Assembly (NCBI GenBank): GCA_963773925.1
Contig: CAVZDC010000001.1
Coordinates: forward strand, 248,167 to 312,166
From: Pirellulales bacterium
Lineage (GTDB): Bacteria > Planctomycetota > Planctomycetia > Pirellulales > JADZDJ01
Reading direction: 5' to 3'
DNA length: 64,000 nt
Shown: in pieces, positions 1 through 64,000 of the stretch
How the letters are laid out: each line of letters opens with the position of its first letter
Position numbering within the stretch: the first letter of the stretch is position 1
Position numbers and translations under genes: made by a program
The notes under the pieces: generated by a model
What the model saw: the letters and a program-made list of their open reading frames with translations, nothing else
Databases searched by the model: none
Told to the model about the DNA's origin: nothing

Positions 1-260
1 ACGATCAGATCGGGCTTTAGGCTTGCCAGCAATTCCGAATCGATCTCATAAAGCGCGGCGCCGGCCGAAAGCAACGACCGCACTGCACGATCGATCTCGC
101 CGCTGGCGGCCAACGAATTCACATTCGATCGACTGGCCCGCGGCAACCCGCGGCACTCCGGCGGCCAATCGCACTCATGGCTGACCGCCACCACCTGATC
201 GCCCAATCCCAGGGCAAACAGCATCTCAGTTCCGGCAGACATTAAAGAGACGATTCGCAT
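1..260 (-). CDS. ABC-type periplasmic substrate-binding protein (cobalamin/iron-siderophore BtuF/FecB-like), N-terminal fragment; gene runs off the window start
   Basis: Absent from the ORF track because it is cut by the window edge. Minus-strand translation from ATG at 260 reads MRIVSLMSAGTEMLFALGLGDQVVAVSHECDWPPECRGLPR..., the typical N-terminus of this binding-protein family (recognised by eye). Confidence 0.5.
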   Translation of the reverse strand, partial: MRIVSLMSAGTEMLFALGLGDQVVAVSHECDWPPECRGLPRASRSNVNSLAASGEIDRAVRSLLSAGAALYEIDSELLASLKPDLI

Positions 261-311
261 CGAAGTGCTTTCCAAAGGGGGGTGGGGGGGATGGCTTAGA
301 CTCTTAACTAT

Positions 312-341
312 TTGCTTTATCTTTCGCAGGCTATTTATAAT
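312..341 (+). promoter_or_regulatory. sigma70-type promoter candidate TTGCTT-N18-TATAAT upstream of the beta-helix gene
   Basis: TTGCTT at 312-317 and TATAAT at 336-341, about 75 nt upstream of ATG 417. Sequence match only. Confidence 0.3.
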
Positions 342-416
342 CCCCACCATCGCGGGGACGCGCTTAAAGGCCAGCTTACCAAGCCATTCAACCCTGATTA
401 CCAACCGGAGCCAGTA

Positions 417-3293
417 ATGTCGCGCCGCACGTCAGCATCTCGTTCCCATTCTTCGCGCAAAGCTGCCAATTGCAGACCTCGCCAGCGCATTCCCCTGGTG
501 CGCTATTTCGAAGCCCTCGAGTCGCGCCGTCTGTTAACGGTATTTCACCCGCTGGCCTCCGTCGCCGACGTCGCCGGCGGCGATCCCAACAGTTTGCGCC
601 CGCCATCATCGCCGCCAACAGCAACAACAAAAACGACACGATTCAACTTCAAGCCGCCACCTAATCACTGGCCGCCGCTAACTCCTCAGGCCAGGAAAAC
701 GCCGCCGTCGAAGGCGATCTCGATCTGACCAACGACAACGGCCACAGCATCACGATCGTCGGCAAAGGCGCCAACAAAACCTACATTGATGCCGCGGGGG
801 TCGATCGCGTGTTCCAAATCTTCTCCGGCGTCACCGTCACCTTCAAAAACCTGACTATCACCGGCGGGCTGGCGCAAGACGACGGCTCGCCTGGCGCTGT
901 CCGACACCACCGATGCTGAAGGCGGCGGCATTCTGAACTTCGGCGGAAAAGTTACGCTGCAAAATGTAGTCCTCACCGATAACTTCGCCCAGGGCGGTCT
1001 CGGGCCCGCGGCCGTGACCGACGGCAACAACGGCTTCGATGGCCTTGGCGGCGGCACTTATTCCGACGGCGGCTCGCTGACCATTCAAAACAGCACCTTC
1101 TCGTACAACCAAGTGCGCGGCGGTAACGGCGGTCCCAGCGGCGCACCTACCTTTGCCGTCGGCGGCGGCCAGGCCGCGGGCGGCGCGCTCGCAACCGACG
1201 GTGCTCCAACCCTCAAAATCAGCAATTCGAAATTCATTGGCAATCAAGCCCTCGGCGGCACAGGGGCGGCAGGAAATGGTGGCAACGGCGGCGATGGCGG
1301 CGATGCCTTCGGCGGCGCGTTGGGTATCGGCGTCGCATTGAACCTCACCAATTGCACGTTCTCGCAGAACCAGGCCATCGGCGGAGCGGCGGGAGATGGC
1401 GACGTCAACTCCACCGGGGGCAATGGCAGACTGGGCGGCGGCGCGGTCGGCGGAGCCATCTTTGCCGTCTCGATCCTCTCGCTCAACAATTCAACCTTGG
1501 TCCACAATAGCGCCACCGGTGGAAAAGGCGGCGACGGCGGCGACGGCGCCGTCGGCGGGTCTGGCGGCGGTGGCGGAGCCGCCGACGGAGGCGCCATGGC
1601 CGTGACCGGTAATTTCTCCGCGACAAAATCCACGCTCTCGTTTAATACAGTCACCGCCGGCGATGGTGGCGTGGGAGCTGGCGCCAGCGCCGGCGGCGGC
1701 AATGGAGGAAACGGAGGCATCGCCCTGGGTGGCGCACTGGAAGGCGAAGCCTCCATCACCCTCGCCAGGTGCAATCTCTGTTCGAACGATCTCACGGGAG
1801 GCAAAGGCGGCGATGGCGGCGGCGCCTACGGAAATCCTGGCTTCGGCGGCGCCGGCGGATCCGCCCAAGGCGGTGCAATCCACGACGGCTCGATCTCGAC
1901 CGTGACGCTGATCACCACGAACGTCTGCAAAAATACCGCCACCGGCGGCGACGGCGGCGCAGGCGGCAACGGCAATCTCGCTGGCGGAGTCGGCGCCACC
2001 GGCGGCGACGGCGGCTTTGTAGAAGGCGGTGGAATCGACGCTGGCGGTAGCGTCACACTCAATAAATCGTCAACCGTCTCGCAGAATGAACTCTCTGGCG
2101 GCAACGGCGGCAATGGCAACGAAAACGCGGCCGGCAAGGGGGGCAACGGCGGCTACGCCGATGGCGGCGGCTTGCTCGCGCAAAGCGACGCGACCGTGAT
2201 TAATTCCTGCGTCTTCGCCAATCTGGTTACCGGCGGCGCAGGGGCGCCGGCGGCAGCGGTGCGCCCGGCGGAGATGGCGGCGATGGCGGTGGCGCCTTCG
2301 ATGGCGGCGTGGGCGCCAATGACGCGATCCTCTTTAAAAAATCATGCGCCTTCAACAACATCGTCACGGCCGGAGGCGGCGGCAGCGGCGGAGATAGTTC
2401 CACCGGCGCCGCGGGCTCAGGCGGCGACGGCGGCGCGAACAGGCGCCGGCGGTGCTGGCGGCGACACTTCGCTGACAGCCACGAATTCCATCTTCCAAAG
2501 GAATTCTGTGACCGCCGGCAACGGCGGCCTGGGCGGCACCGGTGATTCCGCAGGCGGTAACGGCGGAACCGCGTACGGCGGCGGAATCGGCGCCGCTCAC
2601 GAGGTCCATCTCACTACGTGCGATGTCTCGAACAATTACCTCTACGCCGGCCAAGGCTCCTCCGGAGGTGCCGGCGATACAGGCGGCGCAGGCGGCAACG
2701 GCGGCGACGCTTTCGGCGGCGGCATCGAGTCGCCGACCTCGGTGACTCTGTCGCACACTACGGTGCTTTCGAACGTCGCCATCTGCGGCAATGGCTCCGT
2801 CGGCGGACTTGGCACTTCGGGCAACGGCGGCGCGGGCGGCAATGCCGGGCTTGTCCAAGGCGGCGGCGTTTACTCCACAGGACCCGTTTCGATCTTCCAC
2901 TCGAACGTGTCGAAAAATAAAGCTCTCGGCGCCAACGGCGCGGCCGGAGGCGGCGGCACCGTCAACGGCGGCGACGGCGGGGACGGCGGCGATGCCAACG
3001 GTGGCGGAATTTACACCGGCGATACGCTGACGATCCAACATTCCACCGTCTCTCACAATGCGGCCAATGGCGGACCGGGAGCGACTGGCGCCGACGGCGG
3101 CTCGCGCACTGGTGGAAACGGCGGCGACGGCGGCGATGGTTTGGGCGGCGCGGCCTACCACGTCGGGGCGGTGACCGTCACCGCGTCCAACATTTTCGGC
3201 AACACCTCCCTCGCTGCGGGCGGTGGGGCAGGTGGCTCCCCCGGCGGCGCTGGCGGCAACGGTGGCTTCGGCGATAGCGGCATTTACCCGTGA
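417..3293 (+). CDS. secreted Gly/Asn-rich parallel beta-helix repeat protein (Pmp-like GGAI / FxxN repeats); reading frame disrupted, possible pseudogene
   Basis: ATG 417 gives MSRRTSASRSHSSRK...RYFEALESRRLLTV. The sense reading runs through ORF-track pieces 312-728, 470-664 and 1014-3293: ...NSLR/PAIIAANSNNKNDTIQLQAAT*SLAAANSSGQENAAVEGDLDLTNDNG.... Frame changes lie near 597, 888, 2240 (GGGG run) and 2440, and there is an in-frame TAA at 662-664. Repeats of about 45 aa follow the pattern T(L/I)xNSTFxxNxAxGGxGGxGGxGGxAxGGAI. Confidence 0.6.
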
Positions 3294-3297
3294 CGAC

Positions 3298-3340
3298 GCC
3301 ACTCGCCTATTGACCACTAGCCACTAACCACCGGCCACTC
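3298..3340 (+). repeat. tandem heptamer tract (NNCCACT x5) directly after the beta-helix gene stop
   Basis: gccactc ... gaccact agccact aaccacc ggccact. I found no inverted partner nearby. Confidence 0.6.
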
Positions 3341-3374
3341 AATAATTGCTGCAGCCCTATCTAGGAGCGCGGCG

Positions 3375-4794
3375 ATGAAAATGTTTGTGGCCGGCCAGTG
3401 GCTCGACAAATCCGAGAAATCGGAAGTCCATAATCCGTACGACGGTTCGGTCGTCGATACCGTGCCCAAGGCTGACGCTAGCGACGTCGATCGGGCTCTG
3501 GCTGCGGCCGTGGAAGGGGCGCCGCCTCATGCGTGCCATGCCCGGCTATGAGCGGTTTCAAGTCTTAAGAAACGCCGCCGAGCTAATGCACGAGCGCAGC
3601 AGCGATCTGGCGCGCACCCTCAGCCTTGAAGAAGGCAAAACCATCCGCGAAGCCACTGCGGAAACGGCGCGGGCAATCGAAACTATGGAACTTTCCGCCG
3701 AAGAGGCCAAGCGCATCGGCGGCGAAGTGTTGCCGCTGGACGGCGCCTCCAACGGCGCAGGCAAATTCGGCTTCACGCTGCGCGTGCCCCGCGGCGTGGT
3801 CGTGGCCATCACGCCCTTCAACTTTCCACTCAATTTGCCATGCCACAAAATCGGCCCCGCGCTAGCCGCCGGCAACGCAGTCGTCTTCAAGCCTGCCAGC
3901 GATACGCCCCTCACCGGTTTGAAACTCGTCGAAATCCTGCTCGAAGCCGGTTTGCCGCCGCAGGCAATCAATTGCCTCACCGGCGCGGGCGGCGGATTGG
4001 GAGAAAAACTCTGCACCGATCCACGCGTGCGCAAAATCAGCTTCACCGGCAGCCGCGATGTCGGCGAAAAAATAATCAAGCTGGCCGGCATTAAGCGCGT
4101 TACCTTGGAACTGGGCTCCAACAGCCCGTTGGTCGTGCTCGACGACGCCGACCCCGAGAAGGCCGCCGCAGCCATCGCCGCCACCGGCTACGCGAATGCC
4201 GGCCAGGTGTGCATCTCCACTCAGCGCGTGCTCGCCGATCGTGCAATCTATGGCGACATCCTCGATGCTTTGAAACCAAAAGTGGAAGCACTGCATGTCG
4301 GCGATCAACTCAAGGAAGCAACAAAGCTGGGCCCCATGATACGTGAAGGCGACGCCAAGCGCGTCAACCAGTGGATCGAGGAAGCGGTGCAGGGGGGCGC
4401 ACGCCTCATAACCGGCGGCGGCCGTAAAGGCACCCATCACGAAGCCACGCTGCTGGCCGACGTCGATCCCAACATGCGCATCAGCCGCGACGAACTGTTC
4501 GGCCCAGCCGTGGCCGTCACCGCTTGCCGCGACGTGGACGAAGCTATCCGCCTGGCCAACGACACCAATTACGGCTTAAGCGCCGCCGTGTTCACCCAAG
4601 ATATCAACCGCGCCTTGCGCTTCTGCCGCGAAGTCGATAGCGGCAACCTGCACGTCAATTGGGGACCGCAGTGGCGCGCCGACTTAATGCCCTACGGCGG
4701 TCTGAAAGATAGCGGCTTGGGTAAGGAAGGTCCGCGCTATGCAATCGAAGAAATGACCGAGGTAAAGACGGTGGTCATCCACGGCATTTCGTAG
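3375..4794 (+). CDS. NAD(P)-dependent aldehyde dehydrogenase family protein (one frameshift near 3516-3525)
   Basis: ATG 3375 gives [49 protein letters not shown], then the frame slips at a GGGG run into ORF 3385-4794 (...[15 protein letters not shown]...). ALDH motifs present: [26 protein letters not shown]. Confidence 0.85.
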
Positions 4795-4831
4795 CGGCCC
4801 ATAGCAGATCATAGACGGCATCCGCCGCGAG

Positions 4832-6445
4832 TTAGCTTTTCTTCTCCGCGGGCGCAGTATTCTTTTGCTCCGATGACTTTGGCGGCTTACGCCCGCTGTG
4901 TTCCATTTCGAATTTCAGATCGACCATGTCTTGCAGCACAAAATTCTCGGGGAATTTCTGGCCGATTTTGCCAAGCAGTTTTTTGTACCGATCGATTTCA
5001 TCCACCAGGTCATCGGCCTCGATGATGCTGTCCGACAAGACATACGACGCATCCAGCACTTTGCGCCACTGGGCGAACGATTTCTCATAGAGATCGCGGG
5101 CTTCGAACAACTCGCCGTTATCGTAGGCTTGGCCCGCCTTGTATAGATATTCGCGTGCCGCGACGCAGGCGTCGGTCGGCTCGGATTTGCAGCGAGCGCT
5201 CCAATAATTGTAATTCACGATGTCGCGATAGGTGTCGATCGTGCCGATCTTCTCCTTCAAGTCGGCCAGATCGTCGGCTAGCTTTCGGGCCTCGGCGCGG
5301 TGCTCCGGCGGCGCAGCCAGCGCCACTTCCTGCCAATTCATCGCAAGTAATTTTTGCGCGGCTGAGGCTAGGTCTTCTTCTTCTCGTGTTCGCTTTTCCT
5401 TCGGCTTGTCCAATGCAGCGCGCTGCTGGTCGGTCAGCTTTGCCCGCATCTCTTGCCTGAGCTTTTCCTTTACGCCGGGGGCTAGCTTGTCAATTTGATT
5501 CTGGAGGTTTTCGCTTTGCTTGTGAAAATCCTCCAGATCGACCAGGCGCACCGTGTAGCCATAGGAAGTAAGCAAATCACGCTTGGTGTAATCGTCCCAT
5601 TCCCGGGCGGCGTTTTCCCACTCGGCCTTGGCGGTTTCGCCAAACGTGCCTTCATTCTCCAGCGTATCGGCGTAGTAAATCAGCGCCATCGCCGGTTCGG
5701 AATGAAACAACAACGGGCTGGGCGCACGCTCGCCGGGCTTGGTTTTGTGAGCCGACTGGCCTTCCAAATACACCCGCAACGGCTTGCCCGATTCCACCAG
5801 CTTCTGCGCCGCGACGTACCAGTCGTATCCCACCAGCCAGTTGTCGGTGTGGCGTTCGCCTTTGTCCTCCTGCAGCTTCTTGAACAACCGCCGATACTGC
5901 ACGTGCTCATCGGATCGGCCGATCTTGTTGCAGTAGAACCAGCCGATGCGGGCCAGAAAGCGCGGATCGGTGGCGTTGAACCTAGCGCCATCCTTGAAGA
6001 ACTCGATCCCCTTCATCACCCAATAAAAGCGATCGCGATAATCGTCGAACTCCACCGAAATGTTGTAGGAAAGGTTGTGCGCCTGGAAATCCCACACTGA
6101 AAAGAAGTTGGGCTGCAGCTTGGTAATTTGTTCCAGCACCGCCGAAAGACTGGTCCAATCCTCTTCCTTTTGATATTGGTGCGCACTGTTCCACAACAGT
6201 TGCACCGCCACGCCCCGCATGCCCAGCGTGGCCAGCTTGATGGTTTCGCTCGTGGGATCGATTTGCCCCAGCGTGGCCTGGCTCAACTGATATTGATCGC
6301 GCAGTTGCGCCAATTTCCCGCCGGGGGAACGATTCCCTTCGGCATCGATCGACGCCGGCTGGCTCAAAAGCGACAGCGGAATCCACAACGCCGCAATTGC
6401 CGCCAGATAACCCACTTTGCGATAAAAGCCGCGGCGTTCGCTCAT
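4832..6445 (-). CDS. hypothetical membrane-anchored protein with coiled-coil/TPR-like C-terminal half, last gene of the ABC operon
   Basis: Intact 537-aa ORF. N-terminal TM segment YLAAIAALWIPLSLL. Its start overlaps the permease stop by 4 bp (ATGA at 6442-6445). No family recognised. Confidence 0.6.
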   Translation of the reverse strand: MSERRGFYRKVGYLAAIAALWIPLSLLSQPASIDAEGNRSPGGKLAQLRDQYQLSQATLGQIDPTSETIKLATLGMRGVAVQLLWNSAHQYQKEEDWTSLSAVLEQITKLQPNFFSVWDFQAHNLSYNISVEFDDYRDRFYWVMKGIEFFKDGARFNATDPRFLARIGWFYCNKIGRSDEHVQYRRLFKKLQEDKGERHTDNWLVGYDWYVAAQKLVESGKPLRVYLEGQSAHKTKPGERAPSPLLFHSEPAMALIYYADTLENEGTFGETAKAEWENAAREWDDYTKRDLLTSYGYTVRLVDLEDFHKQSENLQNQIDKLAPGVKEKLRQEMRAKLTDQQRAALDKPKEKRTREEEDLASAAQKLLAMNWQEVALAAPPEHRAEARKLADDLADLKEKIGTIDTYRDIVNYNYWSARCKSEPTDACVAAREYLYKAGQAYDNGELFEARDLYEKSFAQWRKVLDASYVLSDSIIEADDLVDEIDRYKKLLGKIGQKFPENFVLQDMVDLKFEMEHSGRKPPKSSEQKNTAPAEKKS

Positions 6446-8318
6446 TTAGCCACCTCGCGCATCCGCAAGAACATAAACCCGGCCAGAAACGCGGCCAGCA
6501 GATAGCCCGCCATCCGCGTGGCCTGTTCCAGCACCAAATCGCCCGGCACATTAAATCCGCTGGATACGAAATTGACGTTGCTAAACGTGCCAAAATCGGG
6601 CAGCAAGTTCGTCCACGCGTCGATAATCCGCATCGCCACCTTGTCGATCCAATACACCACTTCGATGCCCAGGCTGTCTTCGTACGGCACCGTGATCGTC
6701 TTCTGCGTAACCAGGCGAATGAACGCTTCGACGGGGCCGCCGCCGGGCATCAACCGCCGATTGTTTTCGATCACGCCCTGGAACAAATCGCTCACAAAAC
6801 CGGTGAAGTAGCCCATGATCATGCAGCCCATGGTCGCCAACATCGCCACGCGCCGGAAAGAAACGTGCTCAGCATCACGCCCAGCGCGATCACCAACACC
6901 ATCTGAAACCAAATGCCCAGGTAGCCTTTGGCAAAGTTGAGGATGAAGGGCGCATCGCCCGCGCGGATGTACAAGTCGGCCGGCGCCATGCCGATGTATT
7001 GCGCCGGCTCCAGGCACGTCAGCACCACTTCAATCTTCCCATCGTGCACCAGGTCTTTGAACAAATCGATCTTCGCGTCACCTTCGGCGGCGCCTTTCTT
7101 ATCCAACTTGCGCTTGATGAATTGGCTGTCGATCGAAGCATCTTTGATCGGAAAAATCAGCGGCGCGCTTTCCAGCTTCGTCTCTGGGTTCCGCAGCACC
7201 AGGCTGCCGGTAATCAGCCGTTCGATGTTCCCCTTGTACGTGCGGAACACGCGAATGGTCATTTCCAACGGCAAACCGCGCCGCTCGGGCGGCTGGTCGG
7301 GAAACATCGCGTCTTCGTCGATGTTGTCGAACGTCCAAATGGCTGCGCCCAGCGAGCCGCCTTCCACGAATTCGCGATACGTCGATTCTTTGCCGACGTT
7401 AATTCCCCCCAGCTTCCCGCGCCCTTGCCGCTCCCCTTTCTGGCTCGGCTGTCCGTCGCGGTCCAAAAATCGCAAATCGCCGTAAATCGGCACCCGGGCC
7501 ACCAGCATCTCTTCCGGCAAGCCCACCGTGAATCGCATTTTGCCGTCGGGGCCCTTTTCGGCGGTGATCCGATGCCGATGACCGTTTTTGAAATCGGTCT
7601 CCAGCGTGCCGTCGGCATTCAAAATCACGTCGTGCTGATGGTTCTGCCCCATCCGCGTGACGCCAATCTTCCCAGGCTTGCCCGAGTTGAACGCCGTCAT
7701 GTTTATATCTTCCACGCGCACTTCGTGCGTGTGGTCCAGCGAGCGCACCACAAACACGTAACTGCACACGGCCATCACCGCCAGCAATCCGGTGCCGATC
7801 AGCGTGAACCCCAAAATGCGCCCCAAAATAATTTCGCCCGCGCGCACCGGCTTGGTCACCACGGTGTGAATGGTGCGGTTCTTGATATCGGCCGGCAGAC
7901 TGAATGCGCTGATGAACAATGCCAACAGCACGATCAGGTACGTCGTCCACGACAGCACGAACGTCAAATACAATGGCCCCGGCGCAGGCGTGCGCGGATC
8001 GAGGAACCATCCGGCAAACATCAAGATGATCCCGAACGCAATTAGGGCCACCCACACGCGCCGCCGCATGGCTTCCTGCACCGCCAACCGCGTCAGCGCC
8101 CAAATCCGCCGCGGCGACATTTGCACCAAGTCCAGGGCCGACCCGACCACCGTGCGATACATCAAATCGCCTGCCGCCAGCGGACCATAGCGGAACGCCG
8201 AGATCAGAAATCCGATGATCGCCGCCGCCAGCAGCACGAAGAAGGCCGCTTCCCCATAGTGGCGCAGCGCCTCGGGAAGCCAGACGGAATACGGTTGAAT
8301 TGTCTGTTCCAGAACCAT
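6442..8318 (-). CDS. ABC transporter permease with large extracytoplasmic insert (one frameshift near 6850)
   Basis: ORFs 6819-8318 and 6442-7017 join as ...GVMLSTFLSG/VAMLATMGCMIMGYFTGFV.... Multiple TM segments flank an insert of about 270 aa. Sits directly downstream of the ATPase gene. Confidence 0.7.
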
Positions 8319-8374
8319 GCTTCGAGAATGTCGGCCAAGGTCGGCCGGTGGATGAACCAGTTCCTGCTATTCAA

Positions 8375-9311
8375 TCATCTTGATTCAACGTTCGCGCGCC
8401 GCCCGGGCCGGGCCTCGCTGTCGCGCACAATCGACAGGAACAGTTCTTCCAGCGTCGTCGTCGGATTTTCGATGCTCTGCACTTGGCCGTTGTGTCGTTC
8501 GATGGTGGCGCGGATTTCATCCTGGCATTGCTGGCTCAACTTGGTAGCGCGAATTTGCGTCACGTCGCGCAGCTTCAGCAGGCTGTCCACCCGGCCCAGC
8601 TCCTTCAATTCGCCCTGATGCAAAATGGCGATGCGGTCGCACACGTCTTGCACGTCGGCCAGCAGGTGGCTGCACATCACGATCGTCTTTCCCTCGGCCT
8701 TCAATTTCAAAATCAAATCTTTCATCTCCCGAGTGCCAATCGGGTCCAAGCCGCTGGTCGGCTCATCGAGCAAAATCAGTTCGGGATTGTTGATCAGCGC
8801 CTGCGCCAATCCCAGGCGGCGCGCCATGCCTTTGGAATACTCGCGCATCTGCCGCCGGCGAGCCCAACCCAACCCGACCATGTCGATCAGCGCTTCGGCG
8901 CGCTGATGGCGCACCGCGGCAGGCATGTCGAACAGTCGGCCGTAGAAATCGAGCGTCTCTTCCGCGTTCAGAAACCGGTACAGATACGTTTCTTCGGGCA
9001 GGTAGCCGATGCGTTCGTTCTTCTTCACCTCCGTGGCGTCTTTGCCCAGCACCATGGCACGGCCGGTGGTCGGAAACAACAAGCCCAACAGCAATTTGAT
9101 GGTGGTCGATTTGCCCGAACCGTTCGGCCCCAGCAAGCCGAAGATTTCGCCGCGATAGATCGTCAGGTCCAATGCCTTCAGTGCGCCGAACCTTCTGGCG
9201 GCCCCAAAAATCGCGATAGGTTTTGGAAAGATTTCGCGTTTCGATGACCGGTTCGTTGGCCGTCGAGGCCACGGGTTTGGCGGGGGGCATCGGGGCCGTC
9301 TCGGTCGACAT
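8375..9311 (-). CDS. ABC transporter ATP-binding protein (one frameshift near 9190)
   Basis: Walker [10 protein letters not shown], signature YSKGMARRL, Walker B LILLDEP. The N-terminus [41 protein letters not shown] lies in ORF 8763-9362 and joins ...[16 protein letters not shown]. Confidence 0.85.
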
Positions 9312-9673
9312 GAGATAAATCCCTAGAAGCGGTGCTTGTAAAGGCTGTACGTTCCAAACCAATAGCTACGTGCCGAAACCCCCTGGAACCGAGTTCGCGG
9401 CGCAGCAGCGAGCGCCGCGGTCGTCAGAAAAGCACCCGGTTTTTTTACGGCGGGCGCTCGGCAAGGGTTCGCCATCTGATCCGGCGGCATGCAATCCAAA
9501 CATGCACTATACGATGCACTTACGGAGCCTTTCAAGGAACCTTCAGATCCTCCGCAACAACGAATTGATTTGACTCGGAAAATCTGGGCGAATTGGCTTA
9601 AAACCCCCCCTGCTAAAGACTTCGGCAAGCCCGGCCCTGCGACAAACAACAACCGCAGCGATAGACTGACACC

Positions 9674-11098
9674 ATGTCCGCTCAAGCCACAAAACATGCA
9701 TCCCACCAGGCGCTGGAATTCCTCTACAGCCGCATCGATTACGAGCGCGCCGCCATCACTTCCTACCACGAATGGGAATTCCGTCTCGGCCGCATGCGCG
9801 AACTCCTGGCGCGGCTGGGAAATCCGCAAGCGAAACTGCGCATTGTCCACGTCGCCGGCACCAAGGGAAAAGGCTCCGCGTCGGCCATGATCGCCGCCAT
9901 ACTTTCGGCCGCCGGCCATCGCACCGGTCTGTTCACTTCGCCGCATTTGGATCGCTTGGAAGAGCGGATCGCAATCGACGGCCAGCCCTGCTCACCCGCC
10001 GATTTGATTGCGCTGCTGCAGCAGGTGCGGCCCACCGTCGAGCAGATGGATGCGGAATCGTCGCATCACACCCCGGGCGACTGGGGACCGACTTATTTCG
10101 AAATCATCACCGCCATGGCATTTTTGCAGTTCGCGGCGGCGCCGACCGACATCGCGGTGATCGAAGTTGGCATGGGCGGCCGGCTCGATAGCACCAACGT
10201 TTGCAACCCGCTGGTTTCGGTCATCACCAGCATCAGCTTCGATCACACCAGGCAGTTGGGAAATTCGCTGGCCGCCATTGCCGGCGAAAAGGCGGGCATC
10301 ATCAAGCCGGGCGTGCCGGGCGTCAGTGGAGTGACCGACGACGAACCCCGCCGCGTCATCCAGCAGATCGCGCACGACAACAACAGCCCTCTCGTGCAAC
10401 TGGGCATCGACTTCGACTTCAAATACCATCCGTCGCGCACGGCACACGCCCAGATGGATTTCGAATATCGTGCCGCCGGCCGCCAGCAACATCTGGAGCA
10501 CGTCGAACTGGGCTTACTAGGACGCCATCAAGCGGCCAATGCGGCCGTCGCACTGGCGGTGCTGGCCGAACTGCGCGCCCAAGGGCGGCGAATTCCCGAA
10601 GCCACTGTTCGCCGCGGCCTGGCCGAAGTGCACCTTCCCGCCCGAGTGGAAGTTATCGCGCGGCATCCTACCATCGTGATCGACGCCGCGCACAACATCG
10701 CCTCTATCGACGCACTGCTGGAAACACTCGACGAAAGTTTTGAATCCACTCGCAGGCTGCTCGTCTTCGCCGGCACGCAAGAGAAAGATGTGCGCGGCAT
10801 GCTGCGGCGGTTGCTGCCGCGGTTTGACGAGGTAATTCTCACTCGCTACTTGAACAATCCGCGGGCGGACGATGTTCAAGAGCTCGAGTCGCTCGCGGCC
10901 GAAATTGCCCCAATTCCCAGGCACGTTTGCCCCAATCCCGCGGCAGCTTGGGAACTGGCCCGACAGTTGGCCACGCCGGAGCATCTCGTTTGCGTCACAG
11001 GATCCTTCTTCCTGGCCGCCGAAATGCGCTCGCAAATTATCCACTTGCCGCCGCGCCGCGCTCACGGCCCGCCGCCTGCTGCCCGCTGCTTGCCCTGA
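9674..11098 (+). CDS. folC: bifunctional folylpolyglutamate synthase / dihydrofolate synthase
   Basis: Intact 474-aa ORF with the Mur-ligase P-loop HVAGTKGKGS and FolC-like sequence throughout. The last ~60 nt overlap the convergent ctp gene, so the C-terminal tail may be read-through. Confidence 0.85.
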   Translation: MSAQATKHASHQALEFLYSRIDYERAAITSYHEWEFRLGRMRELLARLGNPQAKLRIVHVAGTKGKGSASAMIAAILSAAGHRTGLFTSPHLDRLEERIAIDGQPCSPADLIALLQQVRPTVEQMDAESSHHTPGDWGPTYFEIITAMAFLQFAAAPTDIAVIEVGMGGRLDSTNVCNPLVSVITSISFDHTRQLGNSLAAIAGEKAGIIKPGVPGVSGVTDDEPRRVIQQIAHDNNSPLVQLGIDFDFKYHPSRTAHAQMDFEYRAAGRQQHLEHVELGLLGRHQAANAAVALAVLAELRAQGRRIPEATVRRGLAEVHLPARVEVIARHPTIVIDAAHNIASIDALLETLDESFESTRRLLVFAGTQEKDVRGMLRRLLPRFDEVILTRYLNNPRADDVQELESLAAEIAPIPRHVCPNPAAAWELARQLATPEHLVCVTGSFFLAAEMRSQIIHLPPRRAHGPPPAARCLP

Positions 11099-12392
11099 TT
11101 TGCGTTTTGATGTATTCCACCGCGCGCTCCAGTGGCGGATCGTGTTTCAAATCCTCCGCGGTTGTCTCGCCGGCCGCGGCCGCCGCTGCGTGCGGCTTGA
11201 GCACGTCCCGATCTCGCCGCCACAGCCGCCACTGTTTCCAGTCGTCGTCACTCATTATCACGCGGTCCGCCGGCGCCGGCGATACGCCCCACGACTCTGT
11301 CCCCTTGCCATCCGGCGGGCGCTGAATGTTCTTGCCGCTGGGTCGCCAATAGTCGGCCGTGGTGAGCTTTAGCATGCCGCGCCCGCCCTGCAGAGGAATC
11401 ATGTTTTGCACCATGCCTTTGCCATAGGTGCGCTCGCCAATGATGACGGCTCGGCCATTATCCTCTAGACAGGCTGCCACAATTTCACTGGCGCTGGCCG
11501 TATTGCCGTTCACAAGCACTGCCAGGGGCAGATTCAGGAACTTTTCGCCGTCGGTGGCCTTGTAGTCCGCCTTGATTTGCTCGCCACGGCCGCGAACCGT
11601 CACAATTTCCGCGCCGGCCGGCAGAAACATATCGCACACGCCCACCGCCGCCGAGAGCAATCCGCCCGGATCGTCGCGCAGATCGAGAATTACGCCTCGC
11701 ACGTCCTCGGAGCGAAGTTCTTGTAGCGCCGCTTTCACCTCGGCGGCCGTTCGCTCGCCGAAGATCACAATTCGCAGGTAGCCGATCTTCGGATGTTGCT
11801 CGATGAGAAAACTCCAACGATCCTCCTCGCCGCGCAGGTCGCCTAAAACGGAATCGACTTTGATCACTTCGCGCTCGATCGGAGGCAATTCGATCGGCTC
11901 GCGCTGGCCTTGCCGCTCGACGGTCAGTTGCACCGTGGTGCCCGGCTTGCCGCGCAGCCGCTGGGCGATCTCGGGAAATCTCATGTCGGCTGTCGACGCG
12001 CCGTCGATTTTCGCAATTACGTCGCCGGCCAGAATGCCCGCCTCGTAAGCCGGCGTGCCGGCAATCGGACTGATCACCGTTAGTTTTTTACTGTCGGGAT
12101 CCATCCCCACTTCCACGCCGATGCCGCCGAACTGCTGATCGAGTTCCCCTTCCAACTGGGCCGCATCATTGGGGGCGAAATACTCGGAATAGGGATCGTT
12201 CAACGACTCGAGCATGCCCCGCACCGCCCCCGCCCACAATTCATCACGATCGACGCGCCCCACATAGCGGCGTTCGATCAGATCGGCAATCTCCGAGAAC
12301 GACCGCCCCAGCGGATTGTGATCCGCCGCTTGATAGCAGGCCAGCGACACCGCAGCCACCGCCAGGATGACAATCAGATTACGGCGAGGCAT
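11037..12392 (-). CDS. ctpA: C-terminal processing peptidase, S41 family, with PDZ domain
   Basis: Intact 451-aa ORF. PDZ segment GGIGVEV...ISPIAGTPAYEAGILAGDVIAKIDG. S41 catalytic region NGNTASASEI...TYGKG. Confidence 0.85.
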   Translation of the reverse strand: MPRRNLIVILAVAAVSLACYQAADHNPLGRSFSEIADLIERRYVGRVDRDELWAGAVRGMLESLNDPYSEYFAPNDAAQLEGELDQQFGGIGVEVGMDPDSKKLTVISPIAGTPAYEAGILAGDVIAKIDGASTADMRFPEIAQRLRGKPGTTVQLTVERQGQREPIELPPIEREVIKVDSVLGDLRGEEDRWSFLIEQHPKIGYLRIVIFGERTAAEVKAALQELRSEDVRGVILDLRDDPGGLLSAAVGVCDMFLPAGAEIVTVRGRGEQIKADYKATDGEKFLNLPLAVLVNGNTASASEIVAACLEDNGRAVIIGERTYGKGMVQNMIPLQGGRGMLKLTTADYWRPSGKNIQRPPDGKGTESWGVSPAPADRVIMSDDDWKQWRLWRRDRDVLKPHAAAAAAGETTAEDLKHDPPLERAVEYIKTQIRASSGQQAAGRERGAAASG

Positions 12393-12399
12393 GATTCAC

Positions 12400-12489
12400 A
12401 ATGCCTAAATGACTAAATGACGGAATGACTAAATGAAAAAGCAATTCAGGACCCATTTAGACATTTAGGCCTTCAGACATTTAGTCATT
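12400..12489 (-). terminator. long imperfect hairpin with tandem CTAAATGA-unit arms, downstream of rpsI
   Basis: Left arm aatgcctaaatgactaaatgacggaatgactaaatga. Right arm catttagacatttaggccttcagacatttagtcatt. Outer and inner thirds pair almost perfectly. No clear U-tract follows. Confidence 0.55.
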
Positions 12490-12537
12490 ATGCGCTGCAC
12501 ACGACTTCGCAGCGAGATGGCAGCGGTCAACAAGAAT

Positions 12538-12951
12538 CTACCGCTTCGAGAACTGCGTGCCACGCCGTGCGCCGCGCAAGCCGTATTTCTTGCGCTCTTT
12601 CATGCGGCCGTCGCGGGTCAATAGGCCCGAGTGACGCAGCATGTCGTCCAACTCGGCATCGAACGCCCGCAATGCCCGGGCGATGCCCAACTTGCAAGCC
12701 CCGGCCTGACCGGCGGGGCCGCCGCCTTTAACCGCGATCGAAACATCCACCGTGGCGAGCTTGCCGGTTTGATTCAGGGCATCGTACACGTGGAAGCGAT
12801 CCTTCTCGGACGGAAAGTAGTTTTCCACGGCGCGGCCGTTGATCTCGATCTTGCCGCTGCCGGCCTTGATGCGAACGCGCGCCACGGCGGTTTTGCGGCG
12901 TCCGGTGGCCAGGGTGTAATCGCCGATCTTGGCTGGTGCGGCAGTGGACAT
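12538..12951 (-). CDS. rpsI: 30S ribosomal protein S9
   Basis: 137 aa, ...GRRKTAVARVRI...GGGPAGQAGA...RDGRMKERKKYGLRGARRGTQFSKR. Confidence 0.95.
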   Translation of the reverse strand: MSTAAPAKIGDYTLATGRRKTAVARVRIKAGSGKIEINGRAVENYFPSEKDRFHVYDALNQTGKLATVDVSIAVKGGGPAGQAGACKLGIARALRAFDAELDDMLRHSGLLTRDGRMKERKKYGLRGARRGTQFSKR

Positions 12952-12970
12952 AGTTTTCAGGGTTCAGAGT

Positions 12971-13513
12971 TTAGGATTCAGATTTCGCGGCGGCCTTCTT
13001 GCGCGGCTTCGCCTTGGGAGCGGTCGCGGACGCCGCTGCCGTCGGCCCAGAAAATTGCCGGGCGCCTAGTTCCTTCGGCTCCACTTGCTGCGCCTGATGC
13101 GGATGCTTGTCGCCGGCATACACTTTCAGCTTTTCCAGCATCCGCACGCCGAGCTTGTTCTTGGGCAGCATCCGCCGCACGGCTTCAATGACGATTAGCT
13201 CCGGCCGGCGCTCGCGACGATGTCCGGCAGTTTCCGACATCAGGCCGTGATAACCGGTGTACCAGCGGTATTCCTTCTGGTCCCATTTCTTGCCGGTGTA
13301 CTTGATCTTCTCGGCGTTGATCACGACCACGAAATCGCCGCAATCGACGTGCGGAGTGTAAGTGGGCTTGTGCTTGCCCATCAGCACCATGGCGACGTCG
13401 CTGGCCAGCCGGCCGACCACCTTGTCGGTGGCATCCACCAGCCACCAACGCGGCTGCACTTCACCAGGCTTGGCCATGTAGCTGCGCGTCGATTTGATCT
13501 TCGTAGCCGGCAC
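12971..13513 (-). CDS. rplM: 50S ribosomal protein L13 (with Lys/Ala-rich C-terminal tail)
   Basis: ...[56 protein letters not shown].... GTG start at 13513, with an alternative ATG at 13477. Confidence 0.9.
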
Positions 13514-13657
13514 GAGTTGGTACCCCTAAAGGGATGGTTTTGCAAAATGCGAAACTACGAGTTTATCCGGTTTTCGGCACCCCTTCAAGGGCGGGAAAGG
13601 GGCACGGTTTTGCCGTGGGTGGCCGGGGTCGAGTGCAGCGAGCCCCCGGAACCCCGA

Positions 13658-15311
13658 TCACTGCGGATTGATTCGCTCCCCGCCGTTGCGCGTGAGCATG
13701 GCTTTGAAATAATCGGGCTGCACGGCGGGTGTGAACTGCTGCACGTGCCCGTCGGCAAACACGGCATTGAATATATTCCCGCCGAACAAGCCTCCCAGCC
13801 CTTTCAACGGCTGATTGGGGTCCATTTCCCAATCTTCCGGCTTCGTCCACGGCACTGCCTTATCGGGCGAGACCTCCACCACCATGATCGTTAGCGAAGT
13901 TCCGTCGGTAAAGTTGCTTAGCCTTAGCCCTTGCTTGCCTTCAAACGCACAGCCTTTGCCCACCACGGCCTCATACAGCGTTTTGCCGGGCTCGTTGAAG
14001 TGCGGATGCCTGTAGACGGCTGGCATCTTGTCGATCAGCGCTTTGTTGTGTTCGCTGTCCCAAGGTTCGTCGAGATGGAATTGCTGGTACAGCTCCGCTT
14101 CTTCGAGGTAGGGCAAAACTTGCACGCGCCAACTCAACAGCGGCTTCCCTTCTTTGCTATAGATCGCCTGCGCCGGCATCCGCTTGTGGGCCGATTCGAA
14201 ATTCAAAATCGCTAGCGCGATTTCCTTCAAATTGTTCTGCGACACGTTTCGATGTGCCGCCTCCCTGCGCCGCTTGCACGGCGGGCAATAACAATGCCGT
14301 CAAAACCGCCACGCTGGCCGGTCCGCTGGGCGAATTCAAACGCATGATCACCCGCTTTCCCTCGCGCACCGGCTGTAGCGATGCCGCCACTTTGTCGGTC
14401 AATCGCTTCATGTACTTCATCATCGCGGCTGTCACGTCAGGATCTTCATTCGGAGCGCGCGACATGCTTTCGCTCATTCCCGCCAACATCATGCTCTTGC
14501 CAATTTCCATCGCCTGCTTGATGAGCTTTTCTAATTGCGTGGCGGCTTGTTCATCGGGGGCCGTGGCCGTCACTTCAATGTGCATCTCGCCTCGTTCGCT
14601 TTGGGTTGCGCTGGCAACCAGCGAATCCATCAAATCGGGAATTTTGGTGAACACCATCAATGGCGGCGGTATTTGCTGGCCCGCTTGCGCCAGGGCCTGG
14701 TGATACAAAGGCCGCAGCGGCTCCATCGCCAAATACCACACCCCCACCGGCGAATCGTCGGCGGCCGCCAACATCTTGCGCAGCGGGCTGTCGCCATGCG
14801 GGGCAGTCAATATCCAACGCAGCCCGATTTCGGGCGCCACCAACAGCGTGCGATCGTCCGCCATGGCGCATGAAAATTGGGAGCGATTCCGGTTAAGGCG
14901 CAACCGACGACCTTGCAATTCTTCGTCCTCGCCGTCGGGCACAATCTTTGCGATTACCACCGCTGCCGCGATCGGCTGACGAAATCGCAGCACAAATCCC
15001 GCGCGAGGTTCAGGCGCTTGGCCGCTGGCTGCCCGATCGGGCAAGCCAACCACGCCCATCACCTCTTGCAATTCCAGCGGATCGAAACCCACTTGCTTCT
15101 TCACCGCCACGGAAATCACTTCCGTGGGAAGCATTTCCGCCTGCGGACCGGTCAGTAATTGCTGTGGATGCCCGACAAACGCCGCCACGGCATCCTCAGG
15201 CACGAAGGTCAGGTCGAGCGGCTTTCCAGAGTTTGTTTCATCCCCCAACGTCAGCGCAGCGGATAAAAGTGCAATGCTCAGACATAGTGCCGATGAAAGC
15301 AGGCGGCGCAT
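13658..15311 (-). CDS. signal-peptide protein with unknown ~370-aa N-terminal domain fused to an internal pilin-like helix remnant and a DUF1559 domain (one frameshift near 14260)
   Basis: ATG 15311 gives MRRLLSSALCLSIALLSAALTLG.... ORF 14157-15485 ends ...[16 protein letters not shown] and joins ORF 13658-14245 as [29 protein letters not shown]..., the canonical [20 protein letters not shown] DUF1559 junction. Confidence 0.7.
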
Positions 15312-15547
15312 GGTCGAGTTCCTTTGATTGGAAAAAACAAAGAGAATTGCTGCCCCCGCGGAAGAGCGATGAGCAATAGTGTGGGACGGCGGTGGCGGTG
15401 TGTCAACGATCGGCCGGAAAACGGCGAAAAAAACGAAATTTTCGCTACGCCAGACGCTTTCGATTTTCCGGTGAATATGCCACAATCCGCGTGCGATTGC
15501 GGCACGTCGTGGCCGCGAAAAAGTAGTATCCTTTTTTGATCCCCAAT

Positions 15548-15597
15548 CCGGCGTGAGGCTACGCCGGCTCAGCCTACCGCGTACCGCCTACCGCTCC
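15548..15597 (+). repeat. left arm of the inverted repeat bracketing the pnt operon (tandem CTACCGC units plus a local 7-bp stem-loop)
   Basis: ccggcgt-gaggct-acgccgg stem at 15548-15567, then cctaccgc gtaccgc ctaccgct ending 2 nt before ATG 15598. 15584-15595 (ccgcctaccgct) is the exact reverse complement of 18705-18716. Confidence 0.6.
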
Positions 15598-16761
15598 ATG
15601 AAAATCGGCGTTCTTAAAGAAACCTTTCCCGGCGAACGCCGTGTGGCTTTGGTTCCCGCCCTCATTCCCACCCTGCTCAAGGGGAGCCACGTAATCGTTA
15701 TCGAAACCGGGGCAGGGCAAGAGGCCGGTTTTCCTGATAGCCAGTACACCGACAAAGGCGCCACCATCGCCCCGCGCGATGAAGTGTTCGATTGCGACCT
15801 GCTTTTGCACGTTCGCGCCCTGGGAGCTAACCCCGAAGCAGGCCGCGCCGAGCTAGAACACTTCGACCAATCGAAAATCCTGATCGCCCTGTGCGAACCG
15901 CTGTCGCAGCCGAATTTGGTGCGCGAATTTGCCGAGCGCGGCGCCACCGCGTTCTCGCTGGAATTGATGCCCCGCATCACGCGTGCCCAAAGCATGGACG
16001 TGCTCTCGAGCATGGCCACGGTGGCCGGCTATCGTGCCGTATTACTGGCGGCCACCGCGCTACCCAAGATGTTTCCCATGATGACCACGGCCGCCGGCAC
16101 GATCACTCCGGCCAAAGTATTCGTCATGGGCGCCGGCGTGGCGGGCTTGCAGGCCATCGCCAGCGCCCGGCGGATGGGGGCCATGGTCTCGGCCACCGAC
16201 GTGCGCTCCGCCGTCAAAGAACAAGTGCAAAGCCTGGGAGCGAAATTCGTCGAATCGGCAGTCGAATTCGCCAAGGCAGAGGGCGCCGGTGGCTACGCCA
16301 AAGCGCTCGACGAAGAAGCGTATCAAAAACAGCGCGAAGCCCTCACGAAAGTCGTCGCCGAAAGCGACGCCGTCATCACCACCGCCGCCATCCCCGGCCG
16401 CAAAGCGCCGATCCTGGTCACGGCCGACATGGTCCACCGCATGCAGCCCGGCTCGGTCATCGTCGATCTGGCCGCTGAACGCGGCGGCAACTGCGAACTC
16501 ACCAAACCCGGCGAAACCGTGGTCAGCGACAACGGCGTCAGCATCCTCGGCCCGGCCAATCTGCCCTCCGAAGTGCCGTACCACGCCAGCCAGATGTTTG
16601 CCAAGAACGTGGTGACCTTCCTGCAACATCTGGTCGATTTGGGCCTGCCCAACAAAGTTAGCTCCGAAGACGAAATCACTCGCGAAACGTTGCTCTGCCG
16701 CGACGGCGAAGTATTGCAGCCGCGTGTCCGAGAATTGTTAGGGATGTCCGCGGCGCCTTGA
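15598..16761 (+). CDS. pntAA: NAD(P) transhydrogenase subunit alpha part 1
   Basis: MKIGVLKETFPGERRVALVP... Alanine-dehydrogenase/PNT fold with NAD site VFVMGAGVAGLQAIA. The ORF track starts 45 nt upstream, but ATG 15598 matches family N-termini. Confidence 0.9.
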   Translation: MKIGVLKETFPGERRVALVPALIPTLLKGSHVIVIETGAGQEAGFPDSQYTDKGATIAPRDEVFDCDLLLHVRALGANPEAGRAELEHFDQSKILIALCEPLSQPNLVREFAERGATAFSLELMPRITRAQSMDVLSSMATVAGYRAVLLAATALPKMFPMMTTAAGTITPAKVFVMGAGVAGLQAIASARRMGAMVSATDVRSAVKEQVQSLGAKFVESAVEFAKAEGAGGYAKALDEEAYQKQREALTKVVAESDAVITTAAIPGRKAPILVTADMVHRMQPGSVIVDLAAERGGNCELTKPGETVVSDNGVSILGPANLPSEVPYHASQMFAKNVVTFLQHLVDLGLPNKVSSEDEITRETLLCRDGEVLQPRVRELLGMSAAP

Positions 16762-16786
16762 CGACGCAATTGCCCAAGGAACTTTT

Positions 16787-17305
16787 GTGATGTTGCAACG
16801 AACATTCTTGGCCGCTTTGAGCTGGTCGATCTTGTGGATCATAGCCGGCGTCGCGCACGCGCAATTGCAAGAAGCCACGACCACCACAACGCCACCGTCC
16901 TCGTCCGCGCTGGAACCCGCGGCCGAGCCGATGCCAGCCCAACCAGTCGCCCAACCGGTCCTCGTGCCGGCGGCCGGCCAAGTTGCACCAGGCGCGAATG
17001 AGCCCTTGATCGACTACACCTCGCTGCTGTACGTGTTCATGCTGGCCACGTTCATCGGCCTGGGCGTGATTCTGCGAGTCTCTCGCCTCTTGCACACGCC
17101 GCTGATGTCGCTGACCAATGCCATCTCGGCCATCGCTGTGGTCGGTTCGATCATCGTCACCGGCGATCCGCATCACCCGCTGGGCATTCGCATCCTCGGC
17201 GCGGTGGCGCTGTTCGCTTCGATGACCAACATCGTCAGCGGCTTCTTGATCACCGACCGCATGCTGAAGATGTTCAAGTCGCCTGGTCAGGGAGGGCGGC
17301 GCTGA
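16787..17305 (+). CDS. pntAB: NAD(P) transhydrogenase subunit alpha part 2, with ~70-aa signal-peptide-like / Pro-Thr-rich N-terminal extension
   Basis: Conserved core LIDYTSLLYVFMLATFIGLGVILRVSRLLHTPLMSLTNAISAI.... Upstream in frame is MLQRTFLAALSWSILWIIAGVAHAQ plus a low-complexity stretch. An alternative TTG start lies at 17006. Confidence 0.8.
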   Translation: MMLQRTFLAALSWSILWIIAGVAHAQLQEATTTTTPPSSSALEPAAEPMPAQPVAQPVLVPAAGQVAPGANEPLIDYTSLLYVFMLATFIGLGVILRVSRLLHTPLMSLTNAISAIAVVGSIIVTGDPHHPLGIRILGAVALFASMTNIVSGFLITDRMLKMFKSPGQGGRR

Positions 17306-18705
17306 TGGAAGGCATCAAGCAACTGTCGTATCTGGTGGCCACCGGGCTGTTCATCTTTTCGCTGCACTGGATGAACGATCCGAAAACCGCTCGCCGCGCC
17401 GTGTTCGCCGGCGCCTTCGGCATGTTGCTGGCTGTGCTGGCCACCTGGTTCTTCAGCGGCCTTTCGTACCACTGGTGGATCATCGGCGCCATCATCGCCG
17501 GCTGCGTTGTCGGATATCCGCTGTCGCGCGTCCCGCTGACCGCCGTGCCGCAACGAACCGCCCTTTCGCACGCCTTTGGCGGCTTGGCCGCCGGCCTCGT
17601 CGGACTGGCCGAATACTACATGCTCCCCAGCGTATCGGCCGACGTTCCCAAGCTGACCATCGTCGCGCTGGTGGCCGAAGTCATTCTGGGCTTCCTCACC
17701 TTCACCGGCAGCTTAATGGCCACCGGCAAGCTGCAAGGCGTTTCCTGGATACCGCAGCGCCCCGTCACCTACGCCTATCAAAACGTCGGCAACGTCGGCT
17801 TGTTGCTGGCCGCATTGCTGCTAGGAATATTGGTCGTCCTGCATCCCACCGGTTTCTGGGCCGCCGTGGCCTTTCATCTGATCGTGCTCATGTCGCTGGC
17901 CTTCGGCGTGCTATTAATCATTCCCATCGGGGGCGCCGACATGCCCACCGTCATTTCAATCTTGAATTCGTACGCCGGTTTGTCGGCCGTGGCGATGGGC
18001 TTCGTGCTGGGCAATAAACTGCTGATCACCGCCGGCGCCCTGGACGGCTCCAGCGGCTTGATCCTCTCGATCATCATGTGCCGCGCCATGAACCGCTCGT
18101 TCACCAACGTGCTGTTCGGCGCCTTCGGCCAGGTGCAGGCTACCGCCACGCACACGCAAGAAAAAGTTTACAAGGAAGAAACGATCGAGGGCGCCGCGCA
18201 GGTCCTGGAACAGGCGTCGCTCGTGGTTATCATCCCCGGCTACGGCATGGCGGTGGCCCAGGCGCAGCACCGCATCCGCGAGTTGTACGATCAGCTCGTC
18301 AAACGCGGCATTTCCGTCAAGTTTGCCATCCATCCGGTCGCCGGCCGCATGCCCGGCCACATGAACGTGCTGTTGGCCGAGGCCGACATTCCCTACAGCG
18401 ACCTGGTGGAGATGGACGAAATCAATCCCGATATGCCGCATTGCGACGTGGCCCTGGTCGTGGGCGCCAACGATGTGGTCAACCCCGCGGCCCGCTACGA
18501 CAAATCCACCCCCATCTACGGCATGCCCATCATCGATGCCGACAAAGCCAAAACCGTCTTCGCCATCAAGCGCAGCAAGAACCCCGGCTTCGCGGGCATC
18601 GACAACGAGTTGTACTCTAAAGACAATACCTTCATGCTCTTCGGCGATGCCAAGGCCGTGGTGGGGGAATTGGTGAAGCAACTCGCGCACAATGGCGGAC
18701 ATTAA
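17305..18705 (+). CDS. pntB: NAD(P) transhydrogenase subunit beta
   Basis: Intact 466-aa ORF. Multi-TM N-terminal half plus NADP(H) domain ...IIPGYGMAVAQAQH...HPVAGRMPGHMNVLLAEA...VVGANDVVNP. Its start overlaps the pntAB stop. Confidence 0.95.
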   Translation: MEGIKQLSYLVATGLFIFSLHWMNDPKTARRAVFAGAFGMLLAVLATWFFSGLSYHWWIIGAIIAGCVVGYPLSRVPLTAVPQRTALSHAFGGLAAGLVGLAEYYMLPSVSADVPKLTIVALVAEVILGFLTFTGSLMATGKLQGVSWIPQRPVTYAYQNVGNVGLLLAALLLGILVVLHPTGFWAAVAFHLIVLMSLAFGVLLIIPIGGADMPTVISILNSYAGLSAVAMGFVLGNKLLITAGALDGSSGLILSIIMCRAMNRSFTNVLFGAFGQVQATATHTQEKVYKEETIEGAAQVLEQASLVVIIPGYGMAVAQAQHRIRELYDQLVKRGISVKFAIHPVAGRMPGHMNVLLAEADIPYSDLVEMDEINPDMPHCDVALVVGANDVVNPAARYDKSTPIYGMPIIDADKAKTVFAIKRSKNPGFAGIDNELYSKDNTFMLFGDAKAVVGELVKQLAHNGGH

Positions 18706-18723
18706 GCGGTAGGCGGTGTAGCC
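18705..18723 (+). repeat. right arm of the inverted repeat bracketing the pnt operon
   Basis: agcggtaggcggtgtagcc begins at the last base of the pntB stop codon. Its reverse complement ggctacaccgcctaccgct matches the left arm (ggctacgccgg...ccgcctaccgct). Confidence 0.6.
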
Positions 18724-19075
18724 ATGGGGCAAGGTGTTTATCGAGTTCTGATTGCATTCTTCGCGCTCTTAGCGTTCATCGCCCTTTCGGATGTAGGCTT
18801 CGATATTGGAAGGGCGGCTTGGTTTATCGGCAAAATACCTGTTGAAGGCGTTATCGCATTGCTCGGATTCGGTTTCCTATTGATCGCGATGGTTGGATTG
18901 TGGAATTTTCGCATCTGGGGTTTTATCACACTCTTAGTGAGCACTTCGCTCTTACCTAGCCGCAGGTCTATTAGTCGGCGGCCATTCAGCGGCCGCTTGC
19001 GGCATGAATTTTTTTGTCATCGCCCTAACCGCTGTCCGCTACTTTTTTCCGGCCAAGAAACCTGCTCATGCCTGA
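18724..19075 (+). CDS. small hypothetical multi-TM membrane protein (one frameshift near 18955)
   Basis: MGQGVYRVLIAFFALLAFIALS...GFGFLLIAMVGLWNFRIWGFITLLVSTS. The sensible continuation AAGLLVGGHSAAACGMNFFVIALTAVRYFFPAKKPAHA* is in another frame and ends at TGA 19073-19075, overlapping the next ATG. Confidence 0.4.
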
Positions 19076-19775
19076 CGCCAATCCACAATTAAGTCCTGCG
19101 TCATCGCATTCTCAGGACAGTCGCCCGGAGTTTTTGCACACGCTGGGCCTGATTCCGCCGTGCACGGTGGAAGACGTGCATCAGGCGTATCTGTCGAAGG
19201 TCAAAACAGCGCATCCCGACGTCGGCGGCGATCCGGCCGAATTCCGCAAGCTCCAGGAAGCCTACGAGCGCGCCACCGAATGGGCGAAGTTCCGCGCTAG
19301 CCGCATCAAATGGCTCAGCACCTGGGTAGAAAAATACGTCGAACAAGATGCGCTCGTGGCCGATATTCAACAGCGCGGCGGCAAGGTGCATACCGAAGGC
19401 GTCGACTGGCTGCGCCGCTCGTTCGGCGATGATTTTTCTGTGGTTGCCGACAAAGTTACCGGCATCGATTTGACTGGACCAAAGGTCGACGACAACACCA
19501 TTTCGTGGTTGGCGTCGCACCGCGCGGCGCTCACGTCCCTCAAATCGCTCAATCTCTCCGGCAGTGCGATTACCGATTCCGGTTTGCAGCATGCGGCGGC
19601 CTTTCCCAATTTGCATAAACTCGATCTTTCCGACACCGCCATCACCGGTGCCGGCTTGTATGTACTCCAGCGCCTGGCGATGCTCAATTGGCTCGGCCTG
19701 CACAACACCCGCGTGGGCTGGTTTGCCCGTACGAAGCTGAAGTGGAAGTATCCCAAGCTGGAAGTGGCCATTTGA
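19068..19775 (+). CDS. J-domain (DnaJ-like, HPD motif) protein fused to leucine-rich repeats
   Basis: ...VEDVHQAYLSKVKTAHPDVGGDPAEFRKLQEAYERA..., then LTSLKSLNLSGSAITDSGLQHAAAFPNLHKLDLSDTAITGAGLYVLQRLAMLNWLGLHNTRV. Confidence 0.7.
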   Translation: MPDANPQLSPASSHSQDSRPEFLHTLGLIPPCTVEDVHQAYLSKVKTAHPDVGGDPAEFRKLQEAYERATEWAKFRASRIKWLSTWVEKYVEQDALVADIQQRGGKVHTEGVDWLRRSFGDDFSVVADKVTGIDLTGPKVDDNTISWLASHRAALTSLKSLNLSGSAITDSGLQHAAAFPNLHKLDLSDTAITGAGLYVLQRLAMLNWLGLHNTRVGWFARTKLKWKYPKLEVAI

Positions 19776-19803
19776 CGGCACCTTAGAGCACGGGCGCGCC
19801 GGT

Positions 19804-20409
19804 TCACTGTTTCGGCGGCGCCTTGAGTTGCGGTTTTGCGGCCAACGACGACGATCTCTGCTGCGTGCTTGACTGTCTCACCGGAGCCTGCCGCACTTGT
19901 GTCTGAGCTTTGGCTGCCGCGGCGTTCGTGGCCGACGCCGAAATCCTTCGGGCTCGTGCTCGTGCGCATGGTGAAAATGATGCACGCGATAGAACGTCAG
20001 CCACTCGGGATACAAATAGTACGGGTGCGAAGCCGAATAATAGTTGTTGTATTGGTTGAACACCTCGGTTCCGCCCGCCGGCGCCGGATATCCCGCCTGA
20101 GCCAGCACCTGCTGTTGGGGCAAGCTGAACTGCTGCGGTCCGCTCGCGACTGATCGCTGCTGCGCCTGCTGTTGCCAGGTCGCCCGGGCAACGTTCTACC
20201 GGTGTCGGCAGCGGCTGCGATGCGATCGCTGGCGCAGGCGGAGGTATCCGTTGCAGCGGTTTGGCAATCGGCGCTTCGTCGTTAACATTGAGAAACGCCG
20301 CCAAATCCACGCGATGCTCTTGCCAAACTGAGTTATTTGTCAAAAAGACTACGAACACCACGATCGCAAAGGCAACAAGCATCACTAGCCAGAACAGCTT
20401 CGAGTCCAT
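19804..20409 (-). CDS. hypothetical N-terminally anchored Q/Y/H/P-rich protein (about two frameshifts)
   Basis: MDSKLFWLVMLVAFAIVVFVVFLTNN.... The plausible middle part ...QQQAQQRSVASGPQQFSLPQQQVLAQAGYPAPAGGTEVFNQYNNYYSASHPYYLYPEW... is in the frame of ORF 19878-20123. Ends uncertain. Confidence 0.4.
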   Translation of the reverse strand: MDSKLFWLVMLVAFAIVVFVVFLTNNSVWQEHRVDLAAFLNVNDEAPIAKPLQRIPPPAPAIASQPLPTPVERCPGDLATAGAAAISRERTAAVQLAPTAGAGSGGISGAGGRNRGVQPIQQLLFGFAPVLFVSRVADVLSRASFSPCARARARRISASATNAAAAKAQTQVRQAPVRQSSTQQRSSSLAAKPQLKAPPKQ

Positions 20410-21009
20410 GATCGCAGCCCCCGTTTGTAGGCCGGCGCAAATGGCGCCGCAGAGCTTGCAAAACGTAACGATCATCTTCTCGGTCCCGACCGCGCGGGTG
20501 GCGAGTGCCAGGGCCCCGAATAGACCAGCTTGGCGACCCCTCAAATTGGGTCAAGCATTTTGCTAATTCGAGGGCCAGCCGGGTGCCCGCCGGTAGACCA
20601 ATCACCGGTGAAATCCGCGACCACCCTAAGCCGGAGCGCGACTCTTCCGGCCGCGCAATCTATTACCGCGGTGGGGATTGCTTCTTCCAGGCAAGAGCTA
20701 CCACCATTCCGCCGTAATTCGCTGTGACCAAAGCCATCCGGCCGGCAACAAATTGGGGCGGTCGCACCTCGCGCCCACGGCGTCGAAAACGATTTTCACG
20801 CCGCTCTCTCCCGCCAAGGAACAGGACATGTTGACCGCCGGAACCATCGTGCTTTTTGTCATGGCGTACCGCCGTCTGGCGGCCACTTTCAAGCTTTCAT
20901 CGCTGTCCCGATAATGCAACTTACTGCTACACTGCCGCGAGTCGCTCGTCCCCTAGCCGCCCCGCGGCCCTACGGATTGTTTCCACTGCCCGGTGGTCCG
21001 GTTGCCTTC

Positions 21010-21611
21010 ATGACCCGAACTTTTCTGGCCGCGCTCGCCAAGTTCTTAAGCGGCGCCAGCACCCGCTGGGTCGAGTGCCAGCCCGATACGTGCCAGCGCA
21101 TCTATTTCGCCAATCACACCAGCCACTTGGACGCGCTGGTGGTTTGGGCCTCGCTGCCAATGGAATTGGCAACATCACCCGCCCAGTGGCCGCCAAAGAT
21201 TATTGGGACGCCGGCGCGGTGCGTCGCTACCTGGCCACGCAAGTCTTCGACGCACTATTGATCGATCGCAAGGAAATCAAAGTCCACAACAGCCCGGTCG
21301 ATTTGATGATTCGCGAAATGGGGGACCGCAAATCGCTGATCGTCTTCCCCGAAGGCGGCCGCAGCACCACCGGCGAAATCGGCGAGTTCAAAAGCGGGCT
21401 GTTTTACCTCGGCAAAAAGCGCCCCGATCTCGAGCTGGTTCCGGTCTACATCGATAATCTCAACCGCGTGCTCCCGCGTGGCGAGTTTCTGCCCGTGCCG
21501 CTGTTGAGCTGCATTACCTTTGGGCCGCCGATCTGGCTGGAAAAGGGAGAACCCAAAAATTCGTTTCTCAGCAGGGCCCGCGAAGCAGTGCGGCGGCTAA
21601 AAGATACGTAA
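21010..21611 (+). CDS. plsC: 1-acyl-sn-glycerol-3-phosphate acyltransferase (one frameshift near 21160)
   Basis: HX4D motif NHTSHLD in ORF 20914-21261 joins ...NGIGNITRPVAAKDYW...VFPEGGRSTTGEIGEFKSG... in ORF 20856-21611. The start could also be 20914. Confidence 0.75.
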
Positions 21612-21738
21612 ACCGCGCCGGCCCGGCATCAGCAGAGCAATTAGCTGGATTCCTCGCGTTATGGTACCCTGGCGTCACTTGTCAACTGATTAACATTGTG
21701 GTGAGTTTCCGGCCGCTCCCGAGCATCCTGCGTCGCCC

Positions 21739-22827
21739 ATGGAAGATTGGAGAACGTTATCTCTGGTGGGCGGCGTGTTGGGCGTGCTCACCATCGCCAC
21801 GATTGTCGGCCAATTTCTCAAGCGGCATCCCGATACCGGACTCAACGCCGCCGCCGTGCGCACCTTCAACCTCCGCGTGCGCGCCTGGTGGACCATGTGC
21901 GCCATTCTGGCCACCGCCTTCTTTCTGGGAAAAGGCCTGACCGTGGCCATGTTCGGCTTCATTTCCTTCGTCGCGCTGCGGGAATTTATTACGATTACGC
22001 CCACGCGGCTAGGCGATCATCGCGCATTGTTCTGGGCCTTCGTGCTGTTCACCCCGCTGCAATACGTACTGGTGGGCCTGAATCAATACGAACTGTACAA
22101 CGTGTTGATTCCGGTGTACGCGTTTTTGTTTGTGCCGGCGCGGATCGCGCTGTCGGGCGATTACAAACGCTACTTGGAGCGAGTGGCCAAAATTCAAACC
22201 GGTCTGATGATCTGCGTCTACTGCCTGAGCTTCGCCCCGGCGCTGTTGTACCTGGAGAACAAGGCTCCCGACAATTCGCACAATCATCCGAATACCGTGC
22301 TGGAATCAGCACAGGGCCTCTCAGAAACTGCGGAGCAAGCCGGTTCCACGCCTGCGCCCGCGGAGGGTCGGCCAGAGGTGCAGCCGCGACCGGCCGAAAT
22401 CAAAGTCTACGAAGGCTCCAACTATCGCCTGCTGTTCTTCTTCATCTTGATGGTGCAGTTGGGAGATGCCTTGCAATACATCTGGGGCAAATTGATCGGC
22501 CAGCACATCATTGTTCCCGCCATCAGCCCCAACCGTACCTGGGAAGGTTTCTTGGGGGGCATCGGCAGCAACACGCTGGTAGGCGCCGCGCTATGGTGGG
22601 CCATACCCCCGCTCCGCCCCTGGCAAGCCGCCGGGATGACCCTCTTAGTCAGCATCCTGGGCTTTTGCGGCGGACTGACGATGTCGGCCATCAAGCGCGA
22701 CCGCGGTGTGAAAGACTACGGCACACTGGTCGAAGGGCACGGCGGCATTTTAGACCGCATTGATTCCCTTTGCTTCGCCGCGCCGGTGTTCTACCACGTC
22801 ACGCGCTCAATCTTCCTGCCCTGGTAG
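21739..22827 (+). CDS. cdsA: phosphatidate cytidylyltransferase (CDP-diglyceride synthase)
   Basis: Intact 362-aa multi-TM ORF with the C-terminal signature SAIKRDRGVKDYGTLVEGHGGILDRIDS. Confidence 0.85.
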   Translation: MEDWRTLSLVGGVLGVLTIATIVGQFLKRHPDTGLNAAAVRTFNLRVRAWWTMCAILATAFFLGKGLTVAMFGFISFVALREFITITPTRLGDHRALFWAFVLFTPLQYVLVGLNQYELYNVLIPVYAFLFVPARIALSGDYKRYLERVAKIQTGLMICVYCLSFAPALLYLENKAPDNSHNHPNTVLESAQGLSETAEQAGSTPAPAEGRPEVQPRPAEIKVYEGSNYRLLFFFILMVQLGDALQYIWGKLIGQHIIVPAISPNRTWEGFLGGIGSNTLVGAALWWAIPPLRPWQAAGMTLLVSILGFCGGLTMSAIKRDRGVKDYGTLVEGHGGILDRIDSLCFAAPVFYHVTRSIFLPW

Positions 22828-22831
22828 CTCC

Positions 22832-22866
22832 GAGTGGCACGCCCCAAGTCCGCGAAGGGCGTGGCC
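22832..22866. repeat. REP-like palindrome family 4 (GTGGCACGCCC...GGGCGTGG), copy 1, between convergent cdsA and the HExxH gene
   Basis: gagtggcacgccccaagtccgcgaagggcgtggcc. A related copy is at 34822-34848. Likely acts as a bidirectional terminator hairpin. Confidence 0.5.
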
Positions 22867-22894
22867 TGGCGGTTTACCGGTCGCCCGTTTGGCT

Positions 22895-24052
22895 CTACTC
22901 CGTCCGCGTCCAATCCAAGATCACCTTATGATCTGGCGCGGCCGCGGGAGCATCGTGCTGCGCAATGTATTCCGGTTGTCGGCCAGCGAGTGCGCTGGCA
23001 GATTCGTCGGCCGGCGGAGGCGCGGTACTGCTGCGCCGGTCGTACACGCTTGGATGCGACGAGGCGGTCCAACCCGCAGTGGCCGGCCCACTCGGCGCTT
23101 GTGGTGCTGCGCTTGCCGACGCCACGTTCTGCCAGCCGTTGTCGCTGGTCCGTTCGCGTGCGGCGCTGGCCGCCAGCGCCGCATCACGCCGCGTCGGCGT
23201 GGTCGATTTCGCCTCCACTCCGTCGCCGTCGTTATTCTGGGCGCGATACAACGGCGCTCCGCCTCCCGATTCCGGGCGAGTGTTCGAAGCCAGTTGCGTC
23301 GCCGGTTGTTGCCCAACGATGTTCGGGCTGCCCTGCTTCACCCAAATGAGCCACTGATCCTGCAGATCTTTCAGACTGGCATAGCCGTAGTGTTTTTTCA
23401 AATCGGCTTGCCAATTCTCGCTCTTCATTCCTTCGCCGACAAAGCTCAAAAACTCGTGCCGTCCTTTCTGCTCGATCAAGTACCGGGCCAACGAGTACCC
23501 TTGCGAATACAGCGGCAACACGTCGTTGGGATATTCCTTCATGGCGAACATGTCGTCAAAAGCAATTCCCCGCCCAGTGTGCAAGAAATTGATCAACATC
23601 ACTTGCTGCTTGTTTTTCTCCGAGGAATGCTCCACCGTGGTGCACGCGCCTTCGTCGGCCCACCGCGGCAGAGGCTGGCGGAAATAGCTGGCAAAAATTG
23701 TGTGCGTCACTTCGTGCGGCAGCACGCTATCCAGCACGCGCTCCCGCGAGCCTTGGATTTTCATGTCCCAGCCGAACACTTCGCCGCGATCGAACACAAA
23801 GCTGGTGGCGCCGCCGGCCCCCAACGTCGGCGACACTTCGGCCCGAATCGGGCACGGACGCGACCAATTGGGCATCGCCTGCCCCAGCCATTCAATCGCC
23901 AGATCGTGACGATATTGCTCCGCGGATTTGCCGATTTCCTCGGCCAACTGCGGCGTGGGAGCGTCGACGATAAAGTTTGCCGTGCGATAACCGGCGCCAA
24001 ACGCACTAGCTACGGCCAACAACACCGCAGCCGGAAAGAGGCGAGCTTCCAT
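22895..24052 (-). CDS. secreted HExxH-motif protein (putative MA-clan metallopeptidase-like) with low-complexity C-terminal region
   Basis: Signal-like MEARLFPAAVLLAVASAFGAG. Motif VLPHEVTHTIF...ADEGACTTVEH. Intact 385-aa ORF. Confidence 0.55.
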   Translation of the reverse strand: MEARLFPAAVLLAVASAFGAGYRTANFIVDAPTPQLAEEIGKSAEQYRHDLAIEWLGQAMPNWSRPCPIRAEVSPTLGAGGATSFVFDRGEVFGWDMKIQGSRERVLDSVLPHEVTHTIFASYFRQPLPRWADEGACTTVEHSSEKNKQQVMLINFLHTGRGIAFDDMFAMKEYPNDVLPLYSQGYSLARYLIEQKGRHEFLSFVGEGMKSENWQADLKKHYGYASLKDLQDQWLIWVKQGSPNIVGQQPATQLASNTRPESGGGAPLYRAQNNDGDGVEAKSTTPTRRDAALAASAARERTSDNGWQNVASASAAPQAPSGPATAGWTASSHPSVYDRRSSTAPPPADESASALAGRQPEYIAQHDAPAAAPDHKVILDWTRTE

Positions 24053-24122
24053 GCTCTGGGTCTCCGCAAGTCTTGAGAGGCGGGTAGGTCAATCTACTCG
24101 GCCGCTATCCATGCAGCCGGGC

Positions 24123-24267
24123 GGGAATCATTCCAACAGAGTCTCAGGCCACTCGCATCTTCTGTGCCACACAATTCTGTCGCGGCAGGCATTCGCCGCT
24201 AAATCGTTTGGCTGCCGCGACAATCAGCTTCGGGTGGGAATCATTCGCGGGCCTGCGAGAGTCTCAG
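24123..24267 (-). promoter_or_regulatory. symmetric direct repeat / 11-bp perfect inverted repeat / direct repeat module between the mutT-like gene and the HExxH gene
   Basis: gggaatcattc...gagtctcag occurs at 24123-24147 and 24236-24267. These flank tgtcgcggcag-N23-ctgccgcgaca at 24178-24222. Confidence 0.4.
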
Positions 24268-24313
24268 TTCCGTTGTAAGGTTGCAAAGTTTACCCACTGC
24301 CGCCGGATTTCAC

Positions 24314-24715
24314 CTAGAGAGATTTCGCGACTCTCCCGCCCCGCAGCAGCATCTCGGTCAGCGGCCGATTTGCCTCAGGAAATTCCAAGCTAGCAAGCTC
24401 CGCGGCATCGACCCATCGGAAGGGGGCCCGCGGACAAACGGCGGTGTTCACCGGCCGGCAATGAAAGAAATGAATCTCTAACACGCCGTGGTCGTAGTGA
24501 TGCACCGTGCTGAAACACTCATCGCCCACCTCCACCGTGATGCCGCTTTCTTCCAAACATTCCCGTGCGGCAGCCTGTGCCGGCGTTTCCTCCGCATGCA
24601 CCTTGCCGCCCGGAAACTCCGCCATTCCCGCCAATGGCACATCAGCCGGCCGCGTCCCGACAAGAAAGCGCCCATTGTCCTGCACGACGGCAATTGCGAC
24701 GCAAATCGGTGTCAT
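24314..24715 (-). CDS. NUDIX hydrolase, MutT-like
   Basis: Nudix box GGKVHAEETPAQAAARECLEESGI. 133 aa. Start overlaps the fabI stop (ATGA). Confidence 0.8.
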   Translation of the reverse strand: MTPICVAIAVVQDNGRFLVGTRPADVPLAGMAEFPGGKVHAEETPAQAAARECLEESGITVEVGDECFSTVHHYDHGVLEIHFFHCRPVNTAVCPRAPFRWVDAAELASLEFPEANRPLTEMLLRGGRVAKSL

Positions 24716-25536
24716 GCGCCAGTTTTCAACTTATCTAATAAGCGTCCCGGCGAACCCATGATGTTATAGCCTGCATCCACGTGCAAAATCTCGCCGGTGA
24801 TGCCGTCCGACATGGGCGATAAGAGGAACGCCGCGCTGCGCCCCACTTCCTCGTGCGTGATGTTCCGGCACAGAGGCGCCATTTCGTGATACAGATCCTC
24901 CATGCCTTCGGCGCCCACGGCACGTGCCGCCAAAGTACGCAGCGGCCCGGCACTGATTGCATTCACCCGCACGCCTGCGGCTCCCAAATCGAACGCCGCA
25001 TATTTCACGCAGGCGTCCAGCGCCGCCTTGCACACTCCCATCATGTTGTACCCCGGTACCACTTTCTCGCCGCCGTAATACGTCATGGCCAGTACCGCCG
25101 CGCCAGAATTGAAAATTCCTTTCGCCGCATTGCACAGCGCCAGCAAACTGTACGCGCTAATGTCGATCGCCAATTTAAAACCCTCCCGGCTGGTACCGAT
25201 GGTCGGCTTCGCCAGATCGTCGGTATTCGCAAACGCGATCGAATGCAGCAGAAAGTCAATCTTGCCGAATTCCTTGGCCGCTAGCTCCATGAAGCTCTTG
25301 ATGTCCGCGTCCTTACTCACGTCCACGGGGGCAAGGAACTTCGCGTTGGGCTGCTTGTCGGTCAATTGCGAAACCCGCCGCCGGTTGCGCTGCCGCTCGT
25401 CGTCGGGCCGGTCCGGCAAATGCGAGAATCCGCACAGCCCCCCCTCGGCCATGATCTGCTGAGCGATGGCCCAAGCGATGGAATTGTCGTTCGCCACGCC
25501 GAAAATGAGCCCTTTTTTGCCGTCGAACAGGCCCAT
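24712..25536 (-). CDS. fabI: enoyl-[acyl-carrier-protein] reductase (NADH)
   Basis: MGLFDGKKGLIFGVANDNSIAW...YYGGEKVVPGYNMMGVCKAALD...ISAGPLRTLAA. The ORF track begins 69 nt upstream, but ATG 25536 fits FabI N-termini. Confidence 0.9.
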   Translation of the reverse strand: MGLFDGKKGLIFGVANDNSIAWAIAQQIMAEGGLCGFSHLPDRPDDERQRNRRRVSQLTDKQPNAKFLAPVDVSKDADIKSFMELAAKEFGKIDFLLHSIAFANTDDLAKPTIGTSREGFKLAIDISAYSLLALCNAAKGIFNSGAAVLAMTYYGGEKVVPGYNMMGVCKAALDACVKYAAFDLGAAGVRVNAISAGPLRTLAARAVGAEGMEDLYHEMAPLCRNITHEEVGRSAAFLLSPMSDGITGEILHVDAGYNIMGSPGRLLDKLKTGA

Positions 25537-25621
25537 GATGGCCTCCTTCCAACAACGAATGAAATGCGATTGGCTGAAGATACCGCCTCTGCCGCGATCA
25601 AACAATGAGACACCGTGGTCG

Positions 25622-25651
25622 TTGTCAACGTGAATACACCGACCCTATAAT
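25622..25651 (+). promoter_or_regulatory. sigma70-type promoter candidate TTGTCA-N18-TATAAT for the sigma54-activator gene
   Basis: TTGTCA at 25622-25627 and TATAAT at 25646-25651, 48 nt upstream of ATG 25699. Confidence 0.4.
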
Positions 25652-25698
25652 GCTGTATCAATCTGTTGACATCTGTCGCGGCCCTGTGATCCTTTTCG

Positions 25699-27612
25699 AT
25701 GCCACGAAATCCCGAGCGTTCCGCGCCTGCCACTGCCGTGGCCGCCAATCTTTTGCTTGCCGCCGAAGGAGCTACCGGCACAACGCAGTATCTGAATGAA
25801 ATCTTCCCTGCGCTAGTGCCTGCGCTGTGGGCCGATTTCGCCGCCGTAGTGCGGCCGGAAGGCCAAACATTTCGCACATTGGCCGAAACCGGCATTCATC
25901 AATCCTGGCCGTCGGAACTTGTGTCGGAATGTCTCGATCGTGAAGCTCCGCAATCGTCCGGCCCGTGGTTGGCGGCGCCGCTTGCGCCGCGCGAACCCGG
26001 CGGTGAGGTGCTGTTAGTTCACCGATCCAATGCCGCCCCTGCTGAGCGATCACTTCCCCAAGACTTCGAGCCAATCGTTGACGCGCTCGGCGCGGGATTG
26101 CGGATCGTCCGCGCACGTCAACGATTTCGCAAGCGCGCCACGCAGGCCGAAACCATCCTGTCGATCGTTCAGCAATGGGGCCGCACGCAGGAAATGCAAC
26201 CGCTATTGGAGCAAATGGCCACCGCCTCCACGCAATTGCTCGAAGCCGATCGCGCCAGCATTTTTCTCTGGGATCGCACCAATCACTTGTTGATCGGCCG
26301 CCCGGCCTTGGGTGTCAAAAGTGGCGAACTGCGCGTGCCCGACAATGCCGGCGTCGTCGGCGAAGTATTGCGCAGTGGCGAGCCGCGCCGAGTTTCGCAG
26401 CGCGACAAAATCGATGCCATCAATCGCCGCATCGACGCCCAATTGAAGTACCAAACCCGCACCCTGCTGGCCGTGCCCCTCCGCAGCGCCGGCGCCGAAA
26501 TGCTGGGCGTCTTCGAAGTGCTCAACAAAAAGGACGGCGATTTCAGCTCCGAGGACGAAGCGGCGCTGCTGGAATTGGCCACCCACGCCGCCGTGGCCCT
26601 GGAAAACACCCAGGACCGCCAACATCTGCTGGCTTCCCACCGCCAAATGGTCGACCAGGCCGCCGAGCATGTGCGGCTCATCGGCGAAAGTCCGGCCATC
26701 GAGGCGCTGCGCTCCACCGTGCGCCGTGTGGCCGATACCGACCTGGCGGTGTTGGTGCTCGGCGCCAACGGCACCGGCAAAGAGGTCGTGAGCCAATTGA
26801 TCCACTATCTTGGTCCGCGCCGCGATCGTCCCTTCGTCGCGGTCAACTGCGCCGCCATTGCCGAAACACTTTTGGAAAGCGAATTGTTCGGCCACGAAAA
26901 AGGCGCCTTTACCGACGCCCACGAATCGCGCGCCGGCAAATTCGAACTGGCCACCGGCGGCACGCTGCTGCTGGATGAAGTGGGAGACCTCAGCCCCGGC
27001 GGTCAGGCCAAGCTCTTGCGCGTGCTCGAAGAAAAAGTCGTGCTGCGCGTCGGCGGGTCGCGACCCATTCCCGTCGACGTGCGCGTGATCGCCGCCACGA
27101 ATCAGAATCTGGCCGACCTGGTGCGCGCCAAAAAATTCCGGCAGGATTTATATTTCCGTCTGAATGTGGTCGTGCTGGAATTGCCGCCGCTAGCCGATCG
27201 CGGCGACGACATCCTGCGGTTGGCCGAACATTTTCTCGCCGAATTTTCACATCGCGCTCGCCGCAAGCCGCCGAAATTTTCGCACGAGGCCAAAAAACGC
27301 CTGCTCGGGCACCCTTGGCCCGGCAATGTACGCGAACTACGCAATTTGATGGAACGGCTGGCCTTCCTGGTGCCCGGCGACACCGTGGAACCGGGCGACT
27401 TGGCCTTCATCATGTCTCCCTCTCAGGAATCGTCCGGCCTGTTGGTCGTCGATCAGCCGTTGGGCTCCGCGACCGACCGGTTTCAGACAGAATACATTCG
27501 CAAAGCCATCCAGCGCGCCGGCGGCAACATGACCGACGCCGCCGACCTCTTAGGATTGCACCGCTCCAATCTGTATCGCAAGATGAAGCAACTGGGAATG
27601 GAAGGTGACTAA
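25699..27612 (+). CDS. sigma54-dependent transcriptional activator with N-terminal GAF-type sensor region and C-terminal Fis-type HTH
   Basis: Intact 637-aa ORF. AAA+ core GANGTGKEVVSQLIH...ESELFGHEKGAFTDA...LLLDEVGDL. C-terminal ...GNMTDAADLLGLHRSNLYRKMKQLG. Confidence 0.9.
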   Translation: MPRNPERSAPATAVAANLLLAAEGATGTTQYLNEIFPALVPALWADFAAVVRPEGQTFRTLAETGIHQSWPSELVSECLDREAPQSSGPWLAAPLAPREPGGEVLLVHRSNAAPAERSLPQDFEPIVDALGAGLRIVRARQRFRKRATQAETILSIVQQWGRTQEMQPLLEQMATASTQLLEADRASIFLWDRTNHLLIGRPALGVKSGELRVPDNAGVVGEVLRSGEPRRVSQRDKIDAINRRIDAQLKYQTRTLLAVPLRSAGAEMLGVFEVLNKKDGDFSSEDEAALLELATHAAVALENTQDRQHLLASHRQMVDQAAEHVRLIGESPAIEALRSTVRRVADTDLAVLVLGANGTGKEVVSQLIHYLGPRRDRPFVAVNCAAIAETLLESELFGHEKGAFTDAHESRAGKFELATGGTLLLDEVGDLSPGGQAKLLRVLEEKVVLRVGGSRPIPVDVRVIAATNQNLADLVRAKKFRQDLYFRLNVVVLELPPLADRGDDILRLAEHFLAEFSHRARRKPPKFSHEAKKRLLGHPWPGNVRELRNLMERLAFLVPGDTVEPGDLAFIMSPSQESSGLLVVDQPLGSATDRFQTEYIRKAIQRAGGNMTDAADLLGLHRSNLYRKMKQLGMEGD

Positions 27613-27622
27613 GCTTCTTTTG

Positions 27623-27729
27623 AACCGCCGAGGCGCAGAGAGGATTGAAGAATCTGCTAAATTAGCCGCCGGGCTCGCCCGGCGTTGCGCAAAATTTCTT
27701 CCCCTCCGCGTCTCTGCGTCTCTGCGGTT
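27623..27729 (+). terminator. composite hairpin with GCGCAGAGA / GCGTCTCT tandem-unit arms; the loop carries REP family 3 copy 1 (27661-27687)
   Basis: Left arm aaccgccgaggcgcagagagg pairs with right arm cctccgcgtctctgcgtctctgcggtt. Inner element attagccgccgggctcgcccggcgttg contains a perfect gccgggc/gcccggc stem. Confidence 0.5.
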
Positions 27730-27746
27730 ATTTTGATGGGTGACTT

Positions 27747-28088
27747 ATGGCGAAAACAATTTTCAAAAAAATCATCGACCGCGAGATTCCAGCCAAGATC
27801 ATTTACGAAGACGACCAGTGCCTGGCCTTCCACGACGTCTCGCCCCAAGCGCCAACGCACGTGCTGCTAATTCCAAAAGAAGAAATCGCCAATCTTGATG
27901 CGCTCAGCGAAAGCGACTCGCCGATCGTGGCGCACTTAATGATCACAGCACGCAATCTTGCGAAACAATTGGGTCTGAAAGAAGGCTACCGCGTGGTCGT
28001 CAACAACGGTCCCGACGGCGGCCAAACCGTCGATCATCTGCACTTCCACCTCCTCGGCGGCCGCCCCATGCAATGGCCGCCGGGATAA
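27747..28088 (+). CDS. histidine triad (HIT) nucleotide-binding protein
   Basis: 113 aa. HIT motif [10 protein letters not shown] and an N-terminus typical of HinT. Confidence 0.9.
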
Positions 28089-28099
28089 GCGTTGCCAAA

Positions 28100-29225
28100 T
28101 CAAATCCGCATCAGCAAATTGCCACTCAAGCGGCGAATCAATCGCCGCATTTCCAGCACGCTGCAGCGTGGCCAGCACTTGCGGCGCCGGTAATCCGGAC
28201 GCTGCGATCACCGCATCCACCGTCGTCGGCTCGCACGGCACGGCTGCCAGCACTTGCTGCTCCCATTCGTTCAGCGCCAGTTCAGCCGGATGATGAATTT
28301 CCCGCCCGCCGTCGCGCCGGCGCAGCTTCGGCCAGCGGGCCCAGCTCATCCAGCACGTCGTCGGCGGTTTCCACTAATTTCGCGCCATCGCGGATCAGCG
28401 CATGGCAGCCGCGCGACATGCGGCTGCTAACCGGCCCCGGCACAGCGAATACGTCGCGCCCTTGCTCCATCGCATGCCGCGCGGTGATCAACGCCCCGGA
28501 ACGATTCGACGCTTCCACCACCAGCACGCCCAGCGACAATCCGCTGATAATGCGGTTGCGCTGTGGAAACATTCCGCTCATGGGAACCGCGCGCGGCGGC
28601 GATTCGCTCACCAGCGCACCCTGCGCCGCAATCTGCCTGGCCAATTCCGCATGCTCCGGCGGATAGATGTTGAGCACGCCGCTGGCCAGCACGGCAATCG
28701 TGCGTCCGCCCGCCGCCAGCGCCCGCGATGCGCCGCCGCATCGATGCCCCGCGCCAAACCGCTGACAATCGTAATACCCGCCCGCGCCAAACTGCCGGCC
28801 AACCGCTCGGCCTGTTGCAAACCGTAATGCGTGGCATGCCGCGCGCCCACGATCGCCACTGCTAACGAATCACTGGCGTCCAGTCTGCCCCGCACAAACA
28901 GCACGCCCGGCGGATCGGGCAGATTCTGAAGCGGCGCGGGATACTGTTCGTCGAACTGCGTCATGATGTCGACGCCTGATGCCCGGCACAGTTCGATCTC
29001 TGCAACAGCGTCGATTTCGTCGCGCGCGCTGGCGATCGCGCGGCACAGTTTGGGCCCAACCCCCGAAACCTCGCGCAGCTCGGCAGACGCGGCCTGCAGC
29101 ACCGCCTCGGGCGACCCAAATCGCTCCAGCAACTTCACTCGCGTGCGCGGCCCCACTCCTGAAATCAGCGACAGGCGAACCGCCTCCGCAAGCCTGTCCT
29201 GCGATAATTGCGAACTGCGCGACAT
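28100..29225 (-). CDS. dprA: DNA-processing protein DprA (three frameshifts, near 28705, 28340 and 28165)
   Basis: ORFs 28608-29297, 28282-28692 and 27936-28349 join as ...IVSGLARGIDAAAHRG/...VLASGVLNIYPPEH...SGMFPQRNRIISGLS...ITARHAMEQGRDVFAVPG.../...LNEWEQQVLAAV.../VLEMRRLIRRLSGNLLMRI*. Confidence 0.75.
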
Positions 29226-29392
29226 GCCTGGCCCCTTGCGCCGAGCATGCAGACGCAAATCCCGGCGATCGGTCAAACTGCGAGAATAGAAGGCCACATT
29301 CTAGCGGGCTAGCGGGCTAAACTCGCTTGAGAAGCAATTGCCCGCGCGGAAAGAAAGAATACCGACCAGTCCGTCGAGCGCAGCCTTCCAAA

Positions 29393-30091
29393 TCACCCTG
29401 AATTCACAGTCGGTTCGGCGGCCTCCCCAGACTGGCCCTCCTCGGCCGATGCAGCGAATTCCCTCGTGGAATCTCGAACAGCGCCCGCCGCCACGACCAT
29501 CCGCACCAGTTCGGCCAACGAAGCGGCCTGCATTTTCTGCAAAATGTTCGCCCGCCGCAATTCGACGGTGCGCAATCCCAGGTCCAATTCCTTGGCAATG
29601 GTTTTGTTCGGATTGCCTGCCACCAGCTTTTGCAAAACCTGATGCTCCTCCGGCGTGAGCATAGCCAACCGGCTACGGATTTGGGCCCGTTGCGCGCGCT
29701 GGCTGCGCGACTGGACCTGACACGCCAGCGCCCGGCAAATTGCTTCCCACAACTGCTGGTCGTTGCAAGGCTTTTCCAAGAATGTTTGGGCGCCCCCACG
29801 CATCGCTTGCACGGCGCTGGATACGTCTCCGTACCCGGTAATGATAATCACCGGGAGTTCGACTCCCTCTGCTCGCAACAGTTCTTGCAGTTTGAGGCCG
29901 CACATTCCGGACATGCGCATGTCGATGATCAGGCAACCGTCTCTCTGGCGATCGAAGCGTGCCAGAAAATCCTCCGCCGATTCAAACGTTTCTGCCTCCA
30001 AGCCGTGCGAGCGCACCAGCGCGGCCACCGATTCGTGCGCCGCCGGATCGTCGTCGACAATGAATACCGGTTCAAACGTGGCAATAGACAT
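29393..30091 (-). CDS. response regulator, FixJ/LuxR family (REC + LuxR HTH)
   Basis: Intact 232-aa ORF. VFIVDDD...LIIDMRMSGMCG...ITGYGDV...EKP, then LTPEEHQVLQKLVAGNPNKTIAKELDLGLRTVELRRANI. Confidence 0.9.
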   Translation of the reverse strand: MSIATFEPVFIVDDDPAAHESVAALVRSHGLEAETFESAEDFLARFDRQRDGCLIIDMRMSGMCGLKLQELLRAEGVELPVIIITGYGDVSSAVQAMRGGAQTFLEKPCNDQQLWEAICRALACQVQSRSQRAQRAQIRSRLAMLTPEEHQVLQKLVAGNPNKTIAKELDLGLRTVELRRANILQKMQAASLAELVRMVVAAGAVRDSTREFAASAEEGQSGEAAEPTVNSG

Positions 30092-31559
30092 CTTGCGGCT
30101 CCTCCTGTTTTACCGGCAAAGTAATATGAAAGGTGCTCCCGCGATCGGCGTTGGATTCCGCCCACATCCGCCCGAAGTGAGCGTTGACAATCGATTGGCA
30201 AACCGCCAAACCCAATCCCAGGCCTTCCGGCTTGGTGGTGAAAAACGGTTCAAACAGTTTGGCGCTGTTTTCGGTGCTCAGGCCGGCACCCTGGTCACAG
30301 ACGGAAATCTGCACCACATCGTCGATCGCTCGGGTTCGCACGATCAATCGCCGATCCTGCTTGGCATTCTCCAACATTGACTCCACCGCGTTGCGCACCA
30401 GGTTCACAATCACCTGTTGAATTTGCACCGCGTCGGCCACCAGCGACGGAATACCCTCACCGAATTCACTCTGCAGCCTGACGTGATGCAACCGCAGGTC
30501 GAAATTCAACAGATTCAAGCAATCGCGCACCAGCGCATTGATCTCGACCGTTGAACGCCGCACGGGCGCTTTGCGGGCAAAACGTCCTGCGCGCGAATAA
30601 TTTCCGCCGCCCGGTTGGCTTGCTCCGAAATCTGACGAAGCCAACTGAACAGATTGGACCGGTGATTGACCGGCGTTTTCTCCAAAACGTTGATGCTGGC
30701 CTGCGCGAAGTTCGTGATCGCGTGCAATGGCTGGTTGATCTCGTGCGCAATTTCCGAAACCAACCCGCCGATCGTGCTTAAGCGAGACACATGGGCCAAT
30801 TCCGCCAGGTGCAGCTTGGTCTGTTCCTGGGCCCGCACCCGGCCGGTGATGTCGCGGCTAATATACAGCACCTTGTCCACTGTCCCATCGGGGGCAAACT
30901 CGGGCACGATATGCGATTCAAAATGCCGAGGACCGCGCGAATCCGTGTATGTGAACTCGTCCCTCTGCTCGCGCCCGGTGGCAAACACTTCACGTAACTT
31001 CTCGTCTCGAACTGCGCACCAAATTATCAGGCATATCGATTTCCGCATTTGTCTTACCGATAAACAGCTCGGGGGGAATTCCCGCGATTCCTTCGACGGC
31101 TTTATTGAAGTACACCAGACGCAACTGCCGGTCGTACCGAACAATAATGTCCGGCAAATTTTCCGCCAGCGTGCGGAAGTCGCGTTCGCCTTGGCGAAGC
31201 GTTTCAAAGGCAGCCCTGAGCTCCGCTTGCGACCGATGGACCATCAGTGTGATCCAGAGAATCACACCAGCCAACGGGATCGACGAGAGCTGCATGACCA
31301 TCGCCAACCAAATATGTTTTGCGGTCGCCGAGGATGGAGATAGAACGGCGCCAATGACGATCAACATCGCGCAAACAGAAAATAAGGTCCATGCGATCCG
31401 CGGCGACAGACACAAGGCCGCGATCATCAGCAAAGGGAAATACAGGATATGAATCGCCACGCCCAGTGGTATGACGAGGTCCAACGTAAGAATCGTCGCC
31501 ATGGCGATGATCAAAATGATCAACGGCAGCCAAGTTCGTTGCGACGTCCTGTCCACCAT
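30072..31559 (-). CDS. membrane-bound PAS sensor histidine kinase (two frameshifts, near 31005 and 30610)
   Basis: Three ORF pieces: a 5-TM N-terminus with PAS start (30990-31559), the PAS end with HisKA box SEIAHEINQPL (30515-31207), and HATPase_c ...DQGAGL...FFTTKPEGLGLGLAV... (30072-30644). Its stop overlaps the response regulator start by 20 nt. Confidence 0.8.
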
Positions 31560-31794
31560 TTCTAGCCCCTAACGCCGGAAACCTTCAACTCGGTCGCGGC
31601 GGGTTGCCGCACAGCACCATCCCTGACACAAGCTTTGCCTAATCTAATGCAATCGGCCGTTATCGGCGAGACAATTGTTCGTCCGTCCCAAAAATCAAAT
31701 GACAAATGCGCACCCGTCTTGCGGTTACCCGCATGCGCAGCGGCTGAATATGCCGCGGCTGACAGACAAGAGATTTGCCAGGATTGGCACTGCG

Positions 31795-32887
31795 CTATTC
31801 GCGCAGGGCAACTCGTACGTCCGAGACATCGATGTTGGCCACTGTCTCCACGTGTCCCATTTTGTCGGGCAACACAAACCTCAAGTCGCCCTGCTTCAGT
31901 TTTCTTGTCGTGCTGCATGATTGCTAGCAATCGATCGGGGTCGACGGCGGGAAGCTTGATGGGCAAACCCAATGCTTCCAGCAACGCCTGTTGACGATCG
32001 ACGAATTTTTCGTCCACTCGCCGCATCCGCTGCGCCAGCCGCGCCGCGCACATCATGCCGATCGAAACCCCCTCGCCGTGCAATAGCTGGCCATATCCCG
32101 TAGCCGCTTCCAAGGCATGACAGAAAGTGTGCCCGTAATTCAGCACCGCGCGTTGGCCGGTTTCTTCTCGTTCGTCCATCTCCACCACGTCGGCTTTGAG
32201 GCGGCAGCAGCGCTCGATTACCGCGGCTATTACAGCCGGCTCTCGCGCAACCAAGCCTGCGACGTCCCGCTCCAATCGAGCAAAAAAGTTCGCGTCCAAA
32301 ATCACGCCGTACTTAACCACTTCCGCCAGCCCTGCGCGATATTCCCGCTCCGGCAGCGTTTTCAAGGTCTGCGTATCGGCCAACACTCCCACCGGCTGCC
32401 AGAACGCCCCCACCATGTTTTTCGACACGGGCAAGTTGATGCCAACTTTGCCGCCGACGGAACTATCGACTTGAGCCAACAGCGTAGTAGGAACTTGCGC
32501 AAACGGAAGACCTCGTGCAAAAGTGGCGGCCACAAAGCCGGCCAGATCGCCCACCACGCCGCCGCCGACGGCCACAACCAGCGTTTTGCGATCCTGCGCC
32601 AAGCTCCAATAGCTTCTGCCACAGCCGGTCCGCTTCGCCCACGCATTTGCTCTGCTCACCGGCCGCGACAGCCAGCGTCTCGACCTTCGCCCCGGTTGCC
32701 TCCAGGCTCTGCGCCACTGCCGGCGCGTAGAGGGCGCCACGCTACTGTCCGAGATTAAGATCGCGCGGCCAATGGCGCCTCGTTGGCAAAAAAAACGGCC
32801 GGCTTCCGACAAGCAGCCGCTGCCAATGCGAATTTCATAGCTTCGCTGCTTCAACTCGACGCGAACGGATAAATTGGAATCAGCCAC
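31795..32887 (-). CDS. aroB: 3-dehydroquinate synthase (three frameshifts, near 32720, 32590 and 31890)
   Basis: GTG 32887 gives VADSNLSVRVELKQRSYEIRIG.... Core ...VAVGGGVVGDLAGFVAATFARGLPFAQVPTTLLAQVDSSVGGKVGIN...NYGHTFCHALE...HGEGVSIGM. Reconstructed C-terminus ...TEAGRLRFVLPDKMGHVETVANIDVSDVRVALRE*. Confidence 0.8.
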
Positions 32888-32931
32888 GGGTGGTGCCGGA
32901 TGTGTGTAAGAACAAATCAACCAGCGCAATT

Positions 32932-33159
32932 CTACCGCGCTGCCAGCCGTTCCAAATCCGCCTGTGTCACAGTAATCTGCCGGCAAAAACCCGTGTGCTG
33001 CCGCAAATAACTTAGTTCGGCGGCACTTTTTGGATCCGCGTGCAATCCCGCCTCCACGCGGCGCCGGTCGGCCAGCTCCCAATCGTCAAACTCTTCCGGC
33101 CAGAGCGTGGCTTGCTCCATCACCAACGCTTCGCGGTAGGGATCGAATTCGTTCGCCAT
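32932..33159 (-). CDS. small hypothetical acidic protein (75 aa)
   Basis: MANEFDPYREALVMEQATLWPEEFDDWELADRRRVEAGLHADPKSAAEL.... Intact, 45 nt upstream of aroB on the same strand. Confidence 0.45.
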   Translation of the reverse strand: MANEFDPYREALVMEQATLWPEEFDDWELADRRRVEAGLHADPKSAAELSYLRQHTGFCRQITVTQADLERLAAR

Positions 33160-33185
33160 CGAACCCGGCTTTGATGTTTTGTGCA

Positions 33186-33226
33186 AAATAGCCGGAGGGC
33201 AACGCCCCTCCGGAGAATCGCCAATA
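33186..33226. repeat. REP-like element family 1 (AAATAGCCGGAGGGCAACGCCCTCCGGAGAAYCGCCA), copy a
   Basis: caaaatagccggagggcaacgcccctccggagaatcgccaa. Hairpin ccggaggg/ccctccgg. Near-identical copies lie at 34765-34803 and 46135-46180. Confidence 0.75.
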
Positions 33227-33293
33227 CGCTCCCCACCCCAAGCGTGCCCAGTATACTAATTGCCTACCCATCAGCCAATCGCCCGAGGCCTTC

Positions 33294-33806
33294 ATGAAAC
33301 GCGGAACAATCCTGGCTTTGCTGATTGTGATCATCGGAGTCGCGGCCGGTGTTTGGACCATCTTTGCTCGCCACCACCAAATGCGCCGCGTGCTGCAGGC
33401 CTTTACCCCCGCCACGGCCGAGATGATCGCCCATGCGCCGCAGGTGGAAATGCTGCGATTGGTTCCCGACACTTCCGCCGCCGGCGAGCACGCCGATCTG
33501 TTGGGAATCGGCGACAAGGTGTATCGAGTCGCCCAACGCAAAGACGTCTCCGCCGCCAATGGGTTCACATATCTTCGCACCGCGTTGTTGAACGACGCCA
33601 GTTACGACTGGGATCAGCCCGTCGAAGCGGCCCAGCGCGTCTGGCAATACATCTTGGACTTCAGCGATGGCCCTTCGCACTTCCTCTTCGCCTTCGACTT
33701 CACCGCTCCCTGCATGATGAAGTTGGAAGGGGGCAAAACCGTCTCCATCCGCCCCATCGCCAACGGGGCCGAACAGTTCTTTCACGAACAGCTCCCGCCC
33801 CAGTAA
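33294..33806 (+). CDS. hypothetical N-terminally anchored protein (170 aa)
   Basis: MKRGTILALLIVIIGVAAGVWTIF.... Intact ORF. No family recognised. Confidence 0.5.
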   Translation: MKRGTILALLIVIIGVAAGVWTIFARHHQMRRVLQAFTPATAEMIAHAPQVEMLRLVPDTSAAGEHADLLGIGDKVYRVAQRKDVSAANGFTYLRTALLNDASYDWDQPVEAAQRVWQYILDFSDGPSHFLFAFDFTAPCMMKLEGGKTVSIRPIANGAEQFFHEQLPPQ

Positions 33807-33929
33807 ATTTCACCGGTTTTCCCTGGGGAAATGCGGCCGAATCGGCCTAGGATGGTTCGTCGCGGTCTCTCTATAATCCCGCCGCTTTCCGACCCCCTCA
33901 CTTCCTACTCCCTTCCTTCGTCTTCGAGT

Positions 33930-34763
33930 ATGCGTTCGATCGCCATTCTGAATCAAAAAGGCGGGGTGGGTAAAACCACCACCGCCGTCAATCTCAGCGC
34001 GGCCCTGGCGGCCGCCAATCGCCAGGTCTGCCTGCTTGATATCGATCCGCAGGCTCACGCCACCTTGCACTTGGGCGTAACGCCCGGTGATGGATGCAAA
34101 TCCATTTACGAAGTCTTGCTCAACAGCGCTGCGCTGGCCGAAGCACTGCACCACGTGGGCCCAAACCTCTCCGTCATAGGTTCGCACATCGATCTGGCTG
34201 CGGCCGAAGTGGAACTGGCCGGCGTCGTCGGCCGCGAAGTCATATTGCGCGACAAGCTCAGCGAATTGCTGACGCCGAATTCTGCACAAAACAGCTTCGA
34301 CTATCTGCTGATCGACTGCCCCCCGTCGCTGGGCATTCTCACGCTCAATGCATTGGCGGCGGTGGATGAAGTGCTGCTGCCCTTGCAGCCGCACTTCCTC
34401 GCCCTGCACGGTCTAAGCAAATTGCTGCAGACAATCGAGCTTGTCTCCCGGCGATTGAACCCACGGCTGAAGCTGGCCGGTGTGGTGCTGTGCCAGTACG
34501 AAGCCGCCACCCGCCTGGCCGCCGAAGTAGCCCAAAACATCGAGGAATTCTTTGCCGGCGAGCGCAGCAAAACCCGCCCCTGGTCGGCCGCCCGAATTTT
34601 CCAATCGCGCATCCGCCGCAACATTCGTTTGGCCGAAGCCCCCAGCTTTGGCCAATCGATTTTCCAGTACTCCCCTTCCTGCCCCGGCGCCGAAGATTAC
34701 CGCCTGCTCTCCGAAGAACTGCTGCACCTGGAATCAAAACAGCGATTTGCCAAAGCAGCCTAG
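33930..34763 (+). CDS. ParA/Soj-family ATPase
   Basis: MRSIAILNQKGGVGKTTTAVNLSAALA...LLIDCPPSLG.... Deviant Walker A. ATG 33930 chosen over the ORF-track start 33831. Confidence 0.9.
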   Translation: MRSIAILNQKGGVGKTTTAVNLSAALAAANRQVCLLDIDPQAHATLHLGVTPGDGCKSIYEVLLNSAALAEALHHVGPNLSVIGSHIDLAAAEVELAGVVGREVILRDKLSELLTPNSAQNSFDYLLIDCPPSLGILTLNALAAVDEVLLPLQPHFLALHGLSKLLQTIELVSRRLNPRLKLAGVVLCQYEAATRLAAEVAQNIEEFFAGERSKTRPWSAARIFQSRIRRNIRLAEAPSFGQSIFQYSPSCPGAEDYRLLSEELLHLESKQRFAKAA

Positions 34764-34764
34764 T

Positions 34765-34848
34765 CAAATAGCCGGAGGGCAACGCCCTCCGGAGAACCGC
34801 CACCCCAACTCTCACTCGGCCGGGTGGCACGCCCTATAAGGGCGTGGG
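34765..34848. repeat. REP family 1 copy b (34765-34803) followed by REP family 4 copy 2 (34822-34848), between convergent parA and the TPR gene
   Basis: caaatagccggagggcaacgccctccggagaaccgcca ... gggtggcacgccctataagggcgtggg. Confidence 0.7.
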
Positions 34849-34865
34849 AAACGTCGCCTAATCAT

Positions 34866-35438
34866 CTACACCGCGATGCTCGTAATCGCCTGAAATTCCG
34901 GATCGCCGCGGAACGGATCGAAATCGTGCTCCGCCTCGATCAAACTCCGGAACCCGCTATCCAGCGACAAGGCCTGCGAAAGATACGCCAGCGCCTGCCG
35001 CTTGTTCCGCGCCAGGCTCCAGTAACAAGCCAGGTTGTAGTTCACCAGCGCGCTGCCCGGCTCCAGGTCCAGCGCCTCTTCCAGCGATTCGATCGCCAAA
35101 TCGATCCGCCCGGTGCGCTTGTAACACCAGCCCAAAGCCAGCCAGGCATCGATGTTCTGCGGATCGTCCTTGGCAGCTTGGTTCAGCGGAGCCAGCGCCT
35201 CTTTGTAGCGCTCCAGCGTCCGCAGCGCTTGGCCTTTGATCAACTGCAACTGCGGGCTGTGGGTCGCCGTGCCGTTGCAGTGTTCGATCACCGCCAAAGC
35301 CCGATGCGCCAGGCAATCGCGCACCTCGGCGGGCAGGGGCCATTGCTCGCTAAATAGTGCCGCCAGGTCGAGATATCCCTCGGCCTCGCGCACAAGCTGC
35401 TGTCGTCGCAACCGATCGATGGCAGACACGGCAGGCAA
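34866..35438 (-). CDS. tetratricopeptide repeat protein
   Basis: Intact 190-aa ORF. TPR-like ...AWLALGWCYKRTGRIDLAIESLEEALDLEPGSALVNYNLACYWSLARNKRQALAYLSQAL. Confidence 0.75.
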   Translation of the reverse strand: MPAVSAIDRLRRQQLVREAEGYLDLAALFSEQWPLPAEVRDCLAHRALAVIEHCNGTATHSPQLQLIKGQALRTLERYKEALAPLNQAAKDDPQNIDAWLALGWCYKRTGRIDLAIESLEEALDLEPGSALVNYNLACYWSLARNKRQALAYLSQALSLDSGFRSLIEAEHDFDPFRGDPEFQAITSIAV

Positions 35439-35872
35439 GCTCCAAGAATCGACCCCTCGTGGATTGGATTAAGAACCGGCGCCACCTGCCGCGAGCTGAA
35501 CGATTGGCTCGCTCTCCGGCGGCGCCATTTCATCGGCGTGGCCTTTTCACCACACCGCAACCCGACAACTCAATATTACACAGCAATTGGCTCAATCCAA
35601 AACATTCTCGGCCTGCTGGACCGGAAATTTTCCAACCTTGCTGCGCAACGAAACACCGGCGCAAGCCCCAACGACAGGAGAAGAGATAACGCCGCCCGGT
35701 CGCTGTTGGATGAAACCACGATTGATGTTGCGGCGAAACAACGTGTCGCCGGAATTCAACCGCGCTGTTGCCGTGACGCGGCAAGCCGCGCGGCGTGCCG
35801 GCGGCTCCCACCGGCCGCAAGTGCCGGTTCTGCAAGCGCTTTCGCATTCCCGGCTCGCGCATGCCAATTACT

Positions 35873-36376
35873 ATGGCGCAGCGCTTGCATTTGCCTTCCC
35901 ACACCCGGCCGCAGCACTCCTTAGCTTTTCACCATCGCCGGGATTTTCAAAATTCGAGGGTTCTCGCCGTGCGTTGGATCATCGGAATTATCGCCGTAGC
36001 GATCGTCGTCGGTTGGGTGACCTGCCAGGTTAACATTGCGGATGTCATCACCGATAACCACGTCGTCCATACCGTGTGGCGACACACCGCTGCCGGTTGG
36101 GAAAAGGTGTCGGCCCTGTCGGGACTGAAGTTCCAGCCCAGTGCAATTACCGACGTGTGGAACACCCATCCGCATCCAGTGATCATTGCATCGCTGGTCG
36201 CGATGCTCTCCTTGATGGCCCTGATTGCCTTCAATCCCGCGAAACGCCCGGTTCTGGAAGAGCCGAAGCTGCCCGCGCGGCTCGTGAAATCTGCCGACAG
36301 CACGATGCCGGCCCCGCATTGCGGCGAGTTGGAACTTCGCAGCCGAGCCTGGTACGAACAGGCAAATTTGCCTTAG
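35873..36376 (+). CDS. hypothetical two-TM membrane protein (start uncertain: ATG 35873 or GTG 35969)
   Basis: ...VRWIIGIIAVAIVVGWVTC...HPVIIASLVAMLSLMALIAF.... Confidence 0.45.
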   Translation: MAQRLHLPSHTRPQHSLAFHHRRDFQNSRVLAVRWIIGIIAVAIVVGWVTCQVNIADVITDNHVVHTVWRHTAAGWEKVSALSGLKFQPSAITDVWNTHPHPVIIASLVAMLSLMALIAFNPAKRPVLEEPKLPARLVKSADSTMPAPHCGELELRSRAWYEQANLP

Positions 36377-36568
36377 TTTAAGCAAATTCTCCGCGAACAA
36401 ACTCTTCGCCCTAACCGGGCTGCCACCCTGGAATTGCGGCGGATGCTAGCGCCGCTTGTGCGTCTCGCGGCGCCATTTTTCGAGCGCTTCTGTACGTCGG
36501 CTCGCGCCGCTTCCCACTATTACTTGTAGGGAAGATCTCTTTGCACCAGCGAGACTCGGAGCACCGCC

Positions 36569-38807
36569 ATGCGACTCACCTTGCGCACCATGCTGGCATA
36601 TCTCGACGATATCCTGGAACCCGCCGATCGGGAGGAAATCGGCCGCAAAATCGAGGAAAGCGAATTCGCCAAGCAACTCGTCAACCGCATTCGCGAGTCT
36701 ACGCATAAGTTGCGGCTGGGAGCGCCCAAACTTTCCGGCAAGGGCCCCGGCATGGATCCCAACACCGTGGCCGAATATTTAGACAATACCCTGGCCGGCG
36801 AGCGCGTCCCCGATTTCGAAAAAGTCTGCCTCGAATCCGATACGCATCTGGCCGAAGTCGCCGCCTCCCATCAAATTCTCACATTGGTGTTGGGCCAGCC
36901 GGTCGATGTCGATCCGGCCATGAAGCGCCGCATTTATGGGCTGCTTCGCCCTCCGGAAATGCCGCGATCCATCGAACCGGTCGGCGCCCCCGGCGGCGAA
37001 CGTTTTGCTGCCGGCGACGATGAGGGAATCATCCCCGGCCGCCAAAGGGTGGAAGTGCCCGAGTATTTGCGCGATCGCCCTGGGAGTTCCAAATGGCGCA
37101 CGATTGTAGCGGGGCTGGCATTGGTAGTGCTGTTGTGCGGTGCAATCACCATGGCCTTAGGCCCGTTGGATCGCACCAATCCCGTACGCGCGGTGGCTCG
37201 GCCTCGGCAAGCCGCCAGAGAGTCAAGTCGCTCAGAACAAACCAAGCGAACCTGCGCCGGCCGCCAACCCAGCCTCGCAGCCCGAGAAATCCCAGGAGTC
37301 TAATTCGCCGGAAAGCGCCGCCAGTGCAACTCCGCCCGGCGGCAAAACTGCCAAAGCCGGCGAAAAATCGCCGCCAGCCGCCGAGGAAAAGCCGGCCGAA
37401 TCGAAACCCGGCGTCGCGGCGTCGTCCGACGAATCGGCAGCCAAGCCATCGGCGGAGACAGCGCCGGCAACCGCATCCGACACCGGCGCTGAAAGTCCGC
37501 CAACAAGCGCCGCGCCCCCAACACCGGAACCAGGTGCCTCGGCAAGCCCAGCCATGCCCACGGATGCCACAGCCTCCGCGCCGGTGCCCGCCGATCCGGG
37601 CCGCAGTTCGCCCCTGCCGCCGCAAGCCGAGCCTGCGGCCGGAAGTCCCGCCGTTCCTGCCCCCGCGCAACCAGCCGACGTTTTGTTGGGTCGTTTGTTG
37701 CCCGGCAAGGGCGTTGTGCTGCTGAAGCTCGATCCGACGTCCGGTCAATGGAATCGCCTGGCCGCCAGCAGCCCGTTAACCGCCGGCGACAAACTTTTGG
37801 TACTCCCCACCTTCCGGCCCACGCTGGCGCTTTCCTCGGGCATCACGTTGCAGGTGCCTTCCGAAACATTGATTGAACTGTTGGCGCCGGATGCCAACGG
37901 CGTGCCGGGCGTCCGCCTTCATTCTGGCCGCCTGATCATCATGACCAACGGCCAATCGGGCGCCAAACTACGGCTCGATATGGGCGTTGCCAACGGGCTG
38001 ATGCTGTTTACCGACTCCGAAGCCACGCTGGCCGCCGAAGTGCAGCGCTACCATCCGCCGGGCGTTGACCCCGAAGCCCAAGACGCCCAAATCGCCGCCG
38101 ACCTGTATGCCGTGAGCGGCCGCGTGCAATGGAGTCCCGCCAACGGCGAAGCCTCGACACTTACCGCCCCGCAAACTGTGGTGATCGCCGCGCGTCCGTC
38201 CGATCAGGCCGCCTCCGATGCCGGCAAGCCAATTCCCAAATGGGTCGCTTCGGAGCAAATTATCCCGCTGAACGCCTTGGCAGCCGATGATTTGGTGAAA
38301 ACCATTTCCGACGACAAGCGCCCGCTGCTTTTGGAGCTCCGCGAAATGGCCGACAGCCGCCGCATTGAATGCCGTTCGCTGGCCGTGCAATGCCTGGCGC
38401 TGCTGGATCAATTTGAACCGCTGATCGTCGCTTTGGGCGATTCCGACGAACGCGCCGTGTGGCCGGTGCACATCGCCAGCGTTCGCGCCGCGCTGGCTCG
38501 CGGGCCGGCCACGGCCGCCAAAGTGCGCGAAGCCTTTCAAAAACAGCGCGGCGACGACGACGGCCGCGAACTGTATCGCATGCTCTGGGGCTACACCCGC
38601 GACCAATTGCAAGGCGGCGATGCGGCCAAGTTGGTTGGTTACCTGAGCAACGACAATCTCGATTTCCGCGTGTTGGCCTTCGCAGACTTGCAGGAAATTT
38701 GCCACCTGACGTTCAATTACCGCCCCGATGCCCCCGCCGCCAGCCGCGAAGGCCCGGTCAACCGCTGGCAAGATCAGCAGCGCAAAGGGCTAATCGTGCC
38801 CAAGTAG
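36569..38807 (+). CDS. large hypothetical protein: anti-sigma-like N-terminus, one TM, Pro/Ala/Ser-rich linker, conserved C-terminal domain (one frameshift near 37190)
   Basis: MRLTLRTMLAYLDDILEPADREEIGRKIEESEFAKQLVNRI...WRTIVAGLALVVLLCGAITMALGPLDRTNPVR/WLGLGKPPESQVAQNKPSEPAPAANPAS... continues into ORF 37554-38807. Confidence 0.55.
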
Positions 38808-38823
38808 CCGCTAACCAGCTCGA

Positions 38824-41573
38824 TCAACGAAGCGGGGGGGCGCCGAAGATCGGCTGCGATGCCATCGGCGCGGGCGATCGAGTCGCCGCGGAATTTGGCG
38901 TGGAATTCGCCCCGCCACGCCGCACCAGCCGCACTGACACGTCGTCGATGCACGCCTCGCCCAAGCCGGTCAAAGCGAATGTCACGGTGAGATTGCTCGA
39001 CGAAGCCGCCGCTCGATAAAGCGTGAACTGCCGCCAGCCGTTGGTTTCGCCGATCCGCTCAGCCAGCGGTTCGCTCCCCAGCGAATCGATAATCATTAAC
39101 CCGTCGATGCTGCCGCTAATCGGCTCCTTTACCCGCGCCTGGCCGCGGATGCAAACCACGTCTCCTTCGTCCAAATGAATCGGCGCGCTCGTGATCCACA
39201 ACGGCGTCGATTCCACCAGCGTGGGCACCGCGTCCGGCTGAATGGCCCGCGCCTGCAACCGCAGACTAAACCGCCCCCCGTACGGCGCGGTCGGCGAAAG
39301 CTCGACGCTCGATTGCACAGCCGGCTGCGCGTGCTCGAAGTGCTGCCAGCCAGACTGCAGCATTGCCGGCAAATCCTCAAAGTCGCCGCCCGCCAGTAAA
39401 TTCTCTCCGGGCACCGACAGCGCCAGCCACGACATGATGTTGATCTGCTCCGGCAACGTGGCGAAACTGGAAGCCAACGGACTTTCAGCCGGCGAACTAA
39501 TCGGTTTCACCGTCCGCTCCCAGGCTTCGCGCCGCCAACGTCCCAGCGGCAGCGTCGCGTTTCGCGCCGCCAAATACGCCCGGCTGTAATCGCCGGCCTT
39601 CAGCAATTCGTCGGCTCGCGCCAATGCCGTTCGGGCTTCGGCCACAATCGTGGCCGACGGCGGCAGTTGCGGTTGCTGCCCCAACCGCCGAGCAACCGCT
39701 TCAGTCTCGGCCAACAAGGCGGCTGACAGATCGCGCTGCAGTTGCGCCGCCCGGGGGGCCAATTGGGCTGTGCGATGCGTCATCGAATTGATTACCACCG
39801 GATCGGGCGTAATCAGCACGGCGGAGGTCAACAGAAAATCTTCCAAATTCACCGACACGCCGCCGGCCACCCGCTTGTGCGGCAACGGCCTCAAACCGGC
39901 GGGAGTTAGCTCGTACACGCTGTAAGCGTCGGGCACGCCAGGTACGACCAACGCCGCGCCCTGATCGTGCGGCGCCGCCACGTATTGCGACCACTTGGAA
40001 CATCGCATCGCCAGCAACAGCCGGGCATTGTCGGCGCTGAGCACCACGCCGCGGATATTCTGATCGGTCGACGCGGCGCTGGCCACGTAATTGCCCGCCG
40101 CCCCCCAGGGTTCAATCAGTTCCAACTCCAAATTCAAAAGCGCCAACGACAACGCCCGAATGCGCGTAGTATTGTCATTCGCATCGAGCCGCGAACTCGA
40201 GGCGAATTCGATGCCGCGCGCCCCCGCGGCAAACGCCTGATATGTCAGCAATCGCAGCGCCTCGGGATCGACCGTCGGCTCCGGCGCCTGTTTGCCGGCT
40301 AGCGCCGCGCATTGAGCAACCAATTCCGGCGCCATCTCCGTCTGCACGGTCGTCCACAGTGGCGTGCCGGGCCGCGCCAATCGAGGGCGCTCCCGCAGCC
40401 ACGCCCCATAATCTTTCAATTCCAAACTGGTGCCCAGCGGAGACCTCGAGGAAGTTAACACGTCGAGCTGCCGGCTGTAGGCCAGCGATTGCTCTTCCAC
40501 GCTGCCGATAAGCGGCCGCCTCAATTGTCGGTCGGCGGCGCGCAACTGCTTGGTCAGCGTGATGATGCCCGGAAGTTCGCGGCTGGCCAAACCGCTGCCC
40601 AAATTCCACGCCAGCACCGGTTCGTACGCGGCAGCAATCTCGCCAATCGCCCCGCCGTCATCGGCCGCTTGCTGCGCACTTGTCGGCGGCGGGCCGATCA
40701 GCCACACGCCCGCTTGTTGCGCCTCGGCCAGCAATTCCGCTGTAATCGGCGCTGTCGTGCGCACCGTGTTGAATCCCTGTTGCTTGAGCCACGCCAGCGG
40801 TTCCCCCTGCGATCGAATTACGCGCGGCAGTATCGGCTTCCCGTCGACCAATAGCAGCGAACCATCGATCGTTACCTGCCGTGACGTCGCGCCCGAACTG
40901 TTTACCGCCGCGACAGGCTCCGTTGCCGATGCCTGCTGCACGTCGCCGCTGCGAGGCACCAGTCCGGCCACTTCCAGATCGTCGATCAACACCGCTGTCT
41001 GCCCCGGACCGCCATAAACGTTCAATAGCACCTGATCGACATACGCTTCTCGCGGCTCAACGTCCGGACCGATCTGCGCGCGCAGTACGCGCACCTGCCG
41101 GCTAAGCAATTGCGGAATATCCACAATCCGCAGTTGCTGCCACGATCCAACCGACGAATAACTGCTCCCGCGCACCAGCGTGGCAATCGGTTTGCCGGTC
41201 CGCGGATCCAGCGACTGCGGCAATATCACGCGCGCCAAAATCTGAATGCCCGGCCGGTTCGCTTTCACCCACACGCTGGGCGTCAGTTCGGCAACAATTC
41301 GCGCCGCCGGCACGTCGTGCGTGAAGTATGCGTATGTTCCCAGCGACCCGGAAATCTGTATCAGCTCCGAACCGTGGCCGGCATGGGCGTCGCCCGAGAC
41401 GCGCTCTTTGCGCTCCACGCGATATTCGAGATCCGCTTCTCCCGGCTGCCAACTGGCTTGCGGCCCTTCAAATTCCTCGTGCCATGCCGCCGGCGCGCAC
41501 TTTGCCGTTACAGCCATCTGCGCCAAACGGCCAGGAAAAACAGCACTAGGCTTCGGCAAACAACGCGGTCCAT
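38824..41573 (-). CDS. large secreted hypothetical protein with glycosidase-like TIM-barrel-type segment (one frameshift near 41530)
   Basis: The signal peptide MDRVVCRSLVLFFLAVW is in a different frame from the body ...MAVTAKCAPAAWHEEFEG.... The segment LLVDGKPILPRVIRSQGEPLAWLKQQGFNTVRT resembles glycoside-hydrolase openings. Function not established. Confidence 0.5.
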
Positions 41574-41859
41574 GCGTTTCCGCTTTTGCATCCGTGCAAG
41601 GCGCCTGGCGGGGCGGCGCTTGAAGTGGCAAAAAGCCAACGCCTCTTCGGGGCTCGCTATAGGCGCAACATGGCCTTGTATCAAGATTTACGAACAGAAA
41701 CCAGATCGGCTGTGGCGTCCGGGCAACACCGGGAATTTCAGATGCTGGCGAAGCTGCAACTCTTAAGTCTTTTCCCGACAGCGTGTTATGGCGCGATGAA
41801 TCTCCCAGTGCCAAGTCCGGCACACCGGCTGCTTATGTCTTCTACCAAAGGAAATCATC

Positions 41860-42141
41860 ATGAGCACCGCCGGCCATATCTCGAAACAAACCCAAGACGA
41901 ATTGCCCGCCGATGTTGTCGAATTGATCGCCGCGATCGACAGGTTGCCGGCCACTCATCGCCAATCGGTCGAACCGGCCTTTTCTCGGGTAATCGAAAGC
42001 ACTCGCCGCCGCCGCCGCATTCTCACCCTGGTGCAAGATGCCCTGTCGCAACTGCGCCTGGACATGAAGTATCTCATGTTCGATCTGGAAGCCACCCGGC
42101 GCGAACGCGACGATTTCCGCCGTCAATCCGAGGAAATCTAG
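41860..42141 (+). CDS. small hypothetical helical protein (93 aa)
   Basis: MSTAGHISKQTQDELPADVVELIAAIDRL...LRLDMKYLMFDLEATRRERDDFRRQSEEI. Intact ORF. Confidence 0.45.
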   Translation: MSTAGHISKQTQDELPADVVELIAAIDRLPATHRQSVEPAFSRVIESTRRRRRILTLVQDALSQLRLDMKYLMFDLEATRRERDDFRRQSEEI

Positions 42142-42527
42142 TTTCCTTGCGATGCCTGTCGCTCGGTATTCCCACAGGGCGCCTTTCTTACGCCCCAACC
42201 CGCTCATTGCGGCGTTAATCTTGCCGGGATACGATGTTAGATACGTTCCCCAACCGATGTTCCCAACGGACATATTGGCGCCTTCTTTCCAGCGCCGCCA
42301 TGCTGCGGAAAGCGGACAGGCCAATGGGAACCCACGAATGCCACTTAGTCGGCGGGCAACCGTGCCTGCCGTCCGTATAATCAAGCCCAAGGCGATCATT
42401 CCGTACTTCATCCTCATACTCGGACTGGTCCACCCTTGGGTTGCTGGCACACACCGGCGGCATAACTAGCGCCGGCCGTTCATCCAGTGACGGGGGGCAA
42501 CTTTGACATCATCACTTTTATCTTTTT

Positions 42528-43970
42528 ATGGCTGAATGGGATGCGGAACAAATTGCTCAAAGCGCTCTCGATCGGGATTTGATCACCGAGCGTGATCTGC
42601 GCGATATCTGGGGCGAGTTGGGAACCGGCGAAGTCGATCCCGAAAAGCTCAAGCAGTTGCTGTTGCGCCGTGAGTTCGTCACCAACTATCAGCTCGAGCG
42701 CCTCCTCAGAGGCGAACGCTCCGGCTTCTTCTACGGCCCCTATAAGATCCTGTACCTCGTCGGCACAGGCACGTTCGCCCGCGTGTTCCGCGCTATGCAC
42801 AAAGAAACCCGCGAAGTGCGCGCCGTCAAAGTGCTCCGCAATCGCTTCCTTAGCGAAAAGGATAAACGCGAGCAATTCGTCCGCGAAGGCGAAATGGGCA
42901 TCACCCTGCGGCACCCGAACATCGTGCCCATCTACGAAGTCGCCAACGAAACGATCTATTGCTATCTGGTCATGGAATTCATCGAAGGCTACAACCTGCG
43001 CGAATTCTTGAAAGTCCGCAAGTTCGAGCCACCCGACGCCACCCGCCTGGCACTCGATGTATGCCGCGGACTCGATTACGCCTTCCAGCGCGGTATCTCG
43101 CACCGCGATCTGAAATCATCCAACGTATTGGTTTCCAGCTTGGGGCAGGCCAAGCTGGTCGATTTCGGCTTGGCCGGCGCCGATCCGGATCTCAGCGACG
43201 CCGAACTGGCCAAAATCGAAAACCCCCGCACCATCGATTACGCAGCCCTGGAGCGCGCCACCGGCGTTCGCAAAGACGATAGCCGCAGCGATATCTTCTT
43301 CATGGGCTGCATGTACTACCACATGCTCACCGGCAAGCCGGCCATGGAGGAAACCCGCGACCGCATCGCCCGCCTCAGCCGCAATCGCCTGGAATCCATC
43401 GTGCCCATTACTCAACTGTTGCCCGATCTGTCCAGAGACGTGCTGCTGGTCGTGCAAAAAGCCATGCAGCTCGATCCGTACCTGCGCTATCAATCGCCGG
43501 GCGAAATGGTCACCGATTTGCAAATCGTCCACGAGCGCCTGTCCAGCGGGGGAGACGGCGATGCGCGCGATCTGGCGGAAGCCCGCAAGCGCCGCACCAT
43601 CATGATCGTCGAACCCAATCCCAACATCCAGGAAACTCTGCGCAACCATTTCAAGGAGGAAGGCTACCGCGTGCTGGTCACCACCGATCCGCAGCGCCCG
43701 GCAAGCCTTTCAGGCGAGAACAAACCGCCGGCCGATTGCGTGATTTTCAGCACCGCCGGCCTGGGTCAAGAAGCCCTCGAGGCCTTCAACAATTTCGGCG
43801 GTCTGCCCGCCACCAAAACCGTGCCCGCCATCTTGCTATTGGCCGCCAAGCACAAAGACTGGGTGAGCCGCGCACAAACCAACGACTGTCACACCACCGC
43901 CACCACTCCCATCAAGATGAAAACACTGATGGAGATGATCGAGTCGCTATTGCCAGCGGAAAAACGATAA
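42528..43970 (+). CDS. serine/threonine protein kinase with C-terminal receiver-like domain
   Basis: VGTGTFARVF...RAVKVL...HRDLKSSNVL...VDFGLAG. The C-terminal ~120 aa (RRTIMIVEPNPNI...DCVIFSTAGLG...AILLLAAKH...PIKMKTL) has a CheY-like beta/alpha pattern. Confidence 0.85.
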   Translation: MAEWDAEQIAQSALDRDLITERDLRDIWGELGTGEVDPEKLKQLLLRREFVTNYQLERLLRGERSGFFYGPYKILYLVGTGTFARVFRAMHKETREVRAVKVLRNRFLSEKDKREQFVREGEMGITLRHPNIVPIYEVANETIYCYLVMEFIEGYNLREFLKVRKFEPPDATRLALDVCRGLDYAFQRGISHRDLKSSNVLVSSLGQAKLVDFGLAGADPDLSDAELAKIENPRTIDYAALERATGVRKDDSRSDIFFMGCMYYHMLTGKPAMEETRDRIARLSRNRLESIVPITQLLPDLSRDVLLVVQKAMQLDPYLRYQSPGEMVTDLQIVHERLSSGGDGDARDLAEARKRRTIMIVEPNPNIQETLRNHFKEEGYRVLVTTDPQRPASLSGENKPPADCVIFSTAGLGQEALEAFNNFGGLPATKTVPAILLLAAKHKDWVSRAQTNDCHTTATTPIKMKTLMEMIESLLPAEKR

Positions 43971-44040
43971 ATGCTAAACATAAATGCTAAACGAGCGTTC
44001 GCCCGCATTACATTTATCGTTTAGCGTTTATCATTTTTCG
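43958..44040. terminator. hairpin with ATAAATGCTAAAC x2 arms spanning the kinase stop codon and abutting the UDG stop
   Basis: Left arm ggaaaaacgataaatgctaaacataaatgctaaacg. Right arm catttatcgtttagcgtttatcatttttcg. The arms differ only by three transitions over about 28 nt. Confidence 0.55.
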
Positions 44041-44043
44041 TTC

Positions 44044-44872
44044 TCACAGCTCCACCCCCTGTTGCCGCATCAGCAACTTCAAGTCTTCCCAAGCATCCAC
44101 CTTCGCCGCCGGATTCCGCAGCAGATACGCAGGATGATACGAGCACACCACCGGGATTCCGCGATACTGATGCACTTTCCCGCGCAGCTTCCCGATGCCT
44201 TGCTCGGTGCTCAGTAGCGCCTTCGACGCCACGCTGCCCAAGCAGCAGATGATTTCCGGATGGATGATCTCCAACTGCCGCTCGAAATAACCGCGGCAAT
44301 TGGCCACCTCATCCGGCAGCGGATTGCGATTCTCCGGCGGTCGGCACTTGAGCACGTTTAGAATGTACACGTCTTCCCGCTTGAGCTTGCACGCCGCCAG
44401 CATTTTGTTCAACAACTGTCCGCCCCGCCCGACAAACGGTTCGCCCAGCCGGTCTTCGTCCGCCCCGGGCGCTTCGCCAAAGAAACAAATCTTCGCATTG
44501 GGATTGCCCACGCCAAACACCGTTTGCGTCCGGCTATCGGCCAGCACCTTGCAGCGCGTGCACGCCGCCACTTCACAGCGCACCACTTCCAGGGCGGCCG
44601 CGCTGCTCCGGCGCCACCAAATTCTCCGCCGCCGGCCCATCAAACAGCGACCGCGCCACAACCCCGCTTGATGTCCTCTCCTCATTTAGCCGCCGGGCTT
44701 GCCCGGCGTGAACTCCCTCTCCCTCAGCCAGAGGGCCGGGGTGAGGGTGTTTCGCTTGCGCTGCCTTCCCTTTCGGCAACTGCATCACCCCCGCCTGCTC
44801 CAAACTTTCCAACTGCTGAAGCACAACGCGCTCGACCTTTTTCCTCGGATCAGCCGCGGCTTTACTCATCAT
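44044..44872 (-). CDS. uracil-DNA glycosylase, family 4, with N-terminal extension (one frameshift near 44595)
   Basis: GEAPGADEDRLGEPFVGRGGQLL...KCRPPENRNP...HPAYLLRNP. N-terminal MMSKAAADPRKKVERVVLQQLESLEQAGVMQLPK... (ORF 44573-45025) joins at ...APEQ/SAAALEVVRCEVAACTRC. Confidence 0.8.
44685..44748. repeat. REP family 3 copy 2 (44685-44710) plus REP family 2 copy 1 (44713-44748), lying in frame inside the UDG N-terminal linker
   Basis: tttagccgccgggcttgcccggcgtg + ctccctctccctcagccagagggccggggtgagggt. Translated on the minus strand as ...KHPHPGPLAEGEGVHAGQARRLNE.... Confidence 0.65.
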
Positions 44873-44973
44873 TGGCTCCTTGCACATTGACACCGCTCCC
44901 AGTATACGGAACGGCTGAAGACTGGGAATCCCGCCGCTTATTCTCCATTCCACACTCCCCATTCCCCATTCGG

Positions 44974-46142
44974 ATGCCCGATCCCCTCGCCTGGCTCGAC
45001 GACGAATTAGCGGCGCTGGACGCACAGCACCTGCGCCGCCGGCTCGTCACGCGCTCGGGCCCGCAATCCGCCACGATCGAAATCGACGGCCGCACGCTCA
45101 TCAACTTCGGCGCCAACGATTATCTTGGCCTCGCCGCCGATCCGCGCCCGGCCGCCGCAGCCGCCAAAGCTGCTCAGCAAGAAGGCTGGGGCGCCGGCGC
45201 CAGTCCACTTGTCACCGGCCACTCAGTCTCGCACACCGAATTGGAACGGCGTCTCGCGGAGTTTGAAGGCACTGAAGCAGCACTGGTATTCACTTCCGGC
45301 TTCGCCGCCAACCTCGGCACAGTCGCGGCACTGGTTGATCGAGAGGATGCGATTTACGCCGACGCCAAAAATCACGCCAGCCTCATCGACGGCTGCCGAT
45401 TATCCCGCGCCGAAGTGCACGTCTACCGCCACGCCGACGTCGATCACTTGGCCGAACTGCTCCGCGATTCGTCTCGCTATCGCCGCCGCCTGATCGTCAC
45501 CGACACACTGTTCAGCATGGACGGCGACCTTGCGCCACTAGATAAAATCGCCGAGCTTGCCGAAAAACACTCCGCCATGCTGATGGTCGATGAAGCCCAC
45601 GCCACCGGCGTCTTCGGCGCAAAGGGGAGGGGAGTCGCCGAACATCTCGGCATCGAACGCGGCATCCACATCCGCATGGGCACGCTCAGCAAAGCACTCG
45701 GCTGCGCCGGCGGTTTCGTCGCCGGCAGCCGCAATCTGATCGATTGGCTCGTAAACCGCGCCCGCTCCTACATCTTCTCCACCGCTTTTCCGCCGGCCGT
45801 CGCCGCCGCTGCCATTGCCGCGCTCGACATCGTGCGCGACGAGCCGAATCGCCGCCGCGAACTGCTCAATCGCGCCGCAGCACTGCGCACCAGCCTGATC
45901 GCCCAAGGCCACAACATCGGCCGCTCACAAAGCCAAATCATCCCCATCTACCTCGGCGACCCCGAGCGCACCATGAATCTGCGCAATCCCTGCGCGACCG
46001 CGGCCTCTTCGTCCCCGGCATCCGCCCCCCCTCGGTCCCCGCCGGCGAATCGCTGCTGCGCCTCAGCCTCAGCGCCCCTCACACGCCGCAAATGATCGAA
46101 CATTTACTGAACGCACTGAGCCAACCGCCCTCTTCAAAATAG
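44974..46142 (+). CDS. bioF: 8-amino-7-oxononanoate synthase (one frameshift near 45980)
   Basis: MPDPLAWLDDELAALDAQHLRRRL...NDYLGLA...DEAHATGVFG...GTLSKALG (PLP lysine). The C-terminus ...SLRDRGLFVPGIRPPSVPAGESLLRLSLSAPHTPQMIEHLL is in ORF 45744-46142. Confidence 0.85.
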
Positions 46143-46180
46143 CCGGATGGGCAACGCCCTCCGGAGCACCGCCAAAAAAA
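46135..46180. repeat. REP family 1, copy c, overlapping the bioF stop codon
   Basis: caaaatagccggatgggcaacgccctccggagcaccgccaaaaaaa. Confidence 0.7.
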
Positions 46181-46574
46181 TCCTCCAACGTCGTTTAGCC
46201 GCGACGCGAAGTCCTCGTAGCGGAGCGCGTAACAGAGCCCGCAGCGCAAGCAAGGGACCCCCTGGCCCAAAAACTTCCTTGCCAATTGAGCCACTTTCGT
46301 GCTAAGACAAACCCAGACGATGCGGCCAATTGAGCTCAGCCAAAGTAGCAGGGCCGACATAGGAAGTCCGCCACTGGCGTGCCGACATCGGGAAGCCTTT
46401 CGCCGCCTGGGATTGCCGTGCCACGGGGTTAGCGTGGGCAGAAACACAACTCGGGGCGGTCACCATCAGGCACTAACCCGCGTGCTCGCTGCTCAAGTAG
46501 CAGTCGGGCAGGCAAGCGAGAAAGCCGGCTGGCTTTGATCCCGGTCGACGCTTGTCGGCGACGGTTGGTTGTAA

Positions 46575-46610
46575 CCCCTCTCCCTCCCAGGGAGAGGGCG
46601 GGGTGAGGGT
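46575..46610. repeat. REP family 2 (CTCTCCCTC...GAGGGC-GGGGTGAGGGT), copy 2
   Basis: cccctctccctcccagggagagggcggggtgagggt. Compare 44713-44748. Confidence 0.65.
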
Positions 46611-46960
46611 CGTGGCCAATACCACAGACAGCTCTCCACACAACCTCGCGCACCGTCGTTATTTTTTAAGGCCCGACTGCGAAAAAGCAGCGAGCGCCAA
46701 ATTTCCCTAAGCGCTTTTTCCCGCGCCAATGCAATTCCGCGCGCCGCGTCTAGCCCCTTGGCCGAAAGGGCGAAGCTCCCGCCGAGCCGAAATCAACATT
46801 CAAATCACTCTCGCGCAAAGGCGTAGGGAAAAAGAAGTCGAATTCCGAAAATTAAATCCCTTCCCTGCTCCGCGCTCTCTGCGCTCTGCGCGAAACCTTT
46901 CTGCCCTTCTCAGCGCTGGGCGCCTTTGCGTGAGAGAATTCGGGGGCCTCAAGCAGCCAA

Positions 46961-46989
46961 TTGCTGCTGCGGATTGCGACCTGTATAAT
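46961..46989 (+). promoter_or_regulatory. sigma70-type promoter candidate TTGCTG-N17-TATAAT for gap
   Basis: TTGCTG at 46961-46966 and TATAAT at 46984-46989 (preceded by TG). AGGAGA at 47034-47039, 7 nt before GTG 47047. Confidence 0.45.
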
Positions 46990-47019
46990 TTGCGGTTCGC
47001 ATCAAATCGAAAATGTTGA

Positions 47020-48090
<1,071 letters not shown>

Positions 48091-48102
48091 AGGAGCAGTG
48101 AA

Positions 48103-49133
48103 TCATCGCGTCGGCGACCAGCCTGGCGTGCCGCGCTCAGATCGTTGTGATGCAGCGGACGCAGTCTCGGTCGGATCGTCCGCGCGATTGGGTTCGTACA
48201 CGCTGCGGTGATCGTTCTGGCGATCCTCCTCATTACCGGTCAGCGAGGTCTTCGATTTCCGCCATTTGCCCGGCCCCTCGTCGGCCAACTGCACCTCGAT
48301 CGGCAAACTGGCATCCAATCGCCGGCCATCATACGTCGTAAATCGCACGAATAGCCGCAAATCGCTGTGCTCCGGCGGCGTCGACCAGGGCAGCTCGAAA
48401 TGCAGCGATCCGCCGTCGCGATTGCGGCGCACGTGCCGCGCCACTTCGTCGGCATCGAACTTCCATCGGCCGATCCGCGCTCGGCTTTTCGGCAGGGCCG
48501 GATCGACCACCACGATCGTCACATCGCCCGGCGCCAGCACGCGGCCGTCTTGGCCGTCGCGCTGTTCGATCACGACGCTCAATTGTTCGTTGCCGGGCTG
48601 GCCTTCGGCATCGATGCCGCCATTCAAGCCCGGGTCGAGCACGATATGATCAACATTCGCGTCCGCATTCATCCGTTCCGCCGGGCGCAGTTGGCTCTTG
48701 TCTGGCCCCACGCCGGACGTCTGCGCCACGTCGAATTTGGACGGCACCGCGGAAGATCGAGGCGCCGGAGCCGAGCCTGCGCGCTGGGCGGCGCTTCAAT
48801 TCCCGGTTCCACGCTCGGCAGGGGCGGTATTGCCGGCAACCGCGGCGCCGTTCCGCCAGCACCGCCCGAGGGGGCGCTTCGGTCCGGTGCGCCGCCGGGT
48901 CGCTCGCGCAAAACGTCCGCCTGCCGCTGCAACGAATCCGCCTGCGCTTTGGCAGCTTCCAGTTCGCGCTGCGTATCTTCCAGTTGCCATTTCAGACGGT
49001 AAATGCAGTCTTCCTCCAGGCGCAGCTCGCGCTGGAGCAATTGCTGGTTGACACGCGCCTGATACAGGCACCCCGTCGACAGCGCAAGGGGCAACAAAAT
49101 GGCAAGCAGGCCCGTTCTCATATTTCGCCTCAT
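48103..49133 (-). CDS. lipoprotein with N-terminal coiled coil (one frameshift near 48760)
   Basis: Lipobox LLPLALSTGC in ORF 48669-49133, followed by LQRELRLEEDCIYRLKWQLEDTQRELEAAKAQADSLQRQ. The C-terminal domain is in ORF 48103-48747. Confidence 0.55.
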
Positions 49134-49180
49134 GCGTAAAAACGGACAGCCACGGCATCATGCCGCGGCATGCAAACTAT

Positions 49181-49267
49181 CGAATGACCAATGACCAAGC
49201 ACGAATGACCAAAGGGTCGAAGCGCAAATAATAATTAGTCATTGGGATTTGGTCATTGGTCATTGCG
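49181..49267 (-). terminator. hairpin with CAATGAC tandem-unit arms; the right arm overlaps the clpP1 stop codon
   Basis: Left arm cgaatgaccaatgaccaagcacgaatgaccaaag. Right arm ttagtcattgggatttggtcattggtcattgcg. The core aatgaccaatgaccaa pairs perfectly over 16 nt. Confidence 0.6.
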
Positions 49268-49856
49268 TTTTCACTTCCATGTGCTCGATCACCTGATCGA
49301 TCAGCTTATATTCCATCGCTTCCTGGGCCGACATAAATCGATCGCGATCCGTATCCTGTTCGATCTTTTCCAGCGGGTGCCCGGTATGCTTGAGCAAAAT
49401 GGCATTCAGCCGCTGCTTCACTTTCTTGAATTCCTTGGCGTGAATCATGATCTCTTCCGCGGTGCCTTCGGCGCCTGCCAGCGGCTGGTGGATCATCACG
49501 CGGGCATTGGGCAACGCCCGGCGTTTTCCGGCTGCGCCGGCCGTGAGCAACACCGCGCCCATCGAAGCTGCTTGCCCGATGCAGTACGTCGCCACGTCGC
49601 AAGTGACAAACTGCATGGTGTCGTAAATCGCCAGGCCCGCCGACACGCTGCCGCCGGGCGAATTCAAATACAAGTGAATGTCGGCCTTCGGATCCTCCGA
49701 TTGCAAAAACAGCAACTGCGCCACCACGCTGTTAGCCACCTCGTCGTTGATGGCGGTGCCCAGGAAAACGATCCGATCTTTCAGCAGGCGGCTGTAAATA
49801 TCCATCGCCCGCTCTTCGCGGCCCGTCTTCTCGATGACAAAGGGAATTAGGGTCAT
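49260..49856 (-). CDS. clpP: ATP-dependent Clp protease proteolytic subunit (paralog 1)
   Basis: Intact 198-aa ORF. ...[14 protein letters not shown]...[17 protein letters not shown]...[11 protein letters not shown]...MIHQP.... Confidence 0.95.
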
Positions 49857-50504
49857 GCTTTTTCCTCGTCCTCGTCGGTTTGCACCGGCGGCTTGGTGAG
49901 CACTTCATCGACCAGGCCGTATTCTTTCGCCTCTGGCGCAGTGAGGTAACGATCGCGATCGGTATCCTTGGCGATCCGCTCGATCGGCTGGCCGGTGTGC
50001 TTGGCCAGAATCTGATTGAGCGATTCGCGGGTTTTGAGAATCTCGTCGGCTTGAATTTCGATATCCGATACCTGACCGCCCACCTGGCCATACGGCTGAT
50101 GAATCATCACTTTGGCGTGCGACAGCGCGTAGCGTTTCCCCTTGGTTCCGCCGGCCAACAGCACCGCCCCGCCGCTGGCAGCCAGCCCAACGCAGTACGT
50201 GGCCACGGGACACGACAGAATTTGCATCGTATCGTAAATGGCCATCGTGGCTGTCACGCTGCCGCCGGGCGAGTTGATGTAAAAGTGCACGTCCTTGCGG
50301 CGGTTCTCGCTCTGCAGGTAAAGCAGCTTCATCACCACTTCGCTGGCGTTGCCGTCGAAGATTTCGCCCTGCAGCAAAATGATGCGGTTTTCCAGCAGCA
50401 AATCGCCCAGGGTCAGCATCCGCTGCCGCTGATAATCGCGGTACGAGAGGCGCGGATCGATCGGCCCTAATGGCGAAAGCGGCGCTGGCGAAAATGAGAT
50501 TCAT
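49853..50504 (-). CDS. clpP: ATP-dependent Clp protease proteolytic subunit (paralog 2; one frameshift near 50480 close to the start)
   Basis: ...[17 protein letters not shown]...[11 protein letters not shown]...MIHQP.... The frame is open upstream to ...[25 protein letters not shown], but the only ATG (50504) is in another frame. 4-bp overlap with clpP1. Confidence 0.85.
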
Positions 50505-50516
50505 GCTTCCGTCCTT

Positions 50517-50545
50517 GCGATACGCACTCAAACGAATCGTATCGC
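50517..50545 (-). promoter_or_regulatory. 8-bp perfect stem-loop (gcgatacg-N13-cgtatcgc) between tig and clpP2
   Basis: Seen directly in the 51-nt tig-clpP2 spacer. Possible partial terminator or processing site. Confidence 0.35.
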
Positions 50546-50555
50546 CCTGCGAATT

Positions 50556-52050
50556 CTACAGGCGTTCCTGCGATTCGCGTAGGGGCTGGGCTTCGCCTGT
50601 TTGAGCCTCGGGAATGTCTTCCTCGGCTTCCCCGCCGGCGGCCGACTCGTCAACCGCTTCCGTTTCCAACGATTCCAATTTGAAAGGCACGTCCTTGAAC
50701 TTCGCGTGCTTCAGCACCAGCTCGATCGTTTTGCGCTCGATGATCTGGTTTCGCAACACATCCATCAAATTACGCTTTTCCAATTGAGCGCGCACGCGGC
50801 GGGAGCTTTCGCCGCTTTGCGCGGCGATCAGCTTGATTTCGGCATCGTAATCGGCTGGTTCATCCTCGATTTTTTCCGCCTCGGCAATGCGCTCCAGAAT
50901 GAAATGCTCCTTGAGCGCCCGGGCCGTGCTAACCGCACTGTTTTGCCGCAATTCGTTTTCATGCGCCTGGATTTGATCGTCGCTGAAGCCGCTGCGGCGC
51001 AATTCCAAAACGGCCCGTTCCAGTTCTCGGTGGCTTTGCCGCTTGAGCAGTGACGGCGGCAATTCCCAATTGGCACTGGCTACCAGTGCCTGCGTAATCT
51101 GCTGCCGGTGCACGCTGCTGCCGGTGATATTCCAACTGCCGCTGCAACTCGTCCTTCAAAGCATCGCGCAGTTCGCTCCTCCGATTTCAACCCGCCCAAC
51201 TCTTCCAAAAACGACGGGGTCAATTCGGGCAATTCGAGCTTCTTCACTTCCAGCACTTCGAAGCTGGCGGTGATGGTTTTGCCGCGCAATTCTTCGTTCG
51301 GGGCGTCGGCCGAAATCTTGGCCTTGGATTCGCGGGTTTCGCCCGCCTTAACGCCGACCATCAGCTTGTCGAACTTTTCAATATTGCCGTCGCGGAAACT
51401 CAGCGTGGGGCGAATGCACAGCACTTGTTCTTCGCTGCGCGAAATCACATTCTCGCCGTCCTTGAACGTGATGTTGACCGAAAGATAATCGCCCAATTCG
51501 GCCTTGCCTTCGTGCGGCACCAGCTTGCCGCGGCGGGCCAACAACTGCTGCAATTGCTGATCGACGTCTTTCTCGGTGAATTCACGTGTCGGCCGTTCGA
51601 CGCTCAGGCCCTTCCACTGCGGCAGATCGAATTCCGGCCGCACTTCGATGTCGAATTCAAACGTCATCGGCCCTTCGTCGGGAACTTCCACGGCGGCCAA
51701 ATTCAAATCGGGCTCGCTAATGGCGGCCAGCTTGTTGTCTTCGGAGATTTGCGCCATCGCGTCCATCAGCAAGACTGCTTTTCACCTGATCTTTCACTTC
51801 CTTGCGGAAGCGATGCTCCACCAGCTTTCGCGGCGCGCGGCCGGCGCGAAAGCCGGGCACCTGAGCCTCGGGCATCAATCTCGCCGAAAGCCTGATCGAA
51901 ATAGCGCTCCACATCTTCGTGCGGAATTTTTACCGTGATGTGCCGCTGGCAAGCGCTGGGGCTGTCGATCTTCACTTCCAGCTTCAGCGGCTGGCGCTCT
52001 TCCTGCTGTTCGTCCGTTTCCGGCGCGTCTTTGGTTTGACTATCTGCCAT
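50556..52050 (-). CDS. tig: trigger factor (four frameshifts, near 51875, 51775, 51175 and 51110)
   Basis: Pieces 51766-52050, 51717-51914, 51080-51772, 50959-51159 and 50556-51113 read through as ...FDQAFGE/MPEAQVPGFRAGRAPRKLVEHRFRKEVKDQVKSSL/LMDAMAQISEDNKL...LKSEE/ELRDALKDELQRQLEYHRQQR/VHRQQITQALV.... Confidence 0.85.
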
Positions 52051-52208
52051 GATGTGGCCGCAATCGATAAGGGGATGTGATTGTTCCGACTGGCTGCAGT
52101 TTACCGACTTGATTCGGCAAAAAAAGGGACCGGCGCCGAATTCGCGCCACCCTGCCGTGTCTGCGTGCGCGGAGAATTCCGGGGCCTGTCCCCCTAACTA
52201 CAGCCAAG

Positions 52209-52281
52209 AGCGGGTGATGGGATTCGAACCCACGACAACCACGTTGGCAACGTGATGCTCTACCAACTGAGCTACACCCGC
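52209..52281 (-). tRNA. tRNA-Gly (anticodon GCC)
   Basis: Reverse complement GCGGGTG TA GCTC AGTTGGTA GAGC A TCACG TTGCCAA CGTGG TTGTC GTGGG TTCGAAT CCCAT CACCCGC T. Full cloverleaf by hand. CCA not encoded. Confidence 0.92.
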
Positions 52282-52354
52282 ACACCGCCTCCGCAATGCC
52301 GCCGCTCCCGGCGCGCCGGGATGCTAGCGTCAGCTCCCCCGAGCAAACTAAGCG

Positions 52355-52382
52355 ATTATAGGTTCGCTCGATAGTGGAGCAA
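52355..52382 (-). promoter_or_regulatory. sigma70-type promoter candidate TTGCTC-N16-TATAAT (minus strand) upstream of tRNA-Gly
   Basis: Reverse complement of 52355-52382 is ttgctccactatcgagcgaacctataat, about 70 nt upstream of the tRNA 5' end. Confidence 0.35.
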
Positions 52383-52559
52383 GGTCAAACTGCCGCCGGC
52401 AGCAAAGCCAATTGGCGCTGGTTGTTAAGCTACGGCGACGGGGGTGGCCCGTCAAGGGGCCGGGGCCCATTCGCACCGTGCACAATCCGCTACGGCCGCG
52501 TCGGCATTCGCCGTCGGCTGTTGCCTTCCGCCTGCCGCTAACCGCCGACTCCCCGCTGA

Positions 52560-52588
52560 TTGCGACGCACCATGCTTGCTTCTATAGT
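52560..52588 (+). promoter_or_regulatory. sigma70-type promoter candidate TTGCGA-N17-TATAGT for the FHA gene
   Basis: TTGCGA at 52560-52565 and TATAGT at 52583-52588. ATG at 52647. Confidence 0.35.
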
Positions 52589-52646
52589 AAACTTGCAAGG
52601 ACACGTCGCGCCATTCTCATCGGTCCTTCCGCTTCGAGGCAGCACC

Positions 52647-53074
52647 ATGCACGCGAAACTCATCGTTATCGAACCCAAATTGCAACCCCACGCATACGAA
52701 CTCGAGTTGCCCGTCACCATCGGCCGCGGCGGCGAAGTCGCAGATTGCAATTGGATCATCGTTGATCAGCCGCCATCATTGCGAGCTGTACGAAGAGAAC
52801 GGCCAAATGATGGTCCGCGATTTGGGCTCCCGCAACGGCACGTTCATCCGTGGCCAGCGCGTTGAAACCGCTCCCGTGCCGGCCGGCGAACTGCTGACCG
52901 TCGGCGGCATCACATTCCGGGCAATCTATGGCGAGGAAGCTTTGCTGGCGCCGGAAGGCAAACGATCCGGCGATCGACGCGCAGGGAATCGAAACCGTGG
53001 CGATCGACGAAACCTCGCCCGTTTCCGTGCGGCCCATCGAACGCCCCAGCGATTATTCCCACAAGCTGAACTAG
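52647..53074 (+). CDS. FHA domain protein (two or three frameshifts, near 52745-52760 and 52965)
   Basis: MHAKLIVIEPKLQPHAYELELPVTIGRGGEVAD/LQLDH/PLISRHHCELYEENGQMMVRDLGSRNGTFIRGQRV...APEGKRSG/IDAQGIETVAIDETSPVSVRPIERPSDYSHKLN*. Confidence 0.7.
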
Positions 53075-53081
53075 GGCAGCA

Positions 53082-53167
53082 GGTGAGTAAGGGAGTAAGT
53101 GAGTTGGTAAATTGGCGCATTGGAGTATGCCGTAATCTCTTACGTACTCACCTACTCACGTACTCAC
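53082..53167 (+). terminator. hairpin with GTGAGTAA tandem-unit arms downstream of the FHA gene
   Basis: Left arm ggtgagtaagggagtaagtgagttggtaa. Right arm ttacgtactcacctactcacgtactcac. By hand, about 24 of 28 positions are complementary. Confidence 0.55.
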
Positions 53168-53176
53168 AGCTTGCCC

Positions 53177-53534
53177 ATGCTGCTGTTCAAGAAGAAATTT
53201 CTGGACGCAATTCGCCAAGGGACAGAAAACGCAAACCGTTCGCCTGTGGAAATGGCGCAAAGATGAAGCCGGGGCAGCGCAGCTACATTCCCGGCGCCGG
53301 CTACATCCAGATTCGGCGAGTCGATGAAGTGGCGCTGGAAAGATTGACCGACGACGATGCCCGGCTGGACGGTTTCGAATCCGCCGCCGCGCTGCGACAA
53401 GAAATCCAGCAGCTTTATCCGCGGCAATTGGCCGCCGGCTATCGGGCCTTCCGCATCCGCTTCACCCTGCTGCCCCGGACGTGCAGCGCGAAATGCGATC
53501 GGCGAAGCATCAAGCCAAAGCCAGGCAAGCATAG
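53177..53534 (+). CDS. ASCH domain protein (about three frameshifts; 3' end uncertain)
   Basis: MLLFKKKFLDAIRQG/QKTQTVRLWKWRK/MKPGQRSYIPGAGYIQIRRVDEVALERLTDDDARLDGFESAAALRQEIQQLYP.... Confidence 0.55.
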
Positions 53535-53551
53535 GCCCGCAATCGGCAGCT

Positions 53552-54800
53552 TCAAATGCCTTCCGGGTACGCCACTTCGCCGTGCAGCGATTGATCCAGC
53601 CCAGCAGTTTCTCCTGCTTCATCCACATTGACCACGGTGATCCAGTCGATCAGCCAGAGCATCACGTAGGTGAAAATAAACGCCCAGGCTGACGAAATCG
53701 CGACTGCGGCGAGCTGGATCAGGAAGAAATGCGTATTGCCGCGCAGCAGGCCATCGACGCCCGCGGGATTGAATTCCGTGGTGGCAAAATCCCGCACAGC
53801 ACGATTCCCAGGAATCCGCCCACGCCGTGCACGCCCCACACATCCAGCGCGTCGTCCCAGCGGAGCTTGTTCTTCAGAGTCACCGCATAGAAGCACACTA
53901 CGCCGGCAATAATGCCGATCAGGCAGGCGGTGGCGGGCGAAACATAACCTGCCGCCGGCGTAATTGTTGCCAATCCGGCAACGGCGCCGGTCAGCAATCC
54001 CGAGAAATCTCGGCTTTCTTGAGGTCATCCAGTCCACGGCCAGCCACGCCATGGCGGCAAAACTGGCGGCGATGTCGGTATTCAAAAAGGCCACCGCGGT
54101 GACCGAATCGACCTTGAATTCGCTGCCCGCGTTGAAGCCGTACCAACCGAACCACAACAGCCCGGTGCCCAGCGCCACCAAGGGAACGGAGTGGGGGCCG
54201 GTATCGGCGACCTTTCGTCTGCCGACATAAATGACCGACGCTAACGCCGCTATGCCGGCAATGTTGTGCACCACGATGCCGCCGGCGAAATCCTTCACTC
54301 CCCAGCTCGACAAAATACCGCCGCCCCACACCATGTGCACGAACGGAAAATACACAAAAATCAACCAGGCGGTCAGGAACAACATGTAGGCCTTGAACGT
54401 CACCCGATTCGTAAACGCTCCCGTGATCAAGGCCGGCGTGATGATGGCGAACATCATCTGATAGCCGCAGAACACAATCATCGGGAATCGTGGGATTTCC
54501 CAAGGCCGGGGTGTCCAACGTAATTCCCCTAAGGAACGCCCAATTGAAATTGCCGATGATGCCCGCGAAGTCGGTGCCGCTTTTCATGTCGCCGCTAAAG
54601 CACAGCGAAAAACCAAACAGCCACCAGATGACGGTCGTCCAGCCCATCGATACGAAGCTTTGAATCATGATGGCCAGCACGTTTTTCCGGCTCACCAGCC
54701 CGCCGTAGAAAAACGCCAGCCCCGGCGTCATGAGCATCACCAGGCTGGAGCACAAAAGCATGAAGCCAGTATTGCCGGTATCGATGTTCAGCGTGGGCAT
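53552..54800 (-). CDS. amtB: ammonium transporter (three frameshifts, near 54490, 54000 and 53790)
   Basis: MPTLNIDTGNTGFMLLCSSLVMLMTPGLAFFYGGLV.../MIVFCGYQMMFAIITPALITGA...DFAGGIVVHNIAGIAALA.../LLTGAVAGLATITPAAGYV...WGVHGVGGFLG.../FATTEFNPAGVDGLL.... Confidence 0.85.
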
Positions 54801-54973
54801 AGAGAATTCCCTTTAAGAAAAACCGGTATCGGAACGAACGGAGAGAAGCCGCCGCCGGCCGGTTCCGTGGCCCGCCTGGAATCAGGCACATCCGTGCCGA
54901 CAATGTAGCGATTGGCGATAAGAAATGCAAAAACCCGGGCGAAAAGTTTTTGCGTTCACGACCAGCGGGCGGA

Positions 54974-55629
54974 TCACAGCCGCAGCATGTCGAGCAGTTG
55001 CTGCGCCACCGCTTTGGGCGGCACCGCAACAGTTGCACCAGCGGCCAGCCGAGCAACAGCACTCCGGCGGCCAGCAAGGTAAAGCCGCGCGGATTGGGCG
55101 GAACCTCCAGGTTTTCCAACGCCGCGGCCAGCTCGCTGTGCAGCCGCCTCCAGTGCGAAAAACTTTGCTGATCTCCTGTGGCCACCAGCGAAACGCTGCG
55201 CATGGCAGCCGCCGATTCCAAATGAAACTGCACGACGAGCTGGGGCAAATGCACGGCATCGCCCGCCAGGCGTGCATCGCTATCGAGCCGTCGCACGACT
55301 TGTTCCAACACGGGCCAGAGTTGCTTCCGCGTGACGTTGAAAATCACCAGCCGAGGCCGCGCCGTGAGGATATACAACAACACGCACAGAACGTAGAACA
55401 GCGCCAGCAACGCCCAAACGTAAGGGCCGTAGCGAATCGCTCCCGACTCAGGCATGAACAGGTTCAGCGGGCCAACGATGATCATGCCGCTGACGGCCGC
55501 TGCCAGCGAAGCCGCATCGACCGCGCCGCGCAACATCAGCGGCCGCCGCCGCAGATTGATCATCCCCAGGCCCAACAGATAGAACCCCAGCGGAACGCAG
55601 GCGATCGCGAAAGCGGCGGCATTGATCAT
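54974..55629 (-). CDS. hypothetical multi-TM membrane protein (one frameshift near 55030; 3' end inferred)
   Basis: MINAAAFAIACVPLGFYLLGLGMINLRRRPL.... The ORF-track extensions (start 55701, end 54595) overlap the hairpin and amtB and are unlikely to be real. Confidence 0.45.
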
Positions 55630-55704
55630 GGGTGTCTGGTGTCTGGTTGTCTCAAAATTGAGCGTTTCTTTCAGGAACCAGACACCCAGAAACTTAGACA
55701 CCCA
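55629..55704 (-). terminator. hairpin with GGTGTCT tandem-unit arms downstream of the M28 peptidase gene
   Basis: Left arm tgggtgtctggtgtctggttgtctc. Right arm gaaccagacacccagaaacttagacaccca. Several slipped pairing registers are possible. Confidence 0.55.
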
Positions 55705-55708
55705 GTTG

Positions 55709-56756
55709 TCATTTGAGCGACCTCAGCCATTCCTGAATCACCCAGCCCACCTTGGCCAGCGACAAGGCCGAACAGTGCGCAGGGTCGTCGGCCTGGGTGT
55801 GCCACTGCGGATAATTCATGTCGACCAGGTCGCACGTGGGAATGCCGCCGATATTTCGCAATTTGACGTGGTCGTCGGTGATCGAAAATCCGCTGGAGTG
55901 CGGAATGAATTCCTTTACGCCCAGCCGCGCGGCCGTGGACCAAATGTCATCGACCAGCGGCCTGGTATCTTTCCATTCCAAGCTATTTTTATCCTCGGGC
56001 AAATGCATTTCGGCTCCGCCGACCATGTCCAACAGCACTCCCCAGCGATATTTGTACGGGGGCGGTTCGGCGAAATACTGCCGGGCAAATTCTTCCGAAC
56101 CCAGGCAATACGGGATCCCCCTCATAGAGATTGCTCCGATCGCGATACACCAATTCCTCGCCATCCACCAGCAGAAAATCGACGCCGACGGGGCTTTTGA
56201 ACTGCGGCATCGATTTGCCCAATTCCATCAGGATTGCCACGCCGCTGGCCCCGTCGTTGGCGCCGACGAATTTGCCGCGGGGATTATGCGAATCGCGATC
56301 GGGGAACGGCCTTGTATCGTAGTGCGCCACCAACAAAACGCGCTGTTTGCGATCCGGATGCCACTGAGTGAGCAGGTTGGTCATCTGCACCGGATCGCCG
56401 GTCAGCGGATTGCGCGCGCTAAACTCCTGCCGCGTGACGGTCCCCCCAAGCTGCTTGAAATGGTCGATTAGCAGTTTCTGCTGAGCCGCCATGCCGGCCG
56501 AACCGCTATAACGCGGCCCAATCGCGCAAAGTTGCTTGAGATACTCGTAAGCCTGTGCGCCGTTGAACGGGATGTCGCTGAGCCGCAGGCTGCCGCCGGT
56601 CGCCGGAGCGGCTGGTCCGGAATCGTGCCTCAGAACGACCAACGCGCCGACGGAAACTGCCAGCGCCGTGGCCAGTAACAACGATTTGTTCGACAGCCGC
56701 CTCACACCGCTGAGGCGCGCCATCTGCGGCATGGCAGCCGCTTTTGAAATCGACAT
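55709..56756 (-). CDS. M28-family peptidase / glutaminyl-cyclase-like protein (one frameshift near 56120)
   Basis: ...VAHYDTRPFPDRD...GANDGASGVAILMELG...LLVDGEE.../GIPYCLGSEEFA...LLDMVGG...TDDH.... Confidence 0.75.
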
Positions 56757-56821
56757 ATCTGCATTTTACGAAGCGGCGGACGCTGCCGAAAGAGAAATTG
56801 CCGCTATCACCGCATTGGCCT

Positions 56822-56849
56822 TTGACGATTTAACGGCGAATTCTACAAT
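56822..56849 (+). promoter_or_regulatory. sigma70-type promoter candidate TTGACG-N16-TACAAT for the DUF4254-like gene
   Basis: TTGACG at 56822-56827 and TACAAT at 56844-56849. ATG at 56897. Confidence 0.4.
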
Positions 56850-56896
56850 CCTCGCCCCACGTGCCAAACCGCTAGCGGAGCGAATCCTTCACCACC

Positions 56897-57502
56897 ATGA
56901 TCGACGTTCGAGAAATCAGCGCGTTGCATCGCGACACTACCGCCTTGTGGCATCGGCAGGAAATCGACAATGCCTACGCCGATTTTCTGCGACTGGTATG
57001 CGAGCAGCATCGGTATAACTATTTGCTGTGGCACGAGGAAGATATCGCCCGCAGCCCGGACGTGGGCGACGAGCGGATCGCGGCGGTCAAGCGCGCGATC
57101 GACAAATACAACCAACAGCGGAACGATGCGATCGAGCAAATCGACGATTATTTGAAGCGGGAGCGGGAAGCGCGCGGCATCACGGCGCTACCCGGCGCGA
57201 AATTGAACACCGAGACGCCCGGCCAGGCCATCGATCGCCTGTCGATCTTGGCCCTGCGCATCTATCACATGCAGGAGCAACTCCAGCGGCGCGACGTTGA
57301 CGCGGATCATCTGTTAAAGGTGCGCGGCAAGCTGGAGATTTTGCACACGCAACACGACGACCTTTCCGCCGCGCTGGCCGAGCTGTTGGCCGACATCTTC
57401 GCCGGCCGAAAGCAATTGAAACTCTACCGTCAGTTCAAGATGTACAACGATCCTGCGCTGAATCCGTACCTGTATCAAAGCGGCATGCGCAAGGCGGGCT
57501 AG
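56897..57502 (+). CDS. DUF4254-like protein of unknown function
   Basis: Intact 201-aa ORF. ...QHRYNYLLWHEEDIAR...IDRLSILALRIYHM.... The family assignment is from memory of the motif, not from a search. Confidence 0.55.
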   Translation: MIDVREISALHRDTTALWHRQEIDNAYADFLRLVCEQHRYNYLLWHEEDIARSPDVGDERIAAVKRAIDKYNQQRNDAIEQIDDYLKREREARGITALPGAKLNTETPGQAIDRLSILALRIYHMQEQLQRRDVDADHLLKVRGKLEILHTQHDDLSAALAELLADIFAGRKQLKLYRQFKMYNDPALNPYLYQSGMRKAG

Positions 57503-57523
57503 TCGGTATCGCGCTGCCGGCCT

Positions 57524-58156
57524 TCAGGCCACGCGGCGCAGCGGATTGATTCGCTTCAGCCACGCCGACAAACCGTGCCGCCGCGCCGTGGCGCAGGCCG
57601 CCGCTTCGTCCACCACCCAGTTCAATTGCAACACCCGTCGCTGGCCGCTGAACGACTTGTGCCCATGCCAGGCGTTTGGCCCATTGCGGAAGCAAAGCAA
57701 CGTTCCCTGCTCCGGCGGCACCTCGGCGACGAAGTTTTCCAGGTCGTGTGCATTGCGCAGCAATCGCAGCCGGCCGCCTGGTTCTTCCCATGGCTCATTG
57801 AGGTAAATCAGCACCGTGATCAGTTTCGTTTTGCTGTCGGTGTGAATCTTGCCGTCTTTCTTGCGGCAATGCCCGCGGACGGTTAGCGTGGTCGGCCGGT
57901 TGGCCAGATCTATTTCGAATTTTTCGGCAAAGATTGCCCGCATCTCCGGCCCGAGCAATTCCTTCGCGAGCATGTCGAAAGCCGCGCCGTAGGTCAGCGA
58001 CTGCAGCGGGAAACTACCCCCTTGGTCGATGTTCGGATAATCGGCCTGAATCTTGGGCAGGGCGGCCGGCTTGATGAAGCGCGGCACAGTGCAATAGTCA
58101 AATGGTTCGCGCACCAGCGGCGTGCGGCGGAAGGCGTCCCGATCGATCATCGACAT
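57524..58156 (-). CDS. 2OG-Fe(II) oxygenase superfamily protein
   Basis: Intact 210-aa ORF. Facial-triad-like KIHTDSK ... WHGH, with the arrangement of prolyl-hydroxylase-type domains. Confidence 0.6.
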   Translation of the reverse strand: MSMIDRDAFRRTPLVREPFDYCTVPRFIKPAALPKIQADYPNIDQGGSFPLQSLTYGAAFDMLAKELLGPEMRAIFAEKFEIDLANRPTTLTVRGHCRKKDGKIHTDSKTKLITVLIYLNEPWEEPGGRLRLLRNAHDLENFVAEVPPEQGTLLCFRNGPNAWHGHKSFSGQRRVLQLNWVVDEAAACATARRHGLSAWLKRINPLRRVA

Positions 58157-58213
58157 TGGTTTTTCCGTGGGTAAATGAGAATTAACGAAGTGAAAGGGAA
58201 ATATGAAGGACCT

Positions 58214-59272
58214 TCAAGCCGCGGATTGCTCCGGTTTGGCGCCGCGCGACAAAATCGTGTCGCAGGCCTGGCAAACCCGATCAACCTGAATCAGCCGCAT
58301 GGCGAGGTTGTCGGCGGACCGGCGCTCTTTCCGGCCACCTTCTTGATAGCGCACCTGCAATGCAATATTTTGCGGGCCGTAGGGGCCGCAATCTTCGGTG
58401 CGCGTGGCGCCGTACAGCCCCACGCATGGAGTTCCCATCGCCGCGGCCATGTGCAATGGCCCGGTGTCGGAACCGACGAAGAGTCGGGCGGCCTGGCAAA
58501 CGGCAACCAATTCGCGCAGCGACGTAGAGCGCGCCAGCATTGCGTGACCGCCGGAATGCGCCACGATTTCGCGGGCCCAAGCTTGTTCGCGCTCGCCGGC
58601 CCAAACCACCAGCGACGGCAGGCCGTGCTGCGCGCCCAGGTATTTGGCCACCTCGCCGTAGCGCTGCATCACCCAGAGTTTGGAATCCCACGTGGCGCCG
58701 GGATTGATCAAAGCGAAGCCGCGCCGGAACCCGATTTCGCGCAAATATGTATCCATGGCTTCCACCGCGGCGGAATCGATCGGCAACTTAAACTCCGCCC
58801 GTTGCGGGTGAATGTTGAGGGGCGCCAGCAGTTCCAGCGAACGATCGGTGATGTGCGCGCTGCGCGGTTCGATCAGCACGTTGTTCAACAGCGGACTCAA
58901 TTCGCGGCCATGAATACCGCGGCAGCCAATCCGCATTTTCGCGCCGGAAAGCCAGGCGGCCAGCGCGGATTTCGTCATGCCCTGACAATCGATCGACACG
59001 TCGATTCGCAGCGGCCGCAACCGCTTGCGCAATCGCCACCACCCGCGGGGCGACACAAACCAACTGCGCTGGAGCACGATCACTTCATCCACGCACGAAT
59101 GGCCCAGCACCATCGACGATGCCGTGTGCTCCACCACCCAGGCAATGTATGCTTGGGGATACCTCCGGCGAATGGCGCAAGCCACCGGCAGGGTGAGCAC
59201 CGTGTCGCCGATGGCGCTCATGCGGCAGATTAAAACGCGCACGCGTTCAGAGGAAAGCACTGCGGCCTCCAC
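58214..59272 (-). CDS. glycosyltransferase family 9 (heptosyltransferase-like)
   Basis: Intact 352-aa ORF. RVLICRMSAIGDTVLTLPV...INPGATWDSKLW...FVGSDTGPLHMAAAMGTPCVGLYG. Confidence 0.8.
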   Translation of the reverse strand: MEAAVLSSERVRVLICRMSAIGDTVLTLPVACAIRRRYPQAYIAWVVEHTASSMVLGHSCVDEVIVLQRSWFVSPRGWWRLRKRLRPLRIDVSIDCQGMTKSALAAWLSGAKMRIGCRGIHGRELSPLLNNVLIEPRSAHITDRSLELLAPLNIHPQRAEFKLPIDSAAVEAMDTYLREIGFRRGFALINPGATWDSKLWVMQRYGEVAKYLGAQHGLPSLVVWAGEREQAWAREIVAHSGGHAMLARSTSLRELVAVCQAARLFVGSDTGPLHMAAAMGTPCVGLYGATRTEDCGPYGPQNIALQVRYQEGGRKERRSADNLAMRLIQVDRVCQACDTILSRGAKPEQSAA

Positions 59273-59407
59273 GATGGGAATTGCAATCGCAGGGCGCGAT
59301 TCTAGGAACGCTCCATAGCATGGTCCAGGCCAAACGCGGTGCTAGCTAGGCGGTTCCGGAGCGGCAACCTTGCCTTGTCCGCGCGGCACACGATCGCCGA
59401 CAATAAG

Positions 59408-60451
59408 ATGATGATTTCTCAGCCAAGTTTGTTTGCGATCTGGGCTTTGGTGTCCGCCACTTGCGCCGCGGTAAGCTTCGGCGCCGAGCCGCAGATCCGG
59501 CACGGCGAGGTGCGCTTCGAGCCAGTTGCGGATGAGGCTCGTGTCGTGCCGAAGCAGTTCCAGCTTCCGGCCCAAACTTTTTCCTTCGACGAACAATCGC
59601 AGCCCAAGTGGGTGGGCGACGTGACCGTTTCGCTGGTCACGTTCCCCTCGCCGGTGAAAACACCGTATGCCAACAACAACACGGTGCATTGCGAATATTT
59701 CCGCCCCGCGAAACCGGGAAAGTATCCCGCCTGCGTGGTGCTGCACATCTTGGGCGGCGATTTTCCCCTGGCCCGCGTGTTCGCCTACCATCTGGCCCAA
59801 CAAGGCGTGGCGGCCCTGTTCGTGAAGATGCCCTATTACGGCGAACGGCGGCAGCCGGGAGTAAAGATTCGCATGGTGTCGACCAACGCCGAGCAAACCG
59901 TCGATGGATTAACGCAAGGCGTTAAAGACATTCGCTATGCCGCCGCCTGGCTGCGGGCACAAGACGAGGTCGACCCGCAGCAGGTCGGTATTTTCGGCAT
60001 TAGCCTAGGCGGCATCGTGTCGGCGCTGGCGGCCGAGGCCGAACCGCGGTTTACCCGATGCTGCCCCGTATTGGCCGGCGGCGATTTGGGCCAGATCTTG
60101 GCCGACTCGCGGGAAAAACACATCGTCGAAGCCAAGCGTCGTTGGGCCGCCGACGGGCACTCGCTGCCCGAGCTGGTGGACCTGATGAAAACGGTCGATC
60201 CTTGCAACTACGGCACTGCCCTGCAGGCGCGCAAAGTGCTAATGCTCAACGCCAGTCACGACGAAGTGATTCCGCGCCAGTGCACCGAAAGCCTGTGGGA
60301 AGCGATCGGCCGGCCGCCGATTTTCTGGTACGACGCCGGCCATTTCTCCGCGATGCTTTATATCAGCGACGCGCTGGACAAAGTGACGGCCTTCATGGCC
60401 GGCGGAGAAGTTCCAGGAAAGACAGAAGGCAGAATGCAGAACACAGAATGA
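59408..60451 (+). CDS. secreted alpha/beta hydrolase (dienelactone hydrolase / S9-like)
   Basis: Signal MMISQPSLFAIWALVSATCAAVSFG. Nucleophile elbow GISLGG. ...DEVIP...GH. Confidence 0.7.
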   Translation: MMISQPSLFAIWALVSATCAAVSFGAEPQIRHGEVRFEPVADEARVVPKQFQLPAQTFSFDEQSQPKWVGDVTVSLVTFPSPVKTPYANNNTVHCEYFRPAKPGKYPACVVLHILGGDFPLARVFAYHLAQQGVAALFVKMPYYGERRQPGVKIRMVSTNAEQTVDGLTQGVKDIRYAAAWLRAQDEVDPQQVGIFGISLGGIVSALAAEAEPRFTRCCPVLAGGDLGQILADSREKHIVEAKRRWAADGHSLPELVDLMKTVDPCNYGTALQARKVLMLNASHDEVIPRQCTESLWEAIGRPPIFWYDAGHFSAMLYISDALDKVTAFMAGGEVPGKTEGRMQNTE

Positions 60452-60496
60452 ACCAAGGCGACGCCGGTTCTGCCTGCTACTTTCTGCCTTTTCATT
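60418..60496. terminator. hairpin with NNCAGAA heptad arms spanning the stop codons of two convergent genes
   Basis: Left arm gacagaa ggcagaa tgcagaa cacagaa tga (the last hydrolase codons). Right arm ggttctg cctgcta ctttctg ccttttcatt. Nested pairings: aggcagaa/ttctgcct and gcagaac/gttctgc. Confidence 0.5.
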
Positions 60497-61493
60497 GCCA
60501 CTGCCCGAGCGTCACCTGCTTGGTGAGCACTTCGTCGCCGCGGCGGATTTCCAGCTTCACCCGGTCGCCGCCATACCTTTCCGCAACCAGGTCGGTGAAC
60601 TCCTTGAAGTTGTGGATGGGGCGGCCTTCAAAGCTGATGATTTCATCGTCGAGCCGAATGTCGGCGGCCTCGGCTGCCGAGTGCGGCTGCACTTCGTTCA
60701 CGCGACACGGGGTGTCGTCTGCGTGGCCTCCGATGCCCAATAGTGCGCCGTTGCGACGCTCGATTTTGGCGCCCGGCAAAGCGGCGGTCAGCTGTTGTGC
60801 CGCGTCGGCCGAAACGCCGGTGCCATACAGGTCCAGCGCCGAAAGCTGCGAGAGCTGACCGATCGTTTTCACTGCCGCCGCATTCAACCGCAAGCCGTGA
60901 ATGCTCAAACGCTGCAAATCGGGCAGTTGGGCCAACAGGTCAAAATCCGCCGCGTGCCCTTTCCAATCGCGGTTAATCGTCACGGATAGCGTCTGATTGT
61001 CGGTTCCGGGAATTCCGCTTGAAACCTCCGCGCCCAATCGTCGCAGTTGTTCGATCGCATGATCTTGCCGAGTGGAAAGATAGACGGTCAAAGCATCCGA
61101 TGCTAAATTCGCCACGACCGTGGCCTTTTTGGCAGCCAACGATTCCAGCGCGCCGTCGGCCTGCTGTTGTGCCGCGGGATCGTTCGACTCCAACAACGAT
61201 TGCAACACGCTGATGCAGCGATAAGCGACTTCTAAATCTTCCGTTTGTGCCGCTTTGGCGACCGGCTGGATGACCTGCGGGCCGGCCGCAATCAGTTGCT
61301 GCGTGGCCGCTTCGCGCGCCCGATAATCGGCCGAACCAAGTTCGGCAATCCAGCGCGAGGTGTCGGGAGAAGAAATCGCCTGGTGCGAATTTGAATCGAC
61401 TCGAGCAGCGGGCGCGGGCGAAGCGGAATCGTCTCCGCGTGCCGCGGTCGAAGCAAACACCACCAGTGCTAAAATGAACGTGCCGTGTTTCAT
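60492..61493 (-). CDS. secreted protein with HEAT-like N-terminal region, leucine-rich repeats and C-terminal PDZ domain
   Basis: MKHGTFILALVVFASTAARG.... LPDLQRLSIHGLRLNAAAVKTIGQLSQLSALDLYGTGV. PDZ-like ...VQPHSAAEAADIRLDDEIISFEGRPI.... Confidence 0.65.
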   Translation of the reverse strand: MKHGTFILALVVFASTAARGDDSASPAPAARVDSNSHQAISSPDTSRWIAELGSADYRAREAATQQLIAAGPQVIQPVAKAAQTEDLEVAYRCISVLQSLLESNDPAAQQQADGALESLAAKKATVVANLASDALTVYLSTRQDHAIEQLRRLGAEVSSGIPGTDNQTLSVTINRDWKGHAADFDLLAQLPDLQRLSIHGLRLNAAAVKTIGQLSQLSALDLYGTGVSADAAQQLTAALPGAKIERRNGALLGIGGHADDTPCRVNEVQPHSAAEAADIRLDDEIISFEGRPIHNFKEFTDLVAERYGGDRVKLEIRRGDEVLTKQVTLGQWQ

Positions 61494-61719
61494 GCCGATT
61501 GGTGGGCAGGAAACGTTAAATTGGGCGGGTATCAAACGTCGCAGCTAATTATACCACGACTTTGGCGAGAAATCGCTATCAGTTCGATGCGGCGCCGTGG
61601 TCGCAAGCTGACGACCACTTGGAACGCGCAGCCGTCGCCAACTGCGGCCAAGCCCTGGATAGATTCCCTCAGGGCGGTAACATACAAGCTGGCAGCTGTC
61701 GCTTGAAAGGAGCCCACCC

Positions 61720-62802
61720 ATGTCGTCCGTTCCCAACCCGCCTTATCCCGAACGCAATACATCGTCCGACAAACCGCTGCGAGTTGTGCTGCAAGAGCAG
61801 GGCATGTTCGGCCGCTGGGGAAAGCGCATTCCCTGGATTCTGTTCTTCATAGCCCTGGGCTTCGCGCTCAGCTATCGCGGAGCGTACGAACGATACATTC
61901 AGACCAATCCGCGCCTGGAGGAACGATACGTTTCGCATTCGGAAACCGCCCCGCAGAAGGTGGCCATCATCACCATCGAGGGTGCCATCATGCATACCGA
62001 TGGTTTTGCCAAGTGGCAAATCGAACAGGCCCGCAAAGATTCTGACGTGAAGGCGGTGGTGGTGCGGGTCGATTCCCCCGGAGGAACCGTCACCGGCAGC
62101 GATTATCTGTACCACGAGCTGCGCAAACTCCGCGAAGATCGGCACATTCCGCTGGTGGTCAGCATGGGCGGCATCGCGGCCAGCGGTGGCTATTACCTGT
62201 CGATGGCGGCGGGCAACATTCCCGATTCCATTTTCGCGGAGCGCACCACGTGGACCGGATCGATCGGCGTAATTATTCCGCACTTCAACATCGCCGACCT
62301 GTTGGAAAGCTGGAAGATCAAAGACGACTCCATCGCCAGCGGCCCCTTCAAGGAACTCGGCAGCCCCACCCGCAAGCTTTCCCCTGCGCTGGCCGAGCAA
62401 GAACGCAAAATCCTGCAAACTTTGGTGGATCAAACGTTCGACCAATTCAAGGAAGTGGTGGCCGAGGCCCGGCCTCAACTGGCGCACAACAAGGATGCCT
62501 TCGCCAAAGCGACCACCGGCCAGGTGTTTACCGCCAAGCAGGCGCTGGCGCTGGGACTGATCGATAAGCTGGGCTTCCAGGAAGACGCCGTCGATCGGGC
62601 CATCGAAATGGCCGGGCTCGACAAGCAGAACGTGCGCGTCGTGAAATACACAAAGCCGGAAAGCTTGTTAGGCAACGCGCTGTTCGGTACCGACAGCCAA
62701 AGTGCATCGGTTAGCCCCGCCGCCTTGCTCGACCTGACGACGCCTCGCGCGTATTTGCTGTACACGCTGCTGCCGGCGCTGGTGACCAATCAGCCGCACT
62801 AG
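61720..62802 (+). CDS. sppA: signal peptide peptidase SppA (36K type, S49 family)
   Basis: Intact 360-aa ORF. ...VAIITIEGAI...VKAVVVRVDSPGGTVTGS...SMGGIAASGGYYLSMAA.... Confidence 0.85.
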   Translation: MSSVPNPPYPERNTSSDKPLRVVLQEQGMFGRWGKRIPWILFFIALGFALSYRGAYERYIQTNPRLEERYVSHSETAPQKVAIITIEGAIMHTDGFAKWQIEQARKDSDVKAVVVRVDSPGGTVTGSDYLYHELRKLREDRHIPLVVSMGGIAASGGYYLSMAAGNIPDSIFAERTTWTGSIGVIIPHFNIADLLESWKIKDDSIASGPFKELGSPTRKLSPALAEQERKILQTLVDQTFDQFKEVVAEARPQLAHNKDAFAKATTGQVFTAKQALALGLIDKLGFQEDAVDRAIEMAGLDKQNVRVVKYTKPESLLGNALFGTDSQSASVSPAALLDLTTPRAYLLYTLLPALVTNQPH

Positions 62803-62812
62803 GCAAGTGCGA

Positions 62813-63814
62813 CTACTCCCCCTTTTCCGGCAGCGTTTGCAAAATTTCCAGCAGCACCCGATCGATATCGATCGACTCCGATTCCGCTTCGAAATTCATG
62901 ATCACCCGGTGCCGTAGTGCGGGCAGATACACTCGCCGCACATCCTCGAAGCTGACGTTGTAGCGACCGTCCAACAGTGCCCGCACTTTGGCCGCCAGCG
63001 CCACGGTTTGTGCCGCCCGCGGACTGGCGCCCCAGCGGAGATACTTGTTGGTGATCGGCAGGGCAAAGGGGCCATCGGGGTGCGTGGCCAGCGTGAGCCG
63101 AATAATGTAATCCTGCACGTGCTTGGCCAGAATTACTTCCCGCACCAGTTGCTGCCAACGCAGGATTTCGGGCCCATCCATCACCTTTTCCGGCTCGTCG
63201 GATTCGCTCTGCGTGGTGCGCTCGATAATCGTGGCCAACTCTTCCCGCGACGAATAACCCACCACCAGTTTGAAGAAAAACCGATCCAGTTGTGCCTCGG
63301 GCAGCGGATAGGTGCCTTCCTGCTCGATCGGGTTCTGCGTTGCCAGCACGAAAAATGGCTGGTGCAATTGATGCACGTGGCCGGCAATGGTGACCGAGCC
63401 CTCCTGCATGGTTTCCAACATGGCCGACTGCGTTTTCGGCGTGGCACGATTGATTTCGTCGGCCAGGCAGATTTGTGTGAAGATTGGCCCGCGCTGAAAC
63501 TCGAAGAACCGCCGACCGTCGGGCGTTTCCATCACCATGTTGGTGCCCAAGATATCGGCGGGCATCAAATCGGGCGTGAACTGGATGCGCGAGAAGTGCA
63601 GATCGAGCACCTTGGCCAGCGTGCGCACCAGCAGCGTTTTGCCCAATCCCGGCACGCCTTCCAGCAGACAATGCCCGCCGACGAACAGGCACGTGAGTAC
63701 CCCGTGCACCACTTCGTCGTGTCCCACGATCACGCGGCCAATCTGCTCGCGCACGGATTGATAGCGTGAGCGAAACTCCGCGGCGCGTTTTTGGATGGGT
63801 TCAGCAACGATCAT
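62813..63814 (-). CDS. MoxR-family AAA+ ATPase
   Basis: MIVAEPIQKRAAEFRSRYQ...GHCLLEGVPGLGKTLLV...LADEINRATPKTQSAMLE.... ATG 63814 preferred over the ORF-track start 63931. Confidence 0.9.
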   Translation of the reverse strand: MIVAEPIQKRAAEFRSRYQSVREQIGRVIVGHDEVVHGVLTCLFVGGHCLLEGVPGLGKTLLVRTLAKVLDLHFSRIQFTPDLMPADILGTNMVMETPDGRRFFEFQRGPIFTQICLADEINRATPKTQSAMLETMQEGSVTIAGHVHQLHQPFFVLATQNPIEQEGTYPLPEAQLDRFFFKLVVGYSSREELATIIERTTQSESDEPEKVMDGPEILRWQQLVREVILAKHVQDYIIRLTLATHPDGPFALPITNKYLRWGASPRAAQTVALAAKVRALLDGRYNVSFEDVRRVYLPALRHRVIMNFEAESESIDIDRVLLEILQTLPEKGE

Positions 63815-64000
63815 GAAATGGGAACCTATCGGCGGCGAACAGTGTCGTGTAATTCTGGCGTGATCTGGTCTGCTAAGCAACCGACGGCGGAAGCGGTTCT
63901 CGGCATTGGCAAACTTTGCGGGCCGTGTCAAACTGGCGCATCTTGGTCAACGCCCGCACTTTTATTTTACCTTCACCCGTGAATATCCTCCGCGAAATTC

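Follow-up and report, generated by a model that had tools for sequence, protein, structure and literature searches.

Tandem-arm hairpins behind stop codons in Pirellulales: candidate dispersed REP-like repeats and their turnover at orthologous spacers

Tandem-arm hairpins of the window

The window, i.e., the whole stretch of 64,000 nt of Pirellulales bacterium DNA analysed here, has a base composition of about 60% G+C, and behind the stop codons of its rpsI, sigma54-activator, kinase, clpP1, FHA, and M28 peptidase genes, as well as between convergent genes for a hydrolase and a PDZ protein, lie inverted repeats in which each arm is a tandem array of a short unit (Table 1). An earlier note on this DNA had listed eight such loci. 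Using a detector that takes a TRF array with a period of 5-15 and searches for its reverse complement no more than 80 nt away, we found eight loci in the window and a mean of 0.07 per dinucleotide shuffle (30 shuffles), i.e., the shuffle check proposed in the earlier note gives a density far below that of the window. Seven of the detected loci are real and agree with the list, and their RNA folds have z-scores of -2.3 to -7.3 against 200 dinucleotide shuffles; the remaining one, at 1680, is an artefact of the self-complementary GGCGCC and was not counted as a hairpin. The eighth locus of the list, at 29301-29349, had been given as a weaker case and was rejected as a tandem-arm hairpin, considering its fold and detector scores (Table 1) and an insertion sequence at the same point in a relative.

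The seven loci are predicted to fold into long and bulged RNA hairpins of -27 to -57 kcal/mol, with z of -3.6 to -7.3 for six of them and about -2.5 for the weakest (60418). Their arms were resolved by TRF and by an inverted-repeat search into two facing arrays of a 7-8 nt unit (TRF period 7 or 8, 2.5-4.6 copies each), which converge on opposite strands and enclose loops of 13-33 nt, and the stems are 19-37 nt long, AU-rich, and bulged. Both arrays are reported by TRF at three loci, and one row only at 27704, 43962, 55631, and 60423. Several slipped pairing registers, as the earlier note had described, were obtained by the inverted-repeat search at 12400 and 49183. When the window was compared with Rfam covariance models, one tRNA alone reached the gathering score and no hairpin was matched. 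Folding energies of the two strands revealed no consistent bias to the transcribed strand among the window loci, and strand asymmetry as a sign of RNA-level selection was dropped because of this inconsistency. An exact-protein look-up of the S41 peptidase matched no record.

Table 1. Hairpins, arrays, and neighbouring features of the window, with the state of the orthologous position in relatives (L-numbers)
Position	Strand	Feature and unit	Arrays and scores	Setting in the window	Orthologous position in relatives
3314..3339	+	single-arm array (CCACTAG)3.7		spacer 5' of aldehyde dehydrogenase gene	
12400..12489	-	tandem-arm hairpin, AATGACTA/TAAATGAC, AATGAC family	TRF 12400-12436/12454-12489, period 8, 4.6 + 4.5 copies; fold -31.9 kcal/mol, z -4.46	between rpsI stop (12538-12540) and S41 peptidase ATG (12390-12392); co-directional	L091: none; L092: GCGCAGAGA-type hairpin
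15572..15594	+	single-arm array (GCCTACC)3.3		ends 3 nt before AlaDH/PNT ATG (15598)	
27613..27746	+	tandem-arm hairpin, GCGCAGAGA/GCGTCTCT	fold -57.2 kcal/mol, z -3.85	sigma54-activator stop (27610-27612) to HIT ATG (27747); co-directional; TTATTTTG (T-run) 3' of the 27623 stem	L092: one extra 8-nt unit; L091: 18-nt spacer, absent
29301..29319	.	TAGCGGGC x2, not a class member	z -0.95; detector score 6		L092: insertion sequence
43958..44040	.	tandem-arm hairpin, GATAAAT/GCTAAAC (13-nt double unit)	z -5.95 (+), -7.28 (-)	convergent spacer, kinase stop (43968-43970, within 5' arm)/UDG stop (44044-44046); stem bordered by A5/T5 runs; T-run on both strands	L083: matching family; L082, L084: (GCAGAAA)n array; L085: GGTAGGC hairpin
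44940..44971	+	single-arm array (ATTCCCC)4.6		ends 2 nt before ATG at 44974	L084: orthologue at 14091-14122
49149..49169	-	conventional GC-rich hairpin, then TGTCCGTTTT (T-run)	top terminator-like match of scan	directly 3' of clpP1 tandem-arm hairpin	L082-L084: kept
49181..49267	-	tandem-arm hairpin, AATGACC	TRF 49183-49212/49234-49265, period 7; z -6.04	clpP1 stop TGA (49260-49262) within first unit; clpP1 to hypothetical gene, co-directional	L082-L084: AATGACC; L085, L086: plain GC hairpin; L087: long non-tandem; L088-L090: GTCGGAA units
53074..53176	+	tandem-arm hairpin, GTGAGTAA/TACTCAC, GTGAGTA family	TRF 53085-53104/53145-53167, period 8; z -3.64	entire spacer, FHA TAG (53072-53074) to ASCH ATG (53177-53179); co-directional	L082, L084: GTGAGTA; L085, L086: AATGAC-type; L083, L087: none
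55629..55704	-	tandem-arm hairpin, GGTGTCT/AGACACC	z -3.84	M28 peptidase TGA (55709-55711) to next ATG (55627-55629), whose A is the final stem base; co-directional	L082, L083, L084: 10-11 nt spacer, absent
60418..60496	.	weaker tandem-arm hairpin, GCAGAA+N	z -2.32/-2.57; detector score 10.5	spans convergent stops 60449-60451 (+)/60492-60494 (-) of hydrolase and PDZ protein genes	

Gene contexts were derived from Pfam scans of flanking ORFs and from coordinate checks. All seven hairpins start 0-48 nt behind a stop codon or include part of it, which bears out the tie to gene 3' ends reported in the earlier note, and the surrounding genes are co-directional in five cases, convergent in two, and divergent in none. 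The same placement was observed when copies from relatives were included, all of which follow stops, with none in a divergent spacer. The stop codon lies inside the hairpin at clpP1 and at the kinase gene, and three hairpins (53082, 55629, and 12400) extend up to the downstream ATG. The earlier note had placed all of the loci at ends of transcription units, but several copies, including those in the clpP2->clpP1, tig->clpP2, and M28->next gene spacers, are probably intercistronic as judged from gene order. It had further stated that most loci lack an obvious T-run, which is correct for the 3' sides of 12400, 49181, 53082, and 55629 and does not apply to 27623 and 43958, where a T-run is present, or fully to 60418, where it is partial. 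A terminator scan of positions 43000-62000 called none of the tandem-arm hairpins located there, and canonical terminator-like sites in this 43-62 kb region are not enriched (24 vs 24.8 in shuffles). For most copies, termination is unlikely to be the sole role: four have no T-run, several are probably intercistronic, and the clpP1 element is followed by a conventional GC-rich hairpin with a T-run. It is possible that the hairpins have a putative terminator or RNA-stability role.

Stop codons in the 5' arm, which would close all six frames, are found in the AATGAC, GTGAGTA, GATAAAC, and GGTAGGC families and are missing from the GGTGTCT, GCGCAGAGA, and GCAGAA families; over 38 hairpins their concentration in the 5' arm is not significant (19 loci vs 13, p 0.38). 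Promoter-like hexamers within AATGAC hairpins do not exceed the count in shuffles.

Orthologous spacers and unit families

Relatives were represented by syntenic loci (L082-L093) that were fetched using ClpP1 and an acyltransferase as anchors, each sampled as fragments of no more than 20 kb, with DNA identities to the window of about 77-92%. The examination of orthologous positions, which the earlier note had suggested, gave a divided answer: the architecture is kept in some relatives (clpP1, FHA, and sigma54 spacers) and absent in others (M28, rpsI, sigma54, and FHA spacers). The clpP2-clpP1 spacer likewise contains a hairpin in L086 and none in L085. Orthologous hairpins differ by indels of exactly one unit (8 nt more in L092 at the sigma54 spacer, and 7 nt between L085 and L086), in agreement with the slippage that the earlier note had considered. 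Based on presence/absence and on the family swaps at orthologous spacers listed in Table 1, whole hairpins are gained and lost as units among genomes of about 80-90% identity, spacers are refilled by unrelated units, and kept copies are resized by whole units.

Where a copy has been kept, its arms have changed little. In the clpP1 hairpin, 63 of 66 arm positions are identical between the window and L082-L084, compared with a divergence of about 65% in the loop and of 27-31% at clpP1 third codon positions, i.e., conservation of the arms of this hairpin exceeds that of synonymous sites at least sixfold. Compensatory substitutions were not observed, there being too few substitutions within the conserved arms. 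No clean target-site duplication was detected at the filled/empty pairs (M28; clpP2-clpP1; rpsI and sigma54): an 8-9 nt repeat, GGTGACTWA, occurs at the sigma54 site and is partly there in the empty site too. At two junctions, a short piece of the unit (TCATT at rpsI, CATTCC in L085) is already there in the empty site, and such junction microhomology is a hint of homology-primed copying or template switching rather than a classical transposase.

The earlier note had described the loci as sharing an architecture without sharing sequence, and had taken this as an argument against copying in the manner of mobile REP elements. Each unit does look unique inside the 64 kb, but the units recur as families elsewhere. 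AATGAC+N occupies six spacers, namely those behind rpsI and clpP1 in the window, FHA->ASCH of L085 and L086, clpP2->clpP1 of L086, and two spacers of L096, which, like L101, was found among the ClpP1 matches listed in metagenome contigs. The two L096 copies (GAATGAC) align end to end including the loop, with a score of 57 vs 11.5 +/- 2.4 in shuffles (z 18.7), and the two AATGAC-family copies of L086 give z 17.8; across genomes, some AATGAC copies are weakly similar (z 2.9-5.3), and the irregular AATGACSAAGCACSAAT is common to the clpP1 copy of the window and L086. GTGAGTA, GCGCAGAGA, GCAGAA, and GATAAACGCTAA were each detected at two to three spacers (for GCGCAGAGA, including one single-arm array). 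L101, with a ClpP that is only 72% identical, also has GTGAGTA between clpP2 and clpP1; GCGCAGAGA occurs in two L092 spacers, where the ends of the copies are alike (AACCGC...GCGGT), and one arm of it stands alone at window position 46868; GCAGAA occurs at three spacers, i.e., window 60418, the UDG/kinase arrays of L082 and L084, and L091 11886; and GATAAACGCTAA is common to window 43958 and L086 854. Within the roughly 300 kb covered, which consists of genome fragments, each family turned up at no more than 2-6 spacers. Considering that units recur as families and that paralogues align over the whole element, loops included, the comparison argues that elements have been copied from one spacer to another in addition to slippage in place, and dispersal of copies, which the earlier note had argued against, is indicated after all.

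As side observations that run against dispersal, part of the recurrence of units could be due to convergent selection, TAA/TGA being present in the 5' arm of four families, and the window together with the relatives' fragments revealed no transposase, target-site duplication, or conserved terminal tetranucleotide. In particular, a Y1 transposase (RAYT) was found neither among 30 Pfam-scanned window ORFs nor in the Pfam lists of the relatives' fragments, and a search for a conserved end motif of the hairpins was negative.

Other phyla and known repeat systems

Two control sets were used to examine hairpins of this design outside the neighbourhood of the window. The first, 1.34 Mb around ammonium-transporter genes with no close relative among them (best protein match 67% identical), contains about 12 clean tandem-arm hairpins, roughly 0.9 per 100 kb, compared with about 11 per 100 kb in the window. 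At least about 16 cases come from the second set, 0.53 Mb of clpP neighbourhoods among the matches listed. Among the matches listed for the two sets, the design was observed in Pyrinomonadales, Thermoanaerobaculia, Acidobacteriaceae, Bacteroidota, and Ignavibacteria. Of 38 curated hairpins, 23 have a period of 7 or 14 and seven have a period of 8. The arms are also polar: G exceeds C in the 5' arm, on both strands, in 27 of 35 informative hairpins (p 0.002, with families not collapsed). At co-directional spacers, this polarity places the arm able to carry a stop codon beside the upstream stop and the G-poor arm beside the downstream start. These G-poor 3' arms resemble single-arm leader arrays (GCCUACC, AUUCCCC, and CAACUGA), such as the array at 15572, whose sense strand is G-poor and whose unit GCCTACC builds a two-arm hairpin in L085 at 15322-15448, and a (CAACTGA)5 single-arm array before tig in L085.

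The earlier note knew of no description of the class; however, convergent pairs of heptamer arrays downstream of ORFs are known in Xanthomonas. Xanthomonas campestris and X. citri contain arrays of the heptamer GGGAATC, of which 70-75 convergent pairs per genome could fold into a stem-loop (Rehm et al. 2015, PMC4692102), and a bacterial over-representation of heptamer repeats is an earlier observation relayed by the same authors. About 90% of these Xanthomonas pairs are intergenic, at a mean of 28 nt from the upstream ORF, and their length varies between species; the genes on either side are in most cases co-directional or convergent and seldom divergent (PMC4692102). The hairpins described here share with these pairs the tandem 7-nt units, two to many copies per array, the facing arrays, the intergenic placement behind ORFs, and the G-rich version coming first. 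They differ in that Xanthomonas has one genome-wide G-tract unit (GGGANTN), studied as a G-quadruplex former, whereas the window has at least seven unrelated units in 64 kb, none with a G3 tract; in addition, units are replaced at orthologous spacers and whole-element paralogues are seen here. The occurrence across phyla, together with a G-rich-arm-first polarity that matches the convergent orientation in Xanthomonas, suggests a common mechanism.

Like the hairpins, REP, REPIN, and BIME elements are extragenic, form hairpins, and exist in multiple copies and in several families in one genome; they, too, are placed behind stop codons and between cistrons and vary between strains. REPs stabilise the upstream mRNA, and they affect translation when no more than about 15 nt away from a stop codon. 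REP arms are imperfect palindromes of 20-40 nt with a GTAG or CGTC head (PMC3733652), whereas each arm here is a non-palindromic tandem array, loops measure 13-76 nt, stems start with AATGAC, GATAAA, GGTGAGTA, GGGTGTCT, CCGCCGAGG, or GACAGAAGG in place of such a head, and a RAYT gene was not seen in the window ORFs or the relatives' fragments.

The single-arm arrays at 15572 and 44940 and the (CAACTGA)5 array of L085 end a few nt before a start codon, as do many of the intergenic tandem heptamers known as cyanobacterial STRR heptamers and as TAACTGA direct repeats of Beggiatoaceae, Cyanobacteria, and Bacteroidetes (MacGregor 2015, PMC4679880). Only one inverted case was reported among 170 sets (PMC4679880), and STRR/TAACTGA repeats are direct repeats with one dominant unit, whereas the hairpins here are inverted pairs after stops. 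Intrinsic (Rho-independent) terminators likewise place a stable hairpin at gene 3' ends, and T-runs accompany 27623 and 43958; however, the hairpins depart from the terminator design of a GC-rich stem, a loop of 3-8 nt, and a T-run 0-2 nt from the stem. MITEs are short, non-coding, inverted-repeat elements with insertion/deletion polymorphism, all of which applies here, but our filled/empty comparisons revealed no target-site duplication, and the hairpins have no similarity to the ends of the insertion sequence in L092 described below. Rather than a new class, the hairpins are best regarded as a variant, with multiple families, of the known inverted heptamer-array and REP-like repeats. The inverted heptamer-array design is already known from Xanthomonas, and what differs here is the multiplicity of families, the unit replacement at orthologous spacers, and the whole-element paralogues.

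Origin and possible roles

We give an even chance to the reading that the loci are copies of several short dispersed REP-like palindromic families, which would have been copied into post-stop spacers, resized by slippage, and retained as RNA hairpins with a putative function. New copies would arise when an existing hairpin is copied into another spacer, possibly via template switching, and arrays would grow and shrink through replication slippage. The complementarity of the arms could be kept by selection on the stem or by template switching within the hairpin, and copies would persist where the transcript hairpin is useful or harmless at its site. Putative roles include a block to 3' exonucleases, operon punctuation, and an aid to termination where a T-run follows; by analogy with REPs in enterobacteria, the stem may be maintained since, as RNA, it shields the upstream transcript or marks its end.

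An unlikely alternative, in line with the slippage on a palindrome suggested in the earlier note, is that each hairpin originated locally: a spacer in need of a terminator or stabiliser hairpin had a stem segment duplicated by slippage, the second arm followed via template switching or compensatory duplication, and similarity between units is convergent, e.g., through the stop context AA-TGA-C. The one-unit indels between orthologues would be expected in this case, several first units include the upstream gene's own stop codon, single-arm arrays are possible precursors, and relatives without a tandem hairpin after clpP1 have another hairpin there (plain GC in L085 and L086, long non-tandem in L087). 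However, paralogues share irregular non-unit sequence and even the loop (z about 18), and the AATGAC and GTGAGTA families recur near clpP genes even where ClpP identity is no higher than 72-81%. Moreover, hairpins appear in spacers (M28 and sigma54) whose counterparts in relatives measure just 10-18 nt and contain no hairpin, so no pre-existing palindrome was needed there.

It is distinctly unlikely, in our view, that the elements are selfish or neutral repeats without function that accumulate behind stop codons since insertions are least harmful there. The presence/absence polymorphism, with relatives lacking a hairpin at the M28, rpsI, sigma54, and FHA spacers, would fit such repeats, as would the separate conventional terminator-like hairpin 3' of the clpP1 tandem hairpin; but functionless repeats would hardly be expected to have arms so much better conserved than synonymous sites beside a loop that is free to change, or to abut and overlap downstream starts, where stems of -33 to -39 kcal/mol ought to have an effect. 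Double-stranded DNA sites, i.e., inverted arrays of binding sites for a nucleoid protein, recombinase, or regulator, might account for the conservation of arm sequence beyond pairing and for the recurrence of a limited unit repertoire, but we regard them as very unlikely considering that at least seven unrelated units exist in 64 kb, that unit number and spacing differ between copies, that no candidate protein was found, and that the location is strictly behind stop codons and not at promoters. Several frameshifted genes of the window suggest indel errors, but an assembly or consensus artefact of the long-read metagenome assembly has virtually no chance of being the explanation, because the clpP1 hairpin region is identical base for base (141/141) in an independent JGI contig (L081), orthologous copies are present in several other assemblies from different samples, and the tandem-arm design occurs in many unrelated assemblies; thus, the hairpins also withstand the assembly-error check raised in the earlier note.

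A broader extension of the dispersal reading, which we consider speculative and unlikely, is that tandem-arm palindromes form a widespread unnamed class of self-propagating intergenic elements in Planctomycetota, Acidobacteriota, Bacteroidota, Ignavibacteria, and Xanthomonas. Such elements would follow a design rule of 7-8 nt units with a G-rich, often stop-bearing arm first and a G-poor arm at the downstream start, would spread without transposase hallmarks, perhaps primed by microhomology, and might serve in cistron punctuation.

If the dispersal of REP-like families is true, a sizeable share of the post-stop spacers in these soil Pirellulales would have been shaped by palindromic micro-repeats with fast turnover, and the density in the window would extrapolate to hundreds per genome. 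The hairpins also matter for annotation, as they extend over stop and start codons and are read through by ORF callers, and for operon and terminator prediction in phyla with few canonical terminators. One-unit indels and presence/absence may be informative markers for strain typing.

The rejected locus at 29301 has a different history. L092 contains a 1.45-kb insertion sequence with a DDE transposase exactly at the point corresponding to window 29301, with an 8-bp duplication, TACCGGGC, on both sides and inverted ends TGCACTTTC/GAAAGTGCA. Since this element with its 8-bp target duplication sits exactly there, the two copies of TAGCGGGC in the window are probably an insertion-sequence footprint.

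Arm polarity and single-arm arrays

In 27 of the 35 informative tandem-arm hairpins (hairpins in which each arm is a tandem array of a short unit), which come from hosts of many phyla, G exceeds C in the 5' arm, and the convergent GGGAATC pairs of Xanthomonas (PMC4692102) have a polarity identical to that of this G-rich 5' arm. Single-arm 7-nt arrays, G-poor on the sense strand, were also observed to end 2-12 nt 5' of start codons, with one exception in the window. The unit found before tig at two syntenic loci of relatives, CAACTGA, differs by one base from the TAACTGA repeats reported to precede start codons in Beggiatoaceae and cyanobacteria (PMC4679880).

Coordinates of single-arm arrays, the large hairpin, the insertion sequence (IS) and split genes
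Feature	Locus	Position	Detail
Single-arm 7-nt array	window	15572-15594	before AlaDH/PNT ATG at 15598
Single-arm 7-nt array	window	44940-44971	before ATG at 44974
Single-arm 7-nt array, exception	window	3314-3339	35 nt upstream of ATG at 3375
Single-arm (CAACTGA)n array	L085	7597-7632	before tig ATG
Single-arm (CAACTGA)n array	L086	7489-7510	before tig ATG
Large hairpin	window	46808-46936	-54 to -60 kcal/mol
IS	L092	14868-16318	1.45 kb; DDE_5/DDE_Tnp_1 transposase
Split/frameshifted gene	window	53552-54800	ammonium transporter
Split/frameshifted gene	window	55709-56756	M28 peptidase
Split/frameshifted gene	window	50556-51781	trigger factor
Split/frameshifted gene	window	53177-53631	ASCH
Split/frameshifted gene	window	52412-53074	FHA

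Other repeats and hairpins

The large hairpin, with 94% complementarity over a 16-nt outer stem, encloses a single-arm (GCGCAGA)n array (46868-46892) and lies in a long intergenic spacer that differs between relatives. At two further syntenic loci (L082 12985-13110 and L083 12975-13110), three distinct purine-rich arrays of 7-8 nt units (GAGAAAAG, GTGAGCGG and GGATGTA/GGAGGTA) stand back to back upstream of the GAPDH gene, all on one strand and without an inverted partner. A long ORF (window 1014-3293) is full of tandem 9-nt repeats of the GGC type (GGCGGCGAC and its variants); they are coding and have a period of 3n, in contrast to the intergenic arrays of 7-8 nt. The hypothetical gene that follows clpP1 is directly preceded by a small conserved element (49119-49145), a hairpin or leader with the sequence TT(A)CGCATGAGGCGAA..ATG, whose orthologous positions are occupied in L082-L090 and which is kept even where the clpP1 3' hairpins of relatives differ completely.

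Insertion site and split genes

Two tandem copies of TAGCGGGC (window 29301-29319) mark exactly the point at which a relative, L092, carries the IS; that IS is bounded by inverted ends, TGCACTTTC...GAAAGTGCA, and flanked by a duplication of 8 bp, TACCGGGC. The tandem in the window resembles a footprint left by excision; alternatively, it may record a separate insertion at the identical site that was later lost.

Five genes of the window are split or frameshifted, so that ORF callers run through the 53082 hairpin, the tandem-arm hairpin filling the spacer between FHA and ASCH. The disruptions probably reflect indels in the long-read consensus and not pseudogenes; each of the five genes has an intact copy in at least one relative.
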